A DNA stretch of 64,000 nt. It comes from an uncultured Selenomonadaceae bacterium. Lineage in GTDB: Bacteria; Bacillota; Negativicutes; Selenomonadales; Selenomonadaceae. This document shows positions 1-64,000 of this stretch, piece by piece. A program made the translations under genes and the position numbers. Each line of letters opens with the position of its first letter. Positions within the stretch are counted from its first letter, which is position 1. Location of the stretch: the NCBI GenBank assembly GCA_905234705.1, contig CAJOIB010000010.1, positions 6,616-70,615 on the forward strand, read 5' to 3'. A model generated the notes under the pieces. That model did no database searches and was not told where the DNA came from. It saw only the letters and a program-made list of their open reading frames with translations.

Positions 1-489
1 ATTTTCGGATTCAAGATCAATCGACTGCCCGCCGACCATACCAGCCGCGCCCGCCGCTAAGCTCATTTCGCGAATAACCGCTAATAAAATTTCCGCCGAA
101 ATATTTTCCTGCCGCGTCAAAACTTCAAACGCCAAAGTCAATAACGCATCGCCCGCCAATATCGCCGTTGCCTCGCCAAAAACTTTGTGATTCGTCAATT
201 TCCCGCGCCGGTAATCGTCATTGTCCATCGCCGGTAAATCGTCGTGTATCAGCGAATACGTATGAATCATTTCAATCGCACACGCCGCCGTTAAAAATTT
301 TTCGCCCGAACCATTGATAGCGTCCGCCGCCGCCATTAATAAAATCGGTCTTAGCCTTTTGCCGCCGCCCATTAAGCTGTATTCCATTGCCTGCGCGAGT
401 TTCGGCTCAAGCGTCGGTGTTTTTCGCAATTCCGCCAGTAAATTTTTTTCAACCAATTCTGCGCGACTTTGCCATAACTTTTTAAACAT
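1..489 (-). CDS. ispA: Polyprenyl (farnesyl/geranylgeranyl) diphosphate synthase, N-terminal part; the gene runs off the window edge
   Basis: Manual translation of the minus strand from ATG at 489-487 gives [18 protein letters not shown]...[11 protein letters not shown]...[37 protein letters not shown]. This contains the first Asp-rich motif of trans-prenyltransferases. The frame stays open to position 1. Confidence 0.85.
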
Positions 490-507
490 AAATCAACTTC
501 CTAACAA

Positions 508-533
508 TAAAAAAACCGGACTTCGGCGTCCGG
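508..533 (-). terminator. Rho-independent terminator downstream of nusB
   Basis: On the minus strand, CCGGAC-loop-GTCCGG hairpin followed by a T8 run, immediately after the nusB stop. Confidence 0.6.
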
Positions 534-544
534 CTAAGATTTTT

Positions 545-976
545 TCAATTTGCTATTGCGTCCAGAATACCATTGACGAATCGCCAGGAATCGTCCGTAC
601 CGTACCTTTTCGCAAGGTTGACAGCCTCGTTGATTATGACGCCAATGGGAACTTCTTCCCCCGCGAATTTCAATTCATAAACCGCCAGCCGCAGGATATT
701 TCTATCCACCGCCGCAATCCGATTCAGCGCCCAATCTTCCCTAAGGTGAGCCTTTATAACTTCGTCAATTTCGTCAACGCGCGCCCGCACATTTTTTACT
801 GTGTCTTGAATGTATTGCAGATTTTTTTTATTCAGTTTGCCAAAATTCAAGCTGTCGTCAATGGCAGTCTCTATCGCGAGATTTTCAAAAGTTTCGCGCT
901 CGTCAACTTCGCCGTGATTAAATTCAAGCTGAAACAACGCTTTAAACGCCGCCTCGCGCGCAAGTGTACGGCTCAT
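545..976 (-). CDS. nusB: Transcription antitermination factor NusB
   Basis: 143-aa ORF starting MSRTLAREAAFKALFQLEF..., containing ...AVDRNILRLAVYEL...VIINEAVNLAKRYG. Typical NusB length and motifs. Confidence 0.9.
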   Translation of the reverse strand: MSRTLAREAAFKALFQLEFNHGEVDERETFENLAIETAIDDSLNFGKLNKKNLQYIQDTVKNVRARVDEIDEVIKAHLREDWALNRIAAVDRNILRLAVYELKFAGEEVPIGVIINEAVNLAKRYGTDDSWRFVNGILDAIAN

Positions 977-987
977 ATTTTCACCAC

Positions 988-1260
988 TTAACTAAAATAT
1001 TTCCAATAACGAAAACGCTCCGGTACGAGATTTTCAAGCACTCGCAGCGTATTTGCAACTAAATCGTCGCCCTCTTCAAAGCGCGAGCCTATGTACAGCC
1101 CGATTATCCCGCAGAATATCGCAAAGAACGTTTTCAAAATCCCAAACGCCATTATCGCCGCGCCGAAAATTACTCCAAGCAGAAATCCAATCTTCCGCAT
1201 CGGATAAATTTCAAAGCTAGATTTTACCAGATTTTTAATTTCTGCCCACATAATTTTCAC
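988..1260 (-). CDS. Small integral membrane protein (DUF2273-like), Asp23-cluster associated
   Basis: 90-aa ORF with a central Gly/Ile-rich double-TM segment (GFLLGVIFGAAIMAFGILKTFFAIFCGIIGLYIG). It sits between Asp23-family genes and nusB, as in other Firmicutes. Confidence 0.6.
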   Translation of the reverse strand: MKIMWAEIKNLVKSSFEIYPMRKIGFLLGVIFGAAIMAFGILKTFFAIFCGIIGLYIGSRFEEGDDLVANTLRVLENLVPERFRYWKYFS

Positions 1261-1263
1261 CGC

Positions 1264-1674
1264 CTACTTCAGTTGACGCCTTTTCGTTTCCGGCAATTTT
1301 TTATTAATCTGCGTCACCCGTATATCAAAGAGCGCGTCCTTGATTGATAAAAATTCGAGTAAATGTTCCTTGATTGCGTCGCGCAGATTCGCCCCTACCG
1401 TCGGCGCTGAATAATCTTGCGTTATAATCAAATTCAGCTTAATTTTCAGCGGCTCATTATCGCTCGGCACATCAACAACGATATTTTTAATTTCGTGAAC
1501 GCCGTTTATTTGAACGCGCTCAACAATTCGCCGCACAACTTCTGCCTCGACGTGGATAGTTCCAAAGTCATTTTCACGCAATAAAAATTCATTGCCCGTA
1601 CGTACCCGCGAACGGCTGAAAGTGCTACCTATCAAACTCGTTAAATTTTTAATTTTGTTAAACATAAGCAACAC
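1264..1674 (-). CDS. Asp23/Gls24-family envelope stress protein
   Basis: 136-aa ORF with Asp23-like pattern (GTIHVEAEVVRRIVERV...IKLNLIITQDYSAPTVGANLRDAIKEHL). Confidence 0.65.
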   Translation of the reverse strand: MLLMFNKIKNLTSLIGSTFSRSRVRTGNEFLLRENDFGTIHVEAEVVRRIVERVQINGVHEIKNIVVDVPSDNEPLKIKLNLIITQDYSAPTVGANLRDAIKEHLLEFLSIKDALFDIRVTQINKKLPETKRRQLK

Positions 1675-2238
1675 CTACACAACGCGCCTTTCACGCTCAA
1701 TGACTGCATGAGTAACTTCAGTAACTTTAATGTCCATAGGAACTTCCGGAATTTGCAAGACTGTTTTCAAAGCTTCATTGACAGAATTTTTAACTTCCGC
1801 GCTGATTTCCGGAGCGGCATAATTTTGCCCAAGAATTATCGTCAACTTAATATTAATTGGTACTTCGCCGCTTTGATTAAAAACTTTCGCTTCAACTTGC
1901 CGCACGCCAACCACATTCAACGCCGCTCTTTCGACTACGCCAACGATCGCAGGAATTGTAACTTTGACTTCATTAAAAGTGCCCTTTTGCAATTCTACGT
2001 CGCTTTGCGGATTTACAACGGTTTTTTTGCTGGACAGCGCCATAGTCAATAAGCACAGGCTGGCTAAAAACATTATCGCCAGTACGATTAAAGTTTCTTG
2101 CCGCGAAATAATCCATTGCAATTCGTTTTGCCATACCGGCGTTGAAATTAAGTGCAGGCAAGCGCCCGCACTTGCTCCCAACGCTACCATTACTGCGAGA
2201 ACGTACAAAAGCAGCAACAGGCGTCCTAGTATGCCCAT
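1675..2238 (-). CDS. amaP: Alkaline shock response membrane anchor protein AmaP-like
   Basis: 187 aa. N-terminal TM helices followed by an Asp23-like domain (IPAIVGVVERAALNVVGV...INIKLTIILGQNYAAPEISAEVKNSV). Located between two Asp23-family genes. Confidence 0.6.
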   Translation of the reverse strand: MGILGRLLLLLYVLAVMVALGASAGACLHLISTPVWQNELQWIISRQETLIVLAIMFLASLCLLTMALSSKKTVVNPQSDVELQKGTFNEVKVTIPAIVGVVERAALNVVGVRQVEAKVFNQSGEVPINIKLTIILGQNYAAPEISAEVKNSVNEALKTVLQIPEVPMDIKVTEVTHAVIERERRVV

Positions 2239-2290
2239 AAACTTTCACACCTCCCGCAATTTTAAAAATTATTTGGATACCATTTGAAAA

Positions 2291-2692
2291 TTAGTGGACG
2301 CGAACTTCTTCGTTTTTTTCTTCTTCTTCGGGGAAGCTGACGCCCTGCACGTGAACATTAACTTCGACGACTGAAAGACCGGTCATAGTTTCGATAGCGC
2401 GCTTAATATTTTCCTGCGCGGCAAGAGCAACATCCGGAATGCGCACGCCGTATTTAACAATGATATACAAATCAACAGCGGCTTCACGTTCACCGACTTC
2501 AACTTTGACGCCCTTGGAAAAGTTTTTGCGACCGAGCATTTCGGCGATACCGCCAACCAAGCCGCCGCTCATTCCAGCGATGCCTTCAATTTCCGTTGCG
2601 GCTAAACCGGCGATAATGCTAACAACTTCGTCCGCAATCTTAATTGCGCCTAAACCTGTATCGCTTTTCACCAAATCTTTTTCTTCAGCCAT
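2291..2692 (-). CDS. asp23: Asp23/Gls24 family alkaline shock protein
   Basis: Sequence MAEEKDLVKSDTGLGAIKIADEVVSIIAGLAATEIEGIAGM...VDLYIIVKYGVRIPDVALAAQENIKRAIE. I chose the ATG at 2692 because a GGAGG lies 9 nt upstream. The track ORF extends to 2722. Confidence 0.8.
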   Translation of the reverse strand: MAEEKDLVKSDTGLGAIKIADEVVSIIAGLAATEIEGIAGMSGGLVGGIAEMLGRKNFSKGVKVEVGEREAAVDLYIIVKYGVRIPDVALAAQENIKRAIETMTGLSVVEVNVHVQGVSFPEEEEKNEEVRVH

Positions 2693-2804
2693 GATTAGTA
2701 ACCTCCTAAAAATCTTATTCAAATCACCTGTATCAATATTCGATACGCCGCTAATTTTCCCTGCTATGAATTAAAAATTTTCAAGCCCGCGATTGGCAAA
2801 ATAT

Positions 2805-2833
2805 TTGACTTGCCGCGCCTGGTGTTTTATAAT
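2805..2833 (+). promoter_or_regulatory. Sigma-A type promoter upstream of sigH
   Basis: TTGACT (2805-2810), a 17-nt spacer, then TATAAT (2828-2833). It lies about 27 nt upstream of the sigH ATG, with a GGAGGA RBS in between. Confidence 0.5.
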
Positions 2834-2859
2834 TTGCGCATAGTAATGGAGGATTTAAA

Positions 2860-3615
2860 ATGGAAATGAACACTGACACTATTTGCGGCGCAGATGTTTC
2901 CGATGAATATAGTAAATACGATTCTTTGACTGACGAGGAGCTCATTACCGAAATTAAAGACAACGTCAATACTTCGGCATTGGATTATCTGATTCACAGA
3001 TACAGAAGTTTCGTCAGGGCTAAGGCGCGTTCGTACTTTTTAATCGGAGCGGATCGCGAAGACATTATCCAAGAAGGCATGATTGGCTTTTACAAGGCGG
3101 TTAGAGATTTTAAAAGCGATAAACTTTCGTCATTCCACGCCTTTGCCGAATTGTGCGTGACGCGGCAGATTATCACCGCTATTAAAACTGCCACGCGTCA
3201 AAAACATATCCCGCTAAATTCCTACGTTTCGCTGAATAAGCCGATTTACGACGAAGATTCAGACCGGACTTTGCTTGACGTAATTTCGGGCGTGAAAGTT
3301 GCCGACCCAGAGGAATTAGTGATAAGCCGCGAAGAATTTTTAGCTATCGAAAAAAAGATGGAGGAAATTTTGAGCGACCTTGAATGGCAGGTTTTAATGG
3401 CTTATCTGGACGGCAAATCTTACCAGGAAATTGCAATGAGCCTTAACCGCCATGTCAAATCAATCGATAACGCCCTGCAGCGCGTCAAACGCAAACTTGA
3501 GCGCTACGTCGCCAGCCGCAGTGAATCTATCGATATTGGCACGGTTTACCGCGGACTCTCGACGATTGACCGGCATTTAAAATCTTCTGCGCGACATCCT
3601 ATCCCGCTCGATTAA
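2860..3615 (+). CDS. sigH: RNA polymerase sigma factor SigH (sigma-70 family, sporulation/transition state type)
   Basis: 251 aa: ...ALDYLIHRYRSFVRAKARSYFLIGADREDIIQEGMIGFYKAVRDFKSDKLSSFHAFAELCVTRQIITAIKTATRQKHIPLN.... This is the characteristic SigH region 2. The C-terminal region 4 is ...SYQEIAMSLNRHVKSIDNALQRVKRKL. Confidence 0.8.
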   Translation: MEMNTDTICGADVSDEYSKYDSLTDEELITEIKDNVNTSALDYLIHRYRSFVRAKARSYFLIGADREDIIQEGMIGFYKAVRDFKSDKLSSFHAFAELCVTRQIITAIKTATRQKHIPLNSYVSLNKPIYDEDSDRTLLDVISGVKVADPEELVISREEFLAIEKKMEEILSDLEWQVLMAYLDGKSYQEIAMSLNRHVKSIDNALQRVKRKLERYVASRSESIDIGTVYRGLSTIDRHLKSSARHPIPLD

Positions 3616-4875
3616 TCAATCTGCACTCTCCCGCCAATGACGCTGGAGGGCTTTTTTAATTTCCGCTTCATAGCCAATTTCCGTCGGCTGATAATAATTT
3701 TTTTGAAACGGCAGATATTGTTGTTTGACAAAATGCTCCGGAAAATCATGCGGATATTTATAACCTTCACCATTGCCGAAAAAATTTGCGCCCTTGTAAT
3801 GAGTATCGCGTAAATGTTTTGGAATTTCAGCGTCAATTTTTTTAACGTCAGCAAGCGCCGCGTCAATCGCCAAATACGCCGCATTACTTTTCGGCGCGCC
3901 CGCAATGTACGTTACCGCCTGCGCGAGAATAATTCTGGCTTCGGGCAAACCAACAAATTGAGCCGCCTGTGCCGCCGCATTCGCCAATATCAACGCCCGC
4001 GGATCTGCATTGCCGACATCTTCAGCCGCGCATATCACAATTCGCCGCGCTATGAAATTTAAATCTTCGCCGCCGTCAATCATTTTCGCCAAATAAAAAA
4101 TCGCCGCGTCCGCGTCACTGCCGCGCATACTTTTTATAAACGCGCTCGCCGTGTCGTAATGATTATCGCCGCCCTTGTCATAGCGCCTGGTTTTTTCGCC
4201 AAAAATTTCGCGCAGATTTTCAACGCTCACGCCGCCACTAAAAATTAATTGCTCCAAAATATTCAGCGCAACCCGCGCATCGCCATCAGCAAATTCTGCA
4301 ATAATTTCAAGCGCCGATTCTTCAGCACTTTCGCCATTGAGCGCCCGCTGGAGGATTTTTTTTATTTCAGCGGCAGTCAATTTTTCCAGCCGAATGATTT
4401 TCACGCGGCTTAAAAGCGCAGGATTCACTTCAAAAAATGGATTTTCAGTCGTCGCGCCAATCAATATCAAACGCCCGTCCTCAACGTACGGCAACAGAAA
4501 ATCTTGTTGACTTTTGTTAAAGCGGTGAATTTCATCGATAAATAAAATCGTCCGGCGGCTGTAAAAATTTTTCAAATCGTCAGCGTCCTTGACAATTTCG
4601 CGCAGATCTTTAATTCCGGAAAGTGCGGCGTTGATTTTGACAAAATTGCTCTGCGTGGTATTCGCGATAATCTTTGCCAACGTAGTTTTGCCAGTGCCAG
4701 GCGCGCCATAAAAAATCATCGACATTAAGCGATTTTCCGCAATCATTTTGCCGAGAACGCGCATAATTTTTTCCTGCCCAACAAAATCACTGAGATTTTG
4801 CGGACGCATTTTCTCAGCCAGCGGTTGAAAATCAGTATCGCCCGCCATTTCAAATAAATTAATTTCACGTTTCAT
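3616..4875 (-). CDS. rarA: Replication-associated recombination protein A (MgsA/RarA AAA+ ATPase)
   Basis: Walker A GAPGTGKTT, Walker B ILFIDEIHRFNK, the TTENPFFEVNPALLSR motif and the C-terminal MgsA domain (DAAIFYLAKMIDGGED). I set the start at the ATG at 4875 (MKREINLFEMAGD...). The 80-aa upstream extension in the track overlaps a gene remnant. Confidence 0.9.
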   Translation of the reverse strand: MKREINLFEMAGDTDFQPLAEKMRPQNLSDFVGQEKIMRVLGKMIAENRLMSMIFYGAPGTGKTTLAKIIANTTQSNFVKINAALSGIKDLREIVKDADDLKNFYSRRTILFIDEIHRFNKSQQDFLLPYVEDGRLILIGATTENPFFEVNPALLSRVKIIRLEKLTAAEIKKILQRALNGESAEESALEIIAEFADGDARVALNILEQLIFSGGVSVENLREIFGEKTRRYDKGGDNHYDTASAFIKSMRGSDADAAIFYLAKMIDGGEDLNFIARRIVICAAEDVGNADPRALILANAAAQAAQFVGLPEARIILAQAVTYIAGAPKSNAAYLAIDAALADVKKIDAEIPKHLRDTHYKGANFFGNGEGYKYPHDFPEHFVKQQYLPFQKNYYQPTEIGYEAEIKKALQRHWRESAD

Positions 4876-5181
4876 AATATCATCAGCAACGTTCCAATTC
4901 CGATTAGCACACAGCCCGCGATTGATTTTGTCGTGACCGTCTCGTTTAAAAATATCACCGCGAAAATTATTGTTAAAACTATGCTCAATTTGTCGATTGG
5001 CACAACTTTTGAGACTTCGCCGATTTGTATTGCCTTGTAATAGCACAGCCACGATGCGCCCGTCGCCAAGCCCGATAAAATCAGAAACCCAAATTCGAGT
5101 TGACGCCTTCAATTCCTATTTTCGCCAAAATCGCCGTGAGTGCGCAAAAATTGACGATAACAACGCAAAAATCAGCCACAT
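4872..5181 (-). pseudogene. Decayed small EamA/DMT-family transporter gene
   Basis: Three pieces lie in different frames. The N-terminal piece is MWLIFALLSSIFA. The next piece, frameshifted, is LTAILAKIGIEGVNSNLG. The C-terminal piece is EFGFLILSGLATGASWLCYYKAIQIGEVSKVVPIDKLSIVLTIIFAVIFLNE...GIGTLLMIL. There is a stop at 5109-5111, and about 110 nt of the middle of a normal ~140-aa gene is absent. Confidence 0.55.
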
Positions 5182-5202
5182 TTACAAAAATCTCTCCATT
5201 AT

Positions 5203-5314
5203 GCGGGCGCGCACGGATGCGCGCCACACCCGCGCTAGTCACGTGATGTGACTACAGCGGGCAGTTTTCTTTCTTTGCAAGCGTTTCTTTCTTTCCGAAA
5301 AGAAAGAAATGCTG
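5203..5314 (-). repeat. Copy A of a ~120-nt three-hairpin intergenic element (3' of dut)
   Basis: Aligns along its length with 40255-40379 (inverted) and 56951-57071. Shared core is AGTCACGTGATGTGACT, flanked by GC stems and a TTTCTTTCTTT/AAAGAAAGAAA hairpin. It begins 7 nt after the dut stop. Confidence 0.7.
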
Positions 5315-5320
5315 ATAACA

Positions 5321-5752
5321 TTAATATATTCCCGTTGAACCGAAACGCCCTGCGCGAACCGCTCCAACACCAATCTCATCGCCATCAATCGGCAAATATC
5401 TTTGAAAAACACCTTGAGCCACGCGCATACCTTTTTTAATCTCAAATTCGCCAAAAAAACTTATAACCGGCAAAATAATATGCCCGCCATAATCCGCGTC
5501 AATCACGCCAACGCCATTAGCCAAAGTCACGCCGTACTTCACCGCTAAACTGGAACGAATATAAATCATCAAAACTTCTTCGGGCAACATAAAAGCTTTG
5601 AGACCCGTCGGCACAAGCGAAATTTTTTTGTTCGACACCAAAACATCCGCCGCAGACTGTAAATCATAGCCCGCACTTAACGCCGTCTTTCGCGTCGGCA
5701 AATTTATTCCGCAATTTTCGTAGCCGGTTAGAATCTCAAAGCCTCTAGTCAT
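5321..5752 (-). CDS. dut: dUTP diphosphatase
   Basis: MTRGFEILTGYENCGINLPTRKTALSAGYDLQSA...GVGVIDADY...KKGMRVAQGVF...RAGRFGSTG. These are trimeric dUTPase motifs. Start set at the internal ATG at 5752. Confidence 0.8.
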   Translation of the reverse strand: MTRGFEILTGYENCGINLPTRKTALSAGYDLQSAADVLVSNKKISLVPTGLKAFMLPEEVLMIYIRSSLAVKYGVTLANGVGVIDADYGGHIILPVISFFGEFEIKKGMRVAQGVFQRYLPIDGDEIGVGAVRAGRFGSTGIY

Positions 5753-5768
5753 TTGCACTGTTAAAATC

Positions 5769-6035
5769 TTACTCTTCGTCTTCTTTCGGAGCAGGCGCAG
5801 CATTTTTATCTCCGCCGTTAGTGCTGAGTGCCTTCGTCGGCGTGATTGTGGAAATAGCGTGCTTGTAAATCATTTGCTGTTTGCCCATGGTCTCAATAAC
5901 CACGGTGAAATTGTCAAAGCCGCGCACTAGCCCTTTCAACTGAAAACCGTTGACTAGGTGAATCACGACCATAACATTTTCTTTGCGCGCCTGATTTAGG
6001 AAGTTATCCTGAATGTTAATCATTTTGGCAGCCAT
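5769..6035 (-). CDS. hfq: RNA chaperone Hfq
   Basis: [61 protein letters not shown], which covers the Sm1/Sm2 motifs. Confidence 0.9.
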
Positions 6036-6060
6036 CTTGAAAATCTCCTTTACAAAAAAT

Positions 6061-6855
6061 TTATTCGACGCTGTAGAATTTTATATAATCCATTCGCCGA
6101 TACCAAGTTAACTGACGCTTTGCAAAATTTCGCGTCGCTTGACTGATTTTAGAAATAGTTTCGTCTAAAGTTAATTCGCCGCGCAGATATTCAACCGTTT
6201 CCTTGTAGCCGATACCAAGCATAGCCTGCGCATTTTCGCTGACACCATTTTTTAAAAGCCGCCGCACTTCCTCAACAAGCCCCGCGTCAAACATTTTCCG
6301 CGTCCGCCGATTAATCCTGTCATAAAGTTCTGCGCGATTAGCCGTCAAGCCGATAACCAGCGCATTGTATTTGAGTTCGCCGGTGTCTTTGAAAAATTTG
6401 GATTGACTTTTGGCGCTATCGCCGAATTTATAACCTTCGACGAGCGCTTGAATGTAAAGCCCCGTACCGCCGCAAATGATAGGAATTTTGCCGCGCGAAT
6501 TAATTTCAGTAATAATTTTGGACGCCAGCCGCACAAATTCCGCCACGCTGAATTTTTCTTCCGGATTTAAAATATCGATTAAATGATGCTTAATTCGCTG
6601 AAGTTCCGCCGCAGTCGGTTTCGCCGTGCCGATATTGAAGTCTTTGTACACAGACATTGAATCAGCCGAAATAATTTCCGTGCCCAAAATTTCCGCCAAT
6701 CGCATTGCCAATGAACTTTTTCCGGTAGCCGTCGCGCCCAAAATCACCAACAACTTTTCCTTCGACGAATTTTGCAAACTCAATGATTGTACAGAATCTA
6801 AAATTTTTGTCAAGTCAAAAGGCTCGGCGGCGATTTCCTTTATGACGTTACGCAT
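6061..6855 (-). CDS. miaA: tRNA dimethylallyltransferase (short form, insertion domain apparently missing)
   Basis: P-loop [11 protein letters not shown], then [30 protein letters not shown] and the C-terminal [12 protein letters not shown]. See the separate finding on the missing segment. Confidence 0.8.
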
Positions 6856-7510
6856 CCAAATTCAAAGTTCCGCCAGGTTTGACAATGTGAACTTTCGCAT
6901 TTTTGACAAGCGCCTTAAATTCTTCCGGATTCTGTTTAATAATATCCCACGTGTTATAGTGAACCGGAATAACATTTTTTGCGCCGAGAATCTCAACCGC
7001 CTTAGCCGCGTCAACAATATCCATCGTATAATGCCCGCCAATCGGCAGAATCGCGTAATCAATCTGGTCGCGCTCGCCAATAAATTTCATATCGCCGAAA
7101 AGCGCCGTATCGCCCGCAAAATAAATCACCTTGCCGCCAATGCCAATAACATAACCGCAGGCAACACCGCCCGCAATTCCCGCACTGTGAAGTGCCTGTA
7201 CCATTCGCGCAAAGCCAAACGGTAATTGCAAAGTGCCGCCCAAATTCATATTGATTGATTTGACATTTTCGCCGCCAAAATCCGTAATTTCCGGAATGCC
7301 AACAGCCGTTGCGCCCGTGCGTTTCAAAATGTCGTAGCCGTCGCCAACGTGGTCTGCGTGCGCGTGCGTCACAAAAATATAATCCGTTTCAATATCATCT
7401 GGTTTAATCGACGCCTGCGGATTGCCGGTCAAAAACGGGTCGAACAAAAGTTTATATTTGCCGTCGTCCAACCGAAAACAGGCGTGTCCATAATAATTGA
7501 AGGTTAGCAA
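6848..7510 (-). CDS. Metal-dependent hydrolase, metallo-beta-lactamase fold (UPF0173/YtkL-like)
   Basis: TTG start with a GGAGGA RBS. Sequence LTFNYYGHACFRLDDGKYKLLFDPFLTGNP...DYIFVTHAHADHVGD contains the HxHxDH motif. Confidence 0.75.
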   Translation of the reverse strand: MLTFNYYGHACFRLDDGKYKLLFDPFLTGNPQASIKPDDIETDYIFVTHAHADHVGDGYDILKRTGATAVGIPEITDFGGENVKSINMNLGGTLQLPFGFARMVQALHSAGIAGGVACGYVIGIGGKVIYFAGDTALFGDMKFIGERDQIDYAILPIGGHYTMDIVDAAKAVEILGAKNVIPVHYNTWDIIKQNPEEFKALVKNAKVHIVKPGGTLNLDA

Positions 7511-7574
7511 ATTTTTTTCCTCCTAAAAGTTTTCTCTACGGTTAAATTCGATATAACGCTGAAAATACCTTGTA

Positions 7575-7666
7575 AGTTTTCAGAAAAATTTTTCAGCGCT
7601 CAAAAATCCATACGCACGCCGATAAATGGTTCGCTCATTTTAAAATTGCCGCGATTATCTTGTGCC
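7575..7666 (-). repeat. Duplicated fragment of the 3' end plus downstream flank of the OMP gene at 7730-8302
   Basis: 92 nt at 7575-7666 are near-identical to 7706-7797. That covers about 25 nt of downstream flank plus the last ~22 codons, ...GNFKMSEPFIGVRMDF*. A 1-nt indel (attatcttgtgcc versus attatccttgtgcc) breaks the frame in the upstream copy. Confidence 0.7.
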
Positions 7667-7729
7667 AAATTGTTATTGTAAATCTTTTTTTACAAAATAC
7701 ATTTTAGTTTCAAGAAAAATTTTCAGCAC

Positions 7730-8302
7730 TCAAAAATCCATACGTACGCCGATAAATGGTTCGCTCATTTTAAAATTGCCGCGATTATCCTTGTGCCGAA
7801 CAGTCGCCGCAATGTGCCGATAGCCCGCCGTCAACGAAAAATTTTTACTCGGCGAATATTTCACGCCGGATTCCGTATCGATAACGTGAGCGCGCCCGCC
7901 AAAACTCATTCCCGAAAGTTGCGTGTAAATCGTCATCTTCGGCATTATCGCCATATAAATTTTAAAGCCAACCGTCGGCAACGGCGAAAAAGTTTTCCAG
8001 TCAATTCCCGTCACGCCGTACTTCAAATCCAAGCCAGTTCCCATCAGCGAAATTATTTCATTGTCAACGTCGAATTTCAAATAATGCATATCGGCGTCGA
8101 AATGGTTATAATCCAGCGAAAAATTTTTATAGCGGAAAATAAATTCTGGCTCTTTGGCGCGCACCTCTATGCTCAGCGGCAAACTTTTTGGCTTAAAATC
8201 TTTCAGCGCTTCGCCCAATAAAAAATCGTTTTTGCTCTGCGCGAAAACCGTTGCCGATAATAAAATCAGCGCCAAATTCACCAAAAATATTTTTTTCGCC
8301 AT
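7730..8302 (-). CDS. Putative outer-membrane beta-barrel protein
   Basis: Signal peptide MAKKIFLVNLALILLSATVFA/QS, alternating beta-strand pattern, and a C-terminal aromatic residue (...FIGVRMDF) typical of BAM substrates. Confidence 0.6.
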   Translation of the reverse strand: MAKKIFLVNLALILLSATVFAQSKNDFLLGEALKDFKPKSLPLSIEVRAKEPEFIFRYKNFSLDYNHFDADMHYLKFDVDNEIISLMGTGLDLKYGVTGIDWKTFSPLPTVGFKIYMAIMPKMTIYTQLSGMSFGGRAHVIDTESGVKYSPSKNFSLTAGYRHIAATVRHKDNRGNFKMSEPFIGVRMDF

Positions 8303-8305
8303 AGC

Positions 8306-9835
8306 TCACCATTCCTTGAAATTCCGCCGCGTCGCTAATCCGGCTACCGCTATTAACAGCGCGAAAATTTCCAGCCGCCCCAATATCAACATTATCATAC
8401 AAAAAACTTTCCCGACATCTGACAGCCTTAAAAAATCTTCCACGCTGCAAATCCCTGGTAACGCCCCAACATTCGTCAAACACGCGACCGACATTGCAAC
8501 CGCTTCTGAAAATTTTGGTTCCATAAAACTCAAAACCGCCGAGCATATGAACAGCGTCAAGCACGTCAAAAAGAAAAAGCCCAATATTCGCCCGACGATT
8601 TTTGGCGGAACGGTGATTTTGTTTACGCGGATAACCGTTAACATTCGCGGGTGCATCGTTTTGGTTAATTCAGCCGCCGTGATTTTCAAAAGTACCAACA
8701 GCCGCACGATTTTAATCCCGCCCGTAACCGAGCCCATACAGCCGCCAAATATCGCCATTAAAAATATTAAAAATCTGTCAAAGTCCGTGGCTTGATTGAG
8801 CGTCTCTAAATGTATTCCGGTCGTACTCATAAACGAAACCACGTGAAAAAATGCGTAGCGAAAAGCCAAATTGCCGTCGGTGATAATGCCGCGCCGATAT
8901 GTGCTAAAACTTATGAACAGGACGCTCAGCAAAATTATTACCGATACCGTTTTGACTTCGGAATTGCTGAAGAATTTTTTGACGCCGCTGAAAATATTTT
9001 TTACAAGCTGTTTCAAGTAGATTATTCCACGGCGATAAAAATTTTCCTGTTGATTGGAAGTCGGCGGTGGAATTGTTACGATTAATCTGTGGTAGAAAAG
9101 CAAATTCCCGCACGCTAACAGCATTGTAAAAGCCGCCGCGTATTCTGCAAATAAATTTCCTCGCGCAGGGAAATAATTTCCGCCGCCCGTCGAAATACAC
9201 CGCATCGCCATTAACAGCGAATCCCAGCCGCCTAAGCCCGCCAATTTGAACAGCAAAAAACTTAACAACGTCAGCGCCGAATAAACTGTTATCACTCGCT
9301 GAGCAATTACCAGCATTTGTCCCAAAATCGGGCTGAAATTTTGTCCGCCGTGCAGGCTCAAACTCATTCCAAAACAGCCGCTGACTTCCGGCAAAACCGT
9401 TACCAGCATCACCAGAAAAATCAGCGAGCCGAACCACATTAACACGCTTTGCCACAATTTTAAAACGTACGGCGCACTTTCCGGCAACAGCGACAGTCCC
9501 GCCGAAGTTAAATCCGAAATTGTTTCCAGCATTGCCTCAATCGGCGTCAACCAGCCCGAATACCAAAATGGTAACGCCGCGAATACCGCAACTATCGGAT
9601 AAGCCAGCAGCATTGAAATTGCGGATTCTAACAGCGGCAGGCGACGCTTCGATTTTCGCCCCAAATGTTTGAAGAGCCGCTCTGTCGTCCATACGCAGAT
9701 TAAAATTATGCAAAAAAATGCCGCCACGTTTGAATTGCGCATAAATGCCGCCGCATAAATTATCGGCAACGCGAATGTGAATGCAAACGCCAACAGCACA
9801 TTTCCTTGAAGTTTTAATATTAATTTCTTATCCAT
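8306..9835 (-). CDS. trkH: TrkH/KtrB-family cation (K+) transporter
   Basis: 509-aa polytopic membrane protein. It has repeated M1-P-M2-like units and selectivity-filter-like segments (ISTGGGNY, MSTTGIHL, LTNVGALP). Confidence 0.75.
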   Translation of the reverse strand: MDKKLILKLQGNVLLAFAFTFALPIIYAAAFMRNSNVAAFFCIILICVWTTERLFKHLGRKSKRRLPLLESAISMLLAYPIVAVFAALPFWYSGWLTPIEAMLETISDLTSAGLSLLPESAPYVLKLWQSVLMWFGSLIFLVMLVTVLPEVSGCFGMSLSLHGGQNFSPILGQMLVIAQRVITVYSALTLLSFLLFKLAGLGGWDSLLMAMRCISTGGGNYFPARGNLFAEYAAAFTMLLACGNLLFYHRLIVTIPPPTSNQQENFYRRGIIYLKQLVKNIFSGVKKFFSNSEVKTVSVIILLSVLFISFSTYRRGIITDGNLAFRYAFFHVVSFMSTTGIHLETLNQATDFDRFLIFLMAIFGGCMGSVTGGIKIVRLLVLLKITAAELTKTMHPRMLTVIRVNKITVPPKIVGRILGFFFLTCLTLFICSAVLSFMEPKFSEAVAMSVACLTNVGALPGICSVEDFLRLSDVGKVFCMIMLILGRLEIFALLIAVAGLATRRNFKEW

Positions 9836-9892
9836 CGCGCAGGTATTTTACAATTTTTTTAGCATTATGTCTGCAGATTTTATTAAAGCGTG

Positions 9893-9920
9893 AAAAAACG
9901 TACGTTTAATCGCGTACGGG
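9893..9920 (-). terminator. Rho-independent terminator after the ORF at 9927-10376
   Basis: On the minus strand, CGTACG-CGATTAAA-CGTACG hairpin followed by T6. Confidence 0.6.
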
Positions 9921-9926
9921 TATTTT

Positions 9927-10376
9927 TTAGATCAAATAAATTTCCTCATAGGTTTTCAAAAGCGCGTCTAAAGTTTTGATGTAGCGCAAAACCATTTTGC
10001 CGGTATCTTCGTATTCGTAATCTTCATCAATGTAAGTTTTAAATATGTCTAAATCTTTCTCGACCGTCTCATAAAAAGTGTCCTTGATAAAATTGTACAA
10101 ATGCACTTGAATGAGATATTTAGTATTTGAATCCGAAATTTCATTAGCAATTTTTATAAAATGTCTTTCCGCGTCCATCATATTCAAAATATCATCGAGC
10201 GACCAATTCAGCAAATTTAAATCGTCCCAATCGCTGAAATTTTCTTCATCGTCATCATCGTTAATATCGTCCATCAATGAATCGATGTCATCAAATAATT
10301 TTTTGACAAAATCATAACGAAAATTAAAATAATCAATATCGAGCCAATCACTTTTCATATTTTTCACCAGTTTCAA
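9927..10376 (-). CDS. Hypothetical, extremely acidic cytoplasmic protein
   Basis: 149-aa ORF with Asp/Glu runs (DDINDDDDEENFSDWDD). No family recognised. Its 5' end overlaps the 3' end of the upstream GNAT gene, so the start is uncertain. Confidence 0.5.
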   Translation of the reverse strand: MKLVKNMKSDWLDIDYFNFRYDFVKKLFDDIDSLMDDINDDDDEENFSDWDDLNLLNWSLDDILNMMDAERHFIKIANEISDSNTKYLIQVHLYNFIKDTFYETVEKDLDIFKTYIDEDYEYEDTGKMVLRYIKTLDALLKTYEEIYLI

Positions 10377-10827
10377 GCGTCATGGCAATTTCGTCGCAGT
10401 TAGGGAATTTTTGACACTCAATGCAATCTGTCCAAATTTTGTGCGGTAAAGTTTCACGCGGCACGGTTATAAAACCCAGGCTTTGAAAAAATTTCGGCTG
10501 ATAGGTAAGCGTAAAAAATTTCTTAACACCAACTGCGAGCCCAACTTCAATTAAGCGCTTGACGATTTCGCCGCCGATACCTTGACGGTGAAAATCTTGG
10601 TGAACAGCCATTGAACGAATCTCGGCAAGTTCATTCCAAGTCGTGTGCAACGCGCCGCAGCCTACGATTTTGCCGCTGTCAATTTCCTCGGCAACAAAAA
10701 ATTCGCGCAGGATTTCATAAAGTACGTTGTGCGTTTTCGGGAGCATTAAGCCCTGCGTAGCGTAGCCGTTTATCAGATTAAAAATATCTTCAACGTCAGC
10801 GAAAGTGGCGGGTCTGTACTTAAACAA
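10348..10827 (-). CDS. GNAT N-acetyltransferase (amino-acid N-acetyltransferase/ArgA-like short form)
   Basis: Sequence ...GCGALHTTWNELAEIRSMAVHQDFHRQGIGGEIVKRL... contains the acetyl-CoA motif Q/RxxGxG. C-terminal segment is LPHKIWTDCIECQKFPNCDE. Confidence 0.75.
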   Translation of the reverse strand: MFKYRPATFADVEDIFNLINGYATQGLMLPKTHNVLYEILREFFVAEEIDSGKIVGCGALHTTWNELAEIRSMAVHQDFHRQGIGGEIVKRLIEVGLAVGVKKFFTLTYQPKFFQSLGFITVPRETLPHKIWTDCIECQKFPNCDEIAMTLETGEKYEK

Positions 10828-10886
10828 ATTTTCAACCTTCCTTGAATGTGTTATAATCTAAAAAAATTTAGGGGAGCTGATTTTTT

Positions 10887-11117
10887 ATGGCAGAATATTA
10901 TGAAGCGTGTCCGCGTTGCGGCAGGACTAATTTTGGCGAAATTTTACACTGCAAACGCTGCGGGACTGAATTTTGCACAGTTTGTATCGGCAAGCGCACT
11001 TTGCCCGACGGCACGAAATACGAATGTTGCCCGCGTTGCGGCGCTGAATACGACGAAGACGACGATACTATTTACGTTGTCGTTACCGAAAAGGAAAACG
11101 CGCGCAATAAGCGTTAA
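10887..11117 (+). CDS. Small double zinc-ribbon protein
   Basis: 76 aa with CPRCG...CKRCG...C..C...CCPRCG pairs. Preceded by an extended -10 (TGTTATAAT) and a GGGGAG RBS. Confidence 0.55.
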   Translation: MAEYYEACPRCGRTNFGEILHCKRCGTEFCTVCIGKRTLPDGTKYECCPRCGAEYDEDDDTIYVVVTEKENARNKR

Positions 11118-11737
11118 ACGTCAGCGGACGGGCAAATTTCATTGAGCGGGCAATCATAACATTTTGGACTGCGCGAAGTGCAAATTAATCTGCCGTGCCA
11201 AATGAGCCAATGATGCGAGTCCGACCATTTTTCCTTGGGAATAATTTTTTGCAAGCCGAGTTCGACTTCAAGCGGAGTTTCGCCCTCGGCTAATTTCATT
11301 CTATTGGCAAGTCTGAAAACGTGCGTATCAACGGCAATGGCGGGAATTTTAAACGCAACGCTGGCAATGACATTCGCAGTTTTCCGCCCGACGCCAGGAA
11401 GTTTTATCAGTTCGTCAAAATCAGCCGGAACTTCGCCGCCATATTCGCGCAGGAGCATTTCACTCGCGCCGATAATATGTTTAGCCTTCGAGCGAAAATA
11501 GCCGCACGGTCTGATAATTTCTTCCAATTTGCTTTGCCCAAGCGCAATAATTTTCTCGGGCGTATTGGCGATTGGAAATAATTCCTGCGTCACGATATTA
11601 ACGCGCTTATCCGTACATTGCGCCGATAAAATCACCGCTACAAGCAATTCAAAAGTCGAACCAAATTTTAATTCCGGAATTGCGCCTTTGTAAGTTTCTT
11701 CCAAAATTCGCAGTTCCTCAATCTTAAAATCTTCCAC
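11114..11737 (-). CDS. nth: Endonuclease III (DNA glycosylase/AP lyase)
   Basis: FELLVAVILSAQCTDKRVN..., the HhH-GPD segment LPGVGRKTANVI, and the C-terminal 4Fe-4S motif CTSRSPKCYDCPLNEIC. Confidence 0.9.
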   Translation of the reverse strand: MEDFKIEELRILEETYKGAIPELKFGSTFELLVAVILSAQCTDKRVNIVTQELFPIANTPEKIIALGQSKLEEIIRPCGYFRSKAKHIIGASEMLLREYGGEVPADFDELIKLPGVGRKTANVIASVAFKIPAIAVDTHVFRLANRMKLAEGETPLEVELGLQKIIPKEKWSDSHHWLIWHGRLICTSRSPKCYDCPLNEICPSADV

Positions 11738-11740
11738 AGC

Positions 11741-12187
11741 TCAGCCCTCGCGCGTAAAAACTAATTCCAAATATGGCAATTCTTTAAAACCAAGATTTTT
11801 ATAAACAGTCAGCGCCTTTGAATTGTCGTGCTCCGCCTCAAGCCGCAAAATCTTATCCGGATAAATCTCCTTGACGTACTGAAGAAATTTCGTACCTAAG
11901 CCGCGCCCGCGATATTCCTGCTCAATAAAAATATCTTCAATCCAAATGCATTCGCCGCCAAATTCGGTGGAATAACTTTTCGCAAGCATACCGTAGCCGA
12001 TAATTTTTTCCGCGTCAACAAAAACAAAGCCTTCAATAAACGCCGAGCCGCTTAAACAATTTTCAACATTCGCCGCGTAAATTTTTTCAGAGCCATTCGT
12101 TATCAGCGCGGGCGAATTGTAAAATCTGCGCATCATTCCTAAAACCGCGTCAGCATCTTCGCGCAGGATTTTTCTAATTTCAAACAT
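11741..12187 (-). CDS. GNAT family N-acetyltransferase
   Basis: 148 aa. IEDIFIEQEYRGRGLGTKFLQYV is the acetyl-CoA binding motif. Confidence 0.75.
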   Translation of the reverse strand: MFEIRKILREDADAVLGMMRRFYNSPALITNGSEKIYAANVENCLSGSAFIEGFVFVDAEKIIGYGMLAKSYSTEFGGECIWIEDIFIEQEYRGRGLGTKFLQYVKEIYPDKILRLEAEHDNSKALTVYKNLGFKELPYLELVFTREG

Positions 12188-12188
12188 T

Positions 12189-13550
12189 TTAATTCGTCAA
12201 ACTCCTAACCGGCGCAGGAATACGCCCGCCGCGCGCAATAAACGCTTCACTGCTCCAATTATTTCTAATGGGAACAATCGGACAATAGCCCAGCAAGCCG
12301 CCAAATTCAACCACATCGCCAACTTTAGCATTCGGCACGGGAATTATCCGAACAGCGGTAGTTTTATTATTGACAACGCCAATAGCCGCCTCGTCAGCAA
12401 TAATGCCGCTCAAAGTCGCCGCGCTGACATCGCCCGCAACCGCGATCATATCCAAACCAACGCTACATACACACGTCATAGCTTCAAGTTTCTCAATAGA
12501 CAGACTGCCGATATTCACGGCGTTAATCATACCTTCGTCTTCACTGACGGGAATAAACGCGCCGCTCAAACCGCCAACGTGCGAGCTAGCCATTAAGCCG
12601 CCTTTTTTAACAGCGTCATTTAACAAAGCAAGAGCCGCAGTCGTACCAGGCGCACCGCAAGCCTCTAAGCCCATTTCTTCCAAAATGCGCGCGACCGAAT
12701 CACCAACCGCCGGAGTCGGCGCAAGCGATAAATCCACAATTCCAAATTGAACACCCAAACGCCGCGACGCTTCCTGCGCGACAAGTTGACCAACGCGAGT
12801 AATTTTAAACGCAGTCTTTTTAATCGTCTCGGCAATTTCAGTAAAATTCGCGCCCTTCAAATCTTCCAGCGCGTGTTTGACAACGCCAGGACCGCTGACG
12901 CCCACATTGATAACAGTATCAGCTTCGCTCACGCCGTGAAACGCGCCCGCCATAAATGGATTGTCATTCGGCGCATTGGCAAAAATTACCAGCTTAGCAC
13001 AACCAATAGCCTGTTTGTCGCGCGTCAATTCAGCTGTGCGTTTCAAAATTTCGCCCATCTCGCGCACGCAGTCCATATTTATGCCCGCCTTAGTTGACGC
13101 CAAATTGACTGAGCCGCAAACTAAATCTGTCGTTGCTAATGCTTGCGGAATTGACTCAATCAAAATCCTGTCGCCGCGCGTGTAACCTTTCTCAACCAGC
13201 GCGCTGAATCCGCCAATAAAATTTACTCCAACTTCCTTAGCCGCCTTGTCAAGAGTTTCAGCAATCGGAACGTAGCTGTCAGTTTTGCAGGAATCCGCCG
13301 CAATGGCTATCGGCGTCACGGAAATTCGCTTGTTGATAATCGGCACGCCATATTCCGCTTCAATATCTTCGCCGGTTTTTACGAGAAATTCAGCAGTCTT
13401 TGTAATTTTATCATAAACATTCCGGCAAAATTCGTGAAGATTAGGGTGCGCGCAGTCTCTCAAAGAAATTCCCATTGTTATCGTCCGCACGTCTAATTTA
13501 TTTTCAGTTATCATTCGGTTTGTTTCAAGTATATCTTCAATCGTTATCAA
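12189..13550 (-). CDS. UPF0210 / DUF711 (PFL-like) family protein
   Basis: [27 protein letters not shown]...[11 protein letters not shown]...GGFSALV...VGLDMIAV. I chose the TTG at 13550 because GGGGG lies 7 nt upstream. The track ORF extends to 13727. Confidence 0.8.
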
Positions 13551-13692
13551 AGTTTCAGCCCCCGTCAAAAATTTATCTTCAAATTCTATCAAAAAGTTAT
13601 TCAAAGTCAAGAAACATTTTAACTTGATTTTTGCGCGCGCGGTAATTAAAATATATGGAGTTTTTTTATAAATTGTCGAGGTGGTATTATTC

Positions 13693-14070
13693 ATGGGACA
13701 TCCTGTAACAACAAACCCGTTAATCATTATGCTGATTAATATGACGGTGGTATTCGTCGTGCTGGTTTCGCTAAGTGTATTGATTAATTTGATTCACATG
13801 GTAGATCCGACGAAACAGCCGGAAGTCAAAGAAGACGAAGGCGAAGCGGAAACAGCGGCGATAGTATCAAAATTGCAAGCCGCGCCAAAAGTTGAGCCCG
13901 AACCCGCGCCGGTTGTCGAAGAGGGCATACCGCCTGAAGTTATCGTTGCAATTTCGGCGGCTATTGCGTGTTGCGGAATTTCCGGCAATGTTCGCGCAGT
14001 GCGTGTTGTCAATAATAATAAATCCGCGTGGCGGCAAAATGCGCTCAACAGCGGCTTGACGAACGTTTAA
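13693..14070 (+). CDS. Na+-translocating decarboxylase small (gamma/delta, OadG-like) subunit
   Basis: N-terminal TM helix ([25 protein letters not shown]) followed by an Ala/Pro/Glu-rich linker. It sits directly upstream of the beta-subunit gene. Confidence 0.65.
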
Positions 14071-14083
14071 GGAGGCGCGGCAG

Positions 14084-15217
14084 TTGGAATTTTTTAATGC
14101 ATTTTCGGTATCACTACAGGCAGTTTGGAATGACAGCGGCTTTTCGGCATTCACCGTCGGCAACGGAATTATGATTGTCGTTGGAATTTTACTTTTATAT
14201 ATGGCGTTCGTTAAAGAATTTGAGCCGCTACTTTTAGGACCAATCGCGTTTGGCTGCATACTGGCGAATTTCCCGAACACAGGATTTTTCGGCGAAGAAA
14301 TGAACGTTATGCAGGCTATTCGCTATGGTATAAACTATGAAATTTTCCCGCCGTTGATTTTCTTAGGTATCGGCGCAATGACAGATTTTGGACCATTGCT
14401 CGCGCGTCCTTCGACTTTACTTTTGGGTGCGGCGGCTCAAATCGGCGTTTTCGTTGCATTAGCCGGCGCAATGATTGTAGGTTTCGACATTAAAGAGGCA
14501 GCGGCTATCGGAATTATCGGCGGCGCTGACGGTCCTACTTCAATTTATCTGTCAATAAAATTAGCCCCGCACTTACTCGGCGCAATCGCAGTCGCGGCGT
14601 ATACTTATATGTCGCTCGTGCCGATGATTCAGCCGCCCATTATGAAGGCTTTAACTTCACAAAAAGAGCGCGAAATTGTTATGACTGAGCTCCGCACGGT
14701 TACGAAATTTGAGCGCGTAGTTTTCCCTGTGGTTGTAACGATTTTTATCAGCTTGCTCTTGCCGCCAATCGCCGCATTGCTCGGAATGTTAATGCTTGGA
14801 AATCTCCTGCGCGAAAGTGGCGTAACAGACAGACTTTCAGACACCGCGCAAAATTCGCTGTGCAATATCGTAACAATCTTTTTGGCAACAGGCACAGGTA
14901 TGACGATGAACGCGAAAGATTTTCTTGTGCCAGAAACTTTGTTGATAATCTGCTTGGGCTTAGTGGCGTTTATGGGCGGCACTGCTGGCGGCGTTATTTT
15001 CGGAAAAATTATGTGCAGAATGTCGGGCTGGAAAGTTAATCCGCTTATCGGTTCAGCTGGTGTTTCTGCTGTTCCAATGGCGGCGCGCGTCAGTCAAATC
15101 GTTGGTATGAAGTCTAAGCCTGGCAATTATCTTTTAATGCACGCAATGGGACCAAATGTCGCGGGCGTTATCGGGACGGCTGTTGCTGCCGGTACGATGC
15201 TTGCTATGCTCAAATAA
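14084..15217 (+). CDS. Na+-translocating decarboxylase beta subunit (OadB/MmdB/GcdB family)
   Basis: 377-aa polytopic protein: ...[19 protein letters not shown]...[12 protein letters not shown]...[14 protein letters not shown].... TTG start with an AAGGAGG RBS. Confidence 0.85.
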
Positions 15218-15292
15218 ATTCTAAAACTTTGAAGGATAAATATTCTTCGCGGCGAAATGTAATTTAGTTACAAAATTTGTGGGGGCGATTTA

Positions 15293-16217
15293 ATGGCGAA
15301 CGATAAAGCACGCCGAGGCGACGAAACTGCCGGCGATAAGAAGGGTATTCTGCTTGAAACCGGTACTAATGAATTTGAAATTGTCGAGTTCAGCATTGGC
15401 AAAGTTAATTACGGAATAAATGTTGCGAAAGTCCGTGAAGTCATTCAGCGCGCGCCGGTTACCGCAATGCCGCAGGCTCACCCGTACATTGACGGGCTTT
15501 TTACCCTGCGCGGCAAAGCTATTCCGCTGGTTAATCTTCCGCGCTGTTTGAATGTGGCGTCCGGCGAAGAAGCTAAAAATATTATCGTTACTGAAATTAA
15601 TAATTACGGCATTTTGGAAAGACATGGAACCCGCGCCCGAAGTCGGCGACCAATCGCGCGTTGTCGGTATTATTAAAATGAGCGACCGAATTGTCCTGTT
15701 GCTCGACTTTGAAACGATTATTGCGGAAATTAATCCGGAAATTAACGCGAAACTTACCACGGTTGAAGACGCCACTGAAGATACCCGTTCGATGCGCTCA
15801 AATATTCACGTGGTTGTTGCGGAAGATTCGGCTATGTTGCGCGATTTGCTTGTTACGACTTTGCACGATTCGGGCTACAGATTTGTTCGCGATTTCGGCA
15901 ACGGTATGGACGCTTGGGAATATCTGCGCACTCTCGCCAACAAAGATGGTCCTATTCATATGCACGTGGGTATCATTGTTTCTGACGTTGAAATGCCGAA
16001 AATGGACGGGCACAGACTTTTGAAACTCGTCCGCGATAACGACCGCCTGCATGAAGTTCCATTTGTACTGTTTTCTTCGTTGATTAGTGAAGAAATGCGC
16101 TTAAAGGGCGAATCACTTGGGGCGAGCGCGCAAATTTCTAAGCCGGAAATTAATCAGCTGATTGATATTCTCGACAAGCTGATTTTCGGAAAAACTTTGA
16201 AGCCGGTACAAGATTAA
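15293..16217 (+). pseudogene. cheV: Chemotaxis protein CheV (CheW domain + receiver), disrupted by an internal deletion and frameshift
   Basis: Frame 1 encodes the CheW-like N-terminus (...TGTNEFEIVEFSIGKVNYGINVAKVREVI...IIVTEINNYGI). Frame 3, from about 15612, encodes FWKDMEPAPE...VVGIIKMSDRIVLLLDFETIIAEINP plus a complete receiver domain (VVVAEDSAMLRD...VSDVEMPKMDG...SKP). About 13-14 codons are missing at the junction. Confidence 0.75.
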
Positions 16218-16244
16218 TTTCGACGAATATTTTAATCGATTGTG

Positions 16245-16279
16245 AAAATGCATTCGTGAAAACGAGTGCGTTTTTTTTT
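16245..16279 (+). terminator. Rho-independent terminator after cheV, abutting the RBS of the next operon
   Basis: GCATTCG-TGAAAA-CGAGTGC hairpin (one G.U pair) with an A-tract upstream and a T9 run at 16271-16279. The GGAGAGGGG RBS starts at 16280. Confidence 0.65.
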
Positions 16280-16296
16280 GGAGAGGGGCAACTTCT

Positions 16297-19248
16297 ATGC
16301 AGAAAAATCTTACCACCGCGGAAAAAATTTCTGATTTGTTGCAGAGCCATTCAAATTTGGAAATTTCTAATCCGTACAGTTTGAAAAGCGACGAACTTGA
16401 AGCCAACGAAATTTGCTTTTACAAAATAAATCTGCTGACATTCGACGAAGAATATCCGCACCGCGAGGCGTTTGAAAATGTTTTGCAGAGCCTTGACAAT
16501 GCGGCTTTTAATTTCGTGTACATTCTCAGCGGCGACGAGCGCGGCATCGAACTTTATATCGGCGTGGTGAAAAATCACAACGAAAATCAGCCCGTCCTCG
16601 GCAAACTTTTGAACGCGGCGAATTACGGAAAAAATATCGCGGGCGCATTTGCGGGGAATTTCGGCGGCAGTTCCCTTGAAAAATTAACCGGTCAAAATTT
16701 GACAAACGCCGTGATAAATTCTGCGCGACAATTCAAAAACGCGGGCGTCATTGTCGGTATCCCGTCCGTCAACGAAACCAAGGACAGCAAATACGGTTTC
16801 CAGGGGATTGACAGGCTGATAAACAGTATGCTCGGCGCGAAATGGCGAATTGTGGTTGTTTGCGAGCCGGTGAATAAATCTGAAATTGCGAAAATCCGCA
16901 GCGAAGTTTACAATCTTTACAATGAATTAGCGCCGCTCGCCCGTCAATCCGTTCAAAAATCTACCAGCAGTAATCAGACGCTGAGCCGCGGCACAAACGA
17001 ATCTACCACTAAGGGCACGAATTATTCTGACAGCGAAAGTTCGTCCGATTCGCACGGCAAACAAAATGATAATTCAAATTCGAGCCACTCCGACCAGACA
17101 AGCAAATCTTACGGCGAAAGTACGACAAAAACCACCGGCAGCAATGAAAGTACCGGCGTCAGTTCCGGCAGTTCGAGCGCGGTTACTTTGGAAATTGCGA
17201 ATAAGCAGGCGGCGGAAATTATTGACTACATCGACAATGAACTTTTGGAGCGCGTGAAAATCGGATTCAGCCGCGGCTTTTTCAAAACTTCGATTTATTA
17301 TATGGGCGAAAAGCCGATTGACGCCGAGCGCCTCAAAGTTGGAATTATTTCGTTGTTTCAAGGCAGCGGCTCATCGTATAGTCCGTTGCGCGCGTATCCG
17401 CTGAATGTCGAGCGCGATTTTAAAATTTTAAACAGTTACCAAAGTTTTTACATCAGCAATGAAAATAATTTGCCAGAAAAATTGACGCTGGCGAGCCGCC
17501 CGCATTTTGACAGCCGCCTTGGTTTGAATACCTATTTGACGTCGGGCGAAGTCAGCCTAATCGCTGGTTTGCCGCAAAAAGAAATTCCTGGTATCACCGT
17601 GAAGGAGAGCGTCGAATTTGGTTTGAATTTTAATCAGAGCGACGGCGAGATTATTTTGGGCAATTTGATTCAGAAGGGGCGCGAATTGCCTAGCATTCCA
17701 ATGAAAATCAGCCGCGAAGTTTTGAGCAAACACGTCTTTATTGCTGGCGTGACTGGTTCGGGCAAAACTACGACCTGCCACAAAATTTTGACGGAAGCCG
17801 CGGTTAAATTTTTGGTGATTGAGCCTGCGAAAACTGAATACCGCGCGCTGATAAATTCGCCGCATTTCGGCAACGTCGTTGTCTTTACGGTGGGCGACGA
17901 ATTGACCGCGCCTTTTCGGTTGAATCCGTTTGAATTGGTGCGCGGCGAAAGTGTTTCTGCTCACGTCGATATGTTGAAGGCTACGTTTACTTCGTCTTTC
18001 CCAATGGAAGCGTCGATGCCGCAGATTTTGGAAGAGGCGATTTACAAAATTTACGAAGACAAGGGCTGGGACATTGACACAAATAAAAATTATCTGATTG
18101 AGGCGCGCGCCGATTATAAAATTGGTGATGAATTTCGCGCAGAATTTGATACTTTTCCGACGCTGACTGATTTTTTGACGGCGCTTGAAAAAATTGTTGA
18201 CGAAAAAGGATTTAGCGACCGCCTGCGCGACGATTATCGCGGCTCACTGATTAGCCGGTTTTCCAATTTGACGAAAGGCTCAAAGGGCGCGCTTTTCAAC
18301 TGTCGCCGCTCGATTGATTTTGAAAAACTGATTAATCAAAACGTCGTCATTGAAATGGAAAATTTGAAATCGGCGGAAGATAAGGCGCTGTTAATGGGAT
18401 TTATTTTAACGCGGCTGGCGGCGGTTATCAAACGGCGAAACAAATTGGATAAAAATTTCCGGCACATAACGCTGATTGAAGAGGCGCACCGGCTTTTATC
18501 GAAAGTTGAATTAGGCGACGGCGGCTCAAAGCGGACGGCGGTTGAAACTTTCACAGATTTACTCGCGGAGATTCGCAAGTACGGCGAAAGTCTGATAATC
18601 GTTGACCAGATACCGAATAAACTTGCGCCCGAAGTTTTGAAAAATACCAACACGAAAATAATTCACCGGCTTTTTGCGCGCGACGACAAAGAAGCGGTTG
18701 GTGATACGATGCTGATGGACGACAAGCAGAAAGAATATTTATCGGCGCTGGAAACTGGGCAGGCGATTATTTTTAGTGAAGGAATGCGCCGCCCCGCGCA
18801 CGTCAAGATTCAGAGCGTGACGGATACCGGCGACAGCGTTGTTGACAATGACGCCGTTAAATCGCAGTTTGTCAAAAATTTTGGCGCGTGGTATTGCGAT
18901 TTGGAAATTTCGCGCAGGTTTAATCGGGCGGTTTATGATTTGCTGAAAAAAATTGCGGTTGAATATCTCGACAAAAATTCATTGGAAATTGAAACTTTAA
19001 ATGCTGTGGCGAAAATTCGCTCGGCTGTGAAAAATTTCTGCGCGACTTTCGATTTTGAAGAAATTGCGGCGGCTGACGTTACGAAATATCTTGCGGAAGA
19101 ATTTACAAGACTCAAAGCAGGTGATAAAATTTTTGAACGGCGGCTTGAGAATTTTCTGAATTTGCTGATTGGCGATTTTACTTTGGAAAAAATTTCGGGT
19201 GACAGGGAAAATTTGAAGTTGCTGATAAATATTAAACGAGAATTTTAA
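16297..19248 (+). CDS. Large HerA/FtsK-superfamily (DUF87-like) ATPase with an unknown N-terminal domain and a Ser/Thr-rich linker
   Basis: 983 aa. Walker A is IAGVTGSGKTTT (about nt 17744-17776). Walker B/sensor is HITLIEEAHRLL (about nt 18463-18492). The HerA-type C-terminal block is LAEIRKYGESLIIVDQIPNKLAPEVLKNTNTKIIHRLFARDD. Residues ~215-300 are low-complexity Ser/Thr/Asn (GTNESTTKGTNYSDSESSSDSHGKQNDNSNSSHSDQTSKSYGESTTKTTGSNESTGVSSGSSS). Confidence 0.7.
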   Translation: MQKNLTTAEKISDLLQSHSNLEISNPYSLKSDELEANEICFYKINLLTFDEEYPHREAFENVLQSLDNAAFNFVYILSGDERGIELYIGVVKNHNENQPVLGKLLNAANYGKNIAGAFAGNFGGSSLEKLTGQNLTNAVINSARQFKNAGVIVGIPSVNETKDSKYGFQGIDRLINSMLGAKWRIVVVCEPVNKSEIAKIRSEVYNLYNELAPLARQSVQKSTSSNQTLSRGTNESTTKGTNYSDSESSSDSHGKQNDNSNSSHSDQTSKSYGESTTKTTGSNESTGVSSGSSSAVTLEIANKQAAEIIDYIDNELLERVKIGFSRGFFKTSIYYMGEKPIDAERLKVGIISLFQGSGSSYSPLRAYPLNVERDFKILNSYQSFYISNENNLPEKLTLASRPHFDSRLGLNTYLTSGEVSLIAGLPQKEIPGITVKESVEFGLNFNQSDGEIILGNLIQKGRELPSIPMKISREVLSKHVFIAGVTGSGKTTTCHKILTEAAVKFLVIEPAKTEYRALINSPHFGNVVVFTVGDELTAPFRLNPFELVRGESVSAHVDMLKATFTSSFPMEASMPQILEEAIYKIYEDKGWDIDTNKNYLIEARADYKIGDEFRAEFDTFPTLTDFLTALEKIVDEKGFSDRLRDDYRGSLISRFSNLTKGSKGALFNCRRSIDFEKLINQNVVIEMENLKSAEDKALLMGFILTRLAAVIKRRNKLDKNFRHITLIEEAHRLLSKVELGDGGSKRTAVETFTDLLAEIRKYGESLIIVDQIPNKLAPEVLKNTNTKIIHRLFARDDKEAVGDTMLMDDKQKEYLSALETGQAIIFSEGMRRPAHVKIQSVTDTGDSVVDNDAVKSQFVKNFGAWYCDLEISRRFNRAVYDLLKKIAVEYLDKNSLEIETLNAVAKIRSAVKNFCATFDFEEIAAADVTKYLAEEFTRLKAGDKIFERRLENFLNLLIGDFTLEKISGDRENLKLLINIKREF

Positions 19249-19264
19249 TTTAGGGGGAAGCTTT

Positions 19265-19900
19265 ATGTCAATTTTTGGAGCAATTTTTTCTGGGATAAGT
19301 AGCGTGCTGAGCGTAGTGTCAAATGTATTCACGCCGATTTTGACGAAAATTCTTGGACCGGCGCTTGAGAAACTTGGGCGGGCGTTTGAGGCTTTTTTCA
19401 AAGAATTGGGGTTGATTGAGCCGGAAGAGAAAGTTGAAGAAATTGGAGACCGCGCATTGCAGGCGGAAGTCGACGAAATTCATCCGGTTAAAATTGAAAC
19501 TTTCGACAATCACGAAAAATATTTGGCGGCGCTCAAAGAATATGAGCCGAGCGCTGAAAAATCCGCGCTGATTCCGGTTGACGATAAACTTCACAAAGGG
19601 CTTGAGGTTTTAATGGGGCTGGCGATTTCGCGCTACGGGCAGTCTATGAGCGAATTTGGGCAGATTATTTTGAATAACCCCGAATTTTACAGTCAATTTG
19701 GCAGGCTGGCGGAAATTGGCAGTATCGCCCGCGATAAAACTGAAACTTTCGCCGATATCGTGAATTACATTGCGGGCAAAAGTATGAGCAGCGAAAAAAC
19801 TGACACGGCGATTGACGCGCTCGTTGACATTGAGAAAAAAGTTAATCCGGAGGCGACTGACGCTGAAATTTTGAAAACTGTTAGCGATTTGAAAAAGTGA
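19265..19900 (+). CDS. Hypothetical protein with small-residue-rich hydrophobic N-terminus
   Basis: 211 aa. The N-terminus is MSIFGAIFSGISSVLSVVSNVFTPILTKILGPAL (Gly/Ser-zipper-like), followed by an acidic helical region. A GGGGGA RBS lies 16 nt after the upstream stop. Confidence 0.6.
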   Translation: MSIFGAIFSGISSVLSVVSNVFTPILTKILGPALEKLGRAFEAFFKELGLIEPEEKVEEIGDRALQAEVDEIHPVKIETFDNHEKYLAALKEYEPSAEKSALIPVDDKLHKGLEVLMGLAISRYGQSMSEFGQIILNNPEFYSQFGRLAEIGSIARDKTETFADIVNYIAGKSMSSEKTDTAIDALVDIEKKVNPEATDAEILKTVSDLKK

Positions 19901-20373
19901 GGCGATTGATTTTGTTGCAATATTTTTTAGTTATCTGCAAAAATCGGTTTTACGTTTACCGAACTGACGGCGCGCCGGAATATTTTGGTGGCAATGATTA
20001 TTTTGAATATGAGCAGAGCAAGATTCGCGAGGCGGCGGCTCAACTTGTCGAGGAAATTTTGAGCAACAACAATCTTGCCGACAGAAACGAATTACAATTT
20101 GCGCTGATTGAGAATAGCGACGCCGTGCGCAATGAGATTGTGCTGAAGGAACTGAAGAATTTGGTAGTTCAGCGTTACGCGGTGAATGATTTAGTTTACG
20201 CGGCGATGGTTGATTTGGCTAAAAATCCTGCGCTGTACATTCGCGAATTGGGCGTAAATTATGACGGCGAAAGTCACCATTTGGACGCGAATAATCCGAT
20301 GTGGCGGGGCGCTTATAGTTTGCTGGCGTTGACGATTGAGCCGATTGAATTGTTAAAGCGCGTGGGGAGGTAG
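19897..20373 (+). CDS. Hypothetical protein
   Basis: 158-aa ORF. Its GTG start overlaps the upstream stop (GTGA). No family recognised. The start codon is uncertain. Confidence 0.5.
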   Translation: MRRLILLQYFLVICKNRFYVYRTDGAPEYFGGNDYFEYEQSKIREAAAQLVEEILSNNNLADRNELQFALIENSDAVRNEIVLKELKNLVVQRYAVNDLVYAAMVDLAKNPALYIRELGVNYDGESHHLDANNPMWRGAYSLLALTIEPIELLKRVGR

Positions 20374-20377
20374 TTTT

Positions 20378-21922
20378 ATGGAAAAGATTATTTGTGGCAA
20401 ATGTCACGCCGAGAATAATGCAAAGCGGCATTTCTGCGCGAAGTGCGGGGCTTTTCTGCACACGGATTTTGACGCGAAAGTTTATGCGTTGCCGGAAGTT
20501 AAAATGATGCGCGTTGTGGAAAATTTATTGCGAGTTCCGCACCAGCCAATAAATTGGGACGACGTGACGGACGCTTACACGGCGAAGGCTGAAAAATGGC
20601 AGGCGCTGTTCAATGTCCCTGGAATGGGCGCGGAAACAAATTCTGCGGTTGTCGAGAAGATTGAAGATTTTTTGAATCTGTGCCGCAATGCCGATTTTCA
20701 AATTGCGTTCGTCGGTACGATTAAAACGGGCAAATCGACGCTGATAAATGCGCTGTTAGGCAAAGAATACGCGTCAATGGACGTGACGCCGGAAACCGCC
20801 GCTTTGACGAAATTTCGTGCCAGCCCGCGCGATTATGTTGACGTGACTTTTTACACGCAAAAGGAATGGGACAACCTTTGGGCTTCGCGCTCCAAGGACG
20901 CAACCGATTTTATGAAGGAATACGAATTGCTTGACGGCGATTCGCAAAAATCTAAATGGATTAATCAGCCGCAGCGCCATATCGAAATGGCTAACGAAGA
21001 TATTCAGCAGGAATTAAAAATTTGGTCGAGTTCACAGCGGGTGGAACATTATTTCGTCAAGGAAATTGAAGTTGGAATTTCGACGTTGCCGCGGGATTTT
21101 CCGGCGCAGGTTGTATTCGTCGACACGCCAGGATTATCAGATCCGGTTGCATATCGTTCGGAGCTGACGAAAAATTATATCCGGCGGGCAAATGCGGTTT
21201 TCGTTTGCGTCGAGGCGCAGAAAATGATGTTCGAGGAAATGAACACAATCCAATCGGTAATGTCGCTGTCTTCGCACGACAAGAGCAAAGTTTTTGTCAT
21301 AGCCACGCACTGGGACACATTGCACGACCCAGAAACGGATTGGGCAAAGCAGAAAAATTTTTACATTCGGCGCTTAACCGGACCGGCTTTTTATGACAAT
21401 CAGCAAATGGCGGCGGATAATATTTTGTATTCGGCGGCGTACATTTATAATCTGTGCAAAAATTTTCACGCGCTCGACCCGAATAACAGGGCTGATAAGC
21501 GGCAGATTCGCACGCTTGAAGATTTCGGCGATTATTTTGACTGCGCGCCCGACGATTTGCGGACGATTGGCGAAAAGACTAACATTGTGGCGATTAGGAA
21601 AATTATTCGCGACCGGCTCGCGGCGAATTATAAAAAATTTTTGGCGGGCGATATTAAGCGGAAATTTATGGACGTGAATTTTAATCTGAATCGCGTTGCC
21701 AGCGAAAATAAAGCGAGTATGATTGAGCGCTTAACGGCGTCCTATGCTGACGAACAAGAATTAGCCGCGAAATTGGATGAACAGCGCAAAAAATGCGATA
21801 ACGTCCGGCAAGTTTCCGACCAGCTTAACGAAATTATGAAGAAGGTTAAGCACAAGACTAAAACGCGCGCCGATGTTATTTGCGGGAAATTGCGGCTGAA
21901 ATTGAGCGAGTCGAAAAAATGA
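20378..21922 (+). CDS. Dynamin-like GTPase with N-terminal zinc ribbon
   Basis: Zinc ribbon is [20 protein letters not shown]1 is [16 protein letters not shown] (about nt 20714). G2-region Thr is [10 protein letters not shown]3 is [10 protein letters not shown] (about nt 21121). G4-like is VIATHWD. The C-terminal tail is helical and charged. Confidence 0.75.
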
Positions 21923-22863
21923 GCGCGGCTATAACTTTGCAGGAAATTTCTGCTAAATTGGATTATGGGCTGATAGGCGACGGCGCTTTGAAAGTTTCAG
22001 CGTTTAAATTTGCCGCGGAAGCTGATGAAAATTCTTTAGCGGTAGTACTCAGCGATAAAGAGGCGATTGACACTGCGGCGCGTGCGGTATTGACGACGCC
22101 GAGGATTTTGCCGATTGATAAAACTTTTCTGTACTGCAATTTTAAAAAGATGAGCGCGGCGATAGTTGACGTTGCGCGGCTGATGATTGACGCCGGAATT
22201 TATCCCGATTATGAAAAAAATTTTGAGCAGGTTGAAAAGCACTGCGCGATGTTCGGTAAAAATTTTGAGATTGGTGAAGGCAGTTACGTTGGCGCTTTTG
22301 CAAATATCGGCGAAAATGTTAAAATTGGCAGGAATTGTAAGATTGGCGCGGGCGTTTATATCGGCTCTGACGTTGAGATTGGCGACGGCGTGAAAATTCA
22401 TTCTGGCGCGCGGATTGGCGCTAATTGCCATTATCATTTTACGCAACACCACAAGCAGAAAAGTTTTTGCGGGATTGGGCGGGCGCTGATTGAAGATGGC
22501 GTTGAAATTGGCTACAACACGGTGATTCAGCGCGGCTCTTTGTCCGATACCGTGATTGGCGCGGGTACGATTATTGGCAATTTGGTTGAGATTGGACACG
22601 ACGTAAAAATCGGCAAAGATTGTTTGATAGTTTCGCAGGCGGGCATATGCGGCGGCGTGGAGATTGGCGAACGGGTTCAGATTTACGGGCAAGTTGGAAT
22701 TGCTGACAGGGTTAAAATTGGCAGCGACGCAACGATTATGGCGAAATCCGGCGTTACCAAAGACATTCGCGCAGGGCAAGTTGTTTCGGGAATGTTCAGC
22801 CGCAGTCATTTAGACGAATTGAAACGGCAGGCGAAATTTAGGAAACTGACTAAGGGGGAATAG
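21919..22863 (+). CDS. LpxD-like left-handed beta-helix N-acyltransferase (out of lipid A context)
   Basis: The ATG overlaps the dynamin-like stop (ATGA). It has an LpxD-type N-terminal domain ([43 protein letters not shown]), hexapeptide repeats, a conserved catalytic-His context ([10 protein letters not shown]) and an LpxD-type C-terminal helix ([17 protein letters not shown]). Confidence 0.7.
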
Positions 22864-22866
22864 ACT

Positions 22867-23658
22867 ATGGGCGGAGGCGGTGGCTGCGGAGATATTTGTT
22901 GCATTACGCATTGCGGCTTTTGCTGTGTTTTTAAATGCAGTGACTGCGGCGATTGTTGCGTGGGTCATTGTAGCGGAGATTGTGGCGGTACTCGTGTTTC
23001 CAGTGGCGGTGGCGGTTGTTCTGATTATCAAGAAGATCCGCAAACTCGGCACGCGGAGATTATTGCTAACGAATTGGCGGAAATGAAGAAGCGCTCGACT
23101 GAGGACGCCAAACGCGAAGAGGACGCCATTCTCAAAGACATTAACGAAACCATGGACGAATTTATTGATTGGCTCAAAAAAATTAACAGCGAACCGTACG
23201 GCGGGCGCAGTCTGAATATTAATATCACGAAAATTAATGAGCTCAATGAAGAATTGCGAAACGCGGTTATCGGCTCAATCGGCAAACATTTGGATTCTAA
23301 GCTGGTTATGACTGACGAAAACGTCAAGCTGATTCTTTCCGATATGAATGATAAGACGCGCAAGAAAAAATTTGACGAGTTTTATCGGCAAACTCTGCGC
23401 GACGCTATTAGGAATTTGATTAAAATTATTGAAGATTCCGTTCAAAAACAATCTGAGAGTATCGAGCGCGAAATTCAAAATCGCATTAATGAAGTCCAGC
23501 AAAGTATGTCCGAAGAGGCGGGCGCGTTTGAGGAACTTCAGCAGATTAAACAGCAGAAAAATTTAGGTATGGCGGAAAAACGCGTTGAATATATGTACTA
23601 CGAAAATCTGTGCGATATTATGTTCGACCAGCTGAAACTTTCCGGCATTAAAAGGTGA
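22867..23658 (+). CDS. Cysteine-string / coiled-coil protein
   Basis: 263 aa. The N-terminus is MGGGGGCGDICCITHCGFCCVFKCSDCGDCCVGHCSGDCGGTRVSSGGGGCSDY, with 13 Cys in 51 residues. The remaining ~200 aa are charged heptad-like helices. An AAGGGGG RBS lies 8 nt upstream. Confidence 0.7.
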   Translation: MGGGGGCGDICCITHCGFCCVFKCSDCGDCCVGHCSGDCGGTRVSSGGGGCSDYQEDPQTRHAEIIANELAEMKKRSTEDAKREEDAILKDINETMDEFIDWLKKINSEPYGGRSLNINITKINELNEELRNAVIGSIGKHLDSKLVMTDENVKLILSDMNDKTRKKKFDEFYRQTLRDAIRNLIKIIEDSVQKQSESIEREIQNRINEVQQSMSEEAGAFEELQQIKQQKNLGMAEKRVEYMYYENLCDIMFDQLKLSGIKR

Positions 23659-23664
23659 TTCGCT

Positions 23665-25011
23665 ATGCTCAATTTAATTTCCGGAAATGAAAATATTCTT
23701 GCGCTGATGTACGCTATGTCGAGCGATTTGGATTTGAAAGATAATTCCGCGCGTTTGGAAAATCTTCGCGCAGTGGTGGAAAATTCGGCGGAAGTCAAGC
23801 CGTCGGTTTTCAATTATCACGTCGAGGCGGCGGAAAAAATTTTGATTTACAATACGCTTTACAATTCAATGACTTGGTTAACGAAAGAGGAATTTGCTCA
23901 ACTTGGCGGCGAAATTTTTGATGACGAATTGCGGCGGAATTTTCTTGAGAGCGGAATTTGCGTGGCGGCGAATGTTGACGAGCGGGCGAATTATCATAAG
24001 TGGCGGATTCTTTTTCAAAAAAAGTCCGAGCATTTGTCGGTGAATATTACCACGACGCTGAAATGCAACGCGCGCTGTCCCTATTGCTACGAGCACGGCG
24101 TCAAGCACATTGACTTTGATGACACTAAGATTGACGCGCTGATAGATTTTATTAAGCGGCACAAAAAAAATTCGCCGGTTAAACTGAATTGGTTTGGCGG
24201 CGAACCTTTTATGAATCCGAAAATTATTGACACCGTGACGCGGCGGCTCGGCGAAATCGGCTTTCCATTTTTCTGCTACGCCATTACCAACGGAAATTTA
24301 TTGACGCGGCAAATGATTAATACCAAATTCAAGCAATGGCATATTCGCGGCGTTCAGATAACTTTGGACGGCACGGCGGAACAATACGCGGCGCGCAAAA
24401 ATTATACCGGCAATCAGCGCGATGTTTTCAAAAAAATTTTAAATCGTATTCAATGGCTCGCTGAAGCAAATATTCACGTTGACGTGCGGCTGAATATCGA
24501 CCGCCAAAATCTGTGCGATATGCTCAATCTTATTTACATTTTGCAGGCGCGTTTTGACGGCGAAAAAAATATTTGTTATTATCCGGCGTTTGTTACGGGC
24601 TTGCAGGATAAATTGACTGAAACTGAGAAATTAGATTTTGTCAAGGAAATGTTTAACGCGGTTGCCAATTCCGCCAAACTCAGCATTACAAATCGGCTGT
24701 ATTCTTTCCCGCGCAGTATTCCGTGTATGCGCAATGATCCGCAGTCATTTTCTGTTGATGTTTACGGGCGGATTTATAATTGTGAGCATTTGGTCGGGCG
24801 CGCTGAAAAATCGTTAGGAACTTTAAAACGTTTGCCGACAAAAATTAATGACGCGCGGCTTGAAGAAAATCTGCGCGAGGAATGCGGAAGTTGCGTATTT
24901 CTGCCGAAATGTATGGGCGGCTGTGCGTCGAATTTGGAAACCGGCGATAGCGCGTGCCTGATTGAAAAATATTTAATTAAAGCATATATGCAGTATATGT
25001 GCGAACGCTAG
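23665..25011 (+). CDS. Radical SAM enzyme with C-terminal SPASM domain (peptide/protein maturase type)
   Basis: The CxxxCxxC motif is CNARCPYC (nt 24064-24087). The SPASM motifs are CMRNDPQSFSVDVYGRIYNC (Cx13Gx4C) and CGSCVFLPKCMGGC (Cx2Cx5Cx3C). The N-terminal ~110 aa resemble the RRE/PqqD-like leader-binding region of such maturases (ILIYNTLYNSMTWLTKEEFAQL...LESGICV). Confidence 0.85.
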   Translation: MLNLISGNENILALMYAMSSDLDLKDNSARLENLRAVVENSAEVKPSVFNYHVEAAEKILIYNTLYNSMTWLTKEEFAQLGGEIFDDELRRNFLESGICVAANVDERANYHKWRILFQKKSEHLSVNITTTLKCNARCPYCYEHGVKHIDFDDTKIDALIDFIKRHKKNSPVKLNWFGGEPFMNPKIIDTVTRRLGEIGFPFFCYAITNGNLLTRQMINTKFKQWHIRGVQITLDGTAEQYAARKNYTGNQRDVFKKILNRIQWLAEANIHVDVRLNIDRQNLCDMLNLIYILQARFDGEKNICYYPAFVTGLQDKLTETEKLDFVKEMFNAVANSAKLSITNRLYSFPRSIPCMRNDPQSFSVDVYGRIYNCEHLVGRAEKSLGTLKRLPTKINDARLEENLREECGSCVFLPKCMGGCASNLETGDSACLIEKYLIKAYMQYMCER

Positions 25012-25020
25012 GAGGTAAAA

Positions 25021-25383
25021 ATGGACGACATTGCAAAAATTTTGGAACAGCAGGAAGAAATTTTACGCTCAATACACCGGCTGGAGGAAGAAGTTAGCCT
25101 AATCAAATTTTTACACCACAGTCAGTACGACGAAACAAATGCGCGGCTTGAAATGTTCGAGCGGTCATTGCGGCAAATCGACGAACAACTTGCACTTTCA
25201 AATATGAGCCAAGAATCGCGCGACGACAAAATAAAAAAATTGCTTAGTGAATTTCAGCGTGCGAATCAATCGCGGCGGCTGAATATGATTGAAGAATTGC
25301 TCCGGTTAATCGCCGCCAATCAGATAATGGATTCGCTCGAACCGCCGAAAAAACCGCGGGGCAATAAATCGCAGAAAAAATAA
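25021..25383 (+). CDS. Small coiled-coil protein, hypothetical
   Basis: 120 aa, predicted helical and charged (ILEQQEEILRSIHRLEEEVSLIKF...), with a basic tail (PPKKPRGNKSQKK). An AGGAGG RBS lies upstream. Confidence 0.55.
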   Translation: MDDIAKILEQQEEILRSIHRLEEEVSLIKFLHHSQYDETNARLEMFERSLRQIDEQLALSNMSQESRDDKIKKLLSEFQRANQSRRLNMIEELLRLIAANQIMDSLEPPKKPRGNKSQKK

Positions 25384-25400
25384 TCTTGGGAGGAATTTTA

Positions 25401-26795
25401 ATGAGCATACTAGCTTCGGTCGTAGTACCGCACCCGCCTATCATTTTGCCGGAAATTGGCAAGGGCGAAGAATCCAAAATCGCCGCAACTACCGCCGCTT
25501 ATAAAGAAATTTCAAAGCGCGTGGTCGAACTTGCGCCCGATACGATTGTTATCACCAGCCCGCACTCGATTATGTACGCGGATTATTTTCACATTTCGCC
25601 TGGCGAATCGGCTAGCGGGAATATGGCGAGATTTCGCGCGCCCGAAGTCGATTTGACTATTAACTATGACGTTGAATTTGTTGACAAATTGAGCGCGGCG
25701 GCTATGGCTGAAAATATTCCCGCCGGTAAAATTGGCGAGCGCGAAAAAAGTTTAGACCACGGCACGATGATTCCGCTTTATTTTTTGGAAAAAGCAGGTT
25801 TAGATTTTGACGCGGTTAAATTTTTGCGCATAGGGCTTTCTGGTTTGCCCGCGGCGGCGCATTATCATTTTGGGCAGGTTATTTCAAAGGTTGCGGACGA
25901 ATTGAACAGGCGCGTTGTATTCGTGGCGAGCGGTGACCTTTCGCACAAACTCAAAGCGGATGGTCCTTACGGTTTTGTTGAAGAAGGTCCGAAATTCGAC
26001 GCCGAGGTTATGGAAAATTTATCCGACGAAGATTTTTTGAAATTGTTGACGATGGATAATACGATGTGCAATCGCGCGGCTGAATGCGGCTTGAGGAGTT
26101 TTTGGATAATGGCGGGCGCGCTCGATAAAAAATCCGTTCAAGCTGAAAAATTGTCCTATGAAGGACCTTTCGGCGTTGGCTACGGCGTTGTTTGGTTTAA
26201 CATTAACGGCGTTGACAGTTCGCGGAATTTTGCCGCCAAGCTTGAAAATTTTAAGCATGAAGAATATTTAAAGCGCATTGAAACTGAAGACGAATACGTG
26301 AAACTGGCGCGCTACAGCCTTGAAACTTACATTAAGACGCACAAGGCGGCGGAAATGCCCAAAGATTTGCCTGCTGAAATGTTGAATCGGCGTTCGGGAA
26401 CTTTCGTCAGTCTTCATAAAGACGGGAATTTGCGCGGCTGTATCGGAACATTTTTGCCGACAACTGAATCTATCGCGCAGGAGATTTTGCAAAACGCCAT
26501 TTCTGCCTGTTCGAGAGACCCGCGCTTTTCGCCGGTCGAAGAATCCGAAATTGAAGACCTTGACATCAGCGTTGACGTTTTGTCTGAACCGGAGCGAATT
26601 TTTGACGTCAAAGATTTGGACGCAAAAAAATACGGCGTTATCGTCGAGAACAACGGACGCCGCGGTTTATTGTTGCCGGATTTGGAAGGCGTTAATACCG
26701 TGCAAGAGCAACTCGCCATCGCTATGAAAAAAGGCGGTATCCCCGCCAATGAAAAAGTTAACGTGTGGCGTTTCCAAGTAATTCGCCATCATTAA
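25401..26795 (+). CDS. Fusion of class III extradiol dioxygenase-like (LigB/Memo superfamily) domain and AMMECR1 domain
   Basis: N-terminal domain: VVPHPPIILPE...ITSPHS...SLDHGTMIPLYFL...VASGDLSHKL. C-terminal AMMECR1 domain: SGTFVSLHKDGNLRGCIGTF...ACSRDPRFSPV...YGVIVENNGRRGLLLPDLEGV. Start set at the ATG at 25401 after a GGGAGGA RBS. Confidence 0.8.
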   Translation: MSILASVVVPHPPIILPEIGKGEESKIAATTAAYKEISKRVVELAPDTIVITSPHSIMYADYFHISPGESASGNMARFRAPEVDLTINYDVEFVDKLSAAAMAENIPAGKIGEREKSLDHGTMIPLYFLEKAGLDFDAVKFLRIGLSGLPAAAHYHFGQVISKVADELNRRVVFVASGDLSHKLKADGPYGFVEEGPKFDAEVMENLSDEDFLKLLTMDNTMCNRAAECGLRSFWIMAGALDKKSVQAEKLSYEGPFGVGYGVVWFNINGVDSSRNFAAKLENFKHEEYLKRIETEDEYVKLARYSLETYIKTHKAAEMPKDLPAEMLNRRSGTFVSLHKDGNLRGCIGTFLPTTESIAQEILQNAISACSRDPRFSPVEESEIEDLDISVDVLSEPERIFDVKDLDAKKYGVIVENNGRRGLLLPDLEGVNTVQEQLAIAMKKGGIPANEKVNVWRFQVIRHH

Positions 26796-27232
26796 ATCGC
26801 CGCATCTTCGTAATTTTCTTCATCGTCATAAGATGGAGTATTTAAATTGTCCCAAAAAATTCTGTAGTTCATACTGGATTTGACTTGCCCGCGCGCCGGA
26901 CAATCCGCGTCTTTGTGCGTGAAAATGTGATGAACTTCCTGCCCCGACGGAACAATTAATTCTTTCGGATAAAAATGAACATTTCGCGCAGACCAAATCC
27001 AAAAGTCGTTGTTGTTCACTGCGCGAATGTTTTCCAGTAAAAAGTGCGTGATTCTGGCATCCTGGTCGCCGGAATTTATGAAGTGCCCGTATAAAACCGC
27101 TTGCCCTTCATTCAAAATGAGTTTATCGGCTTGAAATTTCAAATTCGCTCCGGCGCTCGCAACGCCATTTGCAAAAATAAAAATCGCAACAGCCATAATC
27201 GCCGCAACAAAAAAATTTTTCAAGATAATCAC
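26792..27232 (-). CDS. Hypothetical exported protein
   Basis: 146 aa with an N-terminal signal/anchor (FFVAAIMAVAIFIFANGVASA). No family recognised. Its stop overlaps the stop of the convergent AMMECR1 gene (TTAA). Confidence 0.5.
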   Translation of the reverse strand: MIILKNFFVAAIMAVAIFIFANGVASAGANLKFQADKLILNEGQAVLYGHFINSGDQDARITHFLLENIRAVNNNDFWIWSARNVHFYPKELIVPSGQEVHHIFTHKDADCPARGQVKSSMNYRIFWDNLNTPSYDDEENYEDAAI

Positions 27233-27237
27233 GCCCC

Positions 27238-27702
27238 TTAAAAAATTTCTTGCGCCCGCTGTTCAAATCGTGTAACAATTTCCGTGTGAAGTGATTCGTT
27301 GAGCTCCATTAACGCCAGCCAAAAATCACTCCGGCGCGGAAATTCTTTTTTTGGCAACATCGTTTCGACAAAATCTAATGCGTCGTCGCCGAAGCAAATT
27401 TTTCGCACAATCGCCGTTACCGCCACGCCAAAAGTTATTATCGACGGTATCACCCACGGCAGGGCGTTCGCCACAATCGGAATTAATTTTTTCAGCGCAA
27501 GGTATATCGCCGACGCCAGCACGCCGATTAATACGCAAACCGTTTTGAAAAAAACCATAACCGCGCCAATGAATACGCCCGCCAATACTGCCAGCGCTTG
27601 AAAAATCAGCCGCAAAAATCCCAGCCCGCAAATCAGCAAAATCGCCGCCGCTATCACAATTCCAACCATAACTAACGCCCCTCTCGATTTAAAGCGTGTC
27701 AA
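27238..27702 (-). CDS. Hypothetical integral membrane protein
   Basis: 154 aa with about four hydrophobic helices and a soluble C-terminal tail. Located downstream of upp. Confidence 0.5.
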   Translation of the reverse strand: MTRFKSRGALVMVGIVIAAAILLICGLGFLRLIFQALAVLAGVFIGAVMVFFKTVCVLIGVLASAIYLALKKLIPIVANALPWVIPSIITFGVAVTAIVRKICFGDDALDFVETMLPKKEFPRRSDFWLALMELNESLHTEIVTRFEQRAQEIF

Positions 27703-28306
27703 AAATCCTGTCGCCCGCGTCGCCCAAGCCAGGCACGATATAGCAATTCTCGTTCAAATGGTCGTCAATCGCCGCCGTGTAAATCGGAATGTCCGGATGT
27801 TCCCGCGTGATAAAATTAATGCCTTCGGGCGCAGAAATTATGCAGATAAAAGTAATATCCTCAGCGCCGCTGTCTTTGAGCATTTGAAGAGCCGCCGCTG
27901 AACTGCCGCCCGTCGCCAGCATCGGGTCAACAACCAAAACTTTTTTACCGGCGAGATTTGGAAGTTTTTTATAATATTCGATTGGCTTATGAGTAGTTTC
28001 GTCACGAACTAAGCCGATATGCCCAACCGCCGCGTCAGGCAGAATTTTTAACGCGCCGCTAACCATTGCCAGCCCTGCGCGAAGTATCGGCACAATTATA
28101 AAATCATCAGCCAAAATCTTAGCCTTGCAACGAGTCAAAGGCGTTTCAATTTCAATCTCGCGCAGTGCAAAATCCCGCGCAACTTCATAAGTAAGAAATG
28201 CGGCGATTTCTTCAACGGCAGCGCGAAAATCTTTTGAAGGCGTGTCTTTGCGTCGAATCAGCGCCAATTTGTTTTGGATAATCGGGTGTTTAATTTCGTT
28301 AATCAT
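27689..28306 (-). CDS. upp: Uracil phosphoribosyltransferase
   Basis: MINEIKHPIIQNKLALIRRKDT...VPILRAGLAM...VVDPMLATGGS...YIVPGLGDAGDRIF. Start set at the internal ATG at 28306. Confidence 0.9.
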   Translation of the reverse strand: MINEIKHPIIQNKLALIRRKDTPSKDFRAAVEEIAAFLTYEVARDFALREIEIETPLTRCKAKILADDFIIVPILRAGLAMVSGALKILPDAAVGHIGLVRDETTHKPIEYYKKLPNLAGKKVLVVDPMLATGGSSAAALQMLKDSGAEDITFICIISAPEGINFITREHPDIPIYTAAIDDHLNENCYIVPGLGDAGDRIFDTL

Positions 28307-29075
28307 CGGCGTAAACTTCCTTAGCCATACCGAACGCCGCCCAAGCTTTTGGCCAGCCGGTATAAAATGCAAGTTGCGTTATAATTTCAACCATTTCAGC
28401 CTTAGTCACGTCGTGCTCTTTCGCAAGCGAAATGTGATTTTTCAAAGCGCCCGTGAAAATTCCCGCGCCAATTAACGCCGAAACCGTAACAATGCTCCGA
28501 TCGTGCAGGGATAAAATATTATTGCGCGTCCAAACTTCGCCGAAAAGAATCTCATCATTATAACGCGCAAAATCCGGTGCAAAATCGCCGAGTCTGTCTT
28601 TACCGGCGGTTTGAGGCTGATAAACGCCTTCACTTTCCGGTTCAACATAAGCGTCGCCGCCGTAAACTTCCTTAGCCATAGGAAATACCGCCCAAGCCTT
28701 AGGCCAGCCCGCATAAAAGCCCAGTTGCGTGATAATTTCAACCATCTCTGCGCGAGTGACGCCGTTTTTCTTAGCGCTCTCAATGTGATATTTCAGCGAA
28801 CTGTCCAAAATGCCACTGCCCACAAGCGCAGAAACCGTAACAATGCTCCGGTCGTGCAAAGACAAAATATCATTGCGCGACCACACTTCGCCAAAAAGTA
28901 TATCGTCATTGTAGCGCGCAAATTCCGGCGCAAATTCGCCCAAAACATTTCTGCCCGCCGTCTGCACAACTTTCACAGGTTTTTTCTCCATAGCCGCCGC
29001 CTCCGTCGATACTAAATTTGTTGCCAATAAAAGCCCTGCTGTTAATCCCGCAATTAATTTTTTCACCCGCACCAC
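28299..29075 (-). CDS. Exported protein with two tandem carboxymuconolactone decarboxylase (CMD/AhpD-like) domains
   Basis: Signal peptide MVRVKKLIAGLTAGLLLATNLVSTEAAA. Two ~95-aa repeats follow, each containing FAPEFARYNDDILFGEVWSRNDILSLHDRSIVTVSAL...TRAEMVEIITQL.FY.GWPKAW. The repeat is also visible at the DNA level. Confidence 0.7.
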   Translation of the reverse strand: MVRVKKLIAGLTAGLLLATNLVSTEAAAMEKKPVKVVQTAGRNVLGEFAPEFARYNDDILFGEVWSRNDILSLHDRSIVTVSALVGSGILDSSLKYHIESAKKNGVTRAEMVEIITQLGFYAGWPKAWAVFPMAKEVYGGDAYVEPESEGVYQPQTAGKDRLGDFAPDFARYNDEILFGEVWTRNNILSLHDRSIVTVSALIGAGIFTGALKNHISLAKEHDVTKAEMVEIITQLAFYTGWPKAWAAFGMAKEVYADD

Positions 29076-29076
29076 C

Positions 29077-29910
29077 TCAAATTTCAGTCAAAAATTCTTC
29101 AAACGGCAAACCGTAATTCCACGGCAAATTTAAATTTTCAGCGTGTTCAATGCATTTTGTTACAAAATCCGCCGCTTTACGTACAGCCGCCGTCAAATTT
29201 TCGCCATTTAGCAAATCCGCCGCCACTATCGCAAAAAATACATCACCCGTACCGGAACGGTCGCTGCCCAATCTGCGCGAAGTCACAAAGTCAATCCTGC
29301 CGCTGTCATAAATAAAATTGATAATGTTCGAGCCGTCGTCAAATTCAAGCGTCACGCCAGTTATAACAACTTTGCCGCCGCGCGTTTTCGCTGCAATATT
29401 CGTCGCCATCATCGCCAAATCCGAATCTGAAACTACGCCATTGTTCGGGTATGGAATATTCAAAAGTTCGCAGGCTTCAGTCAAATTCGGCGTGACTAAA
29501 TCGGCAAATTTTAAAAGGTCGCGCATTTTCACGCACATTTCCCGCGTATACGACGCATAAATTTTCCCGTGATCGCCCATTACCGGATCTATAAAAACCT
29601 GCGCGCTAAATTCTTTCAAAAAATCGCTGACAATTTCAATCTGCGCCGCCGAGCCTAAAAATCCCGTAGCAATTCCGTCGAACTCCAAATTATTCAGCCG
29701 CCAGCTTTTTATGTAAGCGCTCATTCGGTCAGTATAATCGTCCATAAAATAATTTTGGAAACCGGTATGAACTGACAAAATCGCCGTCGGCAAAGGGCAA
29801 ACTTGGATTTTCAGCGCAGAAATTATCGGCAATTCCACCGCGATTGAGCAACGCCCAAATCCCGTCATATCGTTAATAAGCGCCAATTTTTTTTGCTTCA
29901 ATGTTATCAC
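29077..29910 (-). CDS. pdxK: Pyridoxal/pyridoxamine kinase (ribokinase-like fold)
   Basis: LALINDMTGFGRCSIAVELPIISALKIQVCPLPTAILS...DPVMGDHGKIY...GTGDVF. I chose the GTG at 29910, just after the queF stop. The track ORF extends to 29997. Confidence 0.75.
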   Translation of the reverse strand: MITLKQKKLALINDMTGFGRCSIAVELPIISALKIQVCPLPTAILSVHTGFQNYFMDDYTDRMSAYIKSWRLNNLEFDGIATGFLGSAAQIEIVSDFLKEFSAQVFIDPVMGDHGKIYASYTREMCVKMRDLLKFADLVTPNLTEACELLNIPYPNNGVVSDSDLAMMATNIAAKTRGGKVVITGVTLEFDDGSNIINFIYDSGRIDFVTSRRLGSDRSGTGDVFFAIVAADLLNGENLTAAVRKAADFVTKCIEHAENLNLPWNYGLPFEEFLTEI

Positions 29911-29917
29911 CAGATTT

Positions 29918-30352
29918 TTATTCGCGCTGAGCCATTCGATTTTTAGCAAGAGCCTCAAATTCGCCGCGCCCAAAATTGACAAAAGGCTCAATCGCAATTC
30001 CGCCGCGCACGCTGAAAATACCTTCTACTTCCAGATAGCGCGGATTCAACAATTTAATCAAATCGTCGGCAATTCGATTAACAACGTCCTCGTGGAAAAT
30101 ACCAACGCCGCGAAAACTCGTCAAGTAAAGTTTCAAACTCTTGCTCTCAACAAGTTTTTCGTCGGGAATGTAACGGATTTTAATCGTGGCAAAATCGGGC
30201 TGGTGCGTCACCGGACAAACGCAGGTAAATTCATTGCTAGTCAATTTCACGAAATAATTCCTGTCGCTGTTGCGGTTCGGTATCGCCTCTAAAAATTCCG
30301 GCGCGTATTCAAAATTATAATCGATTTGTTTGCCTAAATTTTTCAGTTCCAT
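29918..30352 (-). CDS. queF: NADPH-dependent 7-cyano-7-deazaguanine reductase (type I QueF)
   Basis: [41 protein letters not shown]...FHED, which is the QueF signature. Confidence 0.9.
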
Positions 30353-31347
30353 TTGACTGCTCCCTTGAAATTCAGATTTGGGACGGCGTTTAAATCGTAC
30401 TGCGCGAAATCATTTTTCAGCGATTGATAATAACCGCGACAAGCGATCATAGCAGCGTTGTCAGTGCAGAGAATTTTGCTCGGATAGAAAAATTTCAAGC
30501 CGCGTTTTTCGCACGCCTCGCGCAGATTTTTTTCCAATTCAGAATTAGCCGCCACGCCGCCCGCCAGTACAATTTTTTTCATACCAAGATTTTTAGCCGC
30601 GTCAAGAGTTTTTTCAATCAGCGAATCGACCACAGCTTTTTGGAAACTCGCCGCCACGTCAGCATTATTCACCGGTTCGCCCTTCATATTCGCCGAATTT
30701 AAATAATTCAAAACCGCAGACTTCAAGCCGCTAAAACTAAAATCAAATTCATCAACTTTCGGATGCGGAAAATCAATCGCGTTCGGGTTACCCAATTTCG
30801 CGAGTTTATCAATTTGAGGACCGCCAGGGTACGGCAAATCCATTACCCGCGCAATTTTATCGAACGCTTCACCCGCCGCATCGTCGCGCGTTTGTCCGAG
30901 CAATTTAAAATCGTTGTAGTCAATCATTTTAGAAACTACCAGCGCTAAAAATGGCGGCTCTAATTCCGGCTCACTCAAGAAATTTGCGAATATGTGTCCT
31001 TCCAAATGATTCACTGCGATTAGCGGCACTTTCAACGCGAAGGCTAAAGTTTTTGCCGCCGATACGCCCACCAATAACGCGCCGACTAAACCAGGTCCGT
31101 ACGTCACGGCGATTTGATTTATTTGTGAAAGTTCGACGCCCGCTTTTCTGATTGATTCGTCGATAACCGGCATTATGTTTAAAATGTGTTTGCGCGAAGC
31201 TATTTCCGGTACGACGCCGCCGAATTTTTGATGTAGCGGGATTTGCGTTGATATGACGTTCGACAAAATTTCTCGCCCGTCGCGCAGGACTGCCGCCGCC
31301 GTTTCGTCGCAACTGGTTTCTATTCCAAGTGTCAATAATTTTTCCAT
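30343..31347 (-). CDS. tsaD: tRNA N6-adenosine threonylcarbamoyltransferase TsaD (atypical: SGGHT motif absent)
   Basis: [14 protein letters not shown]..., metal ligands NHLEGHI, then [25 protein letters not shown] and LAGGVAANS. See the separate finding on the missing motif. Confidence 0.85.
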
Positions 31348-31351
31348 AACT

Positions 31352-31798
31352 TCACTCCAAATGAGTATTCCACATGATTAAAGCGTCTTCGCCGTTGTCA
31401 ACGTAATAGCCTTTGCGCCGACCAACGCTTTTCAGCCCAAAACTTTCGTACAATTTAATCGCCGCCGTATTTGAAGGGCGAACTTCCAAAGTTATCGCCG
31501 TAGCGCCGCGCTCTTTACAAATCTTAATCAGTTCGGCAAAAAGTTTCGTGCCAATCCCGCGCCCGCGAAAATTTTCCTCAACAGCCACGCTCATAACTTC
31601 CGCCTCATTGAAACTGAGCCACGCGCCCGCATATGCAATGACTTTCCCGTCAAGCTCGCCGACAATGTAAACTGTATTTTCGCGCTGTACCACTTCATAA
31701 AAAGTATCGCGCTTCCAGGGCATAGCAAAAGATTTTATTTCAATCTCCGAAACAACGTCGGCATCGGCGGGCATCATTTTTCGGAAAATCAACATTTT
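31352..31798 (-). CDS. rimI: Ribosomal-protein-alanine N-acetyltransferase (RimI-like GNAT)
   Basis: [23 protein letters not shown]...[17 protein letters not shown].... It sits in a tsaE-tsaB-rimI-tsaD arrangement. The track ORF start is 31819. Confidence 0.7.
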
Positions 31799-32256
31799 AA
31801 ATCCTCCAAATTTGCGCACATTGTCAAAGCGTCCTCGCCACTCATATAATAGCGTTTCATTCGCCCGACAATTTTAAAACCAAATTTCTGGTAAATGTGC
31901 AGGGCAGGGACGTTGCTAACCCGAACTTCAAAAATCATCGAATTAGCGCCGCGCATTTTCGCAATCTTAATCACTTCAAGCAAAAGTTTCTTGCCGATAC
32001 CGCGCCCTTGATATTCCGGCGCAACCGCTATCGTCATACCTTCCGCCTCGTCGAAAAAAATTTTGATTCCCGCGCACGCAATAATTTTCCCGCCAATTTC
32101 GCCAACAATATAATCCGAATTTTCGTCGCGCAGTTCCTCAATAAAAAAATCTTCGTCCCAGCCGTCCTCTTCAAAGCAAATTTCATCCAATTCGGCAACC
32201 GCGGGAATATCGGCAAGCGTCATACTGCGAAAAGTTATTTCCGGCGTTGTTCCCAT
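31789..32256 (-). CDS. Second RimI-like GNAT acetyltransferase (tandem paralogue)
   Basis: ...MTLADIPAVAELDEICF...IAVAPEYQGRGIGKKLL.... The start is ambiguous (32256 or the ATG at 32223). Confidence 0.65.
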   Translation of the reverse strand: MGTTPEITFRSMTLADIPAVAELDEICFEEDGWDEDFFIEELRDENSDYIVGEIGGKIIACAGIKIFFDEAEGMTIAVAPEYQGRGIGKKLLLEVIKIAKMRGANSMIFEVRVSNVPALHIYQKFGFKIVGRMKRYYMSGEDALTMCANLEDLKC

Positions 32257-32906
32257 AATTCCTCAGCCTCCGACCGGCGTATGTACAGCGGCTCTAAATC
32301 CATTACGTTTGAAATTTCGCCCGCGTCGAGCAAATCTTTTCCGCACAGCGCAACGTTGACTGCGCGAGGCATTCTTGAATTTATCGGCGCTAATTTGACA
32401 TTCGGCGGCAATTCGACTTTGATTTTGCTTAAAACTTCGCCGCATAAAAAAACTTCACCGTCAATTTGTCCCGCGGCTGTCACAATTTCATCAATCGGTT
32501 TGACTTCAATTTTTGTTAAAGGTTTGCCCGCTTTGAATTGCTGAACATACGCGCGATTTTTCTGGGCGTCGAGCATTGGCAGGATTGTTGCCGAATTTGT
32601 TGGGAAATGGTAAGAAATTGCCTGCAGGGTTGGGACGCCGATAATTTTTATTTGCCACGCGTAGGCTAAAGATTTCGCCGTTGCCAAGCCGATTCTTAAG
32701 CCCGTGAATGAGCCTGGACCTATGCTGACTGCGACCGCGTCAATTCCTTCGACGTTTGCGATTTTCAAAGTTTGTTCGATTTGCGGCAGTAAAGTTTCCG
32801 AATGAGTTAAGCGCGCCTCTTGCGAAATTTCGGCTAAAATTTTTTCGTCCGAGATAACCGCCACGCTCGCAACTTTCGTCGCCGCTTCTATTCCTAAAAT
32901 CTGCAA
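32235..32906 (-). CDS. tsaB: tRNA threonylcarbamoyladenosine biosynthesis protein TsaB
   Basis: QILGIEAATKVASVAVI...VSIGPGSFTGLRIGLATAKSLA. Likely TTG start at 32906, after a GAGGTGG RBS. The track ORF extends to 32936. Confidence 0.8.
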   Translation of the reverse strand: MQILGIEAATKVASVAVISDEKILAEISQEARLTHSETLLPQIEQTLKIANVEGIDAVAVSIGPGSFTGLRIGLATAKSLAYAWQIKIIGVPTLQAISYHFPTNSATILPMLDAQKNRAYVQQFKAGKPLTKIEVKPIDEIVTAAGQIDGEVFLCGEVLSKIKVELPPNVKLAPINSRMPRAVNVALCGKDLLDAGEISNVMDLEPLYIRRSEAEELWEQRRK

Positions 32907-32916
32907 ATTTCCACCT

Positions 32917-33438
32917 CTAATCGTCACCGCTGACAAAATCTTTCAGCTCATCAATAAATTCAAGGTGCTCTTCACCAACGCAGGAAAAAGTTATCCGCCG
33001 CATATTTCGCGAATCTTTCACCCGCTCAATTTTAATCTGTACGTAATTTTCGGGGAGTGCATCGGGAAATTTTTCCGCCCACTCAATAAACACAATCCCC
33101 TCTGGAAAATCCGTGTACTCATAAAAACCAATATCTTCAAGTTCATCCTCATTATGCAGGCGGTACAAGTCAAAATGCACAATCGGACAAAAGCCCTCGT
33201 AAATGTTCATGAGATTAAAAGTCGGGCTGGTAACTTCGCCCTGCACGCCCAAAGTTCGCGCCATGCTCTGAACAAATAAAGTTTTCCCCGCGCCGAGTCC
33301 GCCGTCTAAACAAATTACCGTGCCTTCGCGAACGCGCTGTGCTACTTTCGCCGCCAATTTTACCGTCCCGTATGGGGACTGCGTTATGTGCGTAAACAAA
33401 AAATTTGTCACTCCTCGTAAAAATAATTTTCGCTTCAA
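32917..33438 (-). CDS. tsaE: tRNA threonylcarbamoyladenosine biosynthesis ATPase TsaE
   Basis: LDGGLGAGKTLFVQSMARTLGV...VTSPTFNLMNIY...HFDLYRL. The N-terminal boundary is uncertain. Confidence 0.8.
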   Translation of the reverse strand: MKRKLFLRGVTNFLFTHITQSPYGTVKLAAKVAQRVREGTVICLDGGLGAGKTLFVQSMARTLGVQGEVTSPTFNLMNIYEGFCPIVHFDLYRLHNEDELEDIGFYEYTDFPEGIVFIEWAEKFPDALPENYVQIKIERVKDSRNMRRITFSCVGEEHLEFIDELKDFVSGDD

Positions 33439-33471
33439 CTGGTTTTATGATAGCCGCATTTAGCCTTATTG

Positions 33472-33846
33472 TCAATTTAACCAAAAAAATAAAACGCCGC
33501 TGAAAAAACTTACGGCGTTGGTCAAAGTCAAAGTTTTCAGCAGTTTCAATCGTGAGCCGTCAATCCAATATGAACAAAGCGCAAATTCCAGCGCCAATAC
33601 AAAAATTTCGCCCGCGCAAATCGTCAGCCACTCCGAATTAACCGCACTCAAAAAATCATTCAATAACAAATTGCTGATTAAATTTACCGCCGCGAATAAA
33701 ATTAAATCTTTCGCCCGTCGATAGCCGCACAGAAAAAATATCGGTACTTCGATTAAAATAGTTTCCGCCGCGTAAATCATCAAGTCGCCATTTTTCCAAT
33801 AAAAAACTCCGGAAACTTCGGGCGCGGAAGATATTTCGACAATCAC
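33472..33846 (-). CDS. Hypothetical small membrane protein
   Basis: 124-aa ORF with 3-4 hydrophobic helices. Overlaps the upstream ORF by 4 nt. No family recognised. Confidence 0.4.
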   Translation of the reverse strand: MIVEISSAPEVSGVFYWKNGDLMIYAAETILIEVPIFFLCGYRRAKDLILFAAVNLISNLLLNDFLSAVNSEWLTICAGEIFVLALEFALCSYWIDGSRLKLLKTLTLTNAVSFFSGVLFFWLN

Positions 33847-34817
33847 GCTATCGCCGCCTTGTTGTTAAAAATTTTCCACGCCGACAACAAAATTAAAAAT
33901 TGAATCACGACCATTGCTTGAACTGCGATTGTAAAATTTCCCTTGAAGAAAACGCCAGGCAGTAAACACCCCGCCGCCAATCCGAACATTAATCCTGGGA
34001 AATTTGGATTGCAGGCGTGCAAAAGTCTCAGCGTCAACGGCATCGTCATATTGAATGTCAGCGTCAACAGAATCAGCGGCACGAGTCCTTCAAATTGCAA
34101 AGACGCAAAGCCCAGCACGAATATCAGCAGGATTGTATTTTGCCAGCCGATTTTGTCACAGCATACGCCGCCTAAAAATTTTCCCGCCGCAAAAATTATC
34201 GGGAACAGCATCACATATTCGGACGAACCGCCGCTGCCGCCAAATCCGCGCATTATTACGCAACTAAGCAAAAGTATCGCGCAGAAAATTATTGGCTCTG
34301 AAATTTTTGTTGAAACGGATACTCGCGCAGAACTCGGCGCTCTGAATGTCAGCACGGCTAAAATCGTTAGTACGGCGTACGAGAATAAAAATGTTTGCGC
34401 GTCTACAAGCTGATTCAAGCCCAACGCTAAACCTATTGCGCCGCTGGACACGAATAAGCCCAATTCTTTGTAGCCGGTGAATTTTTGTAAAACTATGCTG
34501 CCCGCCGTCACATGGAAAAGGCAGTTTCCTATTCCCAAAAAAATTACCTGCGCGAAAATTCCAATCGCAGGCAAAGTTCCGACGCCTAAACTTATCAGCG
34601 ATAAAATAAACGCCGCGCGTAAAAAATTTGGATGCTTGTCGAGGAAAAATCCCGCCGCCGCTTGCAGTCCGAACGCCAGCAAATTGTACATTCCGAAATA
34701 AAAAATTATCGGCTCATAATAAATTTCTCCGACTGCGTAAGCCGCCAGCGCCGCGCCGCAGATTCCATCTACCGTCAAATGTTGCAGCGTGTACAAAAAT
34801 AAAATTTTATCTGTCAT
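33843..34817 (-). CDS. Hypothetical polytopic membrane protein
   Basis: 324 aa with about 9-10 hydrophobic helices. No motif recognised. Confidence 0.5.
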   Translation of the reverse strand: MTDKILFLYTLQHLTVDGICGAALAAYAVGEIYYEPIIFYFGMYNLLAFGLQAAAGFFLDKHPNFLRAAFILSLISLGVGTLPAIGIFAQVIFLGIGNCLFHVTAGSIVLQKFTGYKELGLFVSSGAIGLALGLNQLVDAQTFLFSYAVLTILAVLTFRAPSSARVSVSTKISEPIIFCAILLLSCVIMRGFGGSGGSSEYVMLFPIIFAAGKFLGGVCCDKIGWQNTILLIFVLGFASLQFEGLVPLILLTLTFNMTMPLTLRLLHACNPNFPGLMFGLAAGCLLPGVFFKGNFTIAVQAMVVIQFLILLSAWKIFNNKAAIA

Positions 34818-35277
34818 AGCTGACTTCAGCCGTCAATTCGTCGCCGTAGCGGGTAAATTCAATTATGTAATTCATTTGAAGATAACTAGGACGTTGACGC
34901 AACTTATTTCCAAAATTCGTGGGCGCGTACTGAATTTCAGTTTCAATTTCGACTCTCAAAGTTTCGGGCGTATCATTTGACAAATCGTCGTAATCGAAAG
35001 TTATCAGCGCGGTTTTGCTGTCAAAATTTCCGGTGCCGCCGGTGACATACAAGCCGGATTCGCGATAAATCGAGTACAAATATTTTTGCACATCAGATTT
35101 TTTGAGCGAAAGTTTCAGCGTCACTTGATTATTTTCTTCGTCGATGGATTCAACCGATAATTTTATTGGCGCTTGAAAAGCCCTGGGGCGCTCCGGAATT
35201 GCAACGTCCGCGTAAACCGTTTGTATTTGCGCCGTGAAAATTAACACCGCCAGCATTAAAAAAAATTTCTTCACCAT
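34807..35277 (-). CDS. Hypothetical exported protein
   Basis: Signal peptide MVKKFFLMLAVLIFTAQIQTVYA. GGAGG lies 9 nt upstream of the ATG at 35277. The rest looks beta-rich. Confidence 0.5.
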   Translation of the reverse strand: MVKKFFLMLAVLIFTAQIQTVYADVAIPERPRAFQAPIKLSVESIDEENNQVTLKLSLKKSDVQKYLYSIYRESGLYVTGGTGNFDSKTALITFDYDDLSNDTPETLRVEIETEIQYAPTNFGNKLRQRPSYLQMNYIIEFTRYGDELTAEVSYDR

Positions 35278-35450
35278 AATAAATCGCCTCCAAAATTTTC
35301 CTGCACATTTCGACACAGCGATAAATACTTCCTGCGCGAATCCAATTTTTAATCAAATTTTAATCTTTGCGAAAGGGTTTTAATTTTTTTCCGCGTATAA
35401 TATATTTGTGAATGACTTGTTTTTTTGTTTAACGAAAGGGTGTGCACAAT

Positions 35451-36269
35451 ATGAAAGAAATTGCGAAAAAAATTTTAGTGGCGTTTATGCTAATGGCGGT
35501 GACATGCTGCTATTCGATTTCGGCGGAGGCGGCTAAAAAACGTGTGGCAGTTTTGCCGCTGGAAAATGTTTCCGGATTCAGTGCTGAAAATGTTGCCGAA
35601 ATTATGGCTGAAGAATTGACTGCAGCGTTGTTAAACAGTCAGCGGTACACGGTTATTGAGCGCAACCAAATTGCCGCGATTTTGCGCGAGCAAGGTTTTC
35701 AAAATATTTCAGCCAATCCGAATAGCGCGGTTGAACTTGGAAAATTAGCTGGAGCTGATTATTCTGTTATCGGCAAAGTTACATTGGCGACAGTTGTCCA
35801 AAATTCATTGAATGTTTTTGTCGATGTTGCAGACCCTAACAAGGGCAAAGTTTCAGTTGATATTCGCTTTGTTGATAACGAAACCGGCGAAATTATTTTT
35901 GCCAAGACTTTTGAGGGTAGCAAGAGCGGTACAAATGCCGCGGTTTGTATACACGGCGCTTGCAGAGATGCGGCAGAAAAATTTCTTGACGAATTGAAAA
36001 AAAATATTATTGGGCGCATAGCTGAAGTTGCCGATAAAGAAGTCTACATTGATTTAGGCGCGGAAAGCGGACTTCGCAAGGGCGATACTTTGCTTGTTGT
36101 TCGTGAAACAGATCCTATCATCATTAATGACAAAGTTGTCGGTATGAAAACTATTCCGATTGGCAAAGTGAAAGTTACCGAAGTCAACGCCGAATATTCC
36201 GTTTGCAAAATTGATAAAGTCGAAAAGGGCAACAGCATTCGCAAGGGCGACGTTGTAAAGAGGGGCTGA
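35451..36269 (+). CDS. CsgG/LpoB/FlgO-like periplasmic protein
   Basis: Signal peptide, then KKRVAVLPLENVSGFSAENVAEIMAEELTAALLNSQRYTVIERNQIAAILREQGF...LAGADYSVIGKV. This pattern is typical of the CsgG/TolB-N-like fold. The family assignment is from memory. Confidence 0.55.
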   Translation: MKEIAKKILVAFMLMAVTCCYSISAEAAKKRVAVLPLENVSGFSAENVAEIMAEELTAALLNSQRYTVIERNQIAAILREQGFQNISANPNSAVELGKLAGADYSVIGKVTLATVVQNSLNVFVDVADPNKGKVSVDIRFVDNETGEIIFAKTFEGSKSGTNAAVCIHGACRDAAEKFLDELKKNIIGRIAEVADKEVYIDLGAESGLRKGDTLLVVRETDPIIINDKVVGMKTIPIGKVKVTEVNAEYSVCKIDKVEKGNSIRKGDVVKRG

Positions 36270-36273
36270 TAAC

Positions 36274-37362
36274 GTGAAAAAATTTGCGCTATTAATCTTA
36301 GCTTTGATAATTTTGACGTCAACTGCGCTGGCAAAAAACGTCACAGTAACCGGAATGGGCGCAACTCCCACTGACGCGGAAAATGACGCGCTCCGATTGG
36401 CTGTAGAAAAAACTTTGGGCGTACTGGTAGATTCTGAAACTTTAACCGAAAATGCCGCCGTAGTTCGTGACAAAATTTATACTCAATCGCGCGGATTCGT
36501 CACCGATTACAAAGTTACAAATCGTCAGCAAGTTCAAGGCGTTTGGGAAGTTACAATCGACGCCGTTGTTGACGACCAGCCAAATTCTAAATTGATGAAT
36601 GAATTGACGCGGCTTGGGATTATCGACAATCAGCTCAGAAATCCGAAAATTGCCGTGTACATTCCCGAACATCATATTCAGTACCGGATACCCGATCCTG
36701 CGGGCGAAACTGCCGTTGTGAAGGCGCTAATTGCGGCGGGTTTTTCAAATGTGACTGAAGTTGGTTCGCGCTTGAATATTTCTAATCCGTTGAAAATGAC
36801 TGCCGCTGAAATGACGCAAGCCGCTAATCAACTTGGCGTGGACATTATGATTGTTGGCGAAGCTTTTAGTGAAGGCGTTGGAGATCCGGCTCAATGGGCG
36901 CCTGGGCGTCAAAGTTCCGGTATGAGAGCGTGTCGTGCGCGCGTCGAAGCTAAAATGTTTATCGTGAAAACTGGACAGATTATCGCGGCTGACGGCAAAT
37001 TTGCGTCCGGCGTCGACAATTCCGAATCCATTGCATCTAAAAAGGCGCTGGCGAATGCCGGTCAGCAGATGGGCGAATATTTTGTTGAGCAGATAACTGG
37101 TCTTTATACCAGCCGCCAGGGAATTGAAATTATCGTTATCGGCGCGGCTTTTCAGAAAATTAATCAAGTTCAGCAAGCTATTGGAAATGTGCGCGGCGTG
37201 AAAAGTTGCAACCTTTCTAAATATGAGAATGGCAAAGCGATTTTCAGCGTTATGTACAGCGGTTCGCCGCAAAATCTTTTCAATGAGATTCAAGCCGCCA
37301 CTGACGCCGATTTAGTTTTGAAGTCGCTCGATTATAACACGCTCACAATCCAGGTTCGATAA
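36274..37362 (+). CDS. Exported protein with LPP20/FlgP-like N-terminal domain and CsgG/TolB-N-like second domain
   Basis: GTG start. Signal peptide MKKFALLILALIILTSTALA. Then VTVTGMGATPTDAENDALRLAVEKTLGVLVDSE...VWEVTIDAVV, and later PKIAVYIPEH...AVVKALIAAGFSNV. Confidence 0.5.
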   Translation: MKKFALLILALIILTSTALAKNVTVTGMGATPTDAENDALRLAVEKTLGVLVDSETLTENAAVVRDKIYTQSRGFVTDYKVTNRQQVQGVWEVTIDAVVDDQPNSKLMNELTRLGIIDNQLRNPKIAVYIPEHHIQYRIPDPAGETAVVKALIAAGFSNVTEVGSRLNISNPLKMTAAEMTQAANQLGVDIMIVGEAFSEGVGDPAQWAPGRQSSGMRACRARVEAKMFIVKTGQIIAADGKFASGVDNSESIASKKALANAGQQMGEYFVEQITGLYTSRQGIEIIVIGAAFQKINQVQQAIGNVRGVKSCNLSKYENGKAIFSVMYSGSPQNLFNEIQAATDADLVLKSLDYNTLTIQVR

Positions 37363-37447
37363 AATTTTAATGCGCCGTTAATTTTTCTCAAATGTTTTTC
37401 AAAGAATCGCGCAGTAAACTTTGCCCAAACTTAAGGAGTTGATAACA

Positions 37448-37837
37448 ATGAAATTTAAAACATTAGCATTAACGGCGGTAACTTGCGTAGCGTCGATTTT
37501 TGGAACGAGTATGACGGCGGCGTTTGCCTCACCGATTTATGATTTAAATTCTCCAGCGCAAATTGAGACGCAGGAATTAAGTAAATCCGTGCGAAACCGC
37601 AACACGATAATTGGCGCGGTTGCCGGAGCGGTTGCCATTGCGGCTATTGCCAATCACAACAATAAGAAAAATTACGACGAAGATAAATACAACGACCGCG
37701 ACCGTTATAATGAGCGCGACCGTTATGACGACAGAAACAATCGCAACGACCGCAATACTCGCAGTGAAGATTACCAAAACAGGAACAGCGGCAACAGAAA
37801 TGCTCCGCCGCCTCCGCCTATGCCTAGTCGCAGATAA
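37448..37837 (+). CDS. Small exported low-complexity protein (Asp/Arg/Asn-rich, Pro5 tail)
   Basis: AAGGAG RBS. Signal peptide MKFKTLALTAVTCVASIFGTSMTAAFA. The tail is DRDRYNERDRYDDRNNRNDRNTRSEDYQNRNSGNRNAPPPPPMPSRR. Confidence 0.5.
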   Translation: MKFKTLALTAVTCVASIFGTSMTAAFASPIYDLNSPAQIETQELSKSVRNRNTIIGAVAGAVAIAAIANHNNKKNYDEDKYNDRDRYNERDRYDDRNNRNDRNTRSEDYQNRNSGNRNAPPPPPMPSRR

Positions 37838-37846
37838 AAAATTTCC

Positions 37847-37874
37847 AGCCGGTAAAGTAAACCGGCTTTTTTTA
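37847..37874 (+). terminator. Rho-independent terminator
   Basis: AGCCGGT-AAAGTAA-ACCGGCT perfect 7-bp stem followed by T7. Confidence 0.7.
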
Positions 37875-37937
37875 TTTGGCAGGTTAAAAATTATTCGCGT
37901 CGAAATTATCAGCAAATCGTTATAGGAGATGAATTTT

Positions 37938-38924
37938 ATGGCTGACAAAAATTTAAACTGGGCTGTGCTGGGCGTTGGCGTTATCGCTAATGAGATGGCT
38001 CAAGCTCTTCAGAAAATGGGGCGGCGGCTTTATTCCGTTGGCAATCGCACGCACGAAAAAGCTGTTACTTTCGCTGAAAAATACGGCGTTCAAAAAGTTT
38101 ATGACAAAATCGACGATATTTTCACCGATGAAAACGTCGATATCGTTTACATTACCAGCCCGCACAATACGCACTTTCAATTTATGAAACAGGCGCTTGA
38201 CAACGGCAAAAATATTTTCGTGGAAAAATCTATCACGCTCAACAGCCGCGAACTCGACGAAATGATTGCTCTTGCCAAGTCTAAAAATTTGATTTTGGCT
38301 GAGGCTATGACGATTTGGCACATGCCGCTTTATAAGGAATTGTGGCGGATTATCAAGGACGGCGAATTGGGCAAGGTTCAGATTATCACGATGAATTTTG
38401 GCAGTTTCAAGGAATACAATATGAGCAACCGCTTTTTCAATATGAATTTGGCGGGCGGCGCGCTGTTGGACATTGGCGTTTATGCGCTGTCGGTCGTGCG
38501 CAGTTTTATGGACAAAAAGCCTACCGAAATTCTCAGCCAATGGAAACCTTCACCAACCGGCTCGGACGAACAAGCTACTATTTTGCTGAAAAATTCTCTT
38601 GGTCAAATGGCAACCGCGGCGTTGTCAATGCACTCTAAACAGCCCAAGCGCGCCATTATCAGCTGTGAGAAGGGCTATATCGAGATTATGGAATATCCTC
38701 GCGCAGATAAGGCTACAATCGTTGACGCGGAAACTGGCAAGACGCGCGAAATTTCCAGCGGCGCTCGTGCCAATGCGCTTTTTTACGAAATGAGCGATAT
38801 GGAAAATGCGGTTTTAACCGGCGACGCTTCGGCTATGAAACTCGAATTTACCAAAGACGTTATGGACATTATGACGGCGCTCAGAAAAAATTGGAATTTA
38901 AAATATCCGCGCGAAGAATGGTGA
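37938..38924 (+). CDS. Gfo/Idh/MocA family oxidoreductase
   Basis: Rossmann N-terminus NWAVLGVGVIANEMAQAL, then EKP-like FVEKSITLN. About 328 aa. I chose the ATG at 37938 on RBS spacing. Confidence 0.8.
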   Translation: MADKNLNWAVLGVGVIANEMAQALQKMGRRLYSVGNRTHEKAVTFAEKYGVQKVYDKIDDIFTDENVDIVYITSPHNTHFQFMKQALDNGKNIFVEKSITLNSRELDEMIALAKSKNLILAEAMTIWHMPLYKELWRIIKDGELGKVQIITMNFGSFKEYNMSNRFFNMNLAGGALLDIGVYALSVVRSFMDKKPTEILSQWKPSPTGSDEQATILLKNSLGQMATAALSMHSKQPKRAIISCEKGYIEIMEYPRADKATIVDAETGKTREISSGARANALFYEMSDMENAVLTGDASAMKLEFTKDVMDIMTALRKNWNLKYPREEW

Positions 38925-38930
38925 AAATAT

Positions 38931-40253
38931 TTGGCAACGAGTAAATTAAATCGGGGGCTGAAAAATCGGCACTTACAAATGATCGCGCTTGGTACGGCGG
39001 TTGGCACGGGTTTATTTTATGGCTCGACTTCGACGATAGCGCTTGCTGGTCCGGCGGTTTCGCTGAGTTATTTAATTGGCGGAATAATAATTTTTCTGAT
39101 AGTGCGAATGTTGGGCGAGATGTCGGTTGAAGAGCCGGTTTCGGGTTCATTCAGCTATTACGCGGGAAAATATTGGGGCAAATTCCCAGGATTTTTAGCG
39201 GGCTGGAACTATTGGTTTTTGTACATAATTGTAAGCATGGCGGAGTTGACGGCGGTTGGAATTTATTTGCAATATTGGTTTCCGGATTTGCCGCAATGGG
39301 TCGGTGCGTTGATTTGCTTAATCATAATCACGGCGATAAATTTAATCACGGTCAGCGCGTATGGCGAAATAGAATTTTGGATGGCGCTGATAAAAATCTC
39401 GGCGATAATCTTTATGATAATTTTGGGAACGTACTTAATATTGACGGACGCGCGCCCATTTCCCGACAACTTCAGTAATTTGTGGGTGCACGGTGGATTT
39501 TTCCCGCACGGTATTTGGGGAATGATGATATCGATTGTGCCGGTGCTTTTTAGTTTTGGCGGAATTGAATTAATCGGGATAACGGCGGGAGAGACTGAAA
39601 ATCCGGAAAAGACGATACCGCGGGCGATTAACCAAGTCATTTACAGGATTTTGATTTTTTATGTAGGTACAATGCTGGTATTGATGACGCTGTGGCCGTG
39701 GGACGAAGTTGGGACACAAGCCAGCCCATTTGTACAGATTTTTGAAAATGTTGGAGTGCAAACGGCGGCGAATATTTTAAATTTCGTGGTATTGACGGCG
39801 GCGGTCTCGGTTTACAATTCGGCGATTTATTCAAATTCGAGAATGCTGTTTAGTTTAGCGGAAAATTCCTCAGCGCCGAAATTTTTAACAAAACTGTCAA
39901 GTAACCGCGTGCCTGTCAATGGAATTTTGATTTCGTCTGGGATAACGTTATTGGCGGTTATACTCAATTACATATTCCCAGGGCAAATTTTTATGTATTT
40001 GCTGTCAATCGTGACTGGCGCGGTAGTTATCAGCTGGGCAATGATTGTTTTGACGCATTTAAAATTCCGCGCGCGTTGCACACGTACACCCAAATTCAAG
40101 GCGCTGTTTTTCCCGTTCGCAAATTATTTGTGTCTGGCTTTTTTGGCGGGCGTGATAATTTTAATGACGACCATGGAAGAAATGCGGCTAGCAGTTATTA
40201 TGATGCCAATCTGGCTCGGCGCGATCTGGTTGTTCTATAAATCTAAAAAATAA
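38931..40253 (+). CDS. Amino acid permease (APC superfamily, AAT family)
   Basis: LNRGLKNRHLQMIALGTAVGTGLFYGS...FSFGGIELIGITAGE.... 12-TM profile. TTG start. Confidence 0.85.
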   Translation: MATSKLNRGLKNRHLQMIALGTAVGTGLFYGSTSTIALAGPAVSLSYLIGGIIIFLIVRMLGEMSVEEPVSGSFSYYAGKYWGKFPGFLAGWNYWFLYIIVSMAELTAVGIYLQYWFPDLPQWVGALICLIIITAINLITVSAYGEIEFWMALIKISAIIFMIILGTYLILTDARPFPDNFSNLWVHGGFFPHGIWGMMISIVPVLFSFGGIELIGITAGETENPEKTIPRAINQVIYRILIFYVGTMLVLMTLWPWDEVGTQASPFVQIFENVGVQTAANILNFVVLTAAVSVYNSAIYSNSRMLFSLAENSSAPKFLTKLSSNRVPVNGILISSGITLLAVILNYIFPGQIFMYLLSIVTGAVVISWAMIVLTHLKFRARCTRTPKFKALFFPFANYLCLAFLAGVIILMTTMEEMRLAVIMMPIWLGAIWLFYKSKK

Positions 40254-40254
40254 T

Positions 40255-40379
40255 ACGGCATTTCTTTACTTTTTAAAAAAAGAAAGAAACGCCTAGCAAA
40301 GAAAGAAAAACTTCCGCGCTACAGTCACATCACGTGACTGGCGCGCGGCGAGCGCCCGTCCTTGGGCGCTCTTTTTTTT
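40255..40379 (+). repeat. Copy B of the three-hairpin 3'-flank element (3' of the amino acid permease gene), ending in an intrinsic terminator
   Basis: Reverse complement of copies A and C. It starts 2 nt after the permease stop and ends with a GAGCGCCC-loop-GGGCGCTC hairpin plus T8. Confidence 0.7.
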
Positions 40380-40381
40380 GG

Positions 40382-41824
40382 TTATAGTTCGATGATAGAG
40401 TCAGCAAATTCCATAACCGCGGCTCGGTGCGTTGCTATTACAATCGTCCTGCGCGAAGAATATTTTTTCAGCACAGTTAAAACTTTCAATTCGGTTTCGG
40501 CGTCCAAATTAGCCGTCGGTTCGTCCAACAAAATCACCGGCGAATCCTTCAACAGCGCGCGTACCAACCCCAGCCGTTGCAACTGCCCGCGGCTTATTTT
40601 TTGTACTGAAGACAATTCTAAATTCAAATCCAGCGCGGCGAGCAATTCCGGCAATTTCGCCGTATCCAACAGATTGAACATTGAAAAGTTTTCCGCCAGC
40701 GTTGCGTCGAACAAATGTGGATCTTGCGGTAAATACGCGATTTTTGAAAACAATGACGCGCGTTGCATTTTGGAAGTCGGCAATTCGCTAAAAAATATTT
40801 CGCCGCTCGTTGGTAAAATTAGCCCCGCCAATAATTTTAACAGCGTCGATTTGCCACTGCCAGATTCGCCGGTTATCGCCGTGATTTTTCCCGCCGCGAT
40901 TTTCAAATTTATTTCGCGCAGTGCCGCAACTTTTTTCAACGGGTATGTGTAACTGACATTTTCTAACAAAATTTCGGGCGGCAGTTTCAATTTCTCAATT
41001 CCGGCAACTTTAATCGGCGCATTCACTAAAAATTTTTCGATCCGCTCAAGCGCCAATTTCGCCGAAATTACCACGTGGAACATCACGCCCAATTTTCTCA
41101 CCGGTGCAAAAAATTCTGGCGCAATTAACAGCAAAAACAGCGCCGCCTCAAATTCCACCGCGCCCGCCAATAATCTTAGCCCCAATGTCACCGCGACCAG
41201 CGCAATCGCCAGCGTCGTTATCAATTCCAGCGCAAACGATGACACGAACGCCAATTTTAAAACTTCGAGCGTTGCGGCTGATGATTTTTCTGATGTCGAT
41301 TTTAATTTGCCAGCCGCCGCGTCGATTCGCCCGAATATTTTTAAAGTTGTTACCGCTGATAAAATTTCTTTGAAATCGCCGTTTAATTTTTGCAATTCCG
41401 CCCATGCACGCGCGTTTCGTTCAGCCGTCGCTTTGCCGATTAAAAATAACAACAGCGGCGCGACCGGCAGCGTCACCAACAAAATTACCGCCGTCAGCCA
41501 ATCTTCGACCAGCGCGCCAATTAAAAATATCGGCAACAAAATTACCGCCGCGGCTACATTCGGCAAGACTTTTACAAAAAATTCGTCAAGCGCCTGTGTC
41601 GTGTCGAATGTCAGCGTTAAAATTTCGCCGCTAGAGATTTCGCGGTTGAAAATTTCGGTGTGCAATTTTTTTCGGATTGAAATTTGGAACGCCGCCGACA
41701 ACTTTAAAAATTTTTTCGCGCAGATATTCAAAACTAACAGCCGCATTGAAAAAATTATCAGCCACGCGATTAAAAATTCTGTCGCCGCCGCGTCCAAGAA
41801 TCGCACTAAAAAATGCGCCGCCAA
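40382..41824 (-). CDS. ABC transporter permease/ATPase fusion, CydD/CydC-like; N-terminally short with a degenerate signature motif (possibly decaying)
   Basis: Walker A is GESGSGKST and Walker B is ILLDEP. The signature is ISRGQ instead of LSGGQ. The TMD segment is FLLLIAPEFFAPVRKLG. Only ~480 aa are available before an in-frame stop, versus ~570 expected, and no partner subunit is adjacent. Confidence 0.7.
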   Translation of the reverse strand: MAAHFLVRFLDAAATEFLIAWLIIFSMRLLVLNICAKKFLKLSAAFQISIRKKLHTEIFNREISSGEILTLTFDTTQALDEFFVKVLPNVAAAVILLPIFLIGALVEDWLTAVILLVTLPVAPLLLFLIGKATAERNARAWAELQKLNGDFKEILSAVTTLKIFGRIDAAAGKLKSTSEKSSAATLEVLKLAFVSSFALELITTLAIALVAVTLGLRLLAGAVEFEAALFLLLIAPEFFAPVRKLGVMFHVVISAKLALERIEKFLVNAPIKVAGIEKLKLPPEILLENVSYTYPLKKVAALREINLKIAAGKITAITGESGSGKSTLLKLLAGLILPTSGEIFFSELPTSKMQRASLFSKIAYLPQDPHLFDATLAENFSMFNLLDTAKLPELLAALDLNLELSSVQKISRGQLQRLGLVRALLKDSPVILLDEPTANLDAETELKVLTVLKKYSSRRTIVIATHRAAVMEFADSIIEL

Positions 41825-42011
41825 TAAAATTAATACGCCTTCGCAGATTTTGCAGATTGAAATTTCGACGAGGGCTTTTTTATTTTCGCGCAGGAATAAT
41901 TTCAGCGTGACAAATCAACTCTTTTCTGAAAATTATAGCACGCGCGCAAATACCTTGCCAAAGGAAATTTTTGGTGATACAATTTCGGCAAAAAATTAAG
42001 GTGGGAGCGCA

Positions 42012-42857
42012 ATGGTACGGGAATTTGCACGGGCGAAAATCAATCTGACATTGGACATACTCGGCACTCGCGCCGACGGCTTTCACGAAGTCGAAATGAT
42101 TATGCAGACGCTTGAATTGGCTGATATTGTCGAACTTGAGAAAAATTCTGCTATCGAATTGAAAATCAGCGGCAATGATTCACTGCCTGCCGACGAAAAT
42201 AATTTAGCTTATCGAGCGGCGGCGGCGGTTCAAAAATTTTGCGGAAAAAATTTCGGCGTCAATATCAATTTACAGAAAAAAATTCCAATGGCGGCGGGCT
42301 TAGCGGGCGGCTCTGCTGATGCGGCGGCTGTTATTCGCGGGCTCAATCGGCTTTACGATTTGAATTTGAGCGCTGAAAAAATGTGCGAAATTGGCGCGAC
42401 GATTGGTTCTGACATTCCATTTTGCATAATCGGCGGCACTTGTCTTGCCAAAGGGCGCGGCGAAATTTTGACGCCGTTACCTGCGCTGAAAAATTTTAGT
42501 GTTGTGCTGATTAAACCGCGTGGCGAAATTTCCACTGCCTGGGCTTATAAAAATTACGATGAAAATCCTGCCGCTAATCACATACCGACGCTGGCGATTA
42601 TTGAAATGTTGCGCGCCGGAGATTACGGTTCGGCTTTTAAAAATTTTGCTAATGTGCTTGAAGCGGTCGCGGCGAAAAAAATTCCTGCGATTGAGACGTA
42701 CAAAAAATTTTTGCTTGAAAGCGGCGTTGACGTGGCTTTAATGAGCGGCAGTGGTCCAACGATTTTTGCGCTGACGGACGAATTGACTGCTGAAAAAATT
42801 GGGGCGAATTTTGACGGCAACGCGCAGATTTTTATCACTAAGACAAGGAATGATTGA
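42012..42857 (+). CDS. ispE: 4-diphosphocytidyl-2-C-methyl-D-erythritol kinase
   Basis: AKINLTLDILGTRADGFHEVEMIMQT...KKIPMAAGLAGGSADAAAV...MSGSGPTIFAL. Confidence 0.9.
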   Translation: MVREFARAKINLTLDILGTRADGFHEVEMIMQTLELADIVELEKNSAIELKISGNDSLPADENNLAYRAAAAVQKFCGKNFGVNINLQKKIPMAAGLAGGSADAAAVIRGLNRLYDLNLSAEKMCEIGATIGSDIPFCIIGGTCLAKGRGEILTPLPALKNFSVVLIKPRGEISTAWAYKNYDENPAANHIPTLAIIEMLRAGDYGSAFKNFANVLEAVAAKKIPAIETYKKFLLESGVDVALMSGSGPTIFALTDELTAEKIGANFDGNAQIFITKTRND

Positions 42858-42858
42858 C

Positions 42859-43554
42859 ATGGCGAAATTACAGCCGATAAATTTAGATACATATCAGCCG
42901 CTGCGCGAAGTGGTTTGCGAGGCGCTGCGCGACGCGATACGCAAGGGCATTTTAGAGCCAGGCGAGCGTTTAATGGAAGTACAGCTTGCGGACGAACTTG
43001 GAATAAGCCGAACGCCGGTACGCGAGGCGATTCGCAAACTTGAGCAGGAAGGCTACGTTATAATGATGCCGCGGCGCGGAACTTACGTTTCGGACATTTC
43101 GACTAATGACGTTAAAGAAATTTTTGAAATTCGGTCGGCGCTTGAATCGCTTGCAACTGGTTTAGCCGCGCGCAGGATTGAGCCGGACGAACTTGAAACT
43201 TTGCAAAATCTTCTTGTCGAAATTGAAGGCTACATTAAGAAAAACGACATCGAAAAAATTGTTGAGACCGATATAAAATTTCACGGCTTGCTGTACCAGG
43301 TTAGCCGGAATGAGCGGCTCGTCAACATTATTAATAATCTCAAAGAACAGTTGGCGCGTTTTCGTACGCTGTCAATGTCATATCCTGGGCGTTTGCAGGA
43401 AACTTTAGAGGAACATTCCGATATGGTTGAAGCAATTGCCAATGGCGACGTAAGCGCGGCGCGTGACGCTGCTGAACATCACATGGAACGCGCCGAAAAA
43501 ACTTTGCTTAAGGCTATGCGCAAAATTCGAGATAAAAACAAATCGGGGGAATAG
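42859..43554 (+). CDS. GntR family transcriptional regulator (FadR/FCD subfamily)
   Basis: wHTH segment LREVVCEALRDAIRKGILEPGERLMEVQLADELGISRTPVREAIRKLEQEG plus a C-terminal FCD-like helical domain. Confidence 0.8.
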   Translation: MAKLQPINLDTYQPLREVVCEALRDAIRKGILEPGERLMEVQLADELGISRTPVREAIRKLEQEGYVIMMPRRGTYVSDISTNDVKEIFEIRSALESLATGLAARRIEPDELETLQNLLVEIEGYIKKNDIEKIVETDIKFHGLLYQVSRNERLVNIINNLKEQLARFRTLSMSYPGRLQETLEEHSDMVEAIANGDVSAARDAAEHHMERAEKTLLKAMRKIRDKNKSGE

Positions 43555-43558
43555 TAAA

Positions 43559-44911
43559 TTGGAGACAATAATCTTAGCGGCGGGCAAGGGCACGCGAATG
43601 AAAAGCAAATTGCCGAAAGTCTTGCACAAAGTAGCGGGCAAGCCGATGTTACAGCACGTAATAGACGCGGCGAAATCTGCGGGCTCAACGCGTGAAGTGG
43701 TTGTAATCGGTTCGGGCGCTGAATTGGTCGAGCAAAAAATTTCGGGCGTAGAATTTGTTTTGCAGGCGGAACAGCTCGGCACAGGGCACGCGGTTTTGTG
43801 CGCCAAAGAAAAATTTGCAGGCGCGGACGATACAATTATGGTACTTTGCGGAGATACGCCGCTCTTTACCGGCGAATTGCTCAAAAAATTTGTCGACGCC
43901 CATATAAAAGCAAAAGCCGCCGCTACAGTTTTAACCGCTGAAGTTCCCGACGCTACCGGCTACGGCAGGATTATTCGCGAAGATGACGGCACTTTTAGAA
44001 AAATCGTCGAACATAAGGACGCTAACAGCTACGAGCGCCAAATCCGCGAAGTCAACGCCGGTATTTATTGTTTCGACGCTGAAAAACTTTTCGACGCTCT
44101 TACCAATGTTAAAAATGAAAATGCGCAGGGCGAATATTACCTGCCCGATGTGCTGACGATTTTAAAAAGCAACGGCGAAAAAATTAACGCGGTTTTCACT
44201 GAAGATTATAATCAGACGCTGGGAATAAATTCTCGCGCGCAGCTTGCCGAGGCGGATAAAATTATGCGTCAACGCAAAAATCTTGAGTTGATGGACAGCG
44301 GCGTTACGATTATCGACCCCGCCACGACTTTTATTGACGCGGCAGTTGAGATTGGCGTTGACACGATTATTTATCCGAATACGTATCTTGAGGGCAACAC
44401 GAAAATTGGCGAATCCTGCGCGATAGGTCCAAATGCGCGGCTTGCTGATATGATTGTTGGCGATAATGTTCAGGCGCAATTTTGCTACTGCCACGAAGCC
44501 GAAATTGGCGATGGCGTGATTCTTGGTCCGTATGTTCACATTCGCCCAAATACTAAAATCAGCAATAAAGTTAAAATTGGCAACTTTGTCGAAGTGAAAA
44601 ATTCAAATATCGGCGAAGGCTCGAAACTGCCGCATTTGCAATACATTGGCGATTGCGATATGGGCGGCGGCTGTAATATCGGCTGCGGCGCTATCACGGT
44701 TAATTATGACGGCAAGAAAAAATTCCGCACGACGATTGGCGATAATGTTTTTGTTGGTTGCAATTCAAATTTGGTTGCGCCGGTGACATTGGAAAATGGC
44801 GCGTATGTCGCCGCCGGTTCGACCATTACTAAAAATGTTCCGGCTGATAATCTTGCTATTGCGCGCGCGCGTCAAACTAATCTCGAAGGTTGGAATGACA
44901 AGCGCAAATAA
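43559..44911 (+). CDS. glmU: Bifunctional UDP-N-acetylglucosamine pyrophosphorylase / glucosamine-1-phosphate N-acetyltransferase
   Basis: TTG start after GGGGGA. ILAAGKGTRMKSKLPKVLH...LCGDTPL..., followed by C-terminal hexapeptide repeats. Confidence 0.9.
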   Translation: METIILAAGKGTRMKSKLPKVLHKVAGKPMLQHVIDAAKSAGSTREVVVIGSGAELVEQKISGVEFVLQAEQLGTGHAVLCAKEKFAGADDTIMVLCGDTPLFTGELLKKFVDAHIKAKAAATVLTAEVPDATGYGRIIREDDGTFRKIVEHKDANSYERQIREVNAGIYCFDAEKLFDALTNVKNENAQGEYYLPDVLTILKSNGEKINAVFTEDYNQTLGINSRAQLAEADKIMRQRKNLELMDSGVTIIDPATTFIDAAVEIGVDTIIYPNTYLEGNTKIGESCAIGPNARLADMIVGDNVQAQFCYCHEAEIGDGVILGPYVHIRPNTKISNKVKIGNFVEVKNSNIGEGSKLPHLQYIGDCDMGGGCNIGCGAITVNYDGKKKFRTTIGDNVFVGCNSNLVAPVTLENGAYVAAGSTITKNVPADNLAIARARQTNLEGWNDKRK

Positions 44912-44929
44912 TAAATTCAATAAAATGTA

Positions 44930-45913
44930 TTGGCAATGGGGGAATTTAACGAAATGGAAAATAACAGCGTCAACACGAGCAATCTTTGTTTGATGACGGG
45001 AAATGCTAATCCGGAATTGGCGAAAAAAATTGCCGACCATATCGGCGTGGATTTGTTTAATACTTTCGTCGGACGCTTCAACAACGGCGAGACGCAGGTT
45101 ATGATTGGCGACAGTATTCGCGGCAAGGATATTTTTATTGTTCAGCCGACTTCTCAACCTGTCAATGACAATTTAATGGATTTGCTGATAATGGCGGATG
45201 CCTGCAAACGCGCTTCTGCTCATAGTATCACGGCGGTTGTTCCCTATTACGCCTACGCACGCCAGGACAGAAAGACTCGCGGGCGCGAGCCTATTTCCGC
45301 TAAACTTGTTGCGAATTTGATGGTTGCCGCCGGTATGACGCGCGTTATCACGGTTGATTTGCACGCGGGGCAGATTCAAGGCTTTTTCGATATTCCTGTG
45401 GATCATTTATTGGGCGCGCCGGTTTTCGCTGATTATTTTAACGGGCATGATTTTGGCGGCGAATTGGTTGTAGTTTCGCCGGATTTGGGCGGCGTCACTC
45501 GCGCGCGCGTTTTGGCTGATTTTCTGAAAGCTCCCATTGCGATTATTGAGAAGCGGCGTCCGCGTCCTGGCGAAGCTGAAGTTATGAATATTATTGGCGA
45601 CGTGCAAGGCAAAATCGCGCTTATGATTGACGATATTGTTGACACGGCGGGCAGTTTGTGCGAAGGCGCTAAGGCTTTGAAACGTTTGGGCGCAAAATCT
45701 GTATTGGCGGCTTGCTCTCACGCTGTACTCAGTAAAAACGCTGTTGAAAAAATTAACAACTCTGACATTGAAAAGCTTGTTATAACCGATACAATAATGT
45801 TGCCGCCGGAAAAGCAATCTGAAAAATTTGTCGTGTTGTCAATGGCAAAATCAATTGGCGACGTAATTATGAGGATTCAAGCGCGACGCTCAGTCAGCCA
45901 GCTCTTTAGATAG
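44930..45913 (+). CDS. prs: Ribose-phosphate pyrophosphokinase
   Basis: GNANPELAKKIADHIGV...FNNGETQV...YYAYARQDRK...DLHAGQIQGFF...MIDDIVDTAGS. The start may instead be the ATG at 44954. Confidence 0.9.
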   Translation: MAMGEFNEMENNSVNTSNLCLMTGNANPELAKKIADHIGVDLFNTFVGRFNNGETQVMIGDSIRGKDIFIVQPTSQPVNDNLMDLLIMADACKRASAHSITAVVPYYAYARQDRKTRGREPISAKLVANLMVAAGMTRVITVDLHAGQIQGFFDIPVDHLLGAPVFADYFNGHDFGGELVVVSPDLGGVTRARVLADFLKAPIAIIEKRRPRPGEAEVMNIIGDVQGKIALMIDDIVDTAGSLCEGAKALKRLGAKSVLAACSHAVLSKNAVEKINNSDIEKLVITDTIMLPPEKQSEKFVVLSMAKSIGDVIMRIQARRSVSQLFR

Positions 45914-45956
45914 GGATTAGGTTTTAGTGGTTAGGGGTTAGTGACTATACCCTAAA

Positions 45957-45984
45957 AGCGGCATGCAATGTGCCGCTTATTTTA
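45957..45984 (+). terminator. Rho-independent terminator after prs
   Basis: AGCGGCA-loop-TGCCGCT hairpin followed by TATTTT. Confidence 0.55.
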
Positions 45985-45999
45985 ATAGGAGGGATAATT

Positions 46000-46227
46000 T
46001 TGTTAACGTTTTTAATGGTATTAGACGGAATAATTTCAGTAGCGTTAATTGCGTCGGTATTGGGGCAGGAAGCAAAATCCGGCGGAATGGGCGGCATGGA
46101 CGGCGGCTCGGATGCGGTATTTTCGAGCCAGGCGCGCGGTATGGATGCATTTTTGGCGCGTGTCACGGTAATTTTGGCGATACTTTTCGCCGTGATAACG
46201 ATTGTAATTGCGCGGATGGTTTCTTGA
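46000..46227 (+). CDS. secG: Preprotein translocase subunit SecG
   Basis: TTG start 6 nt after AGGAGGG. LTFLMVLDGIISVALIASVLGQEAKSGGMGGM...FLARVTVILAILFAVITIVIA. The track ORF starts upstream at 45970, inside the terminator. Confidence 0.75.
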   Translation: MLTFLMVLDGIISVALIASVLGQEAKSGGMGGMDGGSDAVFSSQARGMDAFLARVTVILAILFAVITIVIARMVS

Positions 46228-46228
46228 A

Positions 46229-46966
46229 ATGATTATCGAAGGCGCGGAGTCATTTTTCTTAAAGGGCAATTCCGCTGGCGTTTTATTAATTCACGGATTC
46301 ACGGGTTCGCCCGCCGAAATGTTATTGCTCGGTGAATTTTTAAATCGCGCAGGTTTTACGGTTTTGGGCGTTAGATTGGAGGGGCACGGCACGAACGAAT
46401 TGAACTTAATGAAAACTACAAATGAAGATTGGTTTAATTCGGTGCTGGACGGCTACAAAATGCTCAGTGGATTTTGCGAAAAAGTTTTTGTCGCGGGTTT
46501 TTCTATGGGCGGGCTGTTGACGCTGAAATTGGCGGCGATTTGCGGCGTCGAAAAAATTGTAACTTTATCCGCGCCGATTTTTATAAATGACGAATGGCAC
46601 TTAAAAGATTTACCGCCGCGCAGTGAATGTAAAGATTTTTGCGTGATTTGCCCGCGCCGCAGATTAAAAAATGTTCCGCCTGCCGTCAATAAAGTTTATC
46701 GGCGAATGCCCTATGTCAGCGTTCACGAACTGGTTAATCTTTTGGAAGAAGTGAAAATAATTTTGCCGCGAATAACCGCGCCGATTTTGATAATGCACGG
46801 CGACGCAGATCATACCGCTCAACCCGCCAGCGCCGATTTCATTGAAAAAAATATCAGCTCAACCTTTGTAAAAAAAATTATTGTGCCGAATTGCGGACAC
46901 CTTTTGCCGCTGACTGACAGCCGAGAATTTGTCTTTGAGGAAGTTTTAAAATTTTTAGTATGCTGA
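46229..46966 (+). CDS. Alpha/beta hydrolase (carboxylesterase/monoacylglycerol lipase-like)
   Basis: HGFTGSP..., nucleophile elbow GFSMGG, and the C-terminal HGDADH...CGH triad context. Confidence 0.7.
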   Translation: MIIEGAESFFLKGNSAGVLLIHGFTGSPAEMLLLGEFLNRAGFTVLGVRLEGHGTNELNLMKTTNEDWFNSVLDGYKMLSGFCEKVFVAGFSMGGLLTLKLAAICGVEKIVTLSAPIFINDEWHLKDLPPRSECKDFCVICPRRRLKNVPPAVNKVYRRMPYVSVHELVNLLEEVKIILPRITAPILIMHGDADHTAQPASADFIEKNISSTFVKKIIVPNCGHLLPLTDSREFVFEEVLKFLVC

Positions 46967-46988
46967 ATTTTGCGGGCGGCGGCTTGAT

Positions 46989-47246
46989 TTGATAATAATT
47001 TTGGTAATGACGGCAAGCTTGGGCAAAGGCTGTATATTTTCCTGCGTGTCAGTAGGAATTTTTCAAGGCGCGATAACGATATTTGCGGGATTTTTAGAGC
47101 CGTTTGTAACAGAAATTGCGCTGAAAAATTTATCGTGCGTGGGCAATGCGCTGATTTTCGGCGTGGGAGTAAATTTAATGTTCGGCAATAAAATTCGCGT
47201 GGCAAATTTGCTGCCGGCGTTGATTATTGCGGTTTTATGGGAGTGA
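46989..47246 (+). pseudogene. C-terminal remnant of a DUF554-family membrane protein gene
   Basis: The 85-aa ORF matches only the last third of ~220-aa DUF554 proteins (...FQGAITIFAGFL...VGNALIFGVGVNLMFGNKIRVANLLPALIIAVL). There is no room for the N-terminal two thirds upstream. Confidence 0.5.
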
Positions 47247-47251
47247 AGATT

Positions 47252-47653
47252 ATGGCGTTTAGCAGTGACGATTATTGTTTTGCATGCGGTGAAAAAAATC
47301 CGATTGGCTTGCATTTGAAATTCGAGCCGGAAGGCGATAAATACGTTGCGAAAAAAATAATTGCGCGCGAATATGAAGGCTATGCAAATGTGGTACACGG
47401 CGGCATTTTAACAACGATGCTTGACGAGGCGATGGGAAATTACGTGCAGGAAAAATATCACGAACAGGCAATGACGGCTAGATTAGAAATACGTTACCAC
47501 GTGCCGACGCCGATTGAGCAGGAATTAAAAATTTCGGCGTGGCAGGATTCAAAGAAACTAAATATAATCACGATGAAAGCGCAAATTCAAACGGCAGATG
47601 AAGTTGTGACGGCGGAAGCGACGGCTAAATTTGCGTTGGTGTCCTTGAAATGA
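47252..47653 (+). CDS. PaaI/hotdog-fold thioesterase
   Basis: CFACGEKNPIGLHLKF...GYANVVHGGILTTMLDEAMG. Confidence 0.7.
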   Translation: MAFSSDDYCFACGEKNPIGLHLKFEPEGDKYVAKKIIAREYEGYANVVHGGILTTMLDEAMGNYVQEKYHEQAMTARLEIRYHVPTPIEQELKISAWQDSKKLNIITMKAQIQTADEVVTAEATAKFALVSLK

Positions 47654-49362
47654 GCCAGCAGGAAATTTCTAAGGGCGATATTGTTATTGGCAGAGTTCAC
47701 GGCGTCAAGAAAAAATTTTGGGTGAAAGTTAGCGGCGCTGATTTAAAAATTCCGATAAAGCGCGTGGCGGGCGACAGTGAGCAGCTTAAAAATTGGCGCG
47801 CCAATAAAACAAAAGTTGCGGTAAAAATCCTGTCTGCCAAAAATTTTTATGGCGAAATTATTGGGACTGTGCAATCGGCGGACATTGCGGACGTTATTAA
47901 AAGTCACGGCGTGGTTGAAGAATTTCCGGCGAATGTTCGAGCGGCGGCGGCTTTGATTGGCGAAAATCCGAGCGCGGCTGAAATTTCCAAGCGAATTGAC
48001 AGGCGCACGTTGCCGATTGTGACGATTGACGGCGAAGACGCGAAAGATTTGGACGACGGCGTTTTTGCTGAAAAAATTACTACCGGTTATTTTTTGGGCG
48101 TGTACATTGCCGATGTTAGCTATTACGTGCGGGCGAATACTCCGCTGGATCGTGAAGCCTTCGAGCGCGGCACGAGCATTTATCCGGTTGATAGAGTTGT
48201 GCCGATGTTGCCCAAAGAATTGTCCAATGGCATTTGCAGTTTGAATGCGGGCGTTGAGCGGCTTGCTATGGCGTGCGAAATGTTTTTAGATTTTAGCGGG
48301 AAAGTTACCAGCTACAAAATTTTTCCAACGGTGATTAAAGTTTTTCGGCGGCTGAATTATACGCAGGTTAATAATTTTTTTAATGGCGCGGAAGATTTGA
48401 AGTCCTGCGCGAAGAATTTAAATGCGTTGCTGGAAGTTTACAAACTGCGGAAAAAGATTCGCGAGGAACGCGGCGCAATTGATTTTGAAATTCCCGAAAT
48501 TAAAATTATTCTTGACGAAAGCGGCGCGCCGATTGAATTGACGAAAAAAATTAATGGCTTGGCGGAAAATCTGATTGAAGAATGTATGCTTGCCGCGAAT
48601 GAAACCGTTGCTGAGCACACGATTAAAAATAAAATTCCGAGCCTGTACCGCGTGCACGAATTGCCGAGCGCTGAAAAAGTTAATACATTTAATCAGTTGC
48701 TGGTGCATTTTAATTTGCACATCAGCAAGAATGAGCCGCGCGCTTTTCAAAAAGTTCTCGCGCAGGTTAAAGGCACGCCTGCTGAAAAAGTTATTTCCAG
48801 TTTTGCGTTGCGCACGATGCAACAGGCGCGGTATTCGCCGGAAAATCTTGGGCATTTTGGATTGGCGGCGGAATTTTACACGCATTTTACATCGCCGATT
48901 CGCCGGTATCCAGATTTGATTGTTCATCGAATGTTGCGCGCAAAGCCCGATAAAATTGCTAAATTGGCGCGGCGGCTTGAGGAAATTTCAATACAATCTT
49001 CGGAGCGGGAACGTCGCGCAGTGGAAATTGAGCGTGAGGCTGTCGATTTGAAAAGTGCTGAATATATGCAGCGGTTTATCGGTAAAAATTTTGACGCGGT
49101 GATTTGTAGCGTGGCGAGTTTTGGATTTTTCGTCGAATTGGACAGCGGCGTTGACGGGCTTGTGCGGGCGGCGAGCCTAAAGGACGATTATTATGGTTAT
49201 GTGGATTCGGAATTTGCGCTGATTGGCGTTCGTACCGGCAAAACTTTTCGGCTTGGTGACAAAGTTAGAGTGAGATTGACTGAAGCGAATGTTGAATTGC
49301 GGCGGCTAACTTTTGAATTGGTTAACGGCGTCGTTGCGGAAGATTTAATTGCGGAGGTTTGA
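47650..49362 (+). CDS. rnr: Ribonuclease R (short form)
   Basis: RNB domain: TIDGEDAKDLDDGVFAE...YIADVSYYV...SLNAGVERLA...HFTSPIRRYPDLIVHR. C-terminal S1 domain: GKNFDAVICSVASFGFFVEL. Confidence 0.85.
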   Translation: MSQQEISKGDIVIGRVHGVKKKFWVKVSGADLKIPIKRVAGDSEQLKNWRANKTKVAVKILSAKNFYGEIIGTVQSADIADVIKSHGVVEEFPANVRAAAALIGENPSAAEISKRIDRRTLPIVTIDGEDAKDLDDGVFAEKITTGYFLGVYIADVSYYVRANTPLDREAFERGTSIYPVDRVVPMLPKELSNGICSLNAGVERLAMACEMFLDFSGKVTSYKIFPTVIKVFRRLNYTQVNNFFNGAEDLKSCAKNLNALLEVYKLRKKIREERGAIDFEIPEIKIILDESGAPIELTKKINGLAENLIEECMLAANETVAEHTIKNKIPSLYRVHELPSAEKVNTFNQLLVHFNLHISKNEPRAFQKVLAQVKGTPAEKVISSFALRTMQQARYSPENLGHFGLAAEFYTHFTSPIRRYPDLIVHRMLRAKPDKIAKLARRLEEISIQSSERERRAVEIEREAVDLKSAEYMQRFIGKNFDAVICSVASFGFFVELDSGVDGLVRAASLKDDYYGYVDSEFALIGVRTGKTFRLGDKVRVRLTEANVELRRLTFELVNGVVAEDLIAEV

Positions 49363-49363
49363 A

Positions 49364-50662
49364 TTGGAAAAGGCGAAAAAATTATTGGCGAAAGGCGAGC
49401 CGCTAGAGGCGCTTGACAGATTGAAAAAATTGCTGAAAACTGTTGACAAAGATAAAATTTGGCGCGTGCACGAATTGATTGGTGCGGCGTTCCACGATTT
49501 GGCGGACGCTGAAGGTGCGGCTCAAGCTTATTACAACGCGGCGAAGGCTGATACGATTTTGAGAAATCAGCGGACGCATTGGTCGAATTATTTATTTGCT
49601 CTACATTATTTGCCGCTGGCTAACGCGGAAATTTTGTATGACGCTGCGAAAGTTTATAATTCGCTGTACCGCGACGTTGAGCGGCTGAAATTGAATCCGC
49701 GTACTTCTAAAAAAATTCACGTGGCTTATATTGCGCCGCATTTTTTAGATTCGTCGAGCGCGCGCTTTTACGAAAGTCTGTTGACTGATTATAACCGCAA
49801 GAAATTTTTTGTAACTGCGTGGAGTTTGGACAATCGCGCAGATGATTTCACTGAAAAAATTAAGCAGAGCGTTGACGGATATTTTGACATTTCGGAAACC
49901 AGTTTTGAAGAGGCGGCTGAACAAATTCGGGACGCGGGCGCGGATATTCTGTTTGATTTGGGCGGGCATACTGAAGGCGGCGTTACGTTGCAGGTGGCGG
50001 CTTATAAACCTGCGCGAGTTCAAATTTCCGGCATTGGCTATTTCGACACCACGGGGCTTGACGCTATGGATTATTTTTTGACTGATAAATTTCTCGCTAA
50101 ATCGCAAACCAAATTCACCGAGAAACTTTTGATAATCGACAGCGCCTTTGCTCTTACGCCGAATCAGAAAATGATTGACGCCAAAAATAATCTTGATCGC
50201 AAACCGCACATGACTTTTAATTACGGTTGTCTTGGCAATTTTATGAAAATCGACGACACGTATATTCAAGTTATGCAGATGTTTTTGGAAGAAGACCCTG
50301 GAAACAGATTTATTTTACGCGATACGACGCCGCTTGAGAGCCGCCGCCAAAATTTAATTAAGAGAATGAAATTGGCGAAAGTACCGATGTCTCAAGTTGA
50401 AGTTCGGGTTGGCGCGGATGATTTTTTCAGCGATTACGCCGAACTTGATATTATTTTGGACACGCAGCCCTACGCCGGCGGTTTTATGAATGCGCTGGCG
50501 TTGTATATGGGCGTCAATGTTTCCACTTTGGCGGAAGATTTATATCACAGTCGGCTTGGCGCGGATATTCTGACGCAGTCTGAAAAGGGCAAACTTCTTG
50601 ATACGAAAAATTTTGTGCGGCGCGTTTATCGGAAATTCGCTGAGGTTATGGAAAATGTTTGA
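49364..50662 (+). CDS. TPR-containing SPINDLY/OGT-like glycosyltransferase (GT41-like)
   Basis: N-terminal TPR-like helices, then HVAYIAPHFLDSSSARFYESLL...DILFDLGGHTEGG...ISGIGYFDTTGLDAMDYFLTD, as in bacterial SPY-type predicted O-GlcNAc transferases. The assignment is from memory. TTG start after GGAGG. Confidence 0.6.
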   Translation: MEKAKKLLAKGEPLEALDRLKKLLKTVDKDKIWRVHELIGAAFHDLADAEGAAQAYYNAAKADTILRNQRTHWSNYLFALHYLPLANAEILYDAAKVYNSLYRDVERLKLNPRTSKKIHVAYIAPHFLDSSSARFYESLLTDYNRKKFFVTAWSLDNRADDFTEKIKQSVDGYFDISETSFEEAAEQIRDAGADILFDLGGHTEGGVTLQVAAYKPARVQISGIGYFDTTGLDAMDYFLTDKFLAKSQTKFTEKLLIIDSAFALTPNQKMIDAKNNLDRKPHMTFNYGCLGNFMKIDDTYIQVMQMFLEEDPGNRFILRDTTPLESRRQNLIKRMKLAKVPMSQVEVRVGADDFFSDYAELDIILDTQPYAGGFMNALALYMGVNVSTLAEDLYHSRLGADILTQSEKGKLLDTKNFVRRVYRKFAEVMENV

Positions 50663-51455
50663 GCTGTTAAAATTAGTGCCGCCGAATTATTCAAGCGACG
50701 TGGCGGTATTAATTTTTGATTCGACTAAATTTTTACCGTCACTGCGCGAATTAATGCCAAATGCGCGAATAGCCTTGCTGACTTCGGAGCAAACGCCAAA
50801 ACTTTTATCAGTGTGCAAAAAATTCCGCGCCGATATATTCACCAGTTTGCCGACCGAGCCAAAAATTTTCGACGTGATAATCGCCGAGGAAGTTTTAACC
50901 TTCGCGCAGGATTTTTATCGAACGTTACTTGAAATAAATCACCTGCTTAAAGATTCGGGCTTTTTGTTGACGCAATTTTTAAACGTGCGATTTGTGGGCG
51001 TATTGGAAAATTTGAGGCGCGGCGAATTTTCCACTCACGAAAAAAGATTCTGGGCGAAATGGGATGTTGTTAAAATTTTGAACGATGCCACGTACAAGGA
51101 AATTAGATTTTTACCAGGCGAGCGCGCGGAAATTTCGGCGACGGATTGGGAAAATTTTGGTTTCGACAATTTCAGCGACGATTTGACTACAAAAATTTGG
51201 TTGGTAAAAGCGTGCAAATGTACCGCGGAAGTTGCGGCGCTCAAAGATTTATACACGCCAGAAATTCGCGCAGAATTGGCGCGGCTATTGCACAGAATTG
51301 AATATGACATTGACGCGGAAAAAAATTTGCAGGCGCTGATTGAATTGGTGCAGCGCGAAAATATTTTTGCCGATTATTTAACAGACTTCACCGAACAAAC
51401 GGTAATTCACCCATTAAAACAAAAATTTATACTGCAGGCAGTCATTGACAAATAG
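50655..51455 (+). CDS. Hypothetical protein, possibly class I methyltransferase-like
   Basis: FDVIIAEEVLTFAQDFYRTLLEINHLLKDSGFLL resembles MTase motifs post-I to III. No clear GxGxG. Overlaps the upstream stop by 8 nt. Confidence 0.45.
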   Translation: MFELLKLVPPNYSSDVAVLIFDSTKFLPSLRELMPNARIALLTSEQTPKLLSVCKKFRADIFTSLPTEPKIFDVIIAEEVLTFAQDFYRTLLEINHLLKDSGFLLTQFLNVRFVGVLENLRRGEFSTHEKRFWAKWDVVKILNDATYKEIRFLPGERAEISATDWENFGFDNFSDDLTTKIWLVKACKCTAEVAALKDLYTPEIRAELARLLHRIEYDIDAEKNLQALIELVQRENIFADYLTDFTEQTVIHPLKQKFILQAVIDK

Positions 51456-51509
51456 GTTTCATTTGCGATAGAGTTAATAAAAATTTCCGCTGTTAAGGAG
51501 TGGGTGTAA

Positions 51510-53246
51510 ATGAGTGGATTATCCCTGACCAAAAAATTAATCGCATCTTTCGGAACGGTTTTCCTGTTAGTATCCTGTTTTGGTTTATTTATACTTTACT
51601 CGTTTAATAGCTTGAGCGGCGAACGCTCCAACGTGCGTGATTGGCTTGATTCTAACGTCACCGTCAATACGCTAACCAAAGATATTTCCAAGGCTCAGAG
51701 AATGGTTTATTTCACAATCGCCACAATTGGCACGCCTAATCAATCCAGATGGACTACTGAACGCGACCAAATTATTAGCAGTGTTGATTCCGGTTTTACG
51801 AAATACCAGAAAATTTTAGACGATAGCGTTTACGACGACGAGGCGGAAAAGCAACACGATCAATCCGTTCTTGATAATGAAGTAAATCTTTGGCGCAATT
51901 ATAAGGAAAAACTTAATAACCTTAATCAAATAATCGCAACCGGCGACCGCGCGGCAAGTTTCGCGTACATGGATAACGAAGTTGATTCGGCGTACGATGG
52001 AATTACTGACGCTATCGAAGCTGATTTTATTGAATGTGCGAAGGGCTTGGAAAATGCGGTTGATGTTTCTGAAAAAACTTTTGAGGATTTTGAAACGCTC
52101 GTTCATATTATGGGGCTGATAGTTGCGGCAATTTTGGTAATGGTCATTGTGATTTTATACTTTTTGGTTAGGGACATTCGGCATTCGGTTGAGCAAATTG
52201 TCACGGTTACTGAAAAGGCGTCGCAGGGCGATTTTTCGCACGATATTAAAACCGACGCCACCGACGAATTTGGAACTATCGCCGCGCAATTTAATTCGGT
52301 TATTCACAATATGCGCGAAATTATCGGCGATGTGCAAAACGCGGCTACACAAGTTGCTGAGAGCTCTGAAAAAATGCAGGAGAATGTTAATAAAACCGGC
52401 GATTTGATTCAAGGCGTTGCAATGTCAGTAACAGCGGCGACCGATAACGCTTCCGCTCAAAAAGAATCTCTTGCTGAAACTGAAACCCGTATTAAAAATA
52501 TGGAGCAAAACATTGAAAAATCTATTTCGGCAATGTCAATCGGTTTGGACAGCGTTAAGAAAACTTTGGAACACGCGGCGCTTGGTAACGATATGGCGAA
52601 TGCGACGGTTAAGCAAATGCACGAAATAGCGGCGTCCGTCGAAAATTCTGCTAAGATTGTGCAGGAACTCGGTGAAAATTCCAAAGAAATTGGCTCGATT
52701 GTCGAAGTTATTTCCGGCATCGCTGACCAGACAAATTTGCTTGCGTTAAATGCGGCGATTGAAGCGGCTCGCGCAGGTGAACACGGACGCGGCTTTGCTG
52801 TCGTTGCTGAAGAAGTTAGGAAATTGGCGGAAGGCTCTCAGCAATCGGTTCAGCGCATTGGGAATATTATCAGCACCATTCAAGAAACCACTGAAAAAGC
52901 CGTTGTGACAATGCAAACCGGTCACAAACAGGTTGTTGAAGGGCGCGAAAATGTTGAGGCTACGGGCAATTCTTTTAACGAGATTTTGAATATGATTAAG
53001 CAGGCGGAAGAAAATTCGCAACAGGTTATGACAATTATTAGCAGTTTTCGCGAGCCGATTGCCGATATTGTTAGCCGCGCCGAGAAAATTTCAAATATGT
53101 CCATCGAAATTGAGCAGAAAATGGAAAATATTTCGATGTCAACCGCGGAGCAAGCGTCGAGCATTATGGAAATTTCACAAAACAGCAACAGTCTAACTGA
53201 TTTGTCGAAGAAGATGAAACATTCCGCGCACGAATTTAAAATTTAA
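51510..53246 (+). CDS. Methyl-accepting chemotaxis protein
   Basis: Two TM helices, a HAMP domain and the highly conserved signalling hairpin [38 protein letters not shown]. Confidence 0.9.
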
Positions 53247-53247
53247 T

Positions 53248-53276
53248 TTGACAAAATAAGCGGCGGCGGCTATAAT
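53248..53276 (+). promoter_or_regulatory. Consensus sigma-A promoter for tRNA-Arg
   Basis: TTGACA (53248-53253), a 17-nt spacer, then TATAAT (53271-53276), 11 nt upstream of the tRNA 5' end. Confidence 0.6.
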
Positions 53277-53287
53277 TCATTTGTTAA

Positions 53288-53361
<74 letters not shown>

Positions 53362-53454
53362 TAAATTTTCAGCTCCGAGAAATCGGGGCTTTTTTCGTGA
53401 AATTGTCCTGCCGTATCAACACAAATCAGATTTTTTATCGTACGATTAGCCAGG

Positions 53455-53790
53455 GTGATTTTTATGAATTTCGTTAGATTCTTGATAGAATTTCTGTTGA
53501 TACGAACCTTGAAGAGAATCTTGAAAATTTTGCTGATAATAATTTTCGTCTTGATACAGCTGAAAACGTCCGAGCCGAATCCGAAATTGCAACCGTTGCC
53601 GTCTGAACCGCAACCCTTGCCGCCCAAACCAAAACACGAAACGCCCTGGCTGTCAATCGGCGCGGCGTTTTTTATCTGGTTGCTGTTGGCGTTCCTCGGA
53701 ATGCCCTTGCTGTTGTCCTTGCTGTTAATAATCGGCGCGACGTTTTTTATCTGGTTGCTGGGGTTGCTGGCGGCGTTCTTCGATTCATAA
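53455..53790 (+). CDS. Questionable ORF: hydrophobic/Pro-rich small protein
   Basis: 111-aa ORF with a Pro-rich centre (EPNPKLQPLPSEPQPLPPKPK) and a duplicated FFIWLL hydrophobic segment. Weak RBS and no homology recognised. It may be non-coding. Confidence 0.3.
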   Translation: MIFMNFVRFLIEFLLIRTLKRILKILLIIIFVLIQLKTSEPNPKLQPLPSEPQPLPPKPKHETPWLSIGAAFFIWLLLAFLGMPLLLSLLLIIGATFFIWLLGLLAAFFDS

Positions 53791-53796
53791 TGAAAA

Positions 53797-53945
53797 GCGG
53801 CAAGTTTTTTAGCCCTGCCGTTTTTTAATTGTTAAGCGCCAATCGCAGCCGGAAAAAATAAGATTCAGCCATCAATCGCAAATTCGCATTGGATTTTAAG
53901 CGCCGCTGAATTTTCGTGCCTTCGTCGAACATCGCCAATAAATTT
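53797..53945 (-). repeat. Duplicated copy of the holB 3' end plus its terminator
   Basis: 149 nt at 53797-53945 match 53983-54131 with about 4 mismatches. That covers the holB terminator hairpin plus the last ~40 codons of holB. The copies are 186 nt apart in direct orientation. Confidence 0.75.
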
Positions 53946-54010
53946 TTTCACGTCGAAATTATATTTTGGGAAAATAAAAAGTGCGGCAAGGTTTTTATCC
54001 CTGCCGTTTT

Positions 54011-55000
54011 TTAATTGTTAAGCGCCAATCGCAGCCGGAAAAAATAAGATTCAGCCATCAATCGCAAATTCGCATTGGATTTTAAACGCCGCTGAATTTT
54101 CGTGCCTTCGTCGAACATCGCCAATAAATTTGTTTCTGGAATTTTAATTTTATTGAGCCGCGATTTTAAATCGGGATTGTAAAGTTTTTCCGCGTCGAGC
54201 AAATAAATATCGCGCAGGATTTTTTGAATGTAAGTCACGAAATCGCCAAAACTTTCGCGCGAGCCGTCGGAATATTGCGCGCCCTGCTGAAAAATTTCTT
54301 CCGTGTCAATTTTATTCGTGCAAAGCCGCTCCAAAAAATTCAAAGCCGATTCGCGAATTTCATAACCGCCGGAACTTTCAAGTTGCAACGCGCGCCCAAA
54401 ACTGCCGTCAGCTATCAGCGAAATGGTTTCAGCCCTGCCGCTGCCGACTCCGCGATTTTCCAGTGCATTTTTAATCTGCTCGGCGGAAAGTTTATCGAAA
54501 TTCACCGTGATACAACGCGACCGCACCGTCATTAAAAGCCCTGCGCGATTCGCCGTAACTAAAATGAAAGTCGTTTGACCGGTCGGCTCTTCCAAAGTTT
54601 TCAGCAAACAATTAGCCGCCGGAGTGTTCATGAGTTCAGCGCCGTCAATAATCACCACGCGGCGATTTGACAGATTCGGTTGCAAAGCCGTTTCAGCCTG
54701 CATTTCGCGAATTTGCCCAATTTTAATATTCGGCGCAGATTTAGTTTCTTCCGGCTCGACGATTTTAAAATCCGGATGACTGCCCGCCCTAATCAATTTG
54801 CAACTTTCGCAGACTCCGCAAGCCTCGCCGCCGCTCGGATTTTCGCACAATAAAACTTTCGCGCAGGTTTCAGCGATTTTGCGTTTGCCAATACCAGCCG
54901 CGCCAGAAAATATCACGGCGTGCGGAAATTTGCCCTCAGCCAAAATTTTTTTTAAATGCTCAAGCCGCGCCGCGTTGCCGAAAATTTCTTGCCAGCTCAT
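54011..55000 (-). CDS. holB: DNA polymerase III delta' subunit
   Basis: HAVIFSGAAGIGKRKIA..., the Zn module CENPSGGEACGVCESC, the VVIIDGAELMN Walker B-like segment, and SRC (RSRCI). Confidence 0.85.
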   Translation of the reverse strand: MSWQEIFGNAARLEHLKKILAEGKFPHAVIFSGAAGIGKRKIAETCAKVLLCENPSGGEACGVCESCKLIRAGSHPDFKIVEPEETKSAPNIKIGQIREMQAETALQPNLSNRRVVIIDGAELMNTPAANCLLKTLEEPTGQTTFILVTANRAGLLMTVRSRCITVNFDKLSAEQIKNALENRGVGSGRAETISLIADGSFGRALQLESSGGYEIRESALNFLERLCTNKIDTEEIFQQGAQYSDGSRESFGDFVTYIQKILRDIYLLDAEKLYNPDLKSRLNKIKIPETNLLAMFDEGTKIQRRLKSNANLRLMAESYFFRLRLALNN

Positions 55001-55456
55001 TTACATATACAAATCAACCAGCATACCGCGAATAGCGTCGTGGCTGGCGATAACGTCAAGTTTATCAGATTGCCCAAGGCGAATTTTTTCAGCCATCTCC
55101 TCAAGCTTGCGGTCGATTTTGCGAACGGTTGTATAAACGCGCTGCCTGCCCATTCTGTCCCAACCGGCGGACGTGCTGAGCTCGTACATATTGCTAACCG
55201 CCGCGCCTATAAAATTTTTAATCATAGTTCGATATTCGCGCAGTTCGTCATAGGTCGGCGTCTTGCTGAGGCGTCCGGCTTGCTCGTCAATTTTTTTGAG
55301 CATGGCTTCCATTTCTTCGTGCGATACGCCTTCGTTTTGTTGGTCAAAAAGTTCTTCCGCAAAATTAGTGTCTTTTTCCTGGACGCGCGCGCCGCCTTCG
55401 TGAATAACTTCAAACGGCGAATTTGGCGTCGGCATCGTCCCAATTTTAACTGCCAT
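55001..55456 (-). CDS. yaaR: YaaR/DUF327 family protein
   Basis: 151 aa: ...LKKIDEQAGRLSKTPTYDELREYRTMIKNFI...YTTVRKIDRKLEEM.... It lies immediately upstream of holB, as in Bacillus. Confidence 0.75.
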   Translation of the reverse strand: MAVKIGTMPTPNSPFEVIHEGGARVQEKDTNFAEELFDQQNEGVSHEEMEAMLKKIDEQAGRLSKTPTYDELREYRTMIKNFIGAAVSNMYELSTSAGWDRMGRQRVYTTVRKIDRKLEEMAEKIRLGQSDKLDVIASHDAIRGMLVDLYM

Positions 55457-55540
55457 AAAACATCACTCACTTTCGCTACCGAAATTATAAAGCGCAATAA
55501 AAAAATCGGCAAGGAAAATATTTGAGCTCGCCCAATTTCT

Positions 55541-56927
55541 GTGCTATCATTTTCAAAAATTCAAGGAGGTATGAATTTGCCCACGTTTAATTTTCTCGGC
55601 AAAGACAAAGTTATCCAACATAAGCCGCCCTTTCTCCTAAAATTTGAAGGCAGAATCAAATGCATTTATATCGACCCGCCGTATAATACCGGCAATGAAA
55701 ATTGGATTTACAACGATAACGTCAACGACCTGAGCCTTCAGAAATGGATTGGTGAAGTGGTTGAGCGCGAAGGCGAAGATTTAACGCGACACGATAAATG
55801 GCTGTGTATGATGTACCCGCGGCTTAGGCTGTTGCAAAGATTATTAGCGAACGACGGCGCAATTTTTATCAGCATTGACGATAACGAACAGGCGAATCTT
55901 AGGCTAATTTGCAATGAAATTTTTGGTGAAAATAATTTTGTCAGTCAGATTACATTGGTGGCGAATTTGAGCGGGCGCGATTATGGCGGAATTGCCAGAA
56001 TGCACGAATATATTTTAGTTTACAGAAAATCGGCGGCTTTGAAATTGAAGCTGATTAACGACGCGGAAGGCAAATTTAAAATATTCGACGATTTAGGCGG
56101 CTTTGAACTGCGTGAGCTCCGAAATAGAAATGTGCGTTTCAATGACGGCAACCGCCCGAATTTGTATTATCCGTTTTATGTTGATACTGAAAATGCTGAT
56201 GAAAATGGTCTGCATAAAATTTCGCTAGAGCCGCGGGCAAATTGGTTTGAATTGTATCCGCTGGAGTCGCAAGGAGTAAAAACTGTTTGGCGTTGGGGCA
56301 AAGAAAAATCCGCCGCGAATTTGAATGTAAACATAATGGCTAAGCCGATGAAAAACGGCAGATTTATGATTGTCGAGAAATATCGTGAGGAGCGGAAAAT
56401 GGCGCGGTCGGTTTGGTTGGAAAAGGAATTTCGCAATGAAGCCGGTACTTTACTTTTGAAGGAAATTTTTGGCGAAAAAGTTTTTGATTATCCCAAATCG
56501 CTTGACACTTTGCTTAGAATTTTGGAAATGGCGACGGACAAAGATTCGATAGTGCTGGATAGTTTTGCAGGGAGCGGGACGACTGCGCACGCTGTTATCA
56601 ATCTCAACAAAGCTGATGGCGGCTCGCGCAGATTTATTTTGATTGAGCTGAATGACTACGCGGAGACAATCACAGCTGAAAGAGTGCGGCGCATTGGTGG
56701 CGAATTTAATTTTTATGAGTTGGGCGAAAATTTATTTGAGGGCGATTTTATCAATCCGAAAATTTTTATTGGGCGTCGACAATGGAATCGCCTATTATTA
56801 TTGCCATGAACCGACAATGTTAAATTTTGAATTTCTGTCAACAATGAAGACTCGCGCAGATTATTATGTGATTTATGCGGACGCCTGCAATTTGAGTGAC
56901 GAACAGCTTGCCACGCGCAATCTATGA
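55541..56927 (+). pseudogene. Degenerate orphan beta-class (type III Mod-like) N6-adenine DNA methyltransferase
   Basis: Motif IV is IYIDPPYNTGNENWIYNDN and motif I is DSFAGSGTTAHAV. The segment normally between the N-terminal 'GK' box and DPPY is missing. There is a frameshift near 56765-56775 (...INPKIF / IGVDNGIAYYY...YYVIYADACNLSDEQL) and a premature end. No res gene is adjacent. Confidence 0.7.
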
Positions 56928-56950
56928 CGTACCCAAATATTAATATCACG

Positions 56951-57071
56951 AAAAAAGGCGCTCACGGATGAGCGCCCGCCGCGCGCCAGTCACGTGATGT
57001 GACTGTAGCGCGGAATTTTTCTTTCTTTGCTAGGCGTTTCTTGCTTTTTCTCAAAAAGAAAGAAATGCCGT
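56951..57071 (-). repeat. Copy C of the three-hairpin 3'-flank element (3' of the lactate permease gene), ending in an intrinsic terminator
   Basis: Starts 7 nt after the lctP stop, reading on the minus strand. It contains the same AAAGAAAGAAA/TTTCTTTCTTT hairpin and AGTCACGTGATGTGACT core. It ends with GGCGCTCA-loop-TGAGCGCC plus T6 on the minus strand. Confidence 0.7.
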
Positions 57072-57077
57072 TATAAT

Positions 57078-58610
57078 TTATCCAACAATAGCTAATCCGA
57101 AGTAAACGACCGCGCCCATAAATATTACAAACGGAACGTAAACTTTAACCGCAAAAGCCAAAAGCTGAGCGTCCGCGCCCTTTACGCCGATAGCCGCTGA
57201 ACCAATCGCTATCGTGAGCGGTGAAATCATTTTGCCAGCACACGCGCCAGTAGCATTTGCCGCCGCAACCCACGCTTGACCGGTTTCACTTGCTCCAATC
57301 GCTTGACTCGCCATAACCTGTAATTTCCCAAACAAAACACAGCTTGAAGTCGCCGAACCCGTTATGTACGTACCAACTGAGCCTAAAAACGCCGCCATTG
57401 TCGGGTAAAATGTTCCAGTCGCCGCAACCGCCGTATCAGCTATCTCATTCGTCATTCCGCTGTAGCCCATAACTTTCGCCGTCGCTATAACCGCTATTAT
57501 CGTTAACATTGTGAATTTCAAGCCGTTAATCGTGCGTCCCAAAAGTGCAAGCATTTCGCCAAATCCAGCGCCTTGCTTACTGCCCGCTATGAACGCCGCC
57601 AATAAAATTAAAACACCTGGCGTATTCACCCAAACAAATGTGTATGGCGCGCCGCCCTCGCCCGTGTAAATTGGTACTGCTGATTTGAATTGCATTAAAA
57701 ATGAATTTATCGGCGGCACAAGTTTACTCGTGAATAACAAGAATATGAAAATCAGTATGAACGGCAGGCAAGCGTTAATTCCTTTCGCCGTGCTAACCGC
57801 AGTTCCGCCTTGTGAAGGCATCGCAAATTCCGGATCGTCAACCGGAAATTTTTTTGCCAAAAATACAATCGTGCCCATTGTGACGATAGCGCCCGCAACT
57901 ACCGCTAATTCCGGTCCTACGAACATTGACAGCGCAAATTCCGGAAGACAAAATGCTAAGCCCGCGCCTAAGCACATCATCGTCATTCCGCGAAGTCCCT
58001 TCATTCCGCCGCCCGCAGTAATTGTTATCAGCCACGGACAAAGTAAATTTAAAACGCTTAACTGAATGGCAGTGAAAGTTGCCAGCTGAATTGGATCAAA
58101 GCCCGTGACATTCGCCAATGTTACCAGCGGTATTCCGATTGAGCCGTAAGCCGTCGGTACTGAATTTGCGATTAAACAAACTGAAACTGACAAAATCGGA
58201 TTGATACCAATACCCGCTAACATTCCCGCGGGAACTGCAACCGCCGTACCAAATCCAGCCATACCTTCCAAAAATCCGCCGAAGCCCCACGCTATTAACA
58301 AAATCAGCACGCGCTTATCGTGGCTGACGCTCGTTAACATATCTTTAATTGTGTCCATAGCCTTTGTATGGAGCGTTAAATTATAAGTAAAGATTGCTGC
58401 AACGATAACCAGTAAGATTGGCCAGCACGCCAATGCAACGCCTTCTAATACAGCTTCAACCGCATAATTGGCTTGCATTCCCCAAACGCCCATACCAGCC
58501 CCCAGGGAAATTGCCAGCGCGGCTACGCACGCTTTCCACGGCGCCATTTTTATGACGCTCAGCGCGAGCACCAACCATAGAATTGGCGACAACGCAAGTA
58601 AAAAATCCAA
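57078..58610 (-). CDS. lctP: L-lactate permease (LctP family)
   Basis: 510-aa polytopic protein with LctP-like segments (LIAWGFGGFLEGMAGFGTAVAVPAGML; GSATSSCVLFGKLQ). Confidence 0.85.
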   Translation of the reverse strand: MDFLLALSPILWLVLALSVIKMAPWKACVAALAISLGAGMGVWGMQANYAVEAVLEGVALACWPILLVIVAAIFTYNLTLHTKAMDTIKDMLTSVSHDKRVLILLIAWGFGGFLEGMAGFGTAVAVPAGMLAGIGINPILSVSVCLIANSVPTAYGSIGIPLVTLANVTGFDPIQLATFTAIQLSVLNLLCPWLITITAGGGMKGLRGMTMMCLGAGLAFCLPEFALSMFVGPELAVVAGAIVTMGTIVFLAKKFPVDDPEFAMPSQGGTAVSTAKGINACLPFILIFIFLLFTSKLVPPINSFLMQFKSAVPIYTGEGGAPYTFVWVNTPGVLILLAAFIAGSKQGAGFGEMLALLGRTINGLKFTMLTIIAVIATAKVMGYSGMTNEIADTAVAATGTFYPTMAAFLGSVGTYITGSATSSCVLFGKLQVMASQAIGASETGQAWVAAANATGACAGKMISPLTIAIGSAAIGVKGADAQLLAFAVKVYVPFVIFMGAVVYFGLAIVG

Positions 58611-58828
58611 TTCAATCAGCCTCCTTGAAGTTCGACTTCAGCCTTCAGTGCCTTTCGCCGATACAAAAAAATTATTCCAATCATTTGCCGCTAATTTTTT
58701 TCTATGAAACCCGCAAAAATCCTGCCGTTAAAATTTCTCAAACGCCTTTAGTTATTAAAAAAAATATCGACGCGGCTATTGCATTTGTGATAATATATAT
58801 GAGTTTTATTTTTGGAGGTGATTTTTCA

Positions 58829-61240
58829 ATGGCTAATATAGATGAGCAACCCGATGAGCAAATTTCGCGCAATACCGGAAATCCCGTTTGGCGCGCGGTG
58901 AAGAAATTTTTTAAGATTATACTTGGAATTTTAATTTTTATAATAGTGACGGTTGCTGGAGTAGCTATTGGATTTGTGACAGCTAATGTTAATGCGAAAC
59001 CGGACATTACGGGCGATATTGTACCGTCGGCGTCTTCGCAAATTTACGATTCGGCGGGAAATGAAATTGCAAACATTCACGCCGCGGAAAATCGAATGCC
59101 GGTTAAAATTGAAAAAATACCGAGAAATCTTCAGCACGCGTTTATCGCCATTGAAGATAATCGATTTTATGAGCATAACGGGATAGACTTTCGCGGTTTA
59201 TTGCGCGCGGCTCGTTCTAATTTCATCAGCGGCGAAATTTCAGAAGGCGGCTCGACAATCACGCAACAATTAGCGAAAAACGCCTATCTCACGCAGGATA
59301 GAACTTACAAGCGCAAACTTCAAGAAGTTTTTCTCGCCCTGCAACTCGAAAAGCAGTACACCAAGCAAGAAATTCTCGAATTTTATTTGAATCAGATTTA
59401 TTTTGGGCGCGGCGCTTATGGCGTACAGGCGGCGGCTAAAACTTATTTCAATAAAAATGTCGAAGATTTGACGCTCTCCGAGTGCGCGCTTTTAGCCGGT
59501 ATTCCTAAGAGCCCAAATTATTACTCGCCGTTCAATGACGTGCAGGCGGCTATCAATCGCCGAAATGTCGTCCTTGACCAAATGGTGAAGTACCGCTACA
59601 TTTCCGCAAGTGATGCCGCGGCGGCGAAAAATGACCAATTAATTCTCGCGCAGGCGGATCGTCCCGAAGAACAGAAAGACGCCGAATATTTTATCAGCTA
59701 CGTCACTCAACTTTTGATTGAAAAATACGGCGCGGACGCTGTTTATAAACAGGGCTTGAAAATTTACACGACGATTGATATGGATATGCAGCGAATGGCA
59801 GAAGCGGCGATAGCTGAAAATTTGCCGAATGATTATACTGACGCAAATGGTGTTCAACAGCCACAATGCGCACTCGTGGCGATTGAGCCGCAAACCGGCT
59901 ATGTTCGCGTAATGGTAGGCGGGCGCGGTACTGACCAATTTAATCGCGCGGCACAAGCTACACGTCAACCTGGCTCTGCTTTTAAACCGTTTGTATTTGC
60001 CGCGGCGCTGGAAAATGGATTCACGCCCGACACGCTGATTGAAGACAGCCCCATTACTGTTGACGGTTGGTCGCCGCAAAATGACAGCCGCCGTTTCAGT
60101 GGTCCTGTTCCTATGCGCACCGTTGCAACTTTTTCAATGAATGTTCCTACCGTTAAAATTGCCAAGGCGATTGGTATGGAGAATATTATTTTCTATGCTC
60201 AGCAAATGGGAATTACGACTTTTGTTTTGGACGGTCCGGTTAATGACAGAAATTTAGCTTCGAGTTTGGGCGGCTTGACGCGCGGAGTTACGCCGCTTGA
60301 AATTGCCAGTGCGTATTGTACTTTTGCTAATGGCGGCATTCACATTCCGCACGTTTCAATCACGAAAGTTTTGGACAGAAACGGCAATGTTTTGGAAGAA
60401 GCCGTACCGGAAGGTAAAGCGATAATCACGCCGGAGAGCGCCGCCGATTTAACGAGTATGCTTGAAGATGTTATTAACAAAGGCAGTGGCAAACGCGCGG
60501 CGATTGGGCGTCCAGCCGCCGGTAAAACTGGAACTACGACTGATTATAAAGATGCGTGGTTTGTTGGATATACGCCGGATTTGGTCGCGGCTGTTTGGAT
60601 TGGCAATGACGATAATTCAACCACCAACGGAATTATGGGCGGTATGACGCCCGCGGCAACCTGGTCTTCGTTTATGTACCGCGCTCTTGCCAATACGCCT
60701 GTTCATGATTTCAGCGATTTAGTTGTTGAGCGTCGTCCGGTTGTAACGCCGCCCGCGCCTGTGTCTCAACCAGAGCCTGAGCCTGTTTATAATGAGCCTA
60801 CTTATTATGAGTCCGAACCAACTTACAATGAGCCAAGTTATTATGAACCAGAGCCAACTTATAATGAGCCGAGCTATTATGAGCCAGAGCCTAGTTACCA
60901 TGAGCCAAGTTATTATGACGAACCCAGTTACAATGAACCAACTTACAACGAGCCCAGTTATTATGAACCAGAGCCAACTTATAATGAACCCAGTTATAAC
61001 GAGCCGAATTACTATGACGAGCCCAGCTACAATGAGCCTACTTACAATGAGCCAAATTATTATGATGAGCCCAGTTATAATGAGCCGAATTATTATGACG
61101 AGCCCAGCTACGAAGAGCCGCGTTATGAAGAGCCTACCTACAGCGAACCAGAGCCTTCATATGAGCCTGAGCCGGTTTATAATGATGATTATTATGACGA
61201 TACGCCTTCACGTGGCGACGGGCTTTCTAAAGAGCGCTGA
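58829..61240 (+). CDS. Class A penicillin-binding protein (PBP1A; glycosyltransferase + transpeptidase) with repetitive C-terminal tail
   Basis: GGAGGTG RBS. TM anchor present. GT51 motifs: AFIAIEDNRFYEHNGID, GGSTITQQLAKN and RKLQE. Transpeptidase motifs: SAFKPF, SMN and KTGTT. Confidence 0.9.
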   Translation: MANIDEQPDEQISRNTGNPVWRAVKKFFKIILGILIFIIVTVAGVAIGFVTANVNAKPDITGDIVPSASSQIYDSAGNEIANIHAAENRMPVKIEKIPRNLQHAFIAIEDNRFYEHNGIDFRGLLRAARSNFISGEISEGGSTITQQLAKNAYLTQDRTYKRKLQEVFLALQLEKQYTKQEILEFYLNQIYFGRGAYGVQAAAKTYFNKNVEDLTLSECALLAGIPKSPNYYSPFNDVQAAINRRNVVLDQMVKYRYISASDAAAAKNDQLILAQADRPEEQKDAEYFISYVTQLLIEKYGADAVYKQGLKIYTTIDMDMQRMAEAAIAENLPNDYTDANGVQQPQCALVAIEPQTGYVRVMVGGRGTDQFNRAAQATRQPGSAFKPFVFAAALENGFTPDTLIEDSPITVDGWSPQNDSRRFSGPVPMRTVATFSMNVPTVKIAKAIGMENIIFYAQQMGITTFVLDGPVNDRNLASSLGGLTRGVTPLEIASAYCTFANGGIHIPHVSITKVLDRNGNVLEEAVPEGKAIITPESAADLTSMLEDVINKGSGKRAAIGRPAAGKTGTTTDYKDAWFVGYTPDLVAAVWIGNDDNSTTNGIMGGMTPAATWSSFMYRALANTPVHDFSDLVVERRPVVTPPAPVSQPEPEPVYNEPTYYESEPTYNEPSYYEPEPTYNEPSYYEPEPSYHEPSYYDEPSYNEPTYNEPSYYEPEPTYNEPSYNEPNYYDEPSYNEPTYNEPNYYDEPSYNEPNYYDEPSYEEPRYEEPTYSEPEPSYEPEPVYNDDYYDDTPSRGDGLSKER
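60770..61200 (+). repeat. Degenerate tandem coding repeat (about 15-nt/5-aa units, E-P-S/T/N-Y-Y/N) in the PBP1A tail
   Basis: Translates to PEPEPVYNEPTYYESEPTYNEPSYYEPEPTYNEPSYYEPEPSYHEPSYYDEPSYNEPTYNEPSYYEPEPTYNEPSYNEPNYYDEPSYNEPTYNEPNYYDEPSYNEPNYYDEPSYEEPRYEEPTYSEPEPSYEPEPVYNDDYYDD. Confidence 0.8.
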
Positions 61241-61325
61241 TGTTAGGGAATAGGGGCAAGGGGCTAGGGATTAGTGTTTTTTCACTAGCCACTTTTCACT
61301 TTCCACTAAAAAAGGAGTGATTTGA

Positions 61326-62123
61326 ATGATTAAACTTTTCGTTAGCGATATTGACGGGACTCTGCTTGTTCCTGGCAAAGAAATTTCCGCGAAAAATATT
61401 GCGGCTGTTCAAAAAATGGTTAACGCCGGAATTACCGTGACCATTGCAACCGGCAGAATGTACAGGGCGGCTTTGCCCGTCGCGCAGAAATTAGGCGTCA
61501 ATGTGCCGATTATTACTTACAACGGCGCGCTGATTAAAACTGTTGACGGGAAAATTATTCACGCGGAATATTTGCCGGAAAATCTGATTGTCGAGATTGT
61601 AAATTTCTGTGAGCGCCAAAATTGGTATTTGCAAAGTTACAGCGGCGATGTTTTGTATTATCCTGCGCGAAACAGTTATTCAGAGCGCTATGAAATTTCG
61701 CAAAAAGTTACCGGCAATGAAGTTGGCTGGGCTGGACTGCGCGAAAAAACCGATAAAGTTTGCAAACTGCTGAGCATATCGGACGGCGAGGCTGAAACTG
61801 CGAAAAGAATTGCCGCGGTTAAATCCGAATTTGGTGACAAGGTTGAAGTTACAAAATCCCATCCGCAATTCACGGAAATAATTTGCCCTAGCGTGTCGAA
61901 GGCGTCCGCTGTTAAAATTCTCGCGCAGAAATTAGGCGTTGAAAAATCTGAAGTTATGGCGATAGGCGACGCCGAAAACGATTTGCCAATGTTAAAAGCC
62001 GCCGGTACTAGCATTGCAATGGGTAATGCGGTTGACGCCGTGAAAAATTCTTGTGATTTGGTAACTGGAAATTGCGAAGACGACGGTTTTGCTGAAGCTG
62101 TCGAAAAGTACGTGTTGAAATGA
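61326..62123 (+). CDS. Cof-type HAD-IIB family hydrolase
   Basis: Motif I is LFVSDIDGTLL. Also TIATGR, and the C-terminal GDAENDLPMLKAAGTSIAMGNA. Confidence 0.8.
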   Translation: MIKLFVSDIDGTLLVPGKEISAKNIAAVQKMVNAGITVTIATGRMYRAALPVAQKLGVNVPIITYNGALIKTVDGKIIHAEYLPENLIVEIVNFCERQNWYLQSYSGDVLYYPARNSYSERYEISQKVTGNEVGWAGLREKTDKVCKLLSISDGEAETAKRIAAVKSEFGDKVEVTKSHPQFTEIICPSVSKASAVKILAQKLGVEKSEVMAIGDAENDLPMLKAAGTSIAMGNAVDAVKNSCDLVTGNCEDDGFAEAVEKYVLK

Positions 62124-63067
62124 ACAGCAAGCCAATAGTTGAGGGCGGCTTATTAACGGCAATCTCGGTAATTTTAGGGCTGGCGTCGGTGTACCTGCCG
62201 GTATTTGGGCTGATTGTAGAATTTTTCTGCGCAGTGCCAATCGTAGTGCTGACAGTTCGACAGGGAGCGGCTAAAGGGTTTTTGGCGTTAATGGCGTCAT
62301 TTATCCTGCTCACGGTTTTTGTAGGACCGCTGCTGTCGATAAGAAATGCGCTGAGTTTCGGCGTATGCGGCTTAGTTTTGGGCTGGTGCATAGTCAAAGG
62401 TTACGGCGCGGTAAAATCTTTCATAGCCACGCTGATAACTGCATTTGTCGCGCAGTTAATAGTTATCGGCATTGTAACATTCGTGCTGGAAATTGACGTA
62501 CTCGATACAGAAATGACTTCAGTTCGCGAAAGTTTCAACGAATCCTTTCAAATATACGAGCAAATGGGCGTCGACGAAACAACCATAGCCGAAGCGCGCG
62601 CGCAAGTCGAACCAACGCTTGAACTGATGAAATTTTTATTGCCGATGATTTTAATGTTAATGGCGCTGCTGAACGCGGTAGCCTGTTATTTGACGTCGCA
62701 GGTGGTTTTTAAAAAATTGCGGCTGAAATTCGTTGAGCCGATGCCGCCGTTTGCCGAATGGCGATTCCCGATAATAATTTTGTACATAGCGTCATTCGCG
62801 ATTTTGGGCGTATATTGGGGCGGCACAAGAAATTGGGAATTGCTTTTTACCATTTCGCTGAACACGGCATTTTTCGCAATGAGTATCGGCTTAGTCCAAG
62901 GGCTGGCGGTTTTGTCCTGCGCGGCGGATAAATATAACATTTCAAAATTCGTGCGGCGAATAATTTTTGTGGTATTGATTTTAAATATGTTAACGCTTGA
63001 ATTGGTGGCGATAACGGGATTATTCGATATGATATTCGACTACCGGACAAGGTGGCTGAATCGCTGA
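62120..63067 (+). CDS. yybS: YybS/DUF2232 family membrane protein
   Basis: 315-aa polytopic protein directly upstream of gdpP, which is the conserved Firmicute arrangement. N-terminus is IVEGGLLTAISVILGLASVYLPVFG. Confidence 0.7.
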   Translation: MNSKPIVEGGLLTAISVILGLASVYLPVFGLIVEFFCAVPIVVLTVRQGAAKGFLALMASFILLTVFVGPLLSIRNALSFGVCGLVLGWCIVKGYGAVKSFIATLITAFVAQLIVIGIVTFVLEIDVLDTEMTSVRESFNESFQIYEQMGVDETTIAEARAQVEPTLELMKFLLPMILMLMALLNAVACYLTSQVVFKKLRLKFVEPMPPFAEWRFPIIILYIASFAILGVYWGGTRNWELLFTISLNTAFFAMSIGLVQGLAVLSCAADKYNISKFVRRIIFVVLILNMLTLELVAITGLFDMIFDYRTRWLNR

Positions 63068-63079
63068 GGAGGTGACGCC

Positions 63080-64000
63080 GTGCCAAGAAAATTATCGGCG
63101 TGGCGAGATTTAGTTGTGCAATTATGCGCGCTGGGCGTAATGATTTTTGTTTTGGGACAATACAATCGGTACGTGGCGGCGGCGGCGTTTGTAGTTTTAT
63201 TGGTGATAGCGGGATTTTCGCGAAAAAATTACAAAGAGCGCCTGCAAAAATTTGATGAGTACTGTCAAAACGTCATAGCCAGCGGCAACGAAATGATGAG
63301 TTATGCTATGGCGAATATTCCGCAGTCGGTTATGGTAATTGACGACAAAGGGCGGCTGCGCTGGCACAATGACATTACTAAAAATTACGCTGAATTTGAG
63401 CCGGAAGATGGCGCTTTTATTCAAGATTTTTGGAAAGGACTTCTGCGCGACGAAGTTTTAGAAATTACGCCCGAAGAAGACGTTAACCTGCTGAAAAGCG
63501 GCAAATACGTTACTAAAATTCTTCAGCAAAAAACTTCAGACGACGGCAACGAAACCGTTGAAATAGCGCATTATTTTTCTGTTCTTTACAGACAAATCGC
63601 CGCAAAAGCCGATTATCCGCGGTTAATTGCGCTTTTCGTGCAGGACGTTACCGCGCAGGAAAATTTGAAAATCGAATATTCGCAGAGTCGAACCGTTTTA
63701 ATGTACGTGCAGGTTGATAATTTCGATGAGATTATGCAAGGGCTCAATGAAACTGAAAAAACTTCGTTAATGCTCGCCGTGAATGAAGAGCTCGAAAAAT
63801 GGATGACTGAGTTATCCGGTTTTATGCAGAAAGTTCACAGCGATTTATTTGTGGCGGTGGTTGAATATCTCGCGCTGGAAAAAGCTATCGAAGGCAAATT
63901 TGCTGTGCTTGACAGAATCCGGCAAATCGTCAGCAAAAATGGCATACCGGTTACTTTGTCAATCGGCGTGGCGGTGGCTGATAAAAATCCGACCGAGCAA
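63080..64000 (+). CDS. gdpP: Cyclic-di-AMP phosphodiesterase GdpP (N-terminal part; runs off the window)
   Basis: GTG start after GAGGAGGTG. Two N-terminal TM helices, a PAS-like region (PQSVMVIDDKGRLRWHN) and a degenerate GGDEF region (MYVQVDNFDEIMQGL...HSDLFVAVVE...TLSIGVA). The frame is open to the window end. Confidence 0.75.
   Translation, partial: MPRKLSAWRDLVVQLCALGVMIFVLGQYNRYVAAAAFVVLLVIAGFSRKNYKERLQKFDEYCQNVIASGNEMMSYAMANIPQSVMVIDDKGRLRWHNDITKNYAEFEPEDGAFIQDFWKGLLRDEVLEITPEEDVNLLKSGKYVTKILQQKTSDDGNETVEIAHYFSVLYRQIAAKADYPRLIALFVQDVTAQENLKIEYSQSRTVLMYVQVDNFDEIMQGLNETEKTSLMLAVNEELEKWMTELSGFMQKVHSDLFVAVVEYLALEKAIEGKFAVLDRIRQIVSKNGIPVTLSIGVAVADKNPTEQ

Follow-up and report, generated by a model that had tools for sequence, protein, structure and literature searches.

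What kind of system is encoded by a run of genes that brings together a P-loop ATPase, a dynamin-like GTPase, an LpxD-like acyltransferase, a cysteine-rich protein and a radical SAM enzyme is the question raised by a locus of an uncultured Selenomonadaceae bacterium, which lies within the window analysed here, i.e., the whole 64,000-nucleotide stretch of contig CAJOIB010000010.1. An earlier note on this DNA had described nine same-strand ORFs spaced by -4 to 17 nt, and the ORF calls in the window confirm their number (n=9), coordinates and junctions. All nine, here numbered g1 to g9, lie on the plus strand; the successive gaps are 16, -4, 4, -4, 3, 6, 9 and 2 nt, the last being 17 nt if g9 begins at the ATG at 25401, and stop and start codons overlap as GTGA at 19897 (g2/g3) and ATGA at 21919 (g4/g5). 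A purine-rich, Shine-Dalgarno-like sequence, which had been credited to every ORF, precedes g1, g2, g4, g6, g7, g8 and g9 and is weak or absent upstream of g3 and g5. The domain calls (DUF87/HerA, zinc ribbon with Dynamin_N, LpxD-like LbH, radical SAM with SPASM, LigB with AMMECR1) were borne out by Pfam and NCBIfam. That the block is one transcription unit is plausible and goes no further, because a search for a promoter of g1-g8 identified none and terminator-like sites within the block are at the level of shuffled sequence (31 vs 30.8 expected, no excess).

The block is wedged, as had been described, between a decayed cheV with its terminator and a convergent ORF (26792-27232) that overlaps the stop of g9. 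The cheV gene has lost 41 bp and is thereby disrupted, as comparison with a metagenome contig of 99.8% identity that carries it intact shows, and 3' of it lies, on the plus strand at 16244..16280, an intrinsic-terminator hairpin (GCAUUCG-UGAAAA-CGAGUGC followed by U9) with a dG of -24.2 kcal/mol and a z of -3.38, which none of 200 shuffles matched in folding. The hairpin, for which no Rfam family match was found, either terminates cheV or belongs to the cassette as a leader element. Position 16245, formerly given as the start of the block, falls inside it; g1 starts at 16297, the hairpin ending 17 nt upstream of its ATG. At the other end the ninth gene has to be set apart. The LigB/Memo-AMMECR1 fusion gene g9 (25386/25401..26795) is found 3' of the block only in relatives with an ATPase of 87% identity or more (L001, L002, L006, L007), g1-g8 occur at none of 80 other loci that carry a g9 homologue, and in a related genome (L098) the order is cheV, a 259-aa ORF and g9, with the block absent. 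The cheV/g9 site thus holds the cassette in this lineage and a single 259-aa ORF in the relative, an "empty site". Because its linkage to the block is confined to close relatives in this way, g9 is excluded from the conserved unit, which is g1-g8 only (16297-25383), so that the nine-gene unit of the earlier note stands for its first eight members and fails for the last. With 133.7 bits to TIGR04335 (AmmeMemoRadiSam protein A; cut-off 99) and a match to AmmeMemoRadiSam protein B, g9 is read here as a resident neighbour gene of AmmeMemoRadiSam type, outside the cassette.

An ATPase-anchored scan of species-level genomes gave 270 confirmed stretches, of which the best 80 of 270 loci were kept. 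At 23 of these best 80, g1, g2, g4, g5 and g6 occur together in conserved order amid changing flanks, so that the co-localisation supposed in the earlier note extends across genomes; g3 is detectable at most of the 23 and the radical SAM gene is also present at 19 of them. The hosts, all of them anaerobes of gut, rumen or mouth, belong to at least four phyla (Bacillota, Spirochaetota, Bacteroidota and Synergistota) and comprise Selenomonadaceae, Roseburia, Dorea, Eisenbergiella, Oribacterium, Eubacteriaceae, Treponema, Prevotellaceae and Fretibacterium, to which Megasphaera (L003) can be added from outside that scan list. Identity of g1 is 50-58% between phyla, and in the more distant Selenomonadaceae it reaches 67-69%. 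The flanks include integrase/relaxase genes, type I restriction-modification genes, WYL regulators, NERD-UvrD helicases and housekeeping genes. Many flanks are ordinary housekeeping genes, not defence islands. It is hardly to be doubted that g1-g8 are a real conserved unit, and they form a horizontally mobile cassette of two modules, A (g1-g3) and B (g4-g8). One locus (L005) holds the radical SAM gene and module A with g4-g6 missing and looks like a deletion derivative, though it is still an exception, and one lineage (L087/L088) holds module B without module A, its dynamin-like protein being shorter at the N-terminus; as this sole lineage with module B alone may be a remnant, module B is only possibly autonomous.

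Module A is anchored by g1 (16297..19248), a 983-aa ATPase of the VirB4/HerA/FtsK superfamily that consists of an N-terminal alpha/beta domain, a Ser/Thr/Asn-rich insert (~218-296) predicted at low confidence as a long beta-hairpin in the AF2 model (pLDDT 70.7), a P-loop ATPase domain (~450-850) and a C-terminal helical bundle. P-loop ATPases of the VirB4/HerA type are typically hexameric. Pfam DUF87 is matched at 4.5e-8 and NCBIfam families only in part; there are 986 homologues at E<=1e-5. The Walker A motif GSGKT and many residues of the ATPase domain are invariant across the 20 sequences compared. The two genes that follow had been taken for orphans, which they are not. The first, g2 (19265..19900), encodes a 211-aa protein with a hydrophobic, small-residue-rich and Gly-zipper-like N-terminus of ~50-60 aa (maximum KD19 1.77), the conserved motif LG[LI]I.PE..[VI]EE[LI]GD[KR]A[LI]QAE and a helical domain. 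It matched nothing in Pfam, NCBIfam, PADLOC or PHROG, and its cluster of 82 members in 86 sources, equal in number to that of the ATPase, is found nearly always directly beside the ATPase gene, of which it is the obligate partner; it is probably a membrane anchor or membrane-active subunit. The second, g3 (19897..20373), encodes a small protein of ~152-158 aa, the true start of which may lie a few codons downstream of the GTG, and adds, in this architecture, a third member to module A; it is present in 28 loci and has 27 homologues, all unnamed. Its AF2 model (pLDDT 81.6) has a beta-beta-beta-alpha-beta-alpha-beta-alpha fold resembling an RNase H-like or actin/Hsp70-like half-domain, with weak Foldseek matches (best E 0.011) to S11, RuvX and actin-fold proteins, and hhalign matches it to the optional C10 protein, within the N-terminal domain of the latter (74% probability, E 2.8e-5).

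The ATPase-g2 pair occurs in almost all loci fetched, also with partners other than module B, i.e., a ~930-aa Hsp70-like protein together with C8 and C11/C13 proteins, Type III-A CoCoNuT genes, or TerY-P-like vWA/PP2C genes, and is thus a reusable core joined to exchangeable partner modules across bacteria. An FtsK/HerA-superfamily ATPase with a small helical protein has been reported as an unexplained CoCoNuT add-on (Bell et al. 2024). The likeness lies in the VirB4-like ATPase domain, the variable beta-strand insert and the operon shared with a small helical protein, and at four of our scan loci and a plasmid locus (L038, L062, L063, L076, L086) the pair stands, as Bell et al. report, at the 3' end of helicase/McrB-like/DUF2357 operons. 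That g1-g2 are this pair fits, the families being equated by description and gene context rather than by accessions; the EccE3-like fold that Bell et al. saw at the ATPase N-terminus was not among the top 50 Foldseek matches of g1, which are dominated by the ATPase domain. Here, by contrast, the pair is joined to g3 and module B instead of McrBC/CoCoNuT genes, and module B goes unmentioned by Bell et al. A further likeness is to the anti-phage SIR2-HerA (Nezha) and DUF4297-HerA systems, in which a HerA-clade ATPase likewise has exchangeable partner genes: their HerA chains are structurally similar to g1 (E 1e-7 to 1e-5) and PADLOC HerA models match its C-terminal half. The cassette, however, is without a Sir2 or DUF4297 nuclease, and g1 is ~400 residues longer, has another N-terminal domain and the Ser-rich insert, is closer to VirB4 than to HerA and scores 47-57 bits against NCBIfam equivalogs of the anti-phage HerA with cut-offs of 800-850.

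Module B begins with g4 (20378..21922), a 514-aa dynamin-like protein (Pfam Dynamin_N, 2.3e-19, and Zn_Ribbon_1) in which an N-terminal CxxC...CxxC zinc ribbon precedes a GTPase domain with G1 (GxxKxGKST), G3 (DTPG) and G4 (T[HY][WF]D) motifs, as conserved in 25 sequences; among solved structures, the dynamin-like protein 5owv of Campylobacter jejuni is closest (E 3.2e-16). It shares its GTPase domain with the dynamin-like proteins of Eleos (LeoA/LeoBC), Bacillus DynA and C. jejuni DLP1/2, and some cassette variants carry two such genes, as in the known pairs. It differs from them in being short, in having the zinc ribbon, in containing neither a hydrophobic paddle nor a transmembrane segment (maximum KD19 1.08) and in being embedded with modification enzymes and an ATPase, as in no described system of this kind; PADLOC matches to LeoA/LeoBC cover only short segments of g4 and of the profiles.

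The next gene, g5 (21919..22863), encodes a 314-aa LbH acyltransferase of the LpxD family, homologous over its full length (N-terminal domain, LbH and C-terminal helices), which just passes NCBIfam PRK00892 (210.8 vs cut-off 207) and fails the equivalog TIGR01853 (197.3 vs 242.5). Alignment to LpxD in the PDB places the catalytic histidine at H227, and H227 and D228 are invariant in all 22 members of the family examined, whereas the second LpxD histidine position is variable. The gene is present in 25 of 26 loci with a readable g6, and in the exception (L009), where the ORF call broke up the region, tblastn still detects it. It lies apart from any fabZ-lpxA-lpxB context, and inside the cassette also in loci assigned to Lachnospiraceae and related Clostridia, in which we know of no lipid A synthesis; an acceptor substrate other than UDP-acyl-GlcN is predicted.

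The candidate substrate of both modifying enzymes is g6 (22867..23658), a Cys-rich helical protein of 263 aa that had no significant family or PDB match and whose family forms 309 clusters at 50% identity. It opens with MG(G)n, which leads into ~45 aa of CC[VI]x[DN] and CGFCC repeats and then a helical domain of ~200 aa, the best-conserved part in the alignment of these proteins of 230-265 aa. An MG start is seen at all 26 loci with a readable g6 and recurs in 78 of 83 close homologues; among distant full-length representatives the count is 88 of 107. Position 5 of the repeat unit is D or N in 314 of 366 units, and among Cys spacings 4, 5 and 8 are over-represented while 2 is almost absent. 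The adjoining gene, g7 (23665..25011), encodes a 448-aa radical SAM/SPASM enzyme with CX3CX2C at residues 133-140, a SPASM domain at 354-424 (TIGR04085, 39.1 vs cut-off 27), Pfam Radical_SAM and the N-terminal extension common to RiPP maturases. In NCBIfam it matches best CefB (141 bits; Cys-every-fifth), Clo7bot, the Cys-rich TIGR04463 and PapB, in each case far under the equivalog cut-off, and among solved structures the closest is the radical SAM protein 5wgg (E 2.6e-8), the thioether-forming maturase CteB. Thioethers are formed by PapB in six CX3D/E motifs (PMC9413430), and the CX3D pattern of such substrates is contained in the CC[VI]x[DN] unit of g6. Where the radical SAM gene is present, g6 has at least 4 Cys in its first 55 residues (22 of 22 loci, one read by eye because its ORF was mis-called), and where it is absent (L013, L015, L019, L026, all of which have 2 kb or more of downstream sequence) the g6 N-terminus is hydrophobic with exactly 1 Cys (4 of 4), a covariation that is not a strong statistic because it reflects few independent events, perhaps two losses of the radical SAM gene. 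Repeat and covariation together support the link between maturase and Cys-rich protein proposed in the earlier note, and g7 probably modifies the g6 tip; the Cys-rich region could instead bind metal or Fe-S clusters.

What g5 does to g6 is a more doubtful matter. Eukaryotic MGC... motifs undergo N-myristoylation and Cys palmitoylation, i.e., dual acylation. In the bacterial Aat system, AatD acylates an N-terminal Gly (PMC7943197). The resemblance consists in an MG start followed by Cys clusters and in gene linkage to an acyltransferase, but g5 is of the LbH/LpxD type rather than a GNAT-type NMT or an Lnt-like AatD, g6 has no signal peptide, and acylation is here hypothetical. Gly2 need not be the site, because an MG start is also common in g2 of architectures without any LbH enzyme, and the target of g5 could instead be a Cys, a lipid or a sugar nucleotide; acylation of g6 by g5 is accordingly offered as a tentative proposal. 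Cys-free members of the g6 family have g2-like amphipathic N-termini (e.g., MGFWS...), which argues that the Cys-rich tip substitutes for a membrane-binding helix. The last gene, g8 (25021..25383), encodes a coiled-coil protein of 120 aa in which the C-terminal helix (EELLRLIAANQIMDSLE) is conserved, the family motif being R[LM]LL..S[VI]M[DE]. Its counterparts, of 97-400 aa, recur in module B 5' or 3' of the radical SAM gene, and a protein with the C-terminal motif adjoins the g6 and radical SAM genes in nearly all module-B loci, the motif having been recognised by eye outside the Negativicutes, to which the 15 matches of the g8 HMM are restricted.

From these parts a mechanism can be proposed in which g7 would form thioether macrocycles (ranthionine-like, Cys-X3-Asp/Asn) from the N-terminal CC[VI]x[DN] repeats of g6 and g5 would acylate g6 from an acyl-ACP donor, as LpxD does, on the Gly alpha-amine after Met removal or on a remaining Cys, so that a helical scaffold would come to carry a compact, lipidated anchor for the membrane. 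The scaffold and g8 would recruit the dynamin-like protein, which is otherwise membrane-blind, and a membrane-tethered ATPase-g2 complex would sense or energise the process; g6 is thus predicted as g7 substrate, possibly g5 substrate, and membrane-targeting subunit. The most likely role of the cassette is that of a conflict or anti-phage system acting on membranes, which it would seal or remodel or disrupt abortively, a role favoured because of the distribution of the cassette and the company kept by module A. We give the whole chain, from cassette through mechanism to role, a probability of roughly 0.5; the assignment to conflict or defence, taken by itself, falls slightly short of even odds. 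Family searches found no nuclease, toxin or other recognisable effector in the cassette. None of the viral contigs searched encodes the ATPase. PADLOC gave partial single-protein matches only (HerA, mad8, LeoA, pVip) and no named system, and a full-text literature search gave no paper combining the components. The view that no such system has been described thus holds for module B, which appears undescribed, and not for the ATPase-helical pair. A spore assembly role, also considered in the earlier note, is unlikely because the cassette occurs in hosts assigned to Treponema, Prevotellaceae and Fretibacterium, in which we know of no spore formation.

The alternative that survives best, although it is unlikely, is that the cassette serves a housekeeping type of membrane maintenance or vesiculation, in which under stress the dynamin-like protein and lipid-anchored g6/g8 would repair or bud the cytoplasmic membrane and the ATPase would act as regulator, with no role in phage or plasmid conflict. 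Membrane repair and vesicle release have been connected with bacterial dynamin-like proteins, DynA and LeoA among them, and the housekeeping genes around many cassettes, the want of a recognisable toxin or nuclease effector and the shared anaerobic habitats of gut, rumen and mouth would all agree with it. The cassette is, however, patchily distributed across phyla at 50-58% identity and variable in genomic position, some copies lying beside integrase and relaxase genes and others beside WYL regulators; it is missing from a close relative at the same site, and module A occurs elsewhere with McrBC-type CoCoNuT and TerY-P systems, all of which therefore points to an accessory, exchangeable function.

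It is improbable that the locus is a RiPP-like cluster in which g6 is a long precursor that g7 cross-links and g5 acylates, the ATPase exporting the released lipopeptide as a toxin or signal, even though g7 belongs to the peptide-maturase branch of radical SAM/SPASM enzymes and, as in the ranthipeptide and sactipeptide pathways PapA/PapB (freyrasin), CteA/CteB and CefA/CefB, lies beside a tandem-Cys gene whose CX3[D/N] repeats fit known cores and include the CX3D spacing that PapB cross-links. Fatty-acylated RiPPs also exist as a precedent. The candidate modified region, however, is the extreme N-terminus of a conserved ~250-aa protein with its ~200-aa helical domain best conserved, rather than the C-terminal part of a short leader-bearing peptide; protease, ABC exporter and immunity gene are all missing from the cassette, in which g2 alone has a hydrophobic segment of transmembrane grade; g7 reaches 97-141 bits where the cut-offs of these families are 340-600; and variants without the Cys-rich tip and the radical SAM gene still hold g4, g5, g6 and g8.

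Nor is it very probable that the cassette derives from, or assists, a machine for conjugation or secretion, in which the VirB4-like ATPase and a VirB3-like small hydrophobic partner would move DNA or protein across the membrane with module B as cargo or assembly factor. In its favour, Foldseek ranks TrwK/VirB4, from the type IV secretion system of R388, first for g1 (E 1e-12), ahead of HerA and TrwB; NCBIfam matches g1 to CedD and VirB4; relaxase and integrase genes adjoin the Megasphaera locus; and Bell et al. raised a possibility of this kind. Yet genes for VirB6, VirB8, VirB10, VirD4, a pilin or WXG100-like proteins were not seen in the cassette or consistently nearby, and most loci adjoin no mobile-element genes. 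The cassette hosts include both single-membrane and double-membrane bacteria, which would be unusual for an envelope-spanning machine and makes a secretion role less fitting.

Fortuitous adjacency of independent genes, with g5 as the cell's own lipid A enzyme (Negativicutes make lipid A, and g5 is just over the PRK00892 cut-off) and the radical SAM and AMMECR1 genes as an AmmeMemoRadiSam system (g9 matches its proteins A and B), is refuted by the recurrence of the g1-to-g7 order in four phyla, including hosts not known to make lipid A, and by the absence of linkage between g9 and g1-g8 in 80 of 80 loci, with g5 falling under the LpxD equivalog cut-off and g7 being a SPASM peptide maturase whose best NCBIfam matches listed are all peptide maturases or related SPASM enzymes. 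In the present genome g9 is probably co-transcribed with the cassette through read-through.

The earlier note had read positions 16245-26795 as an operon of nine genes; the unit whose adjacency recurs in other genomes, with differing flanks, consists of the first eight (g1-g8, 16297-25383, here called the cassette), and the ninth gene is a neighbour that is linked to it in close relatives only. In order, the cassette encodes an ATPase (g1), a small helical protein (g2) and a small RNase H-like protein (g3), together module A, and then a dynamin-like GTPase (g4, or DLP), an acyltransferase of the LpxD-like/LbH type (g5), a Cys-rich protein (g6), a radical SAM (rSAM)/SPASM enzyme (g7) and a coiled-coil protein (g8), together module B; g9 is a LigB-AMMECR1 protein. 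The g1 ATPase has 986 homologues at E<=1e-5. A scan with an ATPase alignment, taking one genome per species, confirmed 270 relatives, and the best 80 of these loci were kept, searched by tblastn with the nine window proteins and had all their ORFs clustered. In 23 of these best 80 loci, g1, g2, g4, g5 and g6 occur together and in order, with g3 detectable in most of the 23 and g7 in 19. The hosts are Selenomonadaceae, Roseburia, Dorea, Eisenbergiella, Oribacterium, other Lachnospiraceae and Eubacteriaceae on the Bacillota side, and also a UBP6 bacterium, Treponema (Spirochaetota), Prevotellaceae (Bacteroidota) and Fretibacterium (Synergistota), in which module B precedes module A; Megasphaera hexanoica provides an additional instance. 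Identity to the g1 of the window is 50-58% across phyla as compared to 67-69% in the more distant Selenomonadaceae, a pattern that fits horizontal transfer. No ATPase relative was found on viral contigs scanned with the ATPase alignment, which argues that the cassette is not phage-borne, and a plasmid search returned the full cassette on none, its distant relatives being mostly CoCoNuT-linked or limited to the ATPase domain.

The genes on either side of the cassette vary by locus: Megasphaera has an integrase, a relaxase and NERD-UvrD, several copies adjoin WYL-WCX regulators, and elsewhere there are type I restriction-modification (R-M) systems and Ser/Thr kinases, and also RecA, MetRS and GcpE. 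A defence-island test on 75 non-redundant flanking proteins gave the same mixture (type I R-M, Ser/Thr kinases and integrase versus RecA, MetRS, GcpE and others), and flank content speaks weakly for defence. The likeliest role of the cassette appears to be that of a membrane-acting conflict or defence system, at a rough probability of 0.45. In its favour are the patchy cross-phylum distribution, the variable insertion sites and an empty site in a relative, the WYL regulators and mobile-element genes beside some copies, and the pairing of module A with systems of the McrBC type and TerY-P; against it are the many housekeeping flanks and the lack of a classical effector. Membrane maintenance or vesiculation is a less probable explanation, for which the housekeeping flanks may be counted on one side and the patchy distribution on the other.

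The nine ORFs of the window are co-directional (16297-26795) and are separated by 16, -4, 4, -4, 3, 6, 9 and 2 nt, the last of these (between g8 and g9) becoming 17 nt if g9 starts at the ATG at 25401. The GTGA (19897) and ATGA (21919) stop/start overlaps reported earlier are present in the sequence, and SD-like purine tracts precede most of the starts, but not every one as had been claimed. The block does not begin at 16245, a position that falls within the cheV terminator hairpin (16244-16280; dG -24.2 kcal/mol, z -3.4), the end of which is 17 nt 5' of the g1 ATG at 16297. Promoter-like and terminator-like sites internal to the g1-g9 block are no more frequent than in shuffled sequence, and a promoter scan of the region upstream of g1 found no convincing sigma-70 promoter; that g1-g9 form one transcription unit, as first proposed, is plausible, but a promoter for the block was not found.

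The ninth gene follows the cassette only in L001, L002, L006 and L007, homologous loci in which g1 is at least 87% identical, and the Selenomonadaceae copies with a g1 of 67-69% identity have other genes after g8. A metagenome scan with g9 returned 80 loci, none of which carries g1-g8. In one of them, L098 (g9 80% and cheV 88% identical), an intact cheV and its terminator are followed by a single 259-aa ORF and then g9, an arrangement which indicates that the cassette sits at a variable spot between two resident genes. The possibility that g7 and g9 make up an AmmeMemoRadiSam system was rejected, since the top families of g7 (among the NCBIfam best matches listed) are all peptide maturases and related SPASM enzymes, and the g9-g7 pairing is confined to close relatives. 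The g9 protein itself (LigB/Memo plus AMMECR1) scores 133.7 against AmmeMemoRadiSam protein A (cut-off 99) and is marginal, at 26.1, against protein B (cut-off 26).

On the other side of the cassette, cheV (CheW and receiver domains; 15293-16217) is decayed as had been noticed, by a 41-bp deletion between 15613 and 15614 relative to the 99.8%-identical metagenome contig L001, where the gene is intact and encodes 321 aa; the gene may recently have become a pseudogene, or the difference may be one of strain or assembly. Both in the window (16244-16296) and in L098 (9075-9109), the SD and start of the next gene lie within ~10-17 nt of the cheV terminator, which leaves no room for a promoter downstream of it, so that the downstream gene or genes may be expressed by read-through of the terminator or from a promoter upstream of the hairpin. 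An Rfam scan of the 64-kb window found no riboswitch or leader family, its sole gathering-threshold match being a tRNA gene at 53288-53361. The wider region is also flanked by three paralogous ORFs of ~155 aa from one ORF cluster (10348-10827 and 31352-32256), two of them in tandem beside tsaD, which are assigned to the acetyltransferase family by Acetyltransf_1-type Pfam matches on the corresponding genes of L001.

The family assignments made from motifs in the earlier note were all correct by Pfam and NCBIfam. No significant match to g2, g3, g6 or g8 was found in any of the libraries searched (Pfam, PADLOC, NCBIfam and PHROGs), and a PHROGs scan of all nine proteins gave generic or partial matches and no system. 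PADLOC (v2) likewise recognized no named system, with isolated partial matches to mad8, HerA, LeoA and pVip and nothing for g2, g3, g5, g8 or g9, nor for the partner proteins of the other architectures in which the ATPase occurs. Full-text literature searches produced no paper that unites the components. The view that no described system has this composition therefore holds for module B (DLP, LpxD-like enzyme, MG-polyCys protein, rSAM enzyme and coiled-coil protein) and for its union with the ATPase-g2 pair, both of which appear to be undescribed, but the pair itself has been noticed before, without a function. The cassette appears to be new in its architecture, though every individual domain is from a known superfamily.

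Among the loci examined, module B is nearly always accompanied by module A. The exception is L087/L088, which lacks the ATPase module and has a first DLP that is N-terminally shorter by 87 aa; it may be a deletion derivative of the type seen in L173 (an ATPase plus two DLPs), and the notion of module B as an autonomous unit was set aside on these grounds. In this two-DLP variant (L087/L088, 7646-14424; L173, 5401-12445) the DLPs bracket the LbH, Cys-rich, 237-aa and rSAM proteins, and in L087 an FtsZ/tubulin-like gene lies 4 kb downstream. Two related genomes, L005 and L018, have module A at the same polysaccharide-synthesis locus with the same flanks; L005 has no DLP, LbH or Cys-rich gene but keeps a truncated C10 (an optional ~350-aa protein present in many copies), an rSAM gene and a 62-aa remnant resembling g8, all of which are missing from L018, in what looks like a stepwise decay of module B. 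The g8-type proteins range from 97 to 400 aa, share a conserved C-terminal helix R[LM]LL..S[VI]M[DE] (statistically detectable by HMM or regular expression only in Negativicutes, and by eye elsewhere), and their genes stand on one side or the other of the rSAM gene in almost every copy.

The g4 protein combines a zinc ribbon with Dynamin_N, the closest solved structure being the C. jejuni DLP 5owv. Its GTPase motifs are conserved and it has no hydrophobic segment; access to membranes would require an adaptor, for instance g6 or g8. Membership in Eleos (LeoA/LeoBC) was rejected: there is one DLP at the window locus, which scores 33 bits against NF041922 (cut-off 325), and the PADLOC LeoA/LeoBC matches are confined to short segments both of g4 (residues 243-331, 83-137 and 104-288; E 3e-12 to 9e-9) and of the profiles, which are ~560-600 positions long.

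The g5 protein is a full-length LpxD homologue (PRK00892, 210.8 versus 207) that falls below the LpxD equivalog (TIGR01853, 197.3 < 242.5) and has cassette genes as its neighbours, and it is thus set apart from the LpxD of lipid A synthesis; its orthologues inside the cassette occur in loci assigned to Lachnospiraceae, Dorea and Roseburia, which are not known to make lipid A. The catalytic His-Asp of LpxD has its counterpart in H227/D228, which is invariant in 22/22 family members, H227 being aligned with the histidine of the IAHQ segment of C. trachomatis LpxD, which we take from the structural literature to be the catalytic His247. A second histidine, conserved in LpxD and presumably His284 in the aligned chlamydial enzyme, is not kept in g5. 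LpxD is an acyl-ACP-dependent N-acyltransferase, and it is for this reason that g5 is proposed to acylate g6, either on the Gly alpha-amine that Met removal would free or on a Cys. This is the weakest step of the proposal, because g2 proteins, too, often begin with MG where the architecture has no LbH gene. In the metagenomic locus L089, FabD-, FabG-, FabF- and FabZ-like genes (10579-14009) directly follow a full cassette and share its strand, and FabG and FabF have no ACP gene between them. These genes could be a host fab operon that is there by chance, or they could supply acyl groups specifically to the LpxD-like enzyme.

The hallmarks of the g6 proteins are an MG start and a Cys-rich tip. 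The former is found in 26/26 loci, in 78/83 database homologues (the exceptions being mostly fragments) and in 88/107 full-length matches from a profile search of 1.84 billion representatives, which returned 309 clusters at E<=1e-3. Units of the form CC[VI]x[DN] make up the tip, and in 314/366 of them the fifth residue is D or N; spacings of 4, 5 and 8 between Cys residues are over-represented, and hardly any Cys stand 2 apart. These units contain the Cys-X3-Asp pattern that the rSAM/SPASM enzyme PapB turns into six thioether rings in the ranthipeptide PapA (PMC9413430), and they echo the "Cys-every-fifth" name of CefB, the best family match of g7. Every locus with an rSAM gene has at least four Cys in the first 55 residues of g6, and the four loci without one (L013, L015, L019 and L026), which retain g4, g5, g6 and a g8-type protein, have a tip that is hydrophobic and Gly-zipper-like, with exactly one Cys. 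We infer that the tip is a membrane-binding element and that its Cys-rich form is rendered functional by g7; from the covariation and the motif analogy, thioethers are the predicted modification of the Cys repeats. Distant, Cys-free members of the g6 family have N-termini indistinguishable in style from those of g2; g6 as a paralogue of g2 was rejected for the helical domains (hhalign probability 0.2%), the N-terminal motif type alone being in common.

The g7 enzyme has a Radical_SAM match in Pfam (5.5e-12), the CX3CX2C motif as CNARCPYC, a SPASM domain at residues 354-424 (TIGR04085, 39.1 versus a cut-off of 27) and, as its nearest solved structure, the radical SAM protein 5wgg. It belongs to none of the named equivalogs closest to it, which are maturases of Cys-rich peptides (CefB, Clo7bot, TIGR04463 and PapB; 141, 135, 129 and 97 bits versus 600, 600, 525 and 340) and, being so far under all four cut-offs, is placed in a separate subfamily. 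Nor does the locus have the layout of a RiPP gene cluster: g6 is a protein of 230-265 aa with its Cys repeats at the extreme N-terminus, as compared to a short leader-core precursor, and Pfam found no protease or transporter domains in the cassette. A released lipopeptide, for which the kinship of g7 with peptide maturases might be cited, is for the same reasons a less probable rival reading.

In module A, the ATPase and g2 clusters have 82 members each over 86 sources and are almost always adjacent. Matches to the Pfam DUF87/HerA central domain, FtsK_SpoIIIE and TrwB place g1 in the FtsK/HerA/VirB4 superfamily, and the NCBIfam entry that it matches best, over part of its length, is an uncharacterised family named "serine-rich protein". 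Across 20 aligned homologues, GSGKT and many positions of the ATPase domain do not vary, the alignment being 1106 columns wide for proteins of ~983 aa, which indicates that homologue length varies. In Foldseek searches the AF2 model (pLDDT 70.7) is closest to TrwK/VirB4 (E 1e-12), followed by HerA (1e-9), archaeal and anti-phage chains included, and TrwB (1e-5). An accessory of secretion or conjugation, to which the first of these matches might point, is a less probable rival reading. As an anti-phage HerA, g1 was rejected (NF042943 and NF042944, 57 and 47 bits versus cut-offs of 800 and 850), and neither Pfam nor PADLOC found a Sir2 or DUF4297 domain in g2-g9, as SIR2-HerA or DUF4297-HerA would have. 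The Ser-rich insert of g1 (218-296) contains modelled strands at 236-254 and 261-279, where pLDDT is ~30.

The N-terminal 50-60 aa of the g2 proteins are hydrophobic, with many Gly, Ala and Ser residues and MGFWS or MGLFS as a frequent start; after them come an LGLI.PE..VEELGDKALQAE motif and a helical domain. Compared by description and gene context, the ATPase-g2 pair matches the "EccE3-HerA" pair of Bell et al. (2024), which has a small helical protein in its operon and stands at the 3' end of some Type III-A CoCoNuT operons: VirB4 is the best structural match of g1, its Ser-rich insert is modelled with beta-strands (at low confidence) and its homologues differ in length, g2 is beside the ATPase in nearly all loci, and helicase, McrB-like and DUF2357 genes lie upstream of the pair in L038, L062, L063, L076 and L086. 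No EccE chain was among the top 50 Foldseek matches of the whole g1 model, a list dominated by the ATPase domain. The function of the pair was left open by Bell et al.

The pair is spread over Bacillota, Pseudomonadota, Campylobacterota, Bacteroidota, Spirochaetota and other phyla, and outside the cassette it has three other sets of partners. One consists of a ~930-aa Hsp70-like protein, a ~260-aa coiled-coil protein and a protein of ~150-170 aa, in Campylobacterota, Gammaproteobacteria (Vibrionaceae among them), Desulfovibrio, Bacillales and Clostridia. Another consists of helicase, McrB-like and DUF2357 genes (Acinetobacter, Methyloprofundus, Halalkalibacter and a Photobacterium plasmid), and the third of vWA and PP2C genes. 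The Hsp70-type architecture (L046, L049, L050, L058, L065, L068, L072, L075, L078, L081-L083 and others) has one or two of the ~930-aa Hsp70/actin-like proteins and sometimes a duplicated g2, on both sides of the ATPase; its partner proteins had no Pfam or PADLOC match, and it may be another undescribed system. The g3 model (pLDDT 81.6) is a beta-beta-beta-alpha-beta-alpha-beta-alpha RNase H-like unit with weak structural matches; its identification with a defined Hsp70/actin subdomain was rejected (Foldseek E 0.011 or worse), and that likeness is kept as a resemblance. By sequence, g3 is probably related to the N-terminal domain of C10; a single family of g3 and the ORF clusters C10, C11, C13 and C103 was rejected, only g3-C10 (74%) and C11-C13 (97.6%) being supported by hhalign probability.

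These elements can be joined into a single scheme, in which a modified g6 anchor, a recruited DLP and control by the ATPase would make up an immunity or conflict system of a new, membrane-acting class, and which as a whole we consider unlikely. The cytosolic, helical g6 would gain a eukaryote-like "MG plus Cys-string" membrane anchor, on which g7 would form tandem Cys-X3-Asp/Asn thioether rings and the LpxD-derived g5 would lipidate the N-terminus; the anchor would recruit the paddle-less g4, and the VirB4/HerA-type g1, tethered to the membrane by the Gly-zipper protein g2, would control the whole assembly. If this is true, g6 would be the first protein on which an LpxD-family enzyme acts, a new kind of substrate (a full-length protein) for such acyl-ACP acyltransferases outside lipid A synthesis, and g7 would offer the first case of rSAM "RiPP-type" chemistry that builds a permanent protein domain rather than a released peptide, with a ranthipeptide-type maturase making a fixed N-terminal domain on a full-length protein. 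The recruitment and function of bacterial dynamin-like proteins are long-standing questions, and these proteins could gain a defined membrane adaptor. To our knowledge, the widespread pair of ATPase and small membrane protein has so far been seen only as an unexplained CoCoNuT add-on, and it would acquire a first testable hypothesis. The cassette, which is abundant in anaerobes of the rumen, gut and mouth, would also be a new candidate defence or conflict system; screens for defence built around E. coli and Bacillus reach these organisms poorly. The covariation of the Cys-rich tip with the rSAM gene, together with the near-universal MG start, makes the chemistry directly testable.

A small family of 84-183 aa (ORF clusters C27 and C50) carries, close to the N-terminus, a helix like that of g8 ("LL..SVM") and, at the C-terminus, the conserved (I/L)SFYV..(D/E)..(I/L)(F/V). 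It occurs at either end of the cassette in Lachnospiraceae, upstream of the ATPase in L012, L014, L016 and L026 and downstream of the rSAM gene in L027, L029 and L030, and may be a further cassette component or a regulator.

Follow-up and report, generated by a model that had tools for sequence, protein, structure and literature searches.

Several described systems resemble parts of the gene cassette that is the subject of this analysis. For its acyltransferase the relevant enzyme is LpxD, the chemistry of which is N-acylation from acyl-ACP. Its ATPase shares a hexameric-type domain of the FtsK/HerA superfamily (DUF87) with SIR2-HerA, DUF4297-HerA, and MADS (mad8). Eleos/‘Dynamins’ (LeoA, LeoBC) and DynA have in common with it a dynamin-like GTPase in a plausibly defensive accessory locus; dynamin systems function in phage defense (Millman et al., 10.1101/2022.05.11.491447), and DynA acts at the membrane against phage (PMC8844932, PMC12998192). 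Finally, the radical SAM (rSAM)/SPASM enzyme of the cassette recalls that of PapB/PapA (freyrasin), where such an enzyme stands beside a substrate that is rich in Cys and repeats C-x3-D-type motifs and where modification by PapB follows a CX3D rule (PMC9413430). It also recalls CrpC/CrpA, the precedent for ranthionine cross-links placed on a protein (PMC13692751).

Within a 64,000-nucleotide stretch of DNA (hereafter, the window), we delineated an eight-gene cassette of ~9.1 kb (16297-25383, forward strand) between cheV and a gene encoding a LigB/Memo-like and AMMECR1 fusion (g9) in a rumen Selenomonadaceae genome. It comprises eight families: an FtsK/HerA-superfamily ATPase (g1), g2, g3, a dynamin-like GTPase (g4), an LpxD-like acyltransferase (g5), g6, an rSAM/SPASM enzyme (g7), and a small coiled-coil protein (g8). 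The original prediction, made from the DNA letters, knew of no named system with this composition, and our searches agree. No system-specific match was obtained with PADLOC v2.0.0 (g2, g3, g5, g8, and g9 were without hits, g6 had weak coiled-coil matches only, and g1, g4, and g7 matched generic HerA, LeoA, and pVip domains), and no published description of this gene set was found in the literature. The family calls that had been made from motifs (ATPase, dynamin, LpxD-like, and rSAM/SPASM) were all borne out by Pfam and NCBIfam.

We see an even chance that the cassette encodes a membrane-acting conflict or defense machine, in which a dynamin-like GTPase would operate with a chemically modified helical protein, an acyltransferase, and an ATPase. 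Gene neighborhoods lead us to infer that defense or conflict would proceed by membrane remodeling: the assembled machine would remodel or breach the membrane of its own cell when an invader (a phage or other mobile element) arrives. Counting against this reading, the cassette lacks a nuclease, a protease, TIR, SIR2, and any canonical pore-forming effector. If the reading is correct, the known systems gain a mechanism that is built from several enzymes, directed at the membrane, and widespread among gut and rumen anaerobes; to our knowledge, these organisms have received little coverage in the model-organism screens behind most known defense systems.

The cassette was identified, with its gene order kept, in ~25 species-level genomes of gut and rumen anaerobes affiliated with Bacillota, Synergistota, Spirochaetota, Bacteroidota, Fibrobacterota, and the candidate group UBP6. 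The set of ATPase, dynamin, LpxD-like, Cys-rich, and SPASM genes thus recurs in unrelated genomes with differing flanks, as would be expected if the co-localization noted in the original prediction were genuine. In Fretibacterium, the halves g4-g7 and g1-g3 are permuted and both are retained. The two genes first termed orphans, g2 and g3, turned out to be conserved core families (28 and 35 loci, respectively). A role in spore or envelope assembly, which had also been put forward, is unlikely and was rejected, given a host range that takes in Treponema, Prevotellaceae, Fibrobacter, and Fretibacterium.

Insertion sites vary among the cassette genomes and are often defense-island-like. The GTPase was present in only ~6 of 25 same-genus genomes and, among close relatives, protein identity was 86-96% within the cassette versus 99-100% in its flanks. 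At one locus (L028), the flanks are 93-96% identical to the megaplasmid of Lachnospira eligens ATCC 27750, the interior of which is another dynamin cargo. Judged from these sequence comparisons, the cassette is a horizontally mobile accessory unit. WYL/WCX regulators accounted for 7 of the 120 flank ORFs at 25 loci in a survey that had no matched control (five directly after the cassette, two on its upstream side). Further flank genes encode XRE HTH proteins, PD-T4-6-like kinases, RM, N6 methylase/Eco57I, HEPN, SLFN/UvrD helicases, MkoA, AbiH, NERD, and toxin-antitoxin pairs. In the window, no regulator is present next to the cassette, and the surrounding genes are housekeeping genes. A tblastn search of 50,697 phage records returned no match, and a search of plasmids returned a 35%-identical variant only.

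The Zn-ribbon dynamin-like GTPase g4 (20378-21922, forward strand; 514 aa) has an N-terminal Cys4 zinc ribbon and a Dynamin_N domain (70.5 bits vs. the Pfam cut-off of 27) that places it in the dynamin superfamily. We found 849 homologs, and in an alignment of 17 homologs the G1, TPET, G3 DTPG, and G4-like THWD motifs were invariant, as were the Cys of the zinc ribbon. Its nearest solved relative is the Campylobacter jejuni DLP (5owv; E 6e-19), with the profile spanning residues 37-508. From their intact nucleotide motifs, g4 and the ATPase g1 are inferred to be active NTPases. Unlike Eleos, which has a LeoA and LeoBC pair, the cassette has one 514-aa Zn-ribbon DLP, and g4 scored 33.3 bits on NF041922 against a cut-off of 325, with partial PADLOC matches to LeoA/LeoBC (E 3e-12 to 9e-9). 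Similarly, DynA is two-headed and ~1200 aa in length, whereas g4 scored 20.5 bits against 1600 on the corresponding model (NF052648). Neither Eleos nor DynA has counterparts of the seven further conserved cassette genes.

Directly upstream of the GTPase, in all 35 loci where it was identified including minimal variants, is g3, an RNase H-like/actin-like (ASKHA) half-domain protein (19897-20373, forward strand; 158 aa). Its AF2 model (pLDDT 94) yielded weak Foldseek matches to actin, NTPDase, PanK, and RuvX, along with weak matches to type VII secretion-associated proteins; nothing named was recovered for g3 in the Atlas, the own model of which was poor. Complex prediction weakly supported a pairing of g3 and g4, with a score of 0.51 (best control, 0.00), contact agreement between runs of at least 59%, and a partner pLDDT of at least 83. 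Of 80 solved complexes, 58 reached the mark applied, as did 2 of 110 mismatched pairs; seven of the 80 solved complexes and both of the mismatched pairs reached it at scores of 0.60 or less. The core of the proposed machine would be the GTPase g4, with the actin-fold g3 probably serving as its adaptor.

The partners of the GTPase would be ‘headed’ proteins of helical build (g6, perhaps also g2), the short N-terminal heads of which may insert into or disturb the membrane. The Cys-rich-headed helical protein g6 (22867-23658, forward strand; 263 aa) has a Met-Gly start, a head with 13 Cys in 56 aa, a linker, and a helical body of ~200 aa. AF2 predicts a disordered head and helices at residues 58-108 and 162-231. 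No Foldseek match to this fold was obtained in the PDB at E ≤0.001, and the best non-significant rows were BAR domains and Vipp1 (E 0.04-0.9). Eukaryotic dynamin and N-BAR proteins, in which a GTPase is paired with a helical partner bearing a membrane-engaging N-terminal segment, provide a working analogy in which the BAR rows (E ≥0.04, TM ~0.2) fall short of homology. Minimal variants without g1 and g2 keep the dynamin plus a headed protein. Their occurrence in cultured strains suggests that bacteria may repeatedly use a module in which a dynamin is paired with a helical protein whose head inserts into the membrane.

These same proteins can be read in terms of housekeeping-type membrane maintenance, repair, or vesiculation, in which a DynA/BDLP-like GTPase and BAR- or PspA-like partners would answer envelope stress and the horizontal spread would reflect niche adaptation of gut anaerobes. 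The juxtaposition of a dynamin-like GTPase with helical proteins having membrane-type heads, the BAR and Vipp1 rows for g6 (non-significant as they are), and the housekeeping setting of the window copy would all fit such a role, and DynA is reported to protect against membrane-active antibiotics as well (PMC12998192). We nonetheless regard it as unlikely. A maintenance function is hard to reconcile with a patchy distribution within one genus, a swap of cargo at one hotspot in the L. eligens lineage, flanks that frequently carry WYL/XRE regulators and defense genes, and the divergence of the cassette relative to its near-identical flanks in close relatives.

The conflict or defense reading also draws on the chemistry predicted for g6. 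The g6 family comprises 323 clusters, and Gly2 is retained in 90 of 107 representatives. Three distant g6 relatives sit on short contigs. The best-conserved portion of the alignment is the 200-aa helical body; the head is variable and precedes a conserved GYHPGP-type linker. Cys-rich heads were found in all of the at least 19 rSAM-bearing loci, and in all rSAM-less loci the heads are hydrophobic with at most one Cys. On the g1 tree, at least two independent losses of the rSAM gene are needed, and the rSAM-less variants have kept all of the remaining cassette. Across g6 heads, 64 C-x3-[DN] motifs were observed versus 21.7 ± 4.0 in shuffles. Despite its 13 Cys, the head of the window g6 has zero exact matches to this motif, which counts against the proposed mechanism.

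The adjacent rSAM/SPASM enzyme g7 (23665-25011, forward strand; 448 aa) carries the CNARCPYC cluster motif along with SPASM cysteines at its C-terminus, and scored above the cut-offs of Pfam Radical_SAM (46.6 bits vs. 29.5) and the SPASM model TIGR04085 (39.1 vs. 27). Its best equivalogs (CefB, Clo7bot, TIGR04463, and PapB) were each under cut-off (CefB, 141 bits vs. 600; PapB, 96.7 vs. 340). In other lineages, the first ~45 aa of g7 are a separate, overlapping small ORF. This ORF was considered as a RiPP precursor and rejected, as it has no Cys and equals the N-terminus of the fused g7. The enzyme thus has the core and SPASM domain of rSAM/SPASM peptide maturases, and the Cys-rich g6 adjacent to it and co-inherited with it has the character of a ranthipeptide-type substrate. 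The covariation of g6 heads with g7 suggests ranthionine-type cross-links on a protein, with the Cys-rich head as the putative target of g7, and the tie between a Cys-rich coiled-coil protein and an rSAM/SPASM enzyme that had been suspected at the outset is backed by it across at least two independent losses. The Cys-rich CC[VI]x[D/N] array of the head would receive thioether (ranthionine-type) bridges from g7, a RiPP-like modification on a 260-aa protein. Unlike in ranthipeptides, the Cys segment does not lie C-terminal to a leader but forms the very N-terminus of a helical protein of 260 aa; the pair is embedded with a dynamin, an ATPase, and an acyltransferase, and it is dispensable, with at least two losses in which the head was replaced. 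Whatever its role, the cassette represents a natural case in which thioether chemistry of the RiPP type is predicted on a structural protein of full size.

A second modification of g6 may involve g5 (21919-22863, forward strand; 314 aa), a left-handed beta-helix (LbH) acyltransferase that shares its fold, domain order, and catalytic His (retained in an alignment to 2iu8) with LpxD. It was marginally over the cut-off of a broad subfamily (NF002060, 210.8 bits vs. 207) but under that of the LpxD equivalog (TIGR01853, 197.3 bits vs. 242.5), and the host genome encodes a separate, true LpxD on contig C25 (351.7 bits), of which g5 is a paralog. LpxC was not found in five cassette-bearing Lachnospiraceae/Eubacteriaceae genomes; lipid A is therefore not the substrate of the cassette acyltransferase in these genomes, where its substrate must differ from that of LpxD. 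The g5 gene is always directly upstream of g6, and in three genomes (L034, L036, and L037) a g6 paralog is fused to g5 (hhalign probability 99.8%, E 6e-28). N-terminal acylation of g6 by g5 is possible on these grounds, with acyl-ACP-dependent acylation of the N-terminal Gly amine or a Cys being the most economical guess; g5 would then be a candidate LpxD-like enzyme for N-terminal acylation of proteins. Two observations temper this. The LpxD-like N-terminal domain of g5 aligns over the uridine-binding part, so that a UDP-sugar substrate is possible, and two minimal variants (L080 and L084) have a Met-Gly head with no LbH acyltransferase nearby, which indicates that conservation of Gly2 does not need g5.

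The Met-Gly-Cys-type N-termini of g6 resemble the dual-acylation signals of N-myristoyl/palmitoyl ‘MGC’ anchors, although the cassette lacks an N-myristoyltransferase and a DHHC enzyme. A more specific version of the defense reading would make the cassette a new class of immune system, in which a dynamin would act with a BAR-like partner, the head of which is cross-linked by the rSAM enzyme and the Gly of which is N-acylated by an LpxD-derived enzyme, with the HerA/FtsK-like ATPase as trigger or motor on infection. We consider this version doubtful as a whole. Under it, N-acylation of Gly would be the bacterial equivalent of the N-myristoylation and palmitoylation known from eukaryotes.

The involvement of g7 and g5 also invites comparison with a RiPP or bacteriocin cluster, in which g6 would be a precursor whose core lies at the N-terminus (compare bottromycin), to be cross-linked by g7 and acylated by g5. 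The head would be cut at the GYHPGP-type linker and released or exported against competitors, and the NTPases would provide export or self-protection. Such a product would account for the best family matches of g7, which are maturases of Cys-rich peptides and RiPPs, for the ranthipeptide-like C-x3-[D/N] motif in the heads (PMC9413430), for a conserved linker after a variable head, and for the resemblance of Cys-poor heads to amphipathic, leaderless-bacteriocin-like peptides. Yet a protease, an ABC exporter, and an immunity gene are not conserved in the cassette, the conserved 200-aa body is far above the size of any leader or follower peptide, and known RiPP pathways have no use for five other conserved genes, the two NTPases among them. 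Given also that loss of the rSAM gene leaves the cassette otherwise whole, we view a RiPP cluster as quite improbable.

The ATPase g1 (16297-19248, forward strand; 983 aa), which in the conflict or defense reading would perform sensing or motor work, has a ~215-aa N-terminal domain, a Ser-rich linker (~219-300), a further N-terminal region, and an ATPase domain with Walker A (GVTGSGKT, ~476-483) and Walker B (...IEEAH) motifs. Its DUF87 match (33.9 bits vs. the Pfam cut-off of 23.2) places it in the FtsK/HerA superfamily, and orthologs were identified in 27 loci. NCBIfam matches to HerA, CedD, and ser_rich_anae_1 were all under cut-off, and PADLOC matches to mad8 and HerA were confined to the ATPase domain. 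Scores were far below those of the SIR2-HerA and DUF4297-HerA ATPases (NF042943, 57 bits vs. 800; NF042944, 46.9 vs. 850), and the partner genes of these systems and of MADS are absent from the cassette. The ~450-aa N-terminal region with its Ser-rich linker is unique to g1 among these HerA systems, and its only fold neighbors in the Atlas were other uncharacterized DUF87 ATPases.

Two small proteins, g2 and g8, have no family in Pfam, NCBIfam, or PADLOC. In g2 (19265-19900, forward strand; 211 aa), a hydrophobic, Gly/Ala/Ser-rich head of ~50 aa precedes a soluble domain (LGLIxPE..GDKALQAE) that is conserved in an alignment across the 28 loci. The coiled-coil protein g8 (25021-25383, forward strand; 120 aa), the last cassette gene, ends in a C-terminal amphipathic motif (..LLRLIAANQIMDSLE). 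Its orthologs are in Selenomonadales loci; in other lineages, small coiled-coil proteins with an R[LM]LLxNxVM[DE] tail occupy the matching position. BLASTP between the Selenomonadales proteins and those of other lineages returned nothing, and a cross-clade hhalign comparison matched the C-terminal motif only (E 0.0024, probability 12%). Because this match is weak, g8 is treated as positionally equivalent across clades, with homology tentative.

A translocation apparatus, in which a VirB4/TraG/FtsK-like g1 and a membrane partner g2 would export modified g6 or g8 to the surface or to neighboring cells, would find a motor in g1, which weakly matches TrwB, VirB4, and FtsK and has Atlas neighbors named TraG P-loop proteins; the hydrophobic head of g2 and the weak type VII secretion rows for g3 would accord with it. 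This explanation is very unlikely in our view, as the similarity is limited to the ATPase domain, we saw neither a polytopic channel protein nor a relaxase, pilin, or signal peptide among the cassette products, and the minimal variants dispense with g1 and g2 while retaining the dynamin and headed protein. Fortuitous adjacency of genes with no joint function has a negligible chance and is refuted by the shared order of the eight families in ~25 genomes spanning UBP6 and the named phyla, translationally coupled junctions, the fusion of a g6-like protein to g5, and the covariation of g6 with g7.

The boundaries of the cassette differ from those first proposed, which began at 16245 and included nine genes. 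The nine same-strand ORFs with spacing of -4 to 17 nt were confirmed by their coordinates (gaps from g1 to g9 of 16, -4, 4, -4, 3, 6, 9, and 17 nt). Of the two stop/start overlaps described, GTGA at 19897 was found as stated; ATGA is at 21919, the position given for it (19919-21922) being a typographical error. Shine-Dalgarno sequences had been ascribed to every ORF but are clear for seven of nine, with none at the overlapping starts of g3 and g5. Scans for promoters and terminators yielded sites that were not in excess of shuffles. At the right, a convergent ORF (26792-27232) overlaps the stop of g9, and at the left a cheV terminator was recovered, both as had been reported. The left junction (16248-16296, forward strand) comprises the terminator-like hairpin and T-run of cheV followed by the Shine-Dalgarno of g1 (GGAGAGGGG); the segment 16245-16296 thus belongs to these elements, and g1 begins at 16297.

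The ninth gene, g9 (25401, or 25386 from a TTG start, to 26795, forward strand), belongs to the resident genome and marks the right junction, outside the cassette. In a genome of the same genus that lacks the block (G003), cheV lies ~87 nt from g9, and the spacer shares the hairpin, T-run, and Shine-Dalgarno layout of the left junction in the window; in G007 and G005, the block is present at the identical site. Among the cassette loci compared, g9 accompanies the cassette solely in these two closest relatives and is absent from all others. The annotation is thereby corrected to a unit of eight genes from which the LigB-AMMECR1 gene is removed. Family scores place g9 in AmmeMemoRadiSam, with AMMECR1 protein A (TIGR04335, 133.7 bits vs. 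the cut-off of 99), Memo-like protein B (TIGR04336, 26.1 vs. 26), and an rSAM protein of the TIGR04337 family elsewhere in the host genome, on contig C71 (244.7 bits vs. 220). A partnership of g7 with g9 was ruled out by these scores and, since g7 is not of the TIGR04337 family, g9 is not a member of the cassette. The cheV gene at the other junction is broken into two frames at ~15614 in the window, and two relatives keep both parts in a single frame.

The nine same-strand open reading frames (ORFs; g1 to g9) of the original prediction were recovered in the ORF listing of the window, where they run on the forward strand from 16297 to 26795. Their successive junction gaps are 16, -4, 4, -4, 3, 6, 9, and 17 nt, with stop/start overlaps at 19897 (GTGA) and 21919 (ATGA); the last gap, between g8 and g9, assumes that g9 starts at the ATG at 25401, which is preceded by GGGAGGA. 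A Shine-Dalgarno sequence had been claimed for every ORF; it is clear in seven of the nine, but none was found at the two genes that share a stop/start overlap with their upstream neighbor. A hairpin and T-run are located immediately 5' of g1, between it and a cheV broken into CheW and REC frames, and the stop of g9 is overlapped by a convergent downstream ORF. Scans for consensus promoters and terminators returned sites that were no better than those in shuffled sequences, none of the listed RNA sequencing runs contained the sequence, and it is the gene spacing that suggests that the block may be transcribed as a single unit.

While the contiguity of the nine ORFs is real, the unit comprises eight genes. 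In a complete genome from the same genus (G003) where this site is free of the block, cheV is positioned ~87 nt from the ortholog of g9, and the intervening spacer has the same layout of hairpin, T-run, and Shine-Dalgarno sequence as the spacer between cheV and g1 in the window. The segment from 16297 to 25383, comprising g1 to g8 (hereafter the cassette), is therefore a ~9.1-kb insertion, and g9 is a resident gene. The latter encodes a fusion of AMMECR1 and LigB/Memo-like domains that scores above the threshold of the AmmeMemoRadiSam protein A model and, apart from two close relatives, never accompanies the cassette among the loci scanned. The cognate TIGR04337 radical SAM (rSAM) gene of g9 is on another contig of the same genome (C71:6709-7536; 244.7 bits), with one in-frame TGA inside the match.

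The dynamin gene of the cassette (g4) was found in ~6 of 25 genomes of the same genus. The entire block occupies the same site in the two close relatives, whose flank proteins are 99-100% identical to those of the window whereas the identity of the cassette proteins falls to 65-96%. In one relative (G007), the OAD beta and CheV flanks (14084-16217) are 99-100% identical and the cassette proteins 86-96% identical, a divergence that reflects either faster evolution or exchange by recombination. The cheV gene of the window (15293-16217) comprises a CheW frame (15293-15676) and a REC frame (15552-16217) with a switch at ~15614. Since G007 and G003 encode both halves in a single frame, with ~42 nt extra between them, the window copy has apparently lost ~41 nt in a frameshifting deletion, or the assembly is in error here. 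On the other side of the block, 26792-27702 on the reverse strand encodes two convergent ORFs (146 and 154 aa) without a Pfam family, the first with a hydrophobic N-terminus; the pair is conserved in G007 at 85-91%.

Hundreds of homologs of the g4 dynamin were detected at ~50% identity. Around three of these, in Clostridium neonatale, a Lachnospiraceae MAG, and a Lachnospira eligens-like contig, the same gene order was observed with unrelated flanks: an ATPase (~984 aa), proteins of ~205 and ~154 aa, the dynamin, an LbH acyltransferase, a ~240-aa protein, a small coiled-coil protein, and an rSAM enzyme. A scan of species-representative genomes identified 40 loci, ~25 of which have the full set by tblastn. 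Carriers on the Bacillota side were Selenomonadaceae, Mitsuokella, Anaerovibrio, Lachnospiraceae, Roseburia, Oribacterium, and Eubacteriaceae; others were Fretibacterium (Synergistota), Treponema, Prevotellaceae, Fibrobacter, and one UBP6 genome. The carriers include two cultured strains, Mitsuokella jalaludinii DSM 13811 (L046) and Roseburia sp. AM59-24XD (L061). The original prediction had staked the unit on co-localization in other genomes, and recurrence as a co-localized set is firmly borne out; the same order in ~25 loci with unrelated flanks leads us to firmly reject fortuitous adjacency.

In Fretibacterium, the cassette halves g4-g7 and g1-g3 are permuted. The locus in this genus (L045) also carries a RelB-like and PIN toxin-antitoxin pair between g5 and g6 (5876-7978) and, between g6 and the small coiled-coil gene, a protein that by eye resembles an S1 domain. 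A reduced variant adjoining ispG in another genome (G013; L023/L032, 2-5310) retains g3 and g4 (70% identical), followed by an ORF of >1030 aa without a Pfam match; g1, g2, and g5-g8 are missing.

Searches against family models upheld the earlier assignments of the ATPase, dynamin-like GTPase, LpxD-like acyltransferase, and rSAM/SPASM enzyme. The g1 product is an FtsK/HerA-superfamily ATPase (DUF87 above its cut-off) with an N-terminal region of ~450 aa that contains a Ser-rich linker, and its fold neighbors are exclusively other uncharacterized DUF87 ATPases. The g4 product is a genuine member of the dynamin family of GTPases and carries a Cys4 zinc ribbon at its N-terminus; every G motif and the four zinc-ribbon Cys are invariant among 17 homologs, and among relatives of solved structure the Campylobacter jejuni DLP (5owv) is the closest. 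The g5 product is a paralog of LpxD, barely above the broad subfamily cut-off and below the equivalog cut-off, with a catalytic His that aligns with that of LpxD; the true LpxD of this genome is encoded on a different contig. The top matches of g7, a radical SAM/SPASM enzyme, are all sub-threshold and are maturases of Cys-rich peptides (CefB, Clo7bot, TIGR04463, and PapB). Neither g2, g3, g6, nor g8 matched a family among Pfam, NCBIfam, and PADLOC models.

Alignment of g6 orthologs revealed a helical body of ~200 aa that is well conserved and, at the N-terminus, a head of 25-55 aa that varies, and an AF2 model of g6 comprises long helices with a disordered head. In loci with an rSAM gene, the head is always Cys-rich (3-14 Cys) and made of CC[VI]x[D/N] units, whereas in loci without one it is always hydrophobic and rich in Gly/Ala, with no more than one Cys. 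Phylogenetic reconstruction of g1 indicates that the rSAM-less loci cannot be explained by fewer than two independent changes, and each of these has starred support. The motif C-x3-[DN] occurred 64 times in g6 heads, compared to 21.7 +/- 4.0 in shuffled sequences. PapB links Cys to Asp through thioethers within CX3D motifs (PMC9413430), and CrpC introduces ranthionines into a Cys-rich protein (PMC13692751). Collectively, these observations and precedents suggest that the g6 head is probably cross-linked by g7. The window head is somewhat atypical, with 13 Cys and zero exact matches to C-x3-[DN].

In Clostridia and Fibrobacter, the first ~45-50 residues of the rSAM enzyme (MDxIISAN...) have an ORF of their own, which overlaps the start of the rSAM gene by 8-20 nt (L025:13836-13973, L026:13231-13380, L028:13531-13674, and L056:13566-13718); in Selenomonadales, Treponema, and Fretibacterium, these residues are fused in frame to the enzyme. 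The 45-50-aa ORF 5' of the rSAM gene in Clostridia was considered as a precursor and rejected, as it equals the N-terminus of the fused g7 of the window.

The acyltransferase gene g5 is always directly upstream of g6. Moreover, three Selenomonadaceae genomes encode another g6-like protein, with its own MGGGGGCC head, as an N-terminal fusion to g5 (hhalign probability 99.8%, E 6e-28); the fused part spans 220-250 aa (L034:11077-12669, L036:11547-13250, and L037 at the same position). The g6 family comprises 323 clusters at an E of 0.001 or better, and 90 of its 107 full-length representatives start with Met-Gly, which holds for Cys-rich heads (51) and Cys-poor amphipathic heads (52) alike. LpxD enzymes N-acylate amines with acyl-ACP as the donor. 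LpxC was not found in five cassette-bearing Lachnospiraceae/Eubacteriaceae genomes, and thus a lipid A intermediate cannot be the substrate of g5 there. On the basis of this adjacency, fusion, Met-Gly conservation, chemistry, and LpxC absence, acylation of the exposed N-terminal Gly (or Cys) of g6 by g5 is an attractive, if speculative, hypothesis. Against it, minimal relatives hold a Met-Gly head beside a dynamin without an LbH gene, and g5 retains the LpxD-like N-terminal domain.

The g3 product adopts a single RNase H-like/actin-like half-domain in its AF2 model (pLDDT 94) and accompanies the dynamin even in reduced variants. Structure prediction weakly favored a g3-g4 complex, with a score of 0.51 (best control 0.00) where the mark is attained by 58 of 80 solved complexes and two of 110 mismatched pairs, and where only seven of the 80 solved complexes, together with both mismatches, attain it at a score of 0.60 or below; across runs, contact agreement was at least 59% and partner pLDDT at least 83. 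The g2 product has a ~50-aa hydrophobic head and a conserved soluble domain. In other lineages, small coiled-coil proteins of the g8 type with the tail R[LM]LLxNxVM[DE] fill the slot between g6 and g7; the profile link between these and g8 of the window is weak.

The minimal core that recurs combines a dynamin-like GTPase with a Met-Gly-headed helical protein and a small coiled-coil protein; the window carries an elaborated form of this core, with the HerA/FtsK-like ATPase, g2, g3, the LpxD-like enzyme, and the rSAM enzyme. That no described system has this composition, as originally proposed, holds for PADLOC v2 and for the searchable literature, in which no description of the gene set was found. 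The composition is unlike any family or system tested (PADLOC v2 among defense catalogs).

Up to three ORFs per side were surveyed at 25 loci (120 ORFs in total). In raw counts, the most frequent flank families were WYL/WCX regulators (7 of 120 ORFs), Cro/C1 HTH proteins, large Ser/Thr kinases matching PD-T4-6 models, KaiC-like and DEAD/UvrD/SLFN helicases, N6 methylase/Eco57I, HEPN, and MkoA; gene tables of the three loci described first add a NERD helicase, AbiH, a toxin-antitoxin pair, and a transposase. At a megaplasmid hotspot of L. eligens, a metagenomic contig (L028) and strain ATCC 27750 share flanks of 93-96% identity, whereas the interiors differ, with the full cassette in the former and other dynamin cargo in the latter. 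On these raw counts, the flank families and hotspot swapping appear to be the behavior of defense-island cargo. The window's own copy is surrounded by housekeeping genes.

Together with this context, patchiness, and swapping, precedents for dynamins in defense (DynA, PMC8844932; dynamin defense systems, 10.1101/2022.05.11.491447) suggest that the cassette most likely functions in membrane-directed conflict or defense. It could instead be a RiPP or bacteriocin cluster, a module for stress or repair, or a translocation apparatus; we favor conflict or defense over each of these.

The cargo of ATCC 27750 (L084; NC_012780.1, 423197-427004) encodes a 394-aa protein, a 608-aa dynamin, a 251-aa MGFFSS... 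protein, and IS256; a minimal variant of dynamin and headed protein therefore exists in a cultured strain. A ~1500-aa Ser/Thr kinase (PD-T4-6 models) and a metallo-beta-lactamase gene recur just upstream of the cassette in several Lachnospiraceae and Eubacteriaceae (L026/L027, 1-5180; upstream flanks of L050, L051, and L061), and these may be a neighboring system or an accessory part of the cassette.

Follow-up and report, generated by a model that had tools for sequence, protein, structure and literature searches.

A possible membrane-acting defence cassette in a Selenomonadaceae bacterium, joining a VirB4-like ATPase to a predicted two-piece dynamin

The closest described counterparts of the locus reported here lie in separate fields. 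Eleos (LeoA/LeoBC, with LeoB and LeoC forming a split dynamin) combines a dynamin-like GTPase with a separately encoded helical piece directed to the membrane. VirB4 and TrwK are two-domain ATPases, and the small hydrophobic VirB3 stands beside VirB4. HerA-scaffold defence systems (SIR2-HerA/Nezha and DUF4297-HerA), DndH and mad8 employ P-loop ATPases of the FtsK-HerA superfamily. PapB of the ranthipeptides, CefB, and QhpD acting on QhpC share a CxxxCxxC motif and SPASM cysteines, and LpxD (UDP-3-O-acylglucosamine N-acyltransferase) is recognised by its full-length fold, catalytic His and trimeric beta-helix repeats. The locus described here resembles each of these in part. It lies in a 64,000-nt stretch of the genome of an uncultured Selenomonadaceae bacterium, referred to here as the window, where an ORF reading shows nine tightly packed, same-strand ORFs on the plus strand between 16297 and 26795:

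16249..16296, plus strand: left junction of the insertion, read directly; a terminator-like hairpin of cheV with a T9 run (16249-16277), then the Shine-Dalgarno of g1, GGAGAGGGG
16297..19248, plus strand: g1, 983 aa, VirB4-like ATPase (Pfam DUF87 at 33.9 bits, AF2 model, VIA fold comparison)
19265..19900, plus strand: g2, 211 aa, constant partner of g1 (conserved neighbour, alignment, hydropathy)
19897..20373, plus strand: g3, 158 aa (the start may lie a few codons later), N-terminus homologous to the gX family
20378..21922, plus strand: g4, 514 aa, Zn ribbon, dynamin-type GTPase and short helical stalk
21919..22863, plus strand: g5, 314 aa, acyltransferase of the left-handed beta-helix type, a diverged paralogue of LpxD that has its N-terminal domain
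22867..23658, plus strand: g6, 263 aa, predicted dynamin partner (homologue alignment, AF2 model, predicted complex with g4)
23665..25011, plus strand: g7, 448 aa, radical SAM/SPASM maturase (Radical_SAM and SPASM HMMs, conserved cysteines)
25021..25383, plus strand: g8, 120 aa, small coiled-coil protein with the C-terminal motif LIAANQIM, last gene of the cassette
25401..26795, plus strand: g9, 464 aa from the ATG at 25401, LigB/Memo-AMMECR1 fusion (AmmeMemoRadiSam proteins B and A), a resident gene and not a cassette member

Searches of PADLOC-DB v2 matched no system; g2, g3, g5, g8 and g9 were without any match, and the remaining genes gave only partial matches, to generic HerA, mad8, LeoA or viperin-type models. 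A literature search found no description of this gene set, and the architecture of the DO-GTPase/GAP1 systems of Kaur et al. 2020 (PMC7159879) differs from that of the cassette. An earlier note on this DNA had stated that no described system has such a composition, and both searches agree with it.

Along g1-g9 the junctions measure 16, -4, 4, -4, 3, 6, 9 and 17 nt, confirming the nine same-strand ORFs with gaps of -4 to 17 nt reported in the earlier note. Two stop/start overlaps are present, GTGA at 19897-19900 (g2/g3) and ATGA at 21919-21922 (g4/g5); the first had been placed correctly at 19897, and the '19919' given for the second needs correction to 21919. Two further details of that description have to be amended, namely the block start at 16245, which lies in the leader (g1 begins at 16297), and the assignment of a Shine-Dalgarno to every ORF. 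Only six genes have a clear one (g1, g2, g4, g6, g8 and g9), that of g7 is weak, and the overlapping starts of g3 and g5 have none. The flanks are as described: upstream lies a decayed cheV with its terminator-like hairpin, in which one frameshift splits the CheW part (15293-15676) from the REC part (15552-16217), and downstream the stop of g9 (26793-26795) overlaps that of a convergent 146-aa ORF (26792-27232). Scanned promoter and terminator consensus counts were not above those of shuffled sequence. Five relatives of the genus have g1-g8 in the same order, at 41-96% identity, and this retention of tight spacing and order in orthologous blocks is far beyond chance. Because of the spacing and conservation, the cassette is probably a single transcription unit.

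The unit consists of eight genes, g1-g8 (16297-25383), and the ninth ORF lies outside it. It is an accessory insertion between cheV and the AmmeMemo gene g9, because a cassette-free relative (G003) has cheV directly before g9, so that the entire block is a single insertion/deletion difference between the two genomes. The arrangement of hairpin and T-run followed by a Shine-Dalgarno also precedes g9 in G003. A further relative (G028) carries the cassette at another site, between ispG and metG, with g9 on a different contig. The latter gene was present in all four genomes of the genus that were checked, among them G003 and G016, which lack the cassette, and is a housekeeping core gene of the genus. 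It scores 133.7 on TIGR04335 (cut-off 99) and 26.1 on TIGR04336 (cut-off 26), and its dedicated radical SAM partner is found outside the window (G000:C71, TIGR04337 244.7 vs 220), which together give the AMMECR1, Memo and radical SAM components of AmmeMemoRadiSam. The idea that g9 is a member served by g7 as its AmmeMemoRadiSam partner was rejected, as the partner is elsewhere and g9 occurs in cassette-less genomes. The LigB-AMMECR1 fusion, formerly counted as part of the operon, is therefore a neighbour only.

The same-order block recurs with different flanks in Selenomonadaceae, Lachnospiraceae (including the cultured Roseburia sp. AM59-24XD) and Treponema. The order g1-g2-g3-(gX)-g4-g5-g6-(g7) is kept in Lachnospiraceae, Treponema and about 30 metagenome loci, and the same gene order was found across phyla in more than 60 loci, so the recurrence in unrelated genomes that the earlier note had raised is borne out. 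Homologues of g1 with 44-58% identity were found in Lachnospiraceae, Treponema, Brachyspira, Phascolarctobacterium and Succinivibrio, and at least 583 clusters at 90% identity share its N-terminal region; viral contigs scanned with the g1 alignment yielded no relative. With g6 as query, 8 of the 36 other species of the genus gave a match, five of them strong (E 1e-69 or better), and the 22 other families sampled gave none. The cassette is horizontally mobile and uncharacterised, and is carried by gut and rumen anaerobes of several phyla; it belongs to a large, horizontally spread family of two-module systems. The modules are separable: M1 consists of g1, g2 and a protein of the g3/gX family, M2 of the dynamin g4 and the helical g6. 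Treponema and others carry M1 alone (g1-g2-gX, in one to three copies), and about 30 loci, judged with 6-8 kb flanks, carry M2 alone as a dynamin with two g6-like proteins and no g1, g2, g5 or g7. What had been called two orphans (g2 and g3) are conserved families present in all relatives.

The gene g5 deserves separate consideration, since a further reading holds that the adjacency is fortuitous and that g5 serves lipid A synthesis. The host, a diderm, has an lpx pathway, and g5 passes the cut-off of the broad PRK00892 subfamily (211 vs 207). It shares with LpxD the full-length fold, the trimeric beta-helix repeats and the catalytic His, H227, which aligns with the His of the IAH motif of 2iu8 and is invariant in g5; the LpxD-like LbH acyltransferase of the earlier note is thus retained, as a diverged paralogue. 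Unlike LpxD, however, it falls below the equivalog cut-off (TIGR01853 197.5 vs 242.5) and has three motifs changed in all copies (IDRG to IQRG, IDNLV to IGNLV, and the GxDGFGF loop replaced). It is also not the sole copy, a true lpxD being present elsewhere in the same genome (G000:C25, 351.7 bits). Orthologues of g5 are found in monoderm Roseburia and other Lachnospiraceae, and because the paralogue occurs in monoderms, g5 does not make lipid A. Together with the bona fide lpxD, the shared order across phyla and the single insertion/deletion that separates the window from G003, this leaves a chance assembly of unrelated genes very improbable, and the synteny refutes it for practical purposes.

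In the AF2 model of g1 (pLDDT 74.5), residues 30-434 form a VirB4-type N-terminal domain, broken at 219-296 by a disordered insert rich in Ser; a RecA-like ATPase domain (443-844) and a helical domain at the C-terminus follow. Compared by VIA, the model aligned with the C-terminal domain of VirB4 of T. pseudethanolicus (4ag5) at Z 25.5 over 337 aa (rmsd 4.1) and with the N-terminal domain of TrwK (8rtd_h) at Z 16.3 over 265 aa (rmsd 3.8); HerA chains reached about Z 18 and the DndH C-terminal domain Z 24.8. Across 23 homologues neither Walker A (G484-T493) nor Walker B (T725/E728/E729) varies, which with PF01935 at 33.9 (cut-off 23.2) places g1 in the FtsK-HerA superfamily. PADLOC scores on its C-terminal half were 84 bits for mad8 and up to 71 bits for HerA models, and the HerA equivalog models remained below family level (NF040937 72 vs 800, NF042943 57 vs 800). 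In contrast to the HerA systems there is no nuclease or SIR2 partner, no NurA, SIR2 or DUF4297 nuclease domain being found in g2-g8, and the N-terminal half of g1 is VirB4-like and not a HAS barrel. The HerA/FtsK-type label given earlier is therefore right at superfamily level and wrong at family level. The two-domain VirB4 fold is seen on the predicted model only; VirB4 family models stayed below their cut-offs (TIGR00929 18.3 vs 643, NF045975 50.8 vs 590, the latter ranging from 51 to 67 bits). Unlike VirB4 and TrwK, g1 carries a Ser-rich insert of 80 aa and, at its C-terminus, a further helical domain, and the cassette at any locus contains none of the other T4SS parts sought (VirB6, VirB8, VirD4, relaxase). 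Taken as modelled, g1 is a full-length VirB4-like hexameric-type ATPase with intact Walker motifs, not a classic HerA. It is also related to the NF033849 'serine-rich protein' family (161 bits vs a cut-off of 650), a rare family (1 of 301 genomes over the cut-off) that offered no functional lead.

As VirB3 lies beside VirB4, so the small hydrophobic g2 adjoins g1, in at least 25 loci. It is, however, twice the size of VirB3, and the likeness seen is one of position and hydrophobicity. The N-terminal 30-50 aa of g2 are Gly/Ala/Ser-rich and include the most hydrophobic stretch of the block (KD19 1.77 at residue 1); a helical domain with the conserved motif ELGDKALQAE follows. Neither g2 nor g3 has a Pfam, NCBIfam or PADLOC family, and Protein Atlas returned only unnamed clusters for both; the g3 record begins at residue 6 and its structural rows lie at TM ~0.3. 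The N-terminal ~70 aa of g3 match the N-terminus of gX (hhalign probability 95%, E 2.4e-8), and the C-terminal binding domains of gX vary among relatives, including for example an FGE-sulfatase/C-lectin domain. Profiles of g3 and gX gave nothing significant against PDB sequences.

In the second module, g4 carries an N-terminal Zn ribbon (C6, C9, C20, C23) and a Dynamin_N domain (PF00350, 70.5 bits vs a cut-off of 27) with G1 (G113-T121) and G3 (D249-G252) invariant in 16-19 homologues; it matches the PDB sequences 5owv (E 3e-16) and 2j68. This agrees with the Zn-ribbon dynamin-like GTPase of the earlier note. With about 180 aa less than BDLP, the protein has no paddle or transmembrane segment of its own, its maximum KD19 of 1.08 lying in the P-loop. 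Its partner g6 begins with a disordered, Cys-rich stretch (1-57) that has a Met-Gly start and CC pairs in CCxG[D/N]-type pentads, followed by a helical bundle (58-258, AF2 pLDDT 81.7); in Cys-free relatives the N-terminus is amphipathic or Gly-rich and hydrophobic. In the predicted complex of the two, g6 contacts both the N-terminal and the C-terminal stalk helices of g4, with ipSAE of 0.76, 0.76 and 0.67 against 0.00 for the best of three controls, at least 83% of contacts common to the runs and partner pLDDT of at least 76. Among solved complexes 58 of 80 attained the ipSAE mark, and among mismatched pairs 2 of 110, a calibration that holds only roughly here as our own alignments were used. 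These predictions support binding of g6 to g4; they express model confidence, and the solved dynamin pair 5owv may have helped.

No Pfam family matched g6, its profile found nothing significant among PDB sequences, and its fold matched generic helical bundles at a best Z of 10.0, below the noise level for helical proteins. Membership of PspA/Vipp1/ESCRT-III, an idea that came from the amphipathic MGLF/MGFF starts of M2-only relatives, was unsupported by profile or fold searches (Foldseek 6zvr, E 0.49). Nor did g6 show similarity to the g4 stalk or to a 401-aa coiled-coil protein of G028. The M2-only relatives, a dynamin with two helical proteins and often a WYL gene, resemble a simple dynamin defence locus, and PADLOC gave weak, partial matches to LeoA (44 bits) and LeoBC (33 bits) on g4 and to LeoBC on g6 (E 0.004). 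Family level was not reached, however (NF041922 33 vs a cut-off of 325). In contrast to Eleos, the cassette lacks a second full dynamin, its g6 has a Cys-rich or amphipathic N-terminal tip in place of transmembrane helices, and it adds a VirB4-like module, an LpxD-like acyltransferase and a radical SAM enzyme.

That enzyme, g7, exceeds the cut-offs of Radical_SAM (PF04055, 46.6 vs 29.5) and SPASM (TIGR04085, 39.1 vs 27) and conserves C134xxxC138xxC141 together with seven C-terminal cysteines, in keeping with the rSAM/SPASM maturase proposed before. Its presence follows the N-terminus of g6: a Cys-rich terminus and the radical SAM gene were both present in 36 loci and both absent in 31, with no discordant locus. 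On the g4 tree this amounts to three concordant changes, two of them nested inside the Cys-rich clade, and to only two or three independent events (sign test p 0.5). The co-variation and the predicted g4-g6 complex strengthen the earlier notion of a nucleotide-driven machine coupled to a modified, Cys-rich coiled-coil protein.

The same observations could be read as a RiPP or bacteriocin locus, in which the Cys-rich N-terminus of g6 would be a ranthipeptide-like core that is cross-linked by g7, cut off and exported, the other genes providing export or immunity. The nearest equivalogs of g7 are maturases of Cys-rich peptides (CefB, Clo7bot, TIGR04463, and PapB), the pentads of g6 give a repeated CxxxD/N spacing that resembles PapB substrates, the co-variation is perfect, and an ABC exporter follows g7 in one Treponema locus. 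However, all specific maturase models score far below their cut-offs (CefB 141 vs 600, PapB 97 vs 340), and g7 would act on the N-terminus of a structural protein of 263 aa and not on a leader-core peptide, so that neither the short precursor nor the named maturase of a ranthipeptide or sactipeptide is present. The supposed core is joined to a conserved helical domain of 200 aa for which binding to the dynamin is predicted, Cys-free relatives keep the entire system without g7, and the cassette has no peptidase or dedicated transporter. We consider a RiPP locus improbable.

At three loci (L026, L027 and L021) g5 is fused to its own Cys-rich, coiled-coil, g6-like N-terminus. The Met-Gly start of g6 had been considered as a mark of N-acylation by g5; it is conserved also in relatives without g5, and therefore is no pointer to g5 as an N-terminal acyltransferase. 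The small g8 is kept after g7 in all Selenomonadaceae copies, and its LIAANQIM motif recurs at the C-terminus of the 'c9' proteins that hold its position in Lachnospiraceae.

The surroundings of the cassette differ between lineages. WYL/WCX regulators account for 7 of 144 and 7 of 148 flank proteins, and a NERD-UvrD helicase follows on the same strand in 11 loci, these being raw counts from a pooled scan that gives families and not per-protein rates. MADS mad3/mad6, PD-T4-6 kinases, a type I methyltransferase and a Pkinase-NB-ARC-TPR protein also adjoin the cassette. This apparent defence-island signal comes from other lineages only; in the window and its genus the flanks are housekeeping genes (cheV, oadB, ispG, metG). 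The relaxase and DUF932 genes present in some flanks are compatible with transport of the cassette by mobile elements, whatever its function.

ATPases of the VirB4 type are classically the motors of secretion and of pili, a point in favour of transport, and it should be considered that the cassette is a non-immune, T4SS-derived membrane machine. Here g1 and g2 would extract or translocate small hydrophobic or lipid-modified proteins and the dynamin pair would remodel the membrane, for example in vesicle or nanotube formation, surface display, or membrane repair under stress. The modelled resemblance of g1 to VirB4 over both domains, the action of VirB4 on membrane pilins, the Gly/Ala-rich hydrophobic N-termini of g2 and Cys-free g6, the role of bacterial dynamins (DynA) as membrane repair or fusion factors, and the housekeeping setting in the window's genus all point this way. 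Nevertheless, we think this reading unlikely, given that the cassette contains no partner resembling VirB6, VirB8 or VirD4 and neither a relaxase nor a peptidoglycan hydrolase, that g1 scores only 18 bits on TIGR00929, and that patchy distribution within the genus, modular shuffling, and recurrent WYL and NERD-helicase neighbours are typical of conflict systems and not of physiology.

We tentatively favour, at somewhat less than even confidence, a membrane-acting defence machine that joins the VirB4-like M1 to the two-piece dynamin M2. A membrane-acting anti-phage or anti-plasmid role is preferred because WYL regulators, NERD helicases and other defence genes recur nearby; this role is the least certain step, and one that we infer. 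A spore-assembly role, also suggested earlier, has nothing in its favour. In the defence machine, g6 would supply in trans the membrane-binding tip that g4 lacks. The tip of Cys-free relatives would be the amphipathic or Gly-rich hydrophobic N-terminus, and in the window it would be the run of CCxG(D/N) pentads, cross-linked by g7 into a compact hydrophobic anchor through Cys-to-Asp/Asn thioethers of the kind made by PapB or QhpD. Acyl-ACP would be used by g5 on an acceptor other than lipid A, either g6 itself or an envelope lipid. M1 would be held at the membrane through g2, its ATP hydrolysis coupled to sensing or moving an incoming macromolecule, and the system would counter phages or conjugative DNA at the cytoplasmic membrane, which it would seal, remodel or collapse. 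The fully specified version, an immune class with a VirB4-derived motor and a two-piece dynamin whose g6 anchor is thioether-cross-linked by g7 and perhaps acylated by g5, is possible but doubtful.

Current annotation labels these proteins 'DUF87 protein', 'LpxD' or 'hypothetical', and the LpxD label is misleading in monoderms. If the favoured reading is true, the cassette would be a widespread addition to the short list of membrane-based bacterial conflict machines, represented by hundreds of protein clusters from Firmicutes of gut and rumen and from spirochaetes, including cultured Roseburia and Megasphaera. It would place a VirB4-type ATPase at work outside secretion, and would offer a tractable dynamin whose membrane-binding element comes in trans. 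In bacteria without lipid A synthesis, an LpxD paralogue would have gained a new acceptor. Finally, a radical SAM/SPASM 'peptide' maturase would act on the terminus of a full-size structural protein, and RiPP-type chemistry would build a protein membrane anchor instead of a peptide natural product.

Five related genomes within the genus (uncultured Selenomonadaceae from the rumen) keep the order g1 to g8; a tblastn search with the nine window proteins found matches there at 41-96% identity. The genes concerned, together with the ninth that follows them in the window, are:

16297-19248, plus strand, g1, ATPase
19265-19900, plus strand, g2
19897-20373, plus strand, g3
20378-21922, plus strand, g4, dynamin-like GTPase
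21919-22863, plus strand, g5, LpxD-like protein
22867-23658, plus strand, g6, Cys-rich partner
23665-25011, plus strand, g7, radical SAM/SPASM enzyme
25021-25383, plus strand, g8
25401-26795, plus strand, g9, LigB/Memo-AMMECR1 protein

Only in the two closest of the five cassette-bearing genomes does g9 follow the block. In G028, a relative within the genus, the block occupies a different site, with ispG on one side and a coiled-coil gene plus metG on the other, and no g9 was found within 4.4 kb downstream of it. The gene itself was present in all four genus genomes tested; two of these are cassette-free, and in G028 it sits on a separate contig. In the cassette-free relative G003, an intact cheV, a terminator hairpin and a Shine-Dalgarno sequence lead directly into g9; this junction is the empty site, and the cassette is an insertion of eight genes. 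The earlier note had counted the LigB-AMMECR1 fusion as an operon member. Because g9 (an AmmeMemoRadiSam A+B fusion) is present without the cassette, adjoins cheV in G003 and has its own dedicated radical SAM enzyme elsewhere, on contig C71, we regard it as a neighbour. The radical SAM gene on C71 of the window's own genome (G000:C71:6709-7536, L137; 244.7 bits) carries one in-frame TGA, for which pseudogenization, a sequencing error and codon recoding are all possible causes. Four Selenomonadaceae copies (L018 3258-4463, minus strand; L025-L027) have a repetitive coiled-coil protein directly after g8, of 201-401 aa (401 aa in L018), which is absent from the window.

The tight same-strand packing reported previously was confirmed, with junctions of 16, -4, 4, -4, 3, 6, 9 and 17 nt in order and GTGA and ATGA overlaps at g2/g3 and g4/g5, while the unit itself shrinks to exclude g9. 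A Shine-Dalgarno sequence for every gene had also been proposed; six genes have a good one, that of g7 is weak and the two overlapping starts have none. Counts of promoter and terminator consensus matches did not exceed those in shuffled sequence, and operon status thus rests on spacing and conservation. The flanks are broadly as first described, a split cheV with its terminator hairpin and a convergent gene overlapping the g9 stop. One frameshift splits the cheV gene (15293-16217), so that its CheW and REC domains are encoded by separate ORFs in different frames; the orthologue in G003 occupies a single frame, and as the window derives from a MAG, the split may represent a pseudogene or an assembly error. 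A hairpin with a T9 run (16249-16277) closes cheV 20 nt ahead of the g1 ATG, directly before the g1 Shine-Dalgarno; a cassette-free relative (L141 2905-2945, minus strand) has a matching hairpin and T-run, then a Shine-Dalgarno, ahead of g9. Whichever gene lies 3' of cheV has no space for its own promoter past the terminator, so its expression may depend on read-through or attenuation. The convergent ORF (26792-27232, minus strand) encodes 146 aa, hydrophobic at the N-terminus and acidic in the tail, shares 2 nt of its stop with that of g9, and matched no Pfam family.

Scanning with the g1 alignment, one genome per species, recovered 29 loci in Selenomonadaceae, many Lachnospiraceae (the isolate Roseburia sp. 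AM59-24XD, Dorea, Eisenbergiella, Oribacterium, Johnsonella, Eubacterium), Treponema, Brachyspira, Phascolarctobacterium and Succinivibrio. Identity of g1 across these loci is 44-58%, high for hosts so distant, and therefore points to horizontal spread. As the earlier note had asked, the gene set does recur in unrelated genomes with other flanks: the order g1-g2-g3-(gX)-g4-g5-g6-(g7), where gX is a family of about 350 aa, is conserved in Lachnospiraceae and one Treponema, and g1 and g2 adjoin in every locus of the scan. Scanning metagenomes with the dynamin alignment added 80 further loci, annotated with HMMs made from the first locus set. Three architectures emerged. The first is the full system, often flanked on both sides by a WYL regulator and a small 'c14' protein; the second has the dynamin, two g6-like proteins and a small protein, with no g1, g2, g5 or g7 despite 6-8 kb of flank; the third, in Treponema, Johnsonella and Phascolarctobacterium, consists of one to three copies of g1-g2-gX and no dynamin. 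The system is therefore composed of two separable modules, g1-g2-g3/gX and g4 with g6. At the 90% cluster level the g1 N-terminal region has at least 583 relatives, all named just 'DUF87 domain-containing protein' or 'predicted ATPase'; none was found on viral contigs. One Lachnospiraceae copy (L030 15291-15788) keeps g1-g2-g3-gX, has a dynamin cut to 165 aa, lacks g5-g6 and appears to be decaying.

Sequence models place g1 in the FtsK-HerA superfamily, and its Walker A and Walker B motifs are invariant. The assignment as a HerA/FtsK-type ATPase thus stands at superfamily level; by predicted structure VirB4 matches better than HerA. An AlphaFold model (23 homologues; pLDDT 74.5) has VirB4 as its best structural match, with the C-terminal domain (443-844) aligning to 4ag5 (Z 25.5, 337 aa, rmsd 4.1) and the N-terminal domain (30-434), interrupted by a Ser-rich disordered insert (219-296), to that of R388 TrwK/VirB4 (8rtd_h; Z 16.3, 265 aa, rmsd 3.8); DndH-C gave Z 24.8 and HerA chains about Z 18. 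The model thus supports a VirB4-like fold. The g2 protein combines a 30-50-aa hydrophobic Gly/Ala/Ser-rich N-terminus with a conserved helical domain, and g3 and gX have their N-terminal domain in common (hhalign 95%). In Treponema the gX of the g1-g2 module carries a fused FGE-sulfatase (C-type-lectin-fold) domain (L034 4885-6534, L047 5033-9617, L046 5476-7410); the next genes in L047 encode an LRAT-family acyltransferase and an ankyrin-repeat protein, the former being a second type of acyltransferase, unrelated to the other, that accompanies g1-g2. We envisage g1, g2 and g3 as a membrane-associated ATP-driven module, in which the g3/gX family would be the variable, possibly ligand-binding, subunit.

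In the second module, g4 is, as had been read, a dynamin-like GTPase with a Zn ribbon; its G motifs are conserved, it has no membrane segment, and g6 accompanies it in every dynamin-bearing architecture. The g6 protein has a disordered, Cys-rich segment at residues 1-57 and a confidently predicted helical bundle (pLDDT 81.7) at 58-258; its structural matches are unspecific (BAR domains, apoA-IV, dynamin stalks; all Z ≤10). Complex prediction for g4-g6 gave ipSAE 0.76, 0.76 and 0.67 against 0.00 for the best of three controls. Among solved complexes 58 of 80 reached the g4-g6 level, as did 2 of 110 mismatched pairs; these counts apply approximately, since our own alignments were used. The runs had at least 83% of contacts in common, with partner pLDDT at least 76, and place g4 17-90 and 428-512 against g6 84-125 and 174-261. 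Binding of g4 to g6 is thus supported by a model, the figure being model confidence to which likeness to the solved dynamin pair 5owv may contribute.

As noted earlier, g7 has both the radical SAM and the SPASM cysteines; it is nearest to Cys-rich-peptide maturases, under every one of their cut-offs. Its gene co-varies with the g6 N-terminus: across 67 loci with enough downstream sequence, a Cys-rich terminus (CCxG[D/N]-type pentads, with at least 3 Cys among the first 70 residues) occurred together with the radical SAM gene in 36, and both were missing in 31, with no discordant locus. On the g4 tree the two traits change three times, always jointly, two of these being joint losses nested within the Cys-rich clade; a sign test gives p 0.5, the independent events being too few for significance. 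Cys-free g6 N-termini carry a Gly/Ala-rich hydrophobic or amphipathic segment, which suggests that both forms act as a membrane-binding tip. By a logic like that of LeoB/LeoC, g6 would act in trans as the membrane tip of the short dynamin, and g7 would make thioether cross-links in the Cys pentads, yielding a compact hydrophobic anchor; PapB-type Cys-x3-Asp links and QhpD, which acts on a protein, offer analogies.

The LpxD-like protein g5 is an LpxD paralogue with the catalytic His kept; it scores under the equivalog cut-off, has three LpxD signature motifs altered in every copy, coexists with a true lpxD elsewhere in the genome and is found in monoderm Lachnospiraceae. It may move an acyl chain from acyl-ACP onto a non-lipid-A acceptor. 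In three Selenomonadaceae (L026 11077-12669, L027 15636-17339, L021 48-1550) g5 is fused to its own g6-like N-terminal half (Met-Gly, Cys-rich, coiled-coil) in proteins of 500-567 aa, with a separate g6 also present, a Rosetta-stone link between g5 and g6. A Met-Gly start begins all full-system g6 homologues and one of the two g6-like paralogues per dynamin-only locus; being kept where g5 is absent, it does not single out the g5 target. The small coiled coil g8 ends in a motif, LIAANQIM (25306-25329, residues 96-103), also found in proteins occupying its position in other lineages. Its general form, (L/M)(L/I)(L/A)(L/V/A)N(S/Q/D)(V/I)(M/L), is found C-terminally in the small coiled-coil proteins that follow g6/g7 and near the N-terminus of small flanking c14/c34 proteins; carriers are c9, c11, c14 and c34 proteins in L028, L033, L062, L066, L078 and others, and the motif may be a docking peptide.

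What the cassette does is a matter of tentative judgement. The likeliest reading, to which we give slightly less than an even chance, is defence at the membrane, directed at phages or conjugative DNA, on the grounds of patchiness within one genus, cross-phylum transfer, module shuffling, recurring WYL/WCX regulators and neighbours that include MADS genes, PD-T4-6 kinases, a type I methyltransferase and a kinase-NB-ARC-TPR protein, these occurrences being uncorrected for background rate. The window's own flanks, however, are housekeeping genes, and VirB4-type motors are classically transport engines, which counts against defence and favours a non-immune transport or remodelling machine, an explanation we consider rather unlikely. 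The defence reading also draws on a NERD and UvrD-like helicase (about 560 aa) that in 11 loci is encoded on the same strand shortly after the full system, often with a WYL-WCX regulator:

L028 (Roseburia sp. AM59-24XD, NZ_QUET01000033), 20360-22045, NERD-UvrD helicase
L066, 10299-11975, NERD-UvrD helicase
L067, 13312-14988, NERD-UvrD helicase
L086, 14950-16620, NERD-UvrD helicase
seven more loci, NERD-UvrD helicase

This helicase may be an optional third module or simply a neighbouring defence gene. In a Eubacterium MAG the g1 homologue begins 12 nt after the end of a gene (L045 5574-9893) for a protein kinase-NB-ARC-TPR protein of 1439 aa.

That the block belongs to no named system, as first proposed, agrees with our searches: no system in PADLOC-DB v2 was matched, and no description of the gene set was found in the literature searched. 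The GTPase-centric conflict systems of Kaur 2020 (PMC7159879) differ from this cassette. The closest analogies are Eleos/LeoBC for the dynamin module and VirB4-VirB3 for the ATPase module. Family-level tests were not passed for HerA, VirB4, LeoA, LpxD or named maturases, and the folds or catalytic cores are nonetheless present. To our knowledge the gene combination, and a putative radical-SAM-matured terminus on a dynamin partner, are undescribed. We rate the system as new at the system level, built from known domain families and with a putative function.
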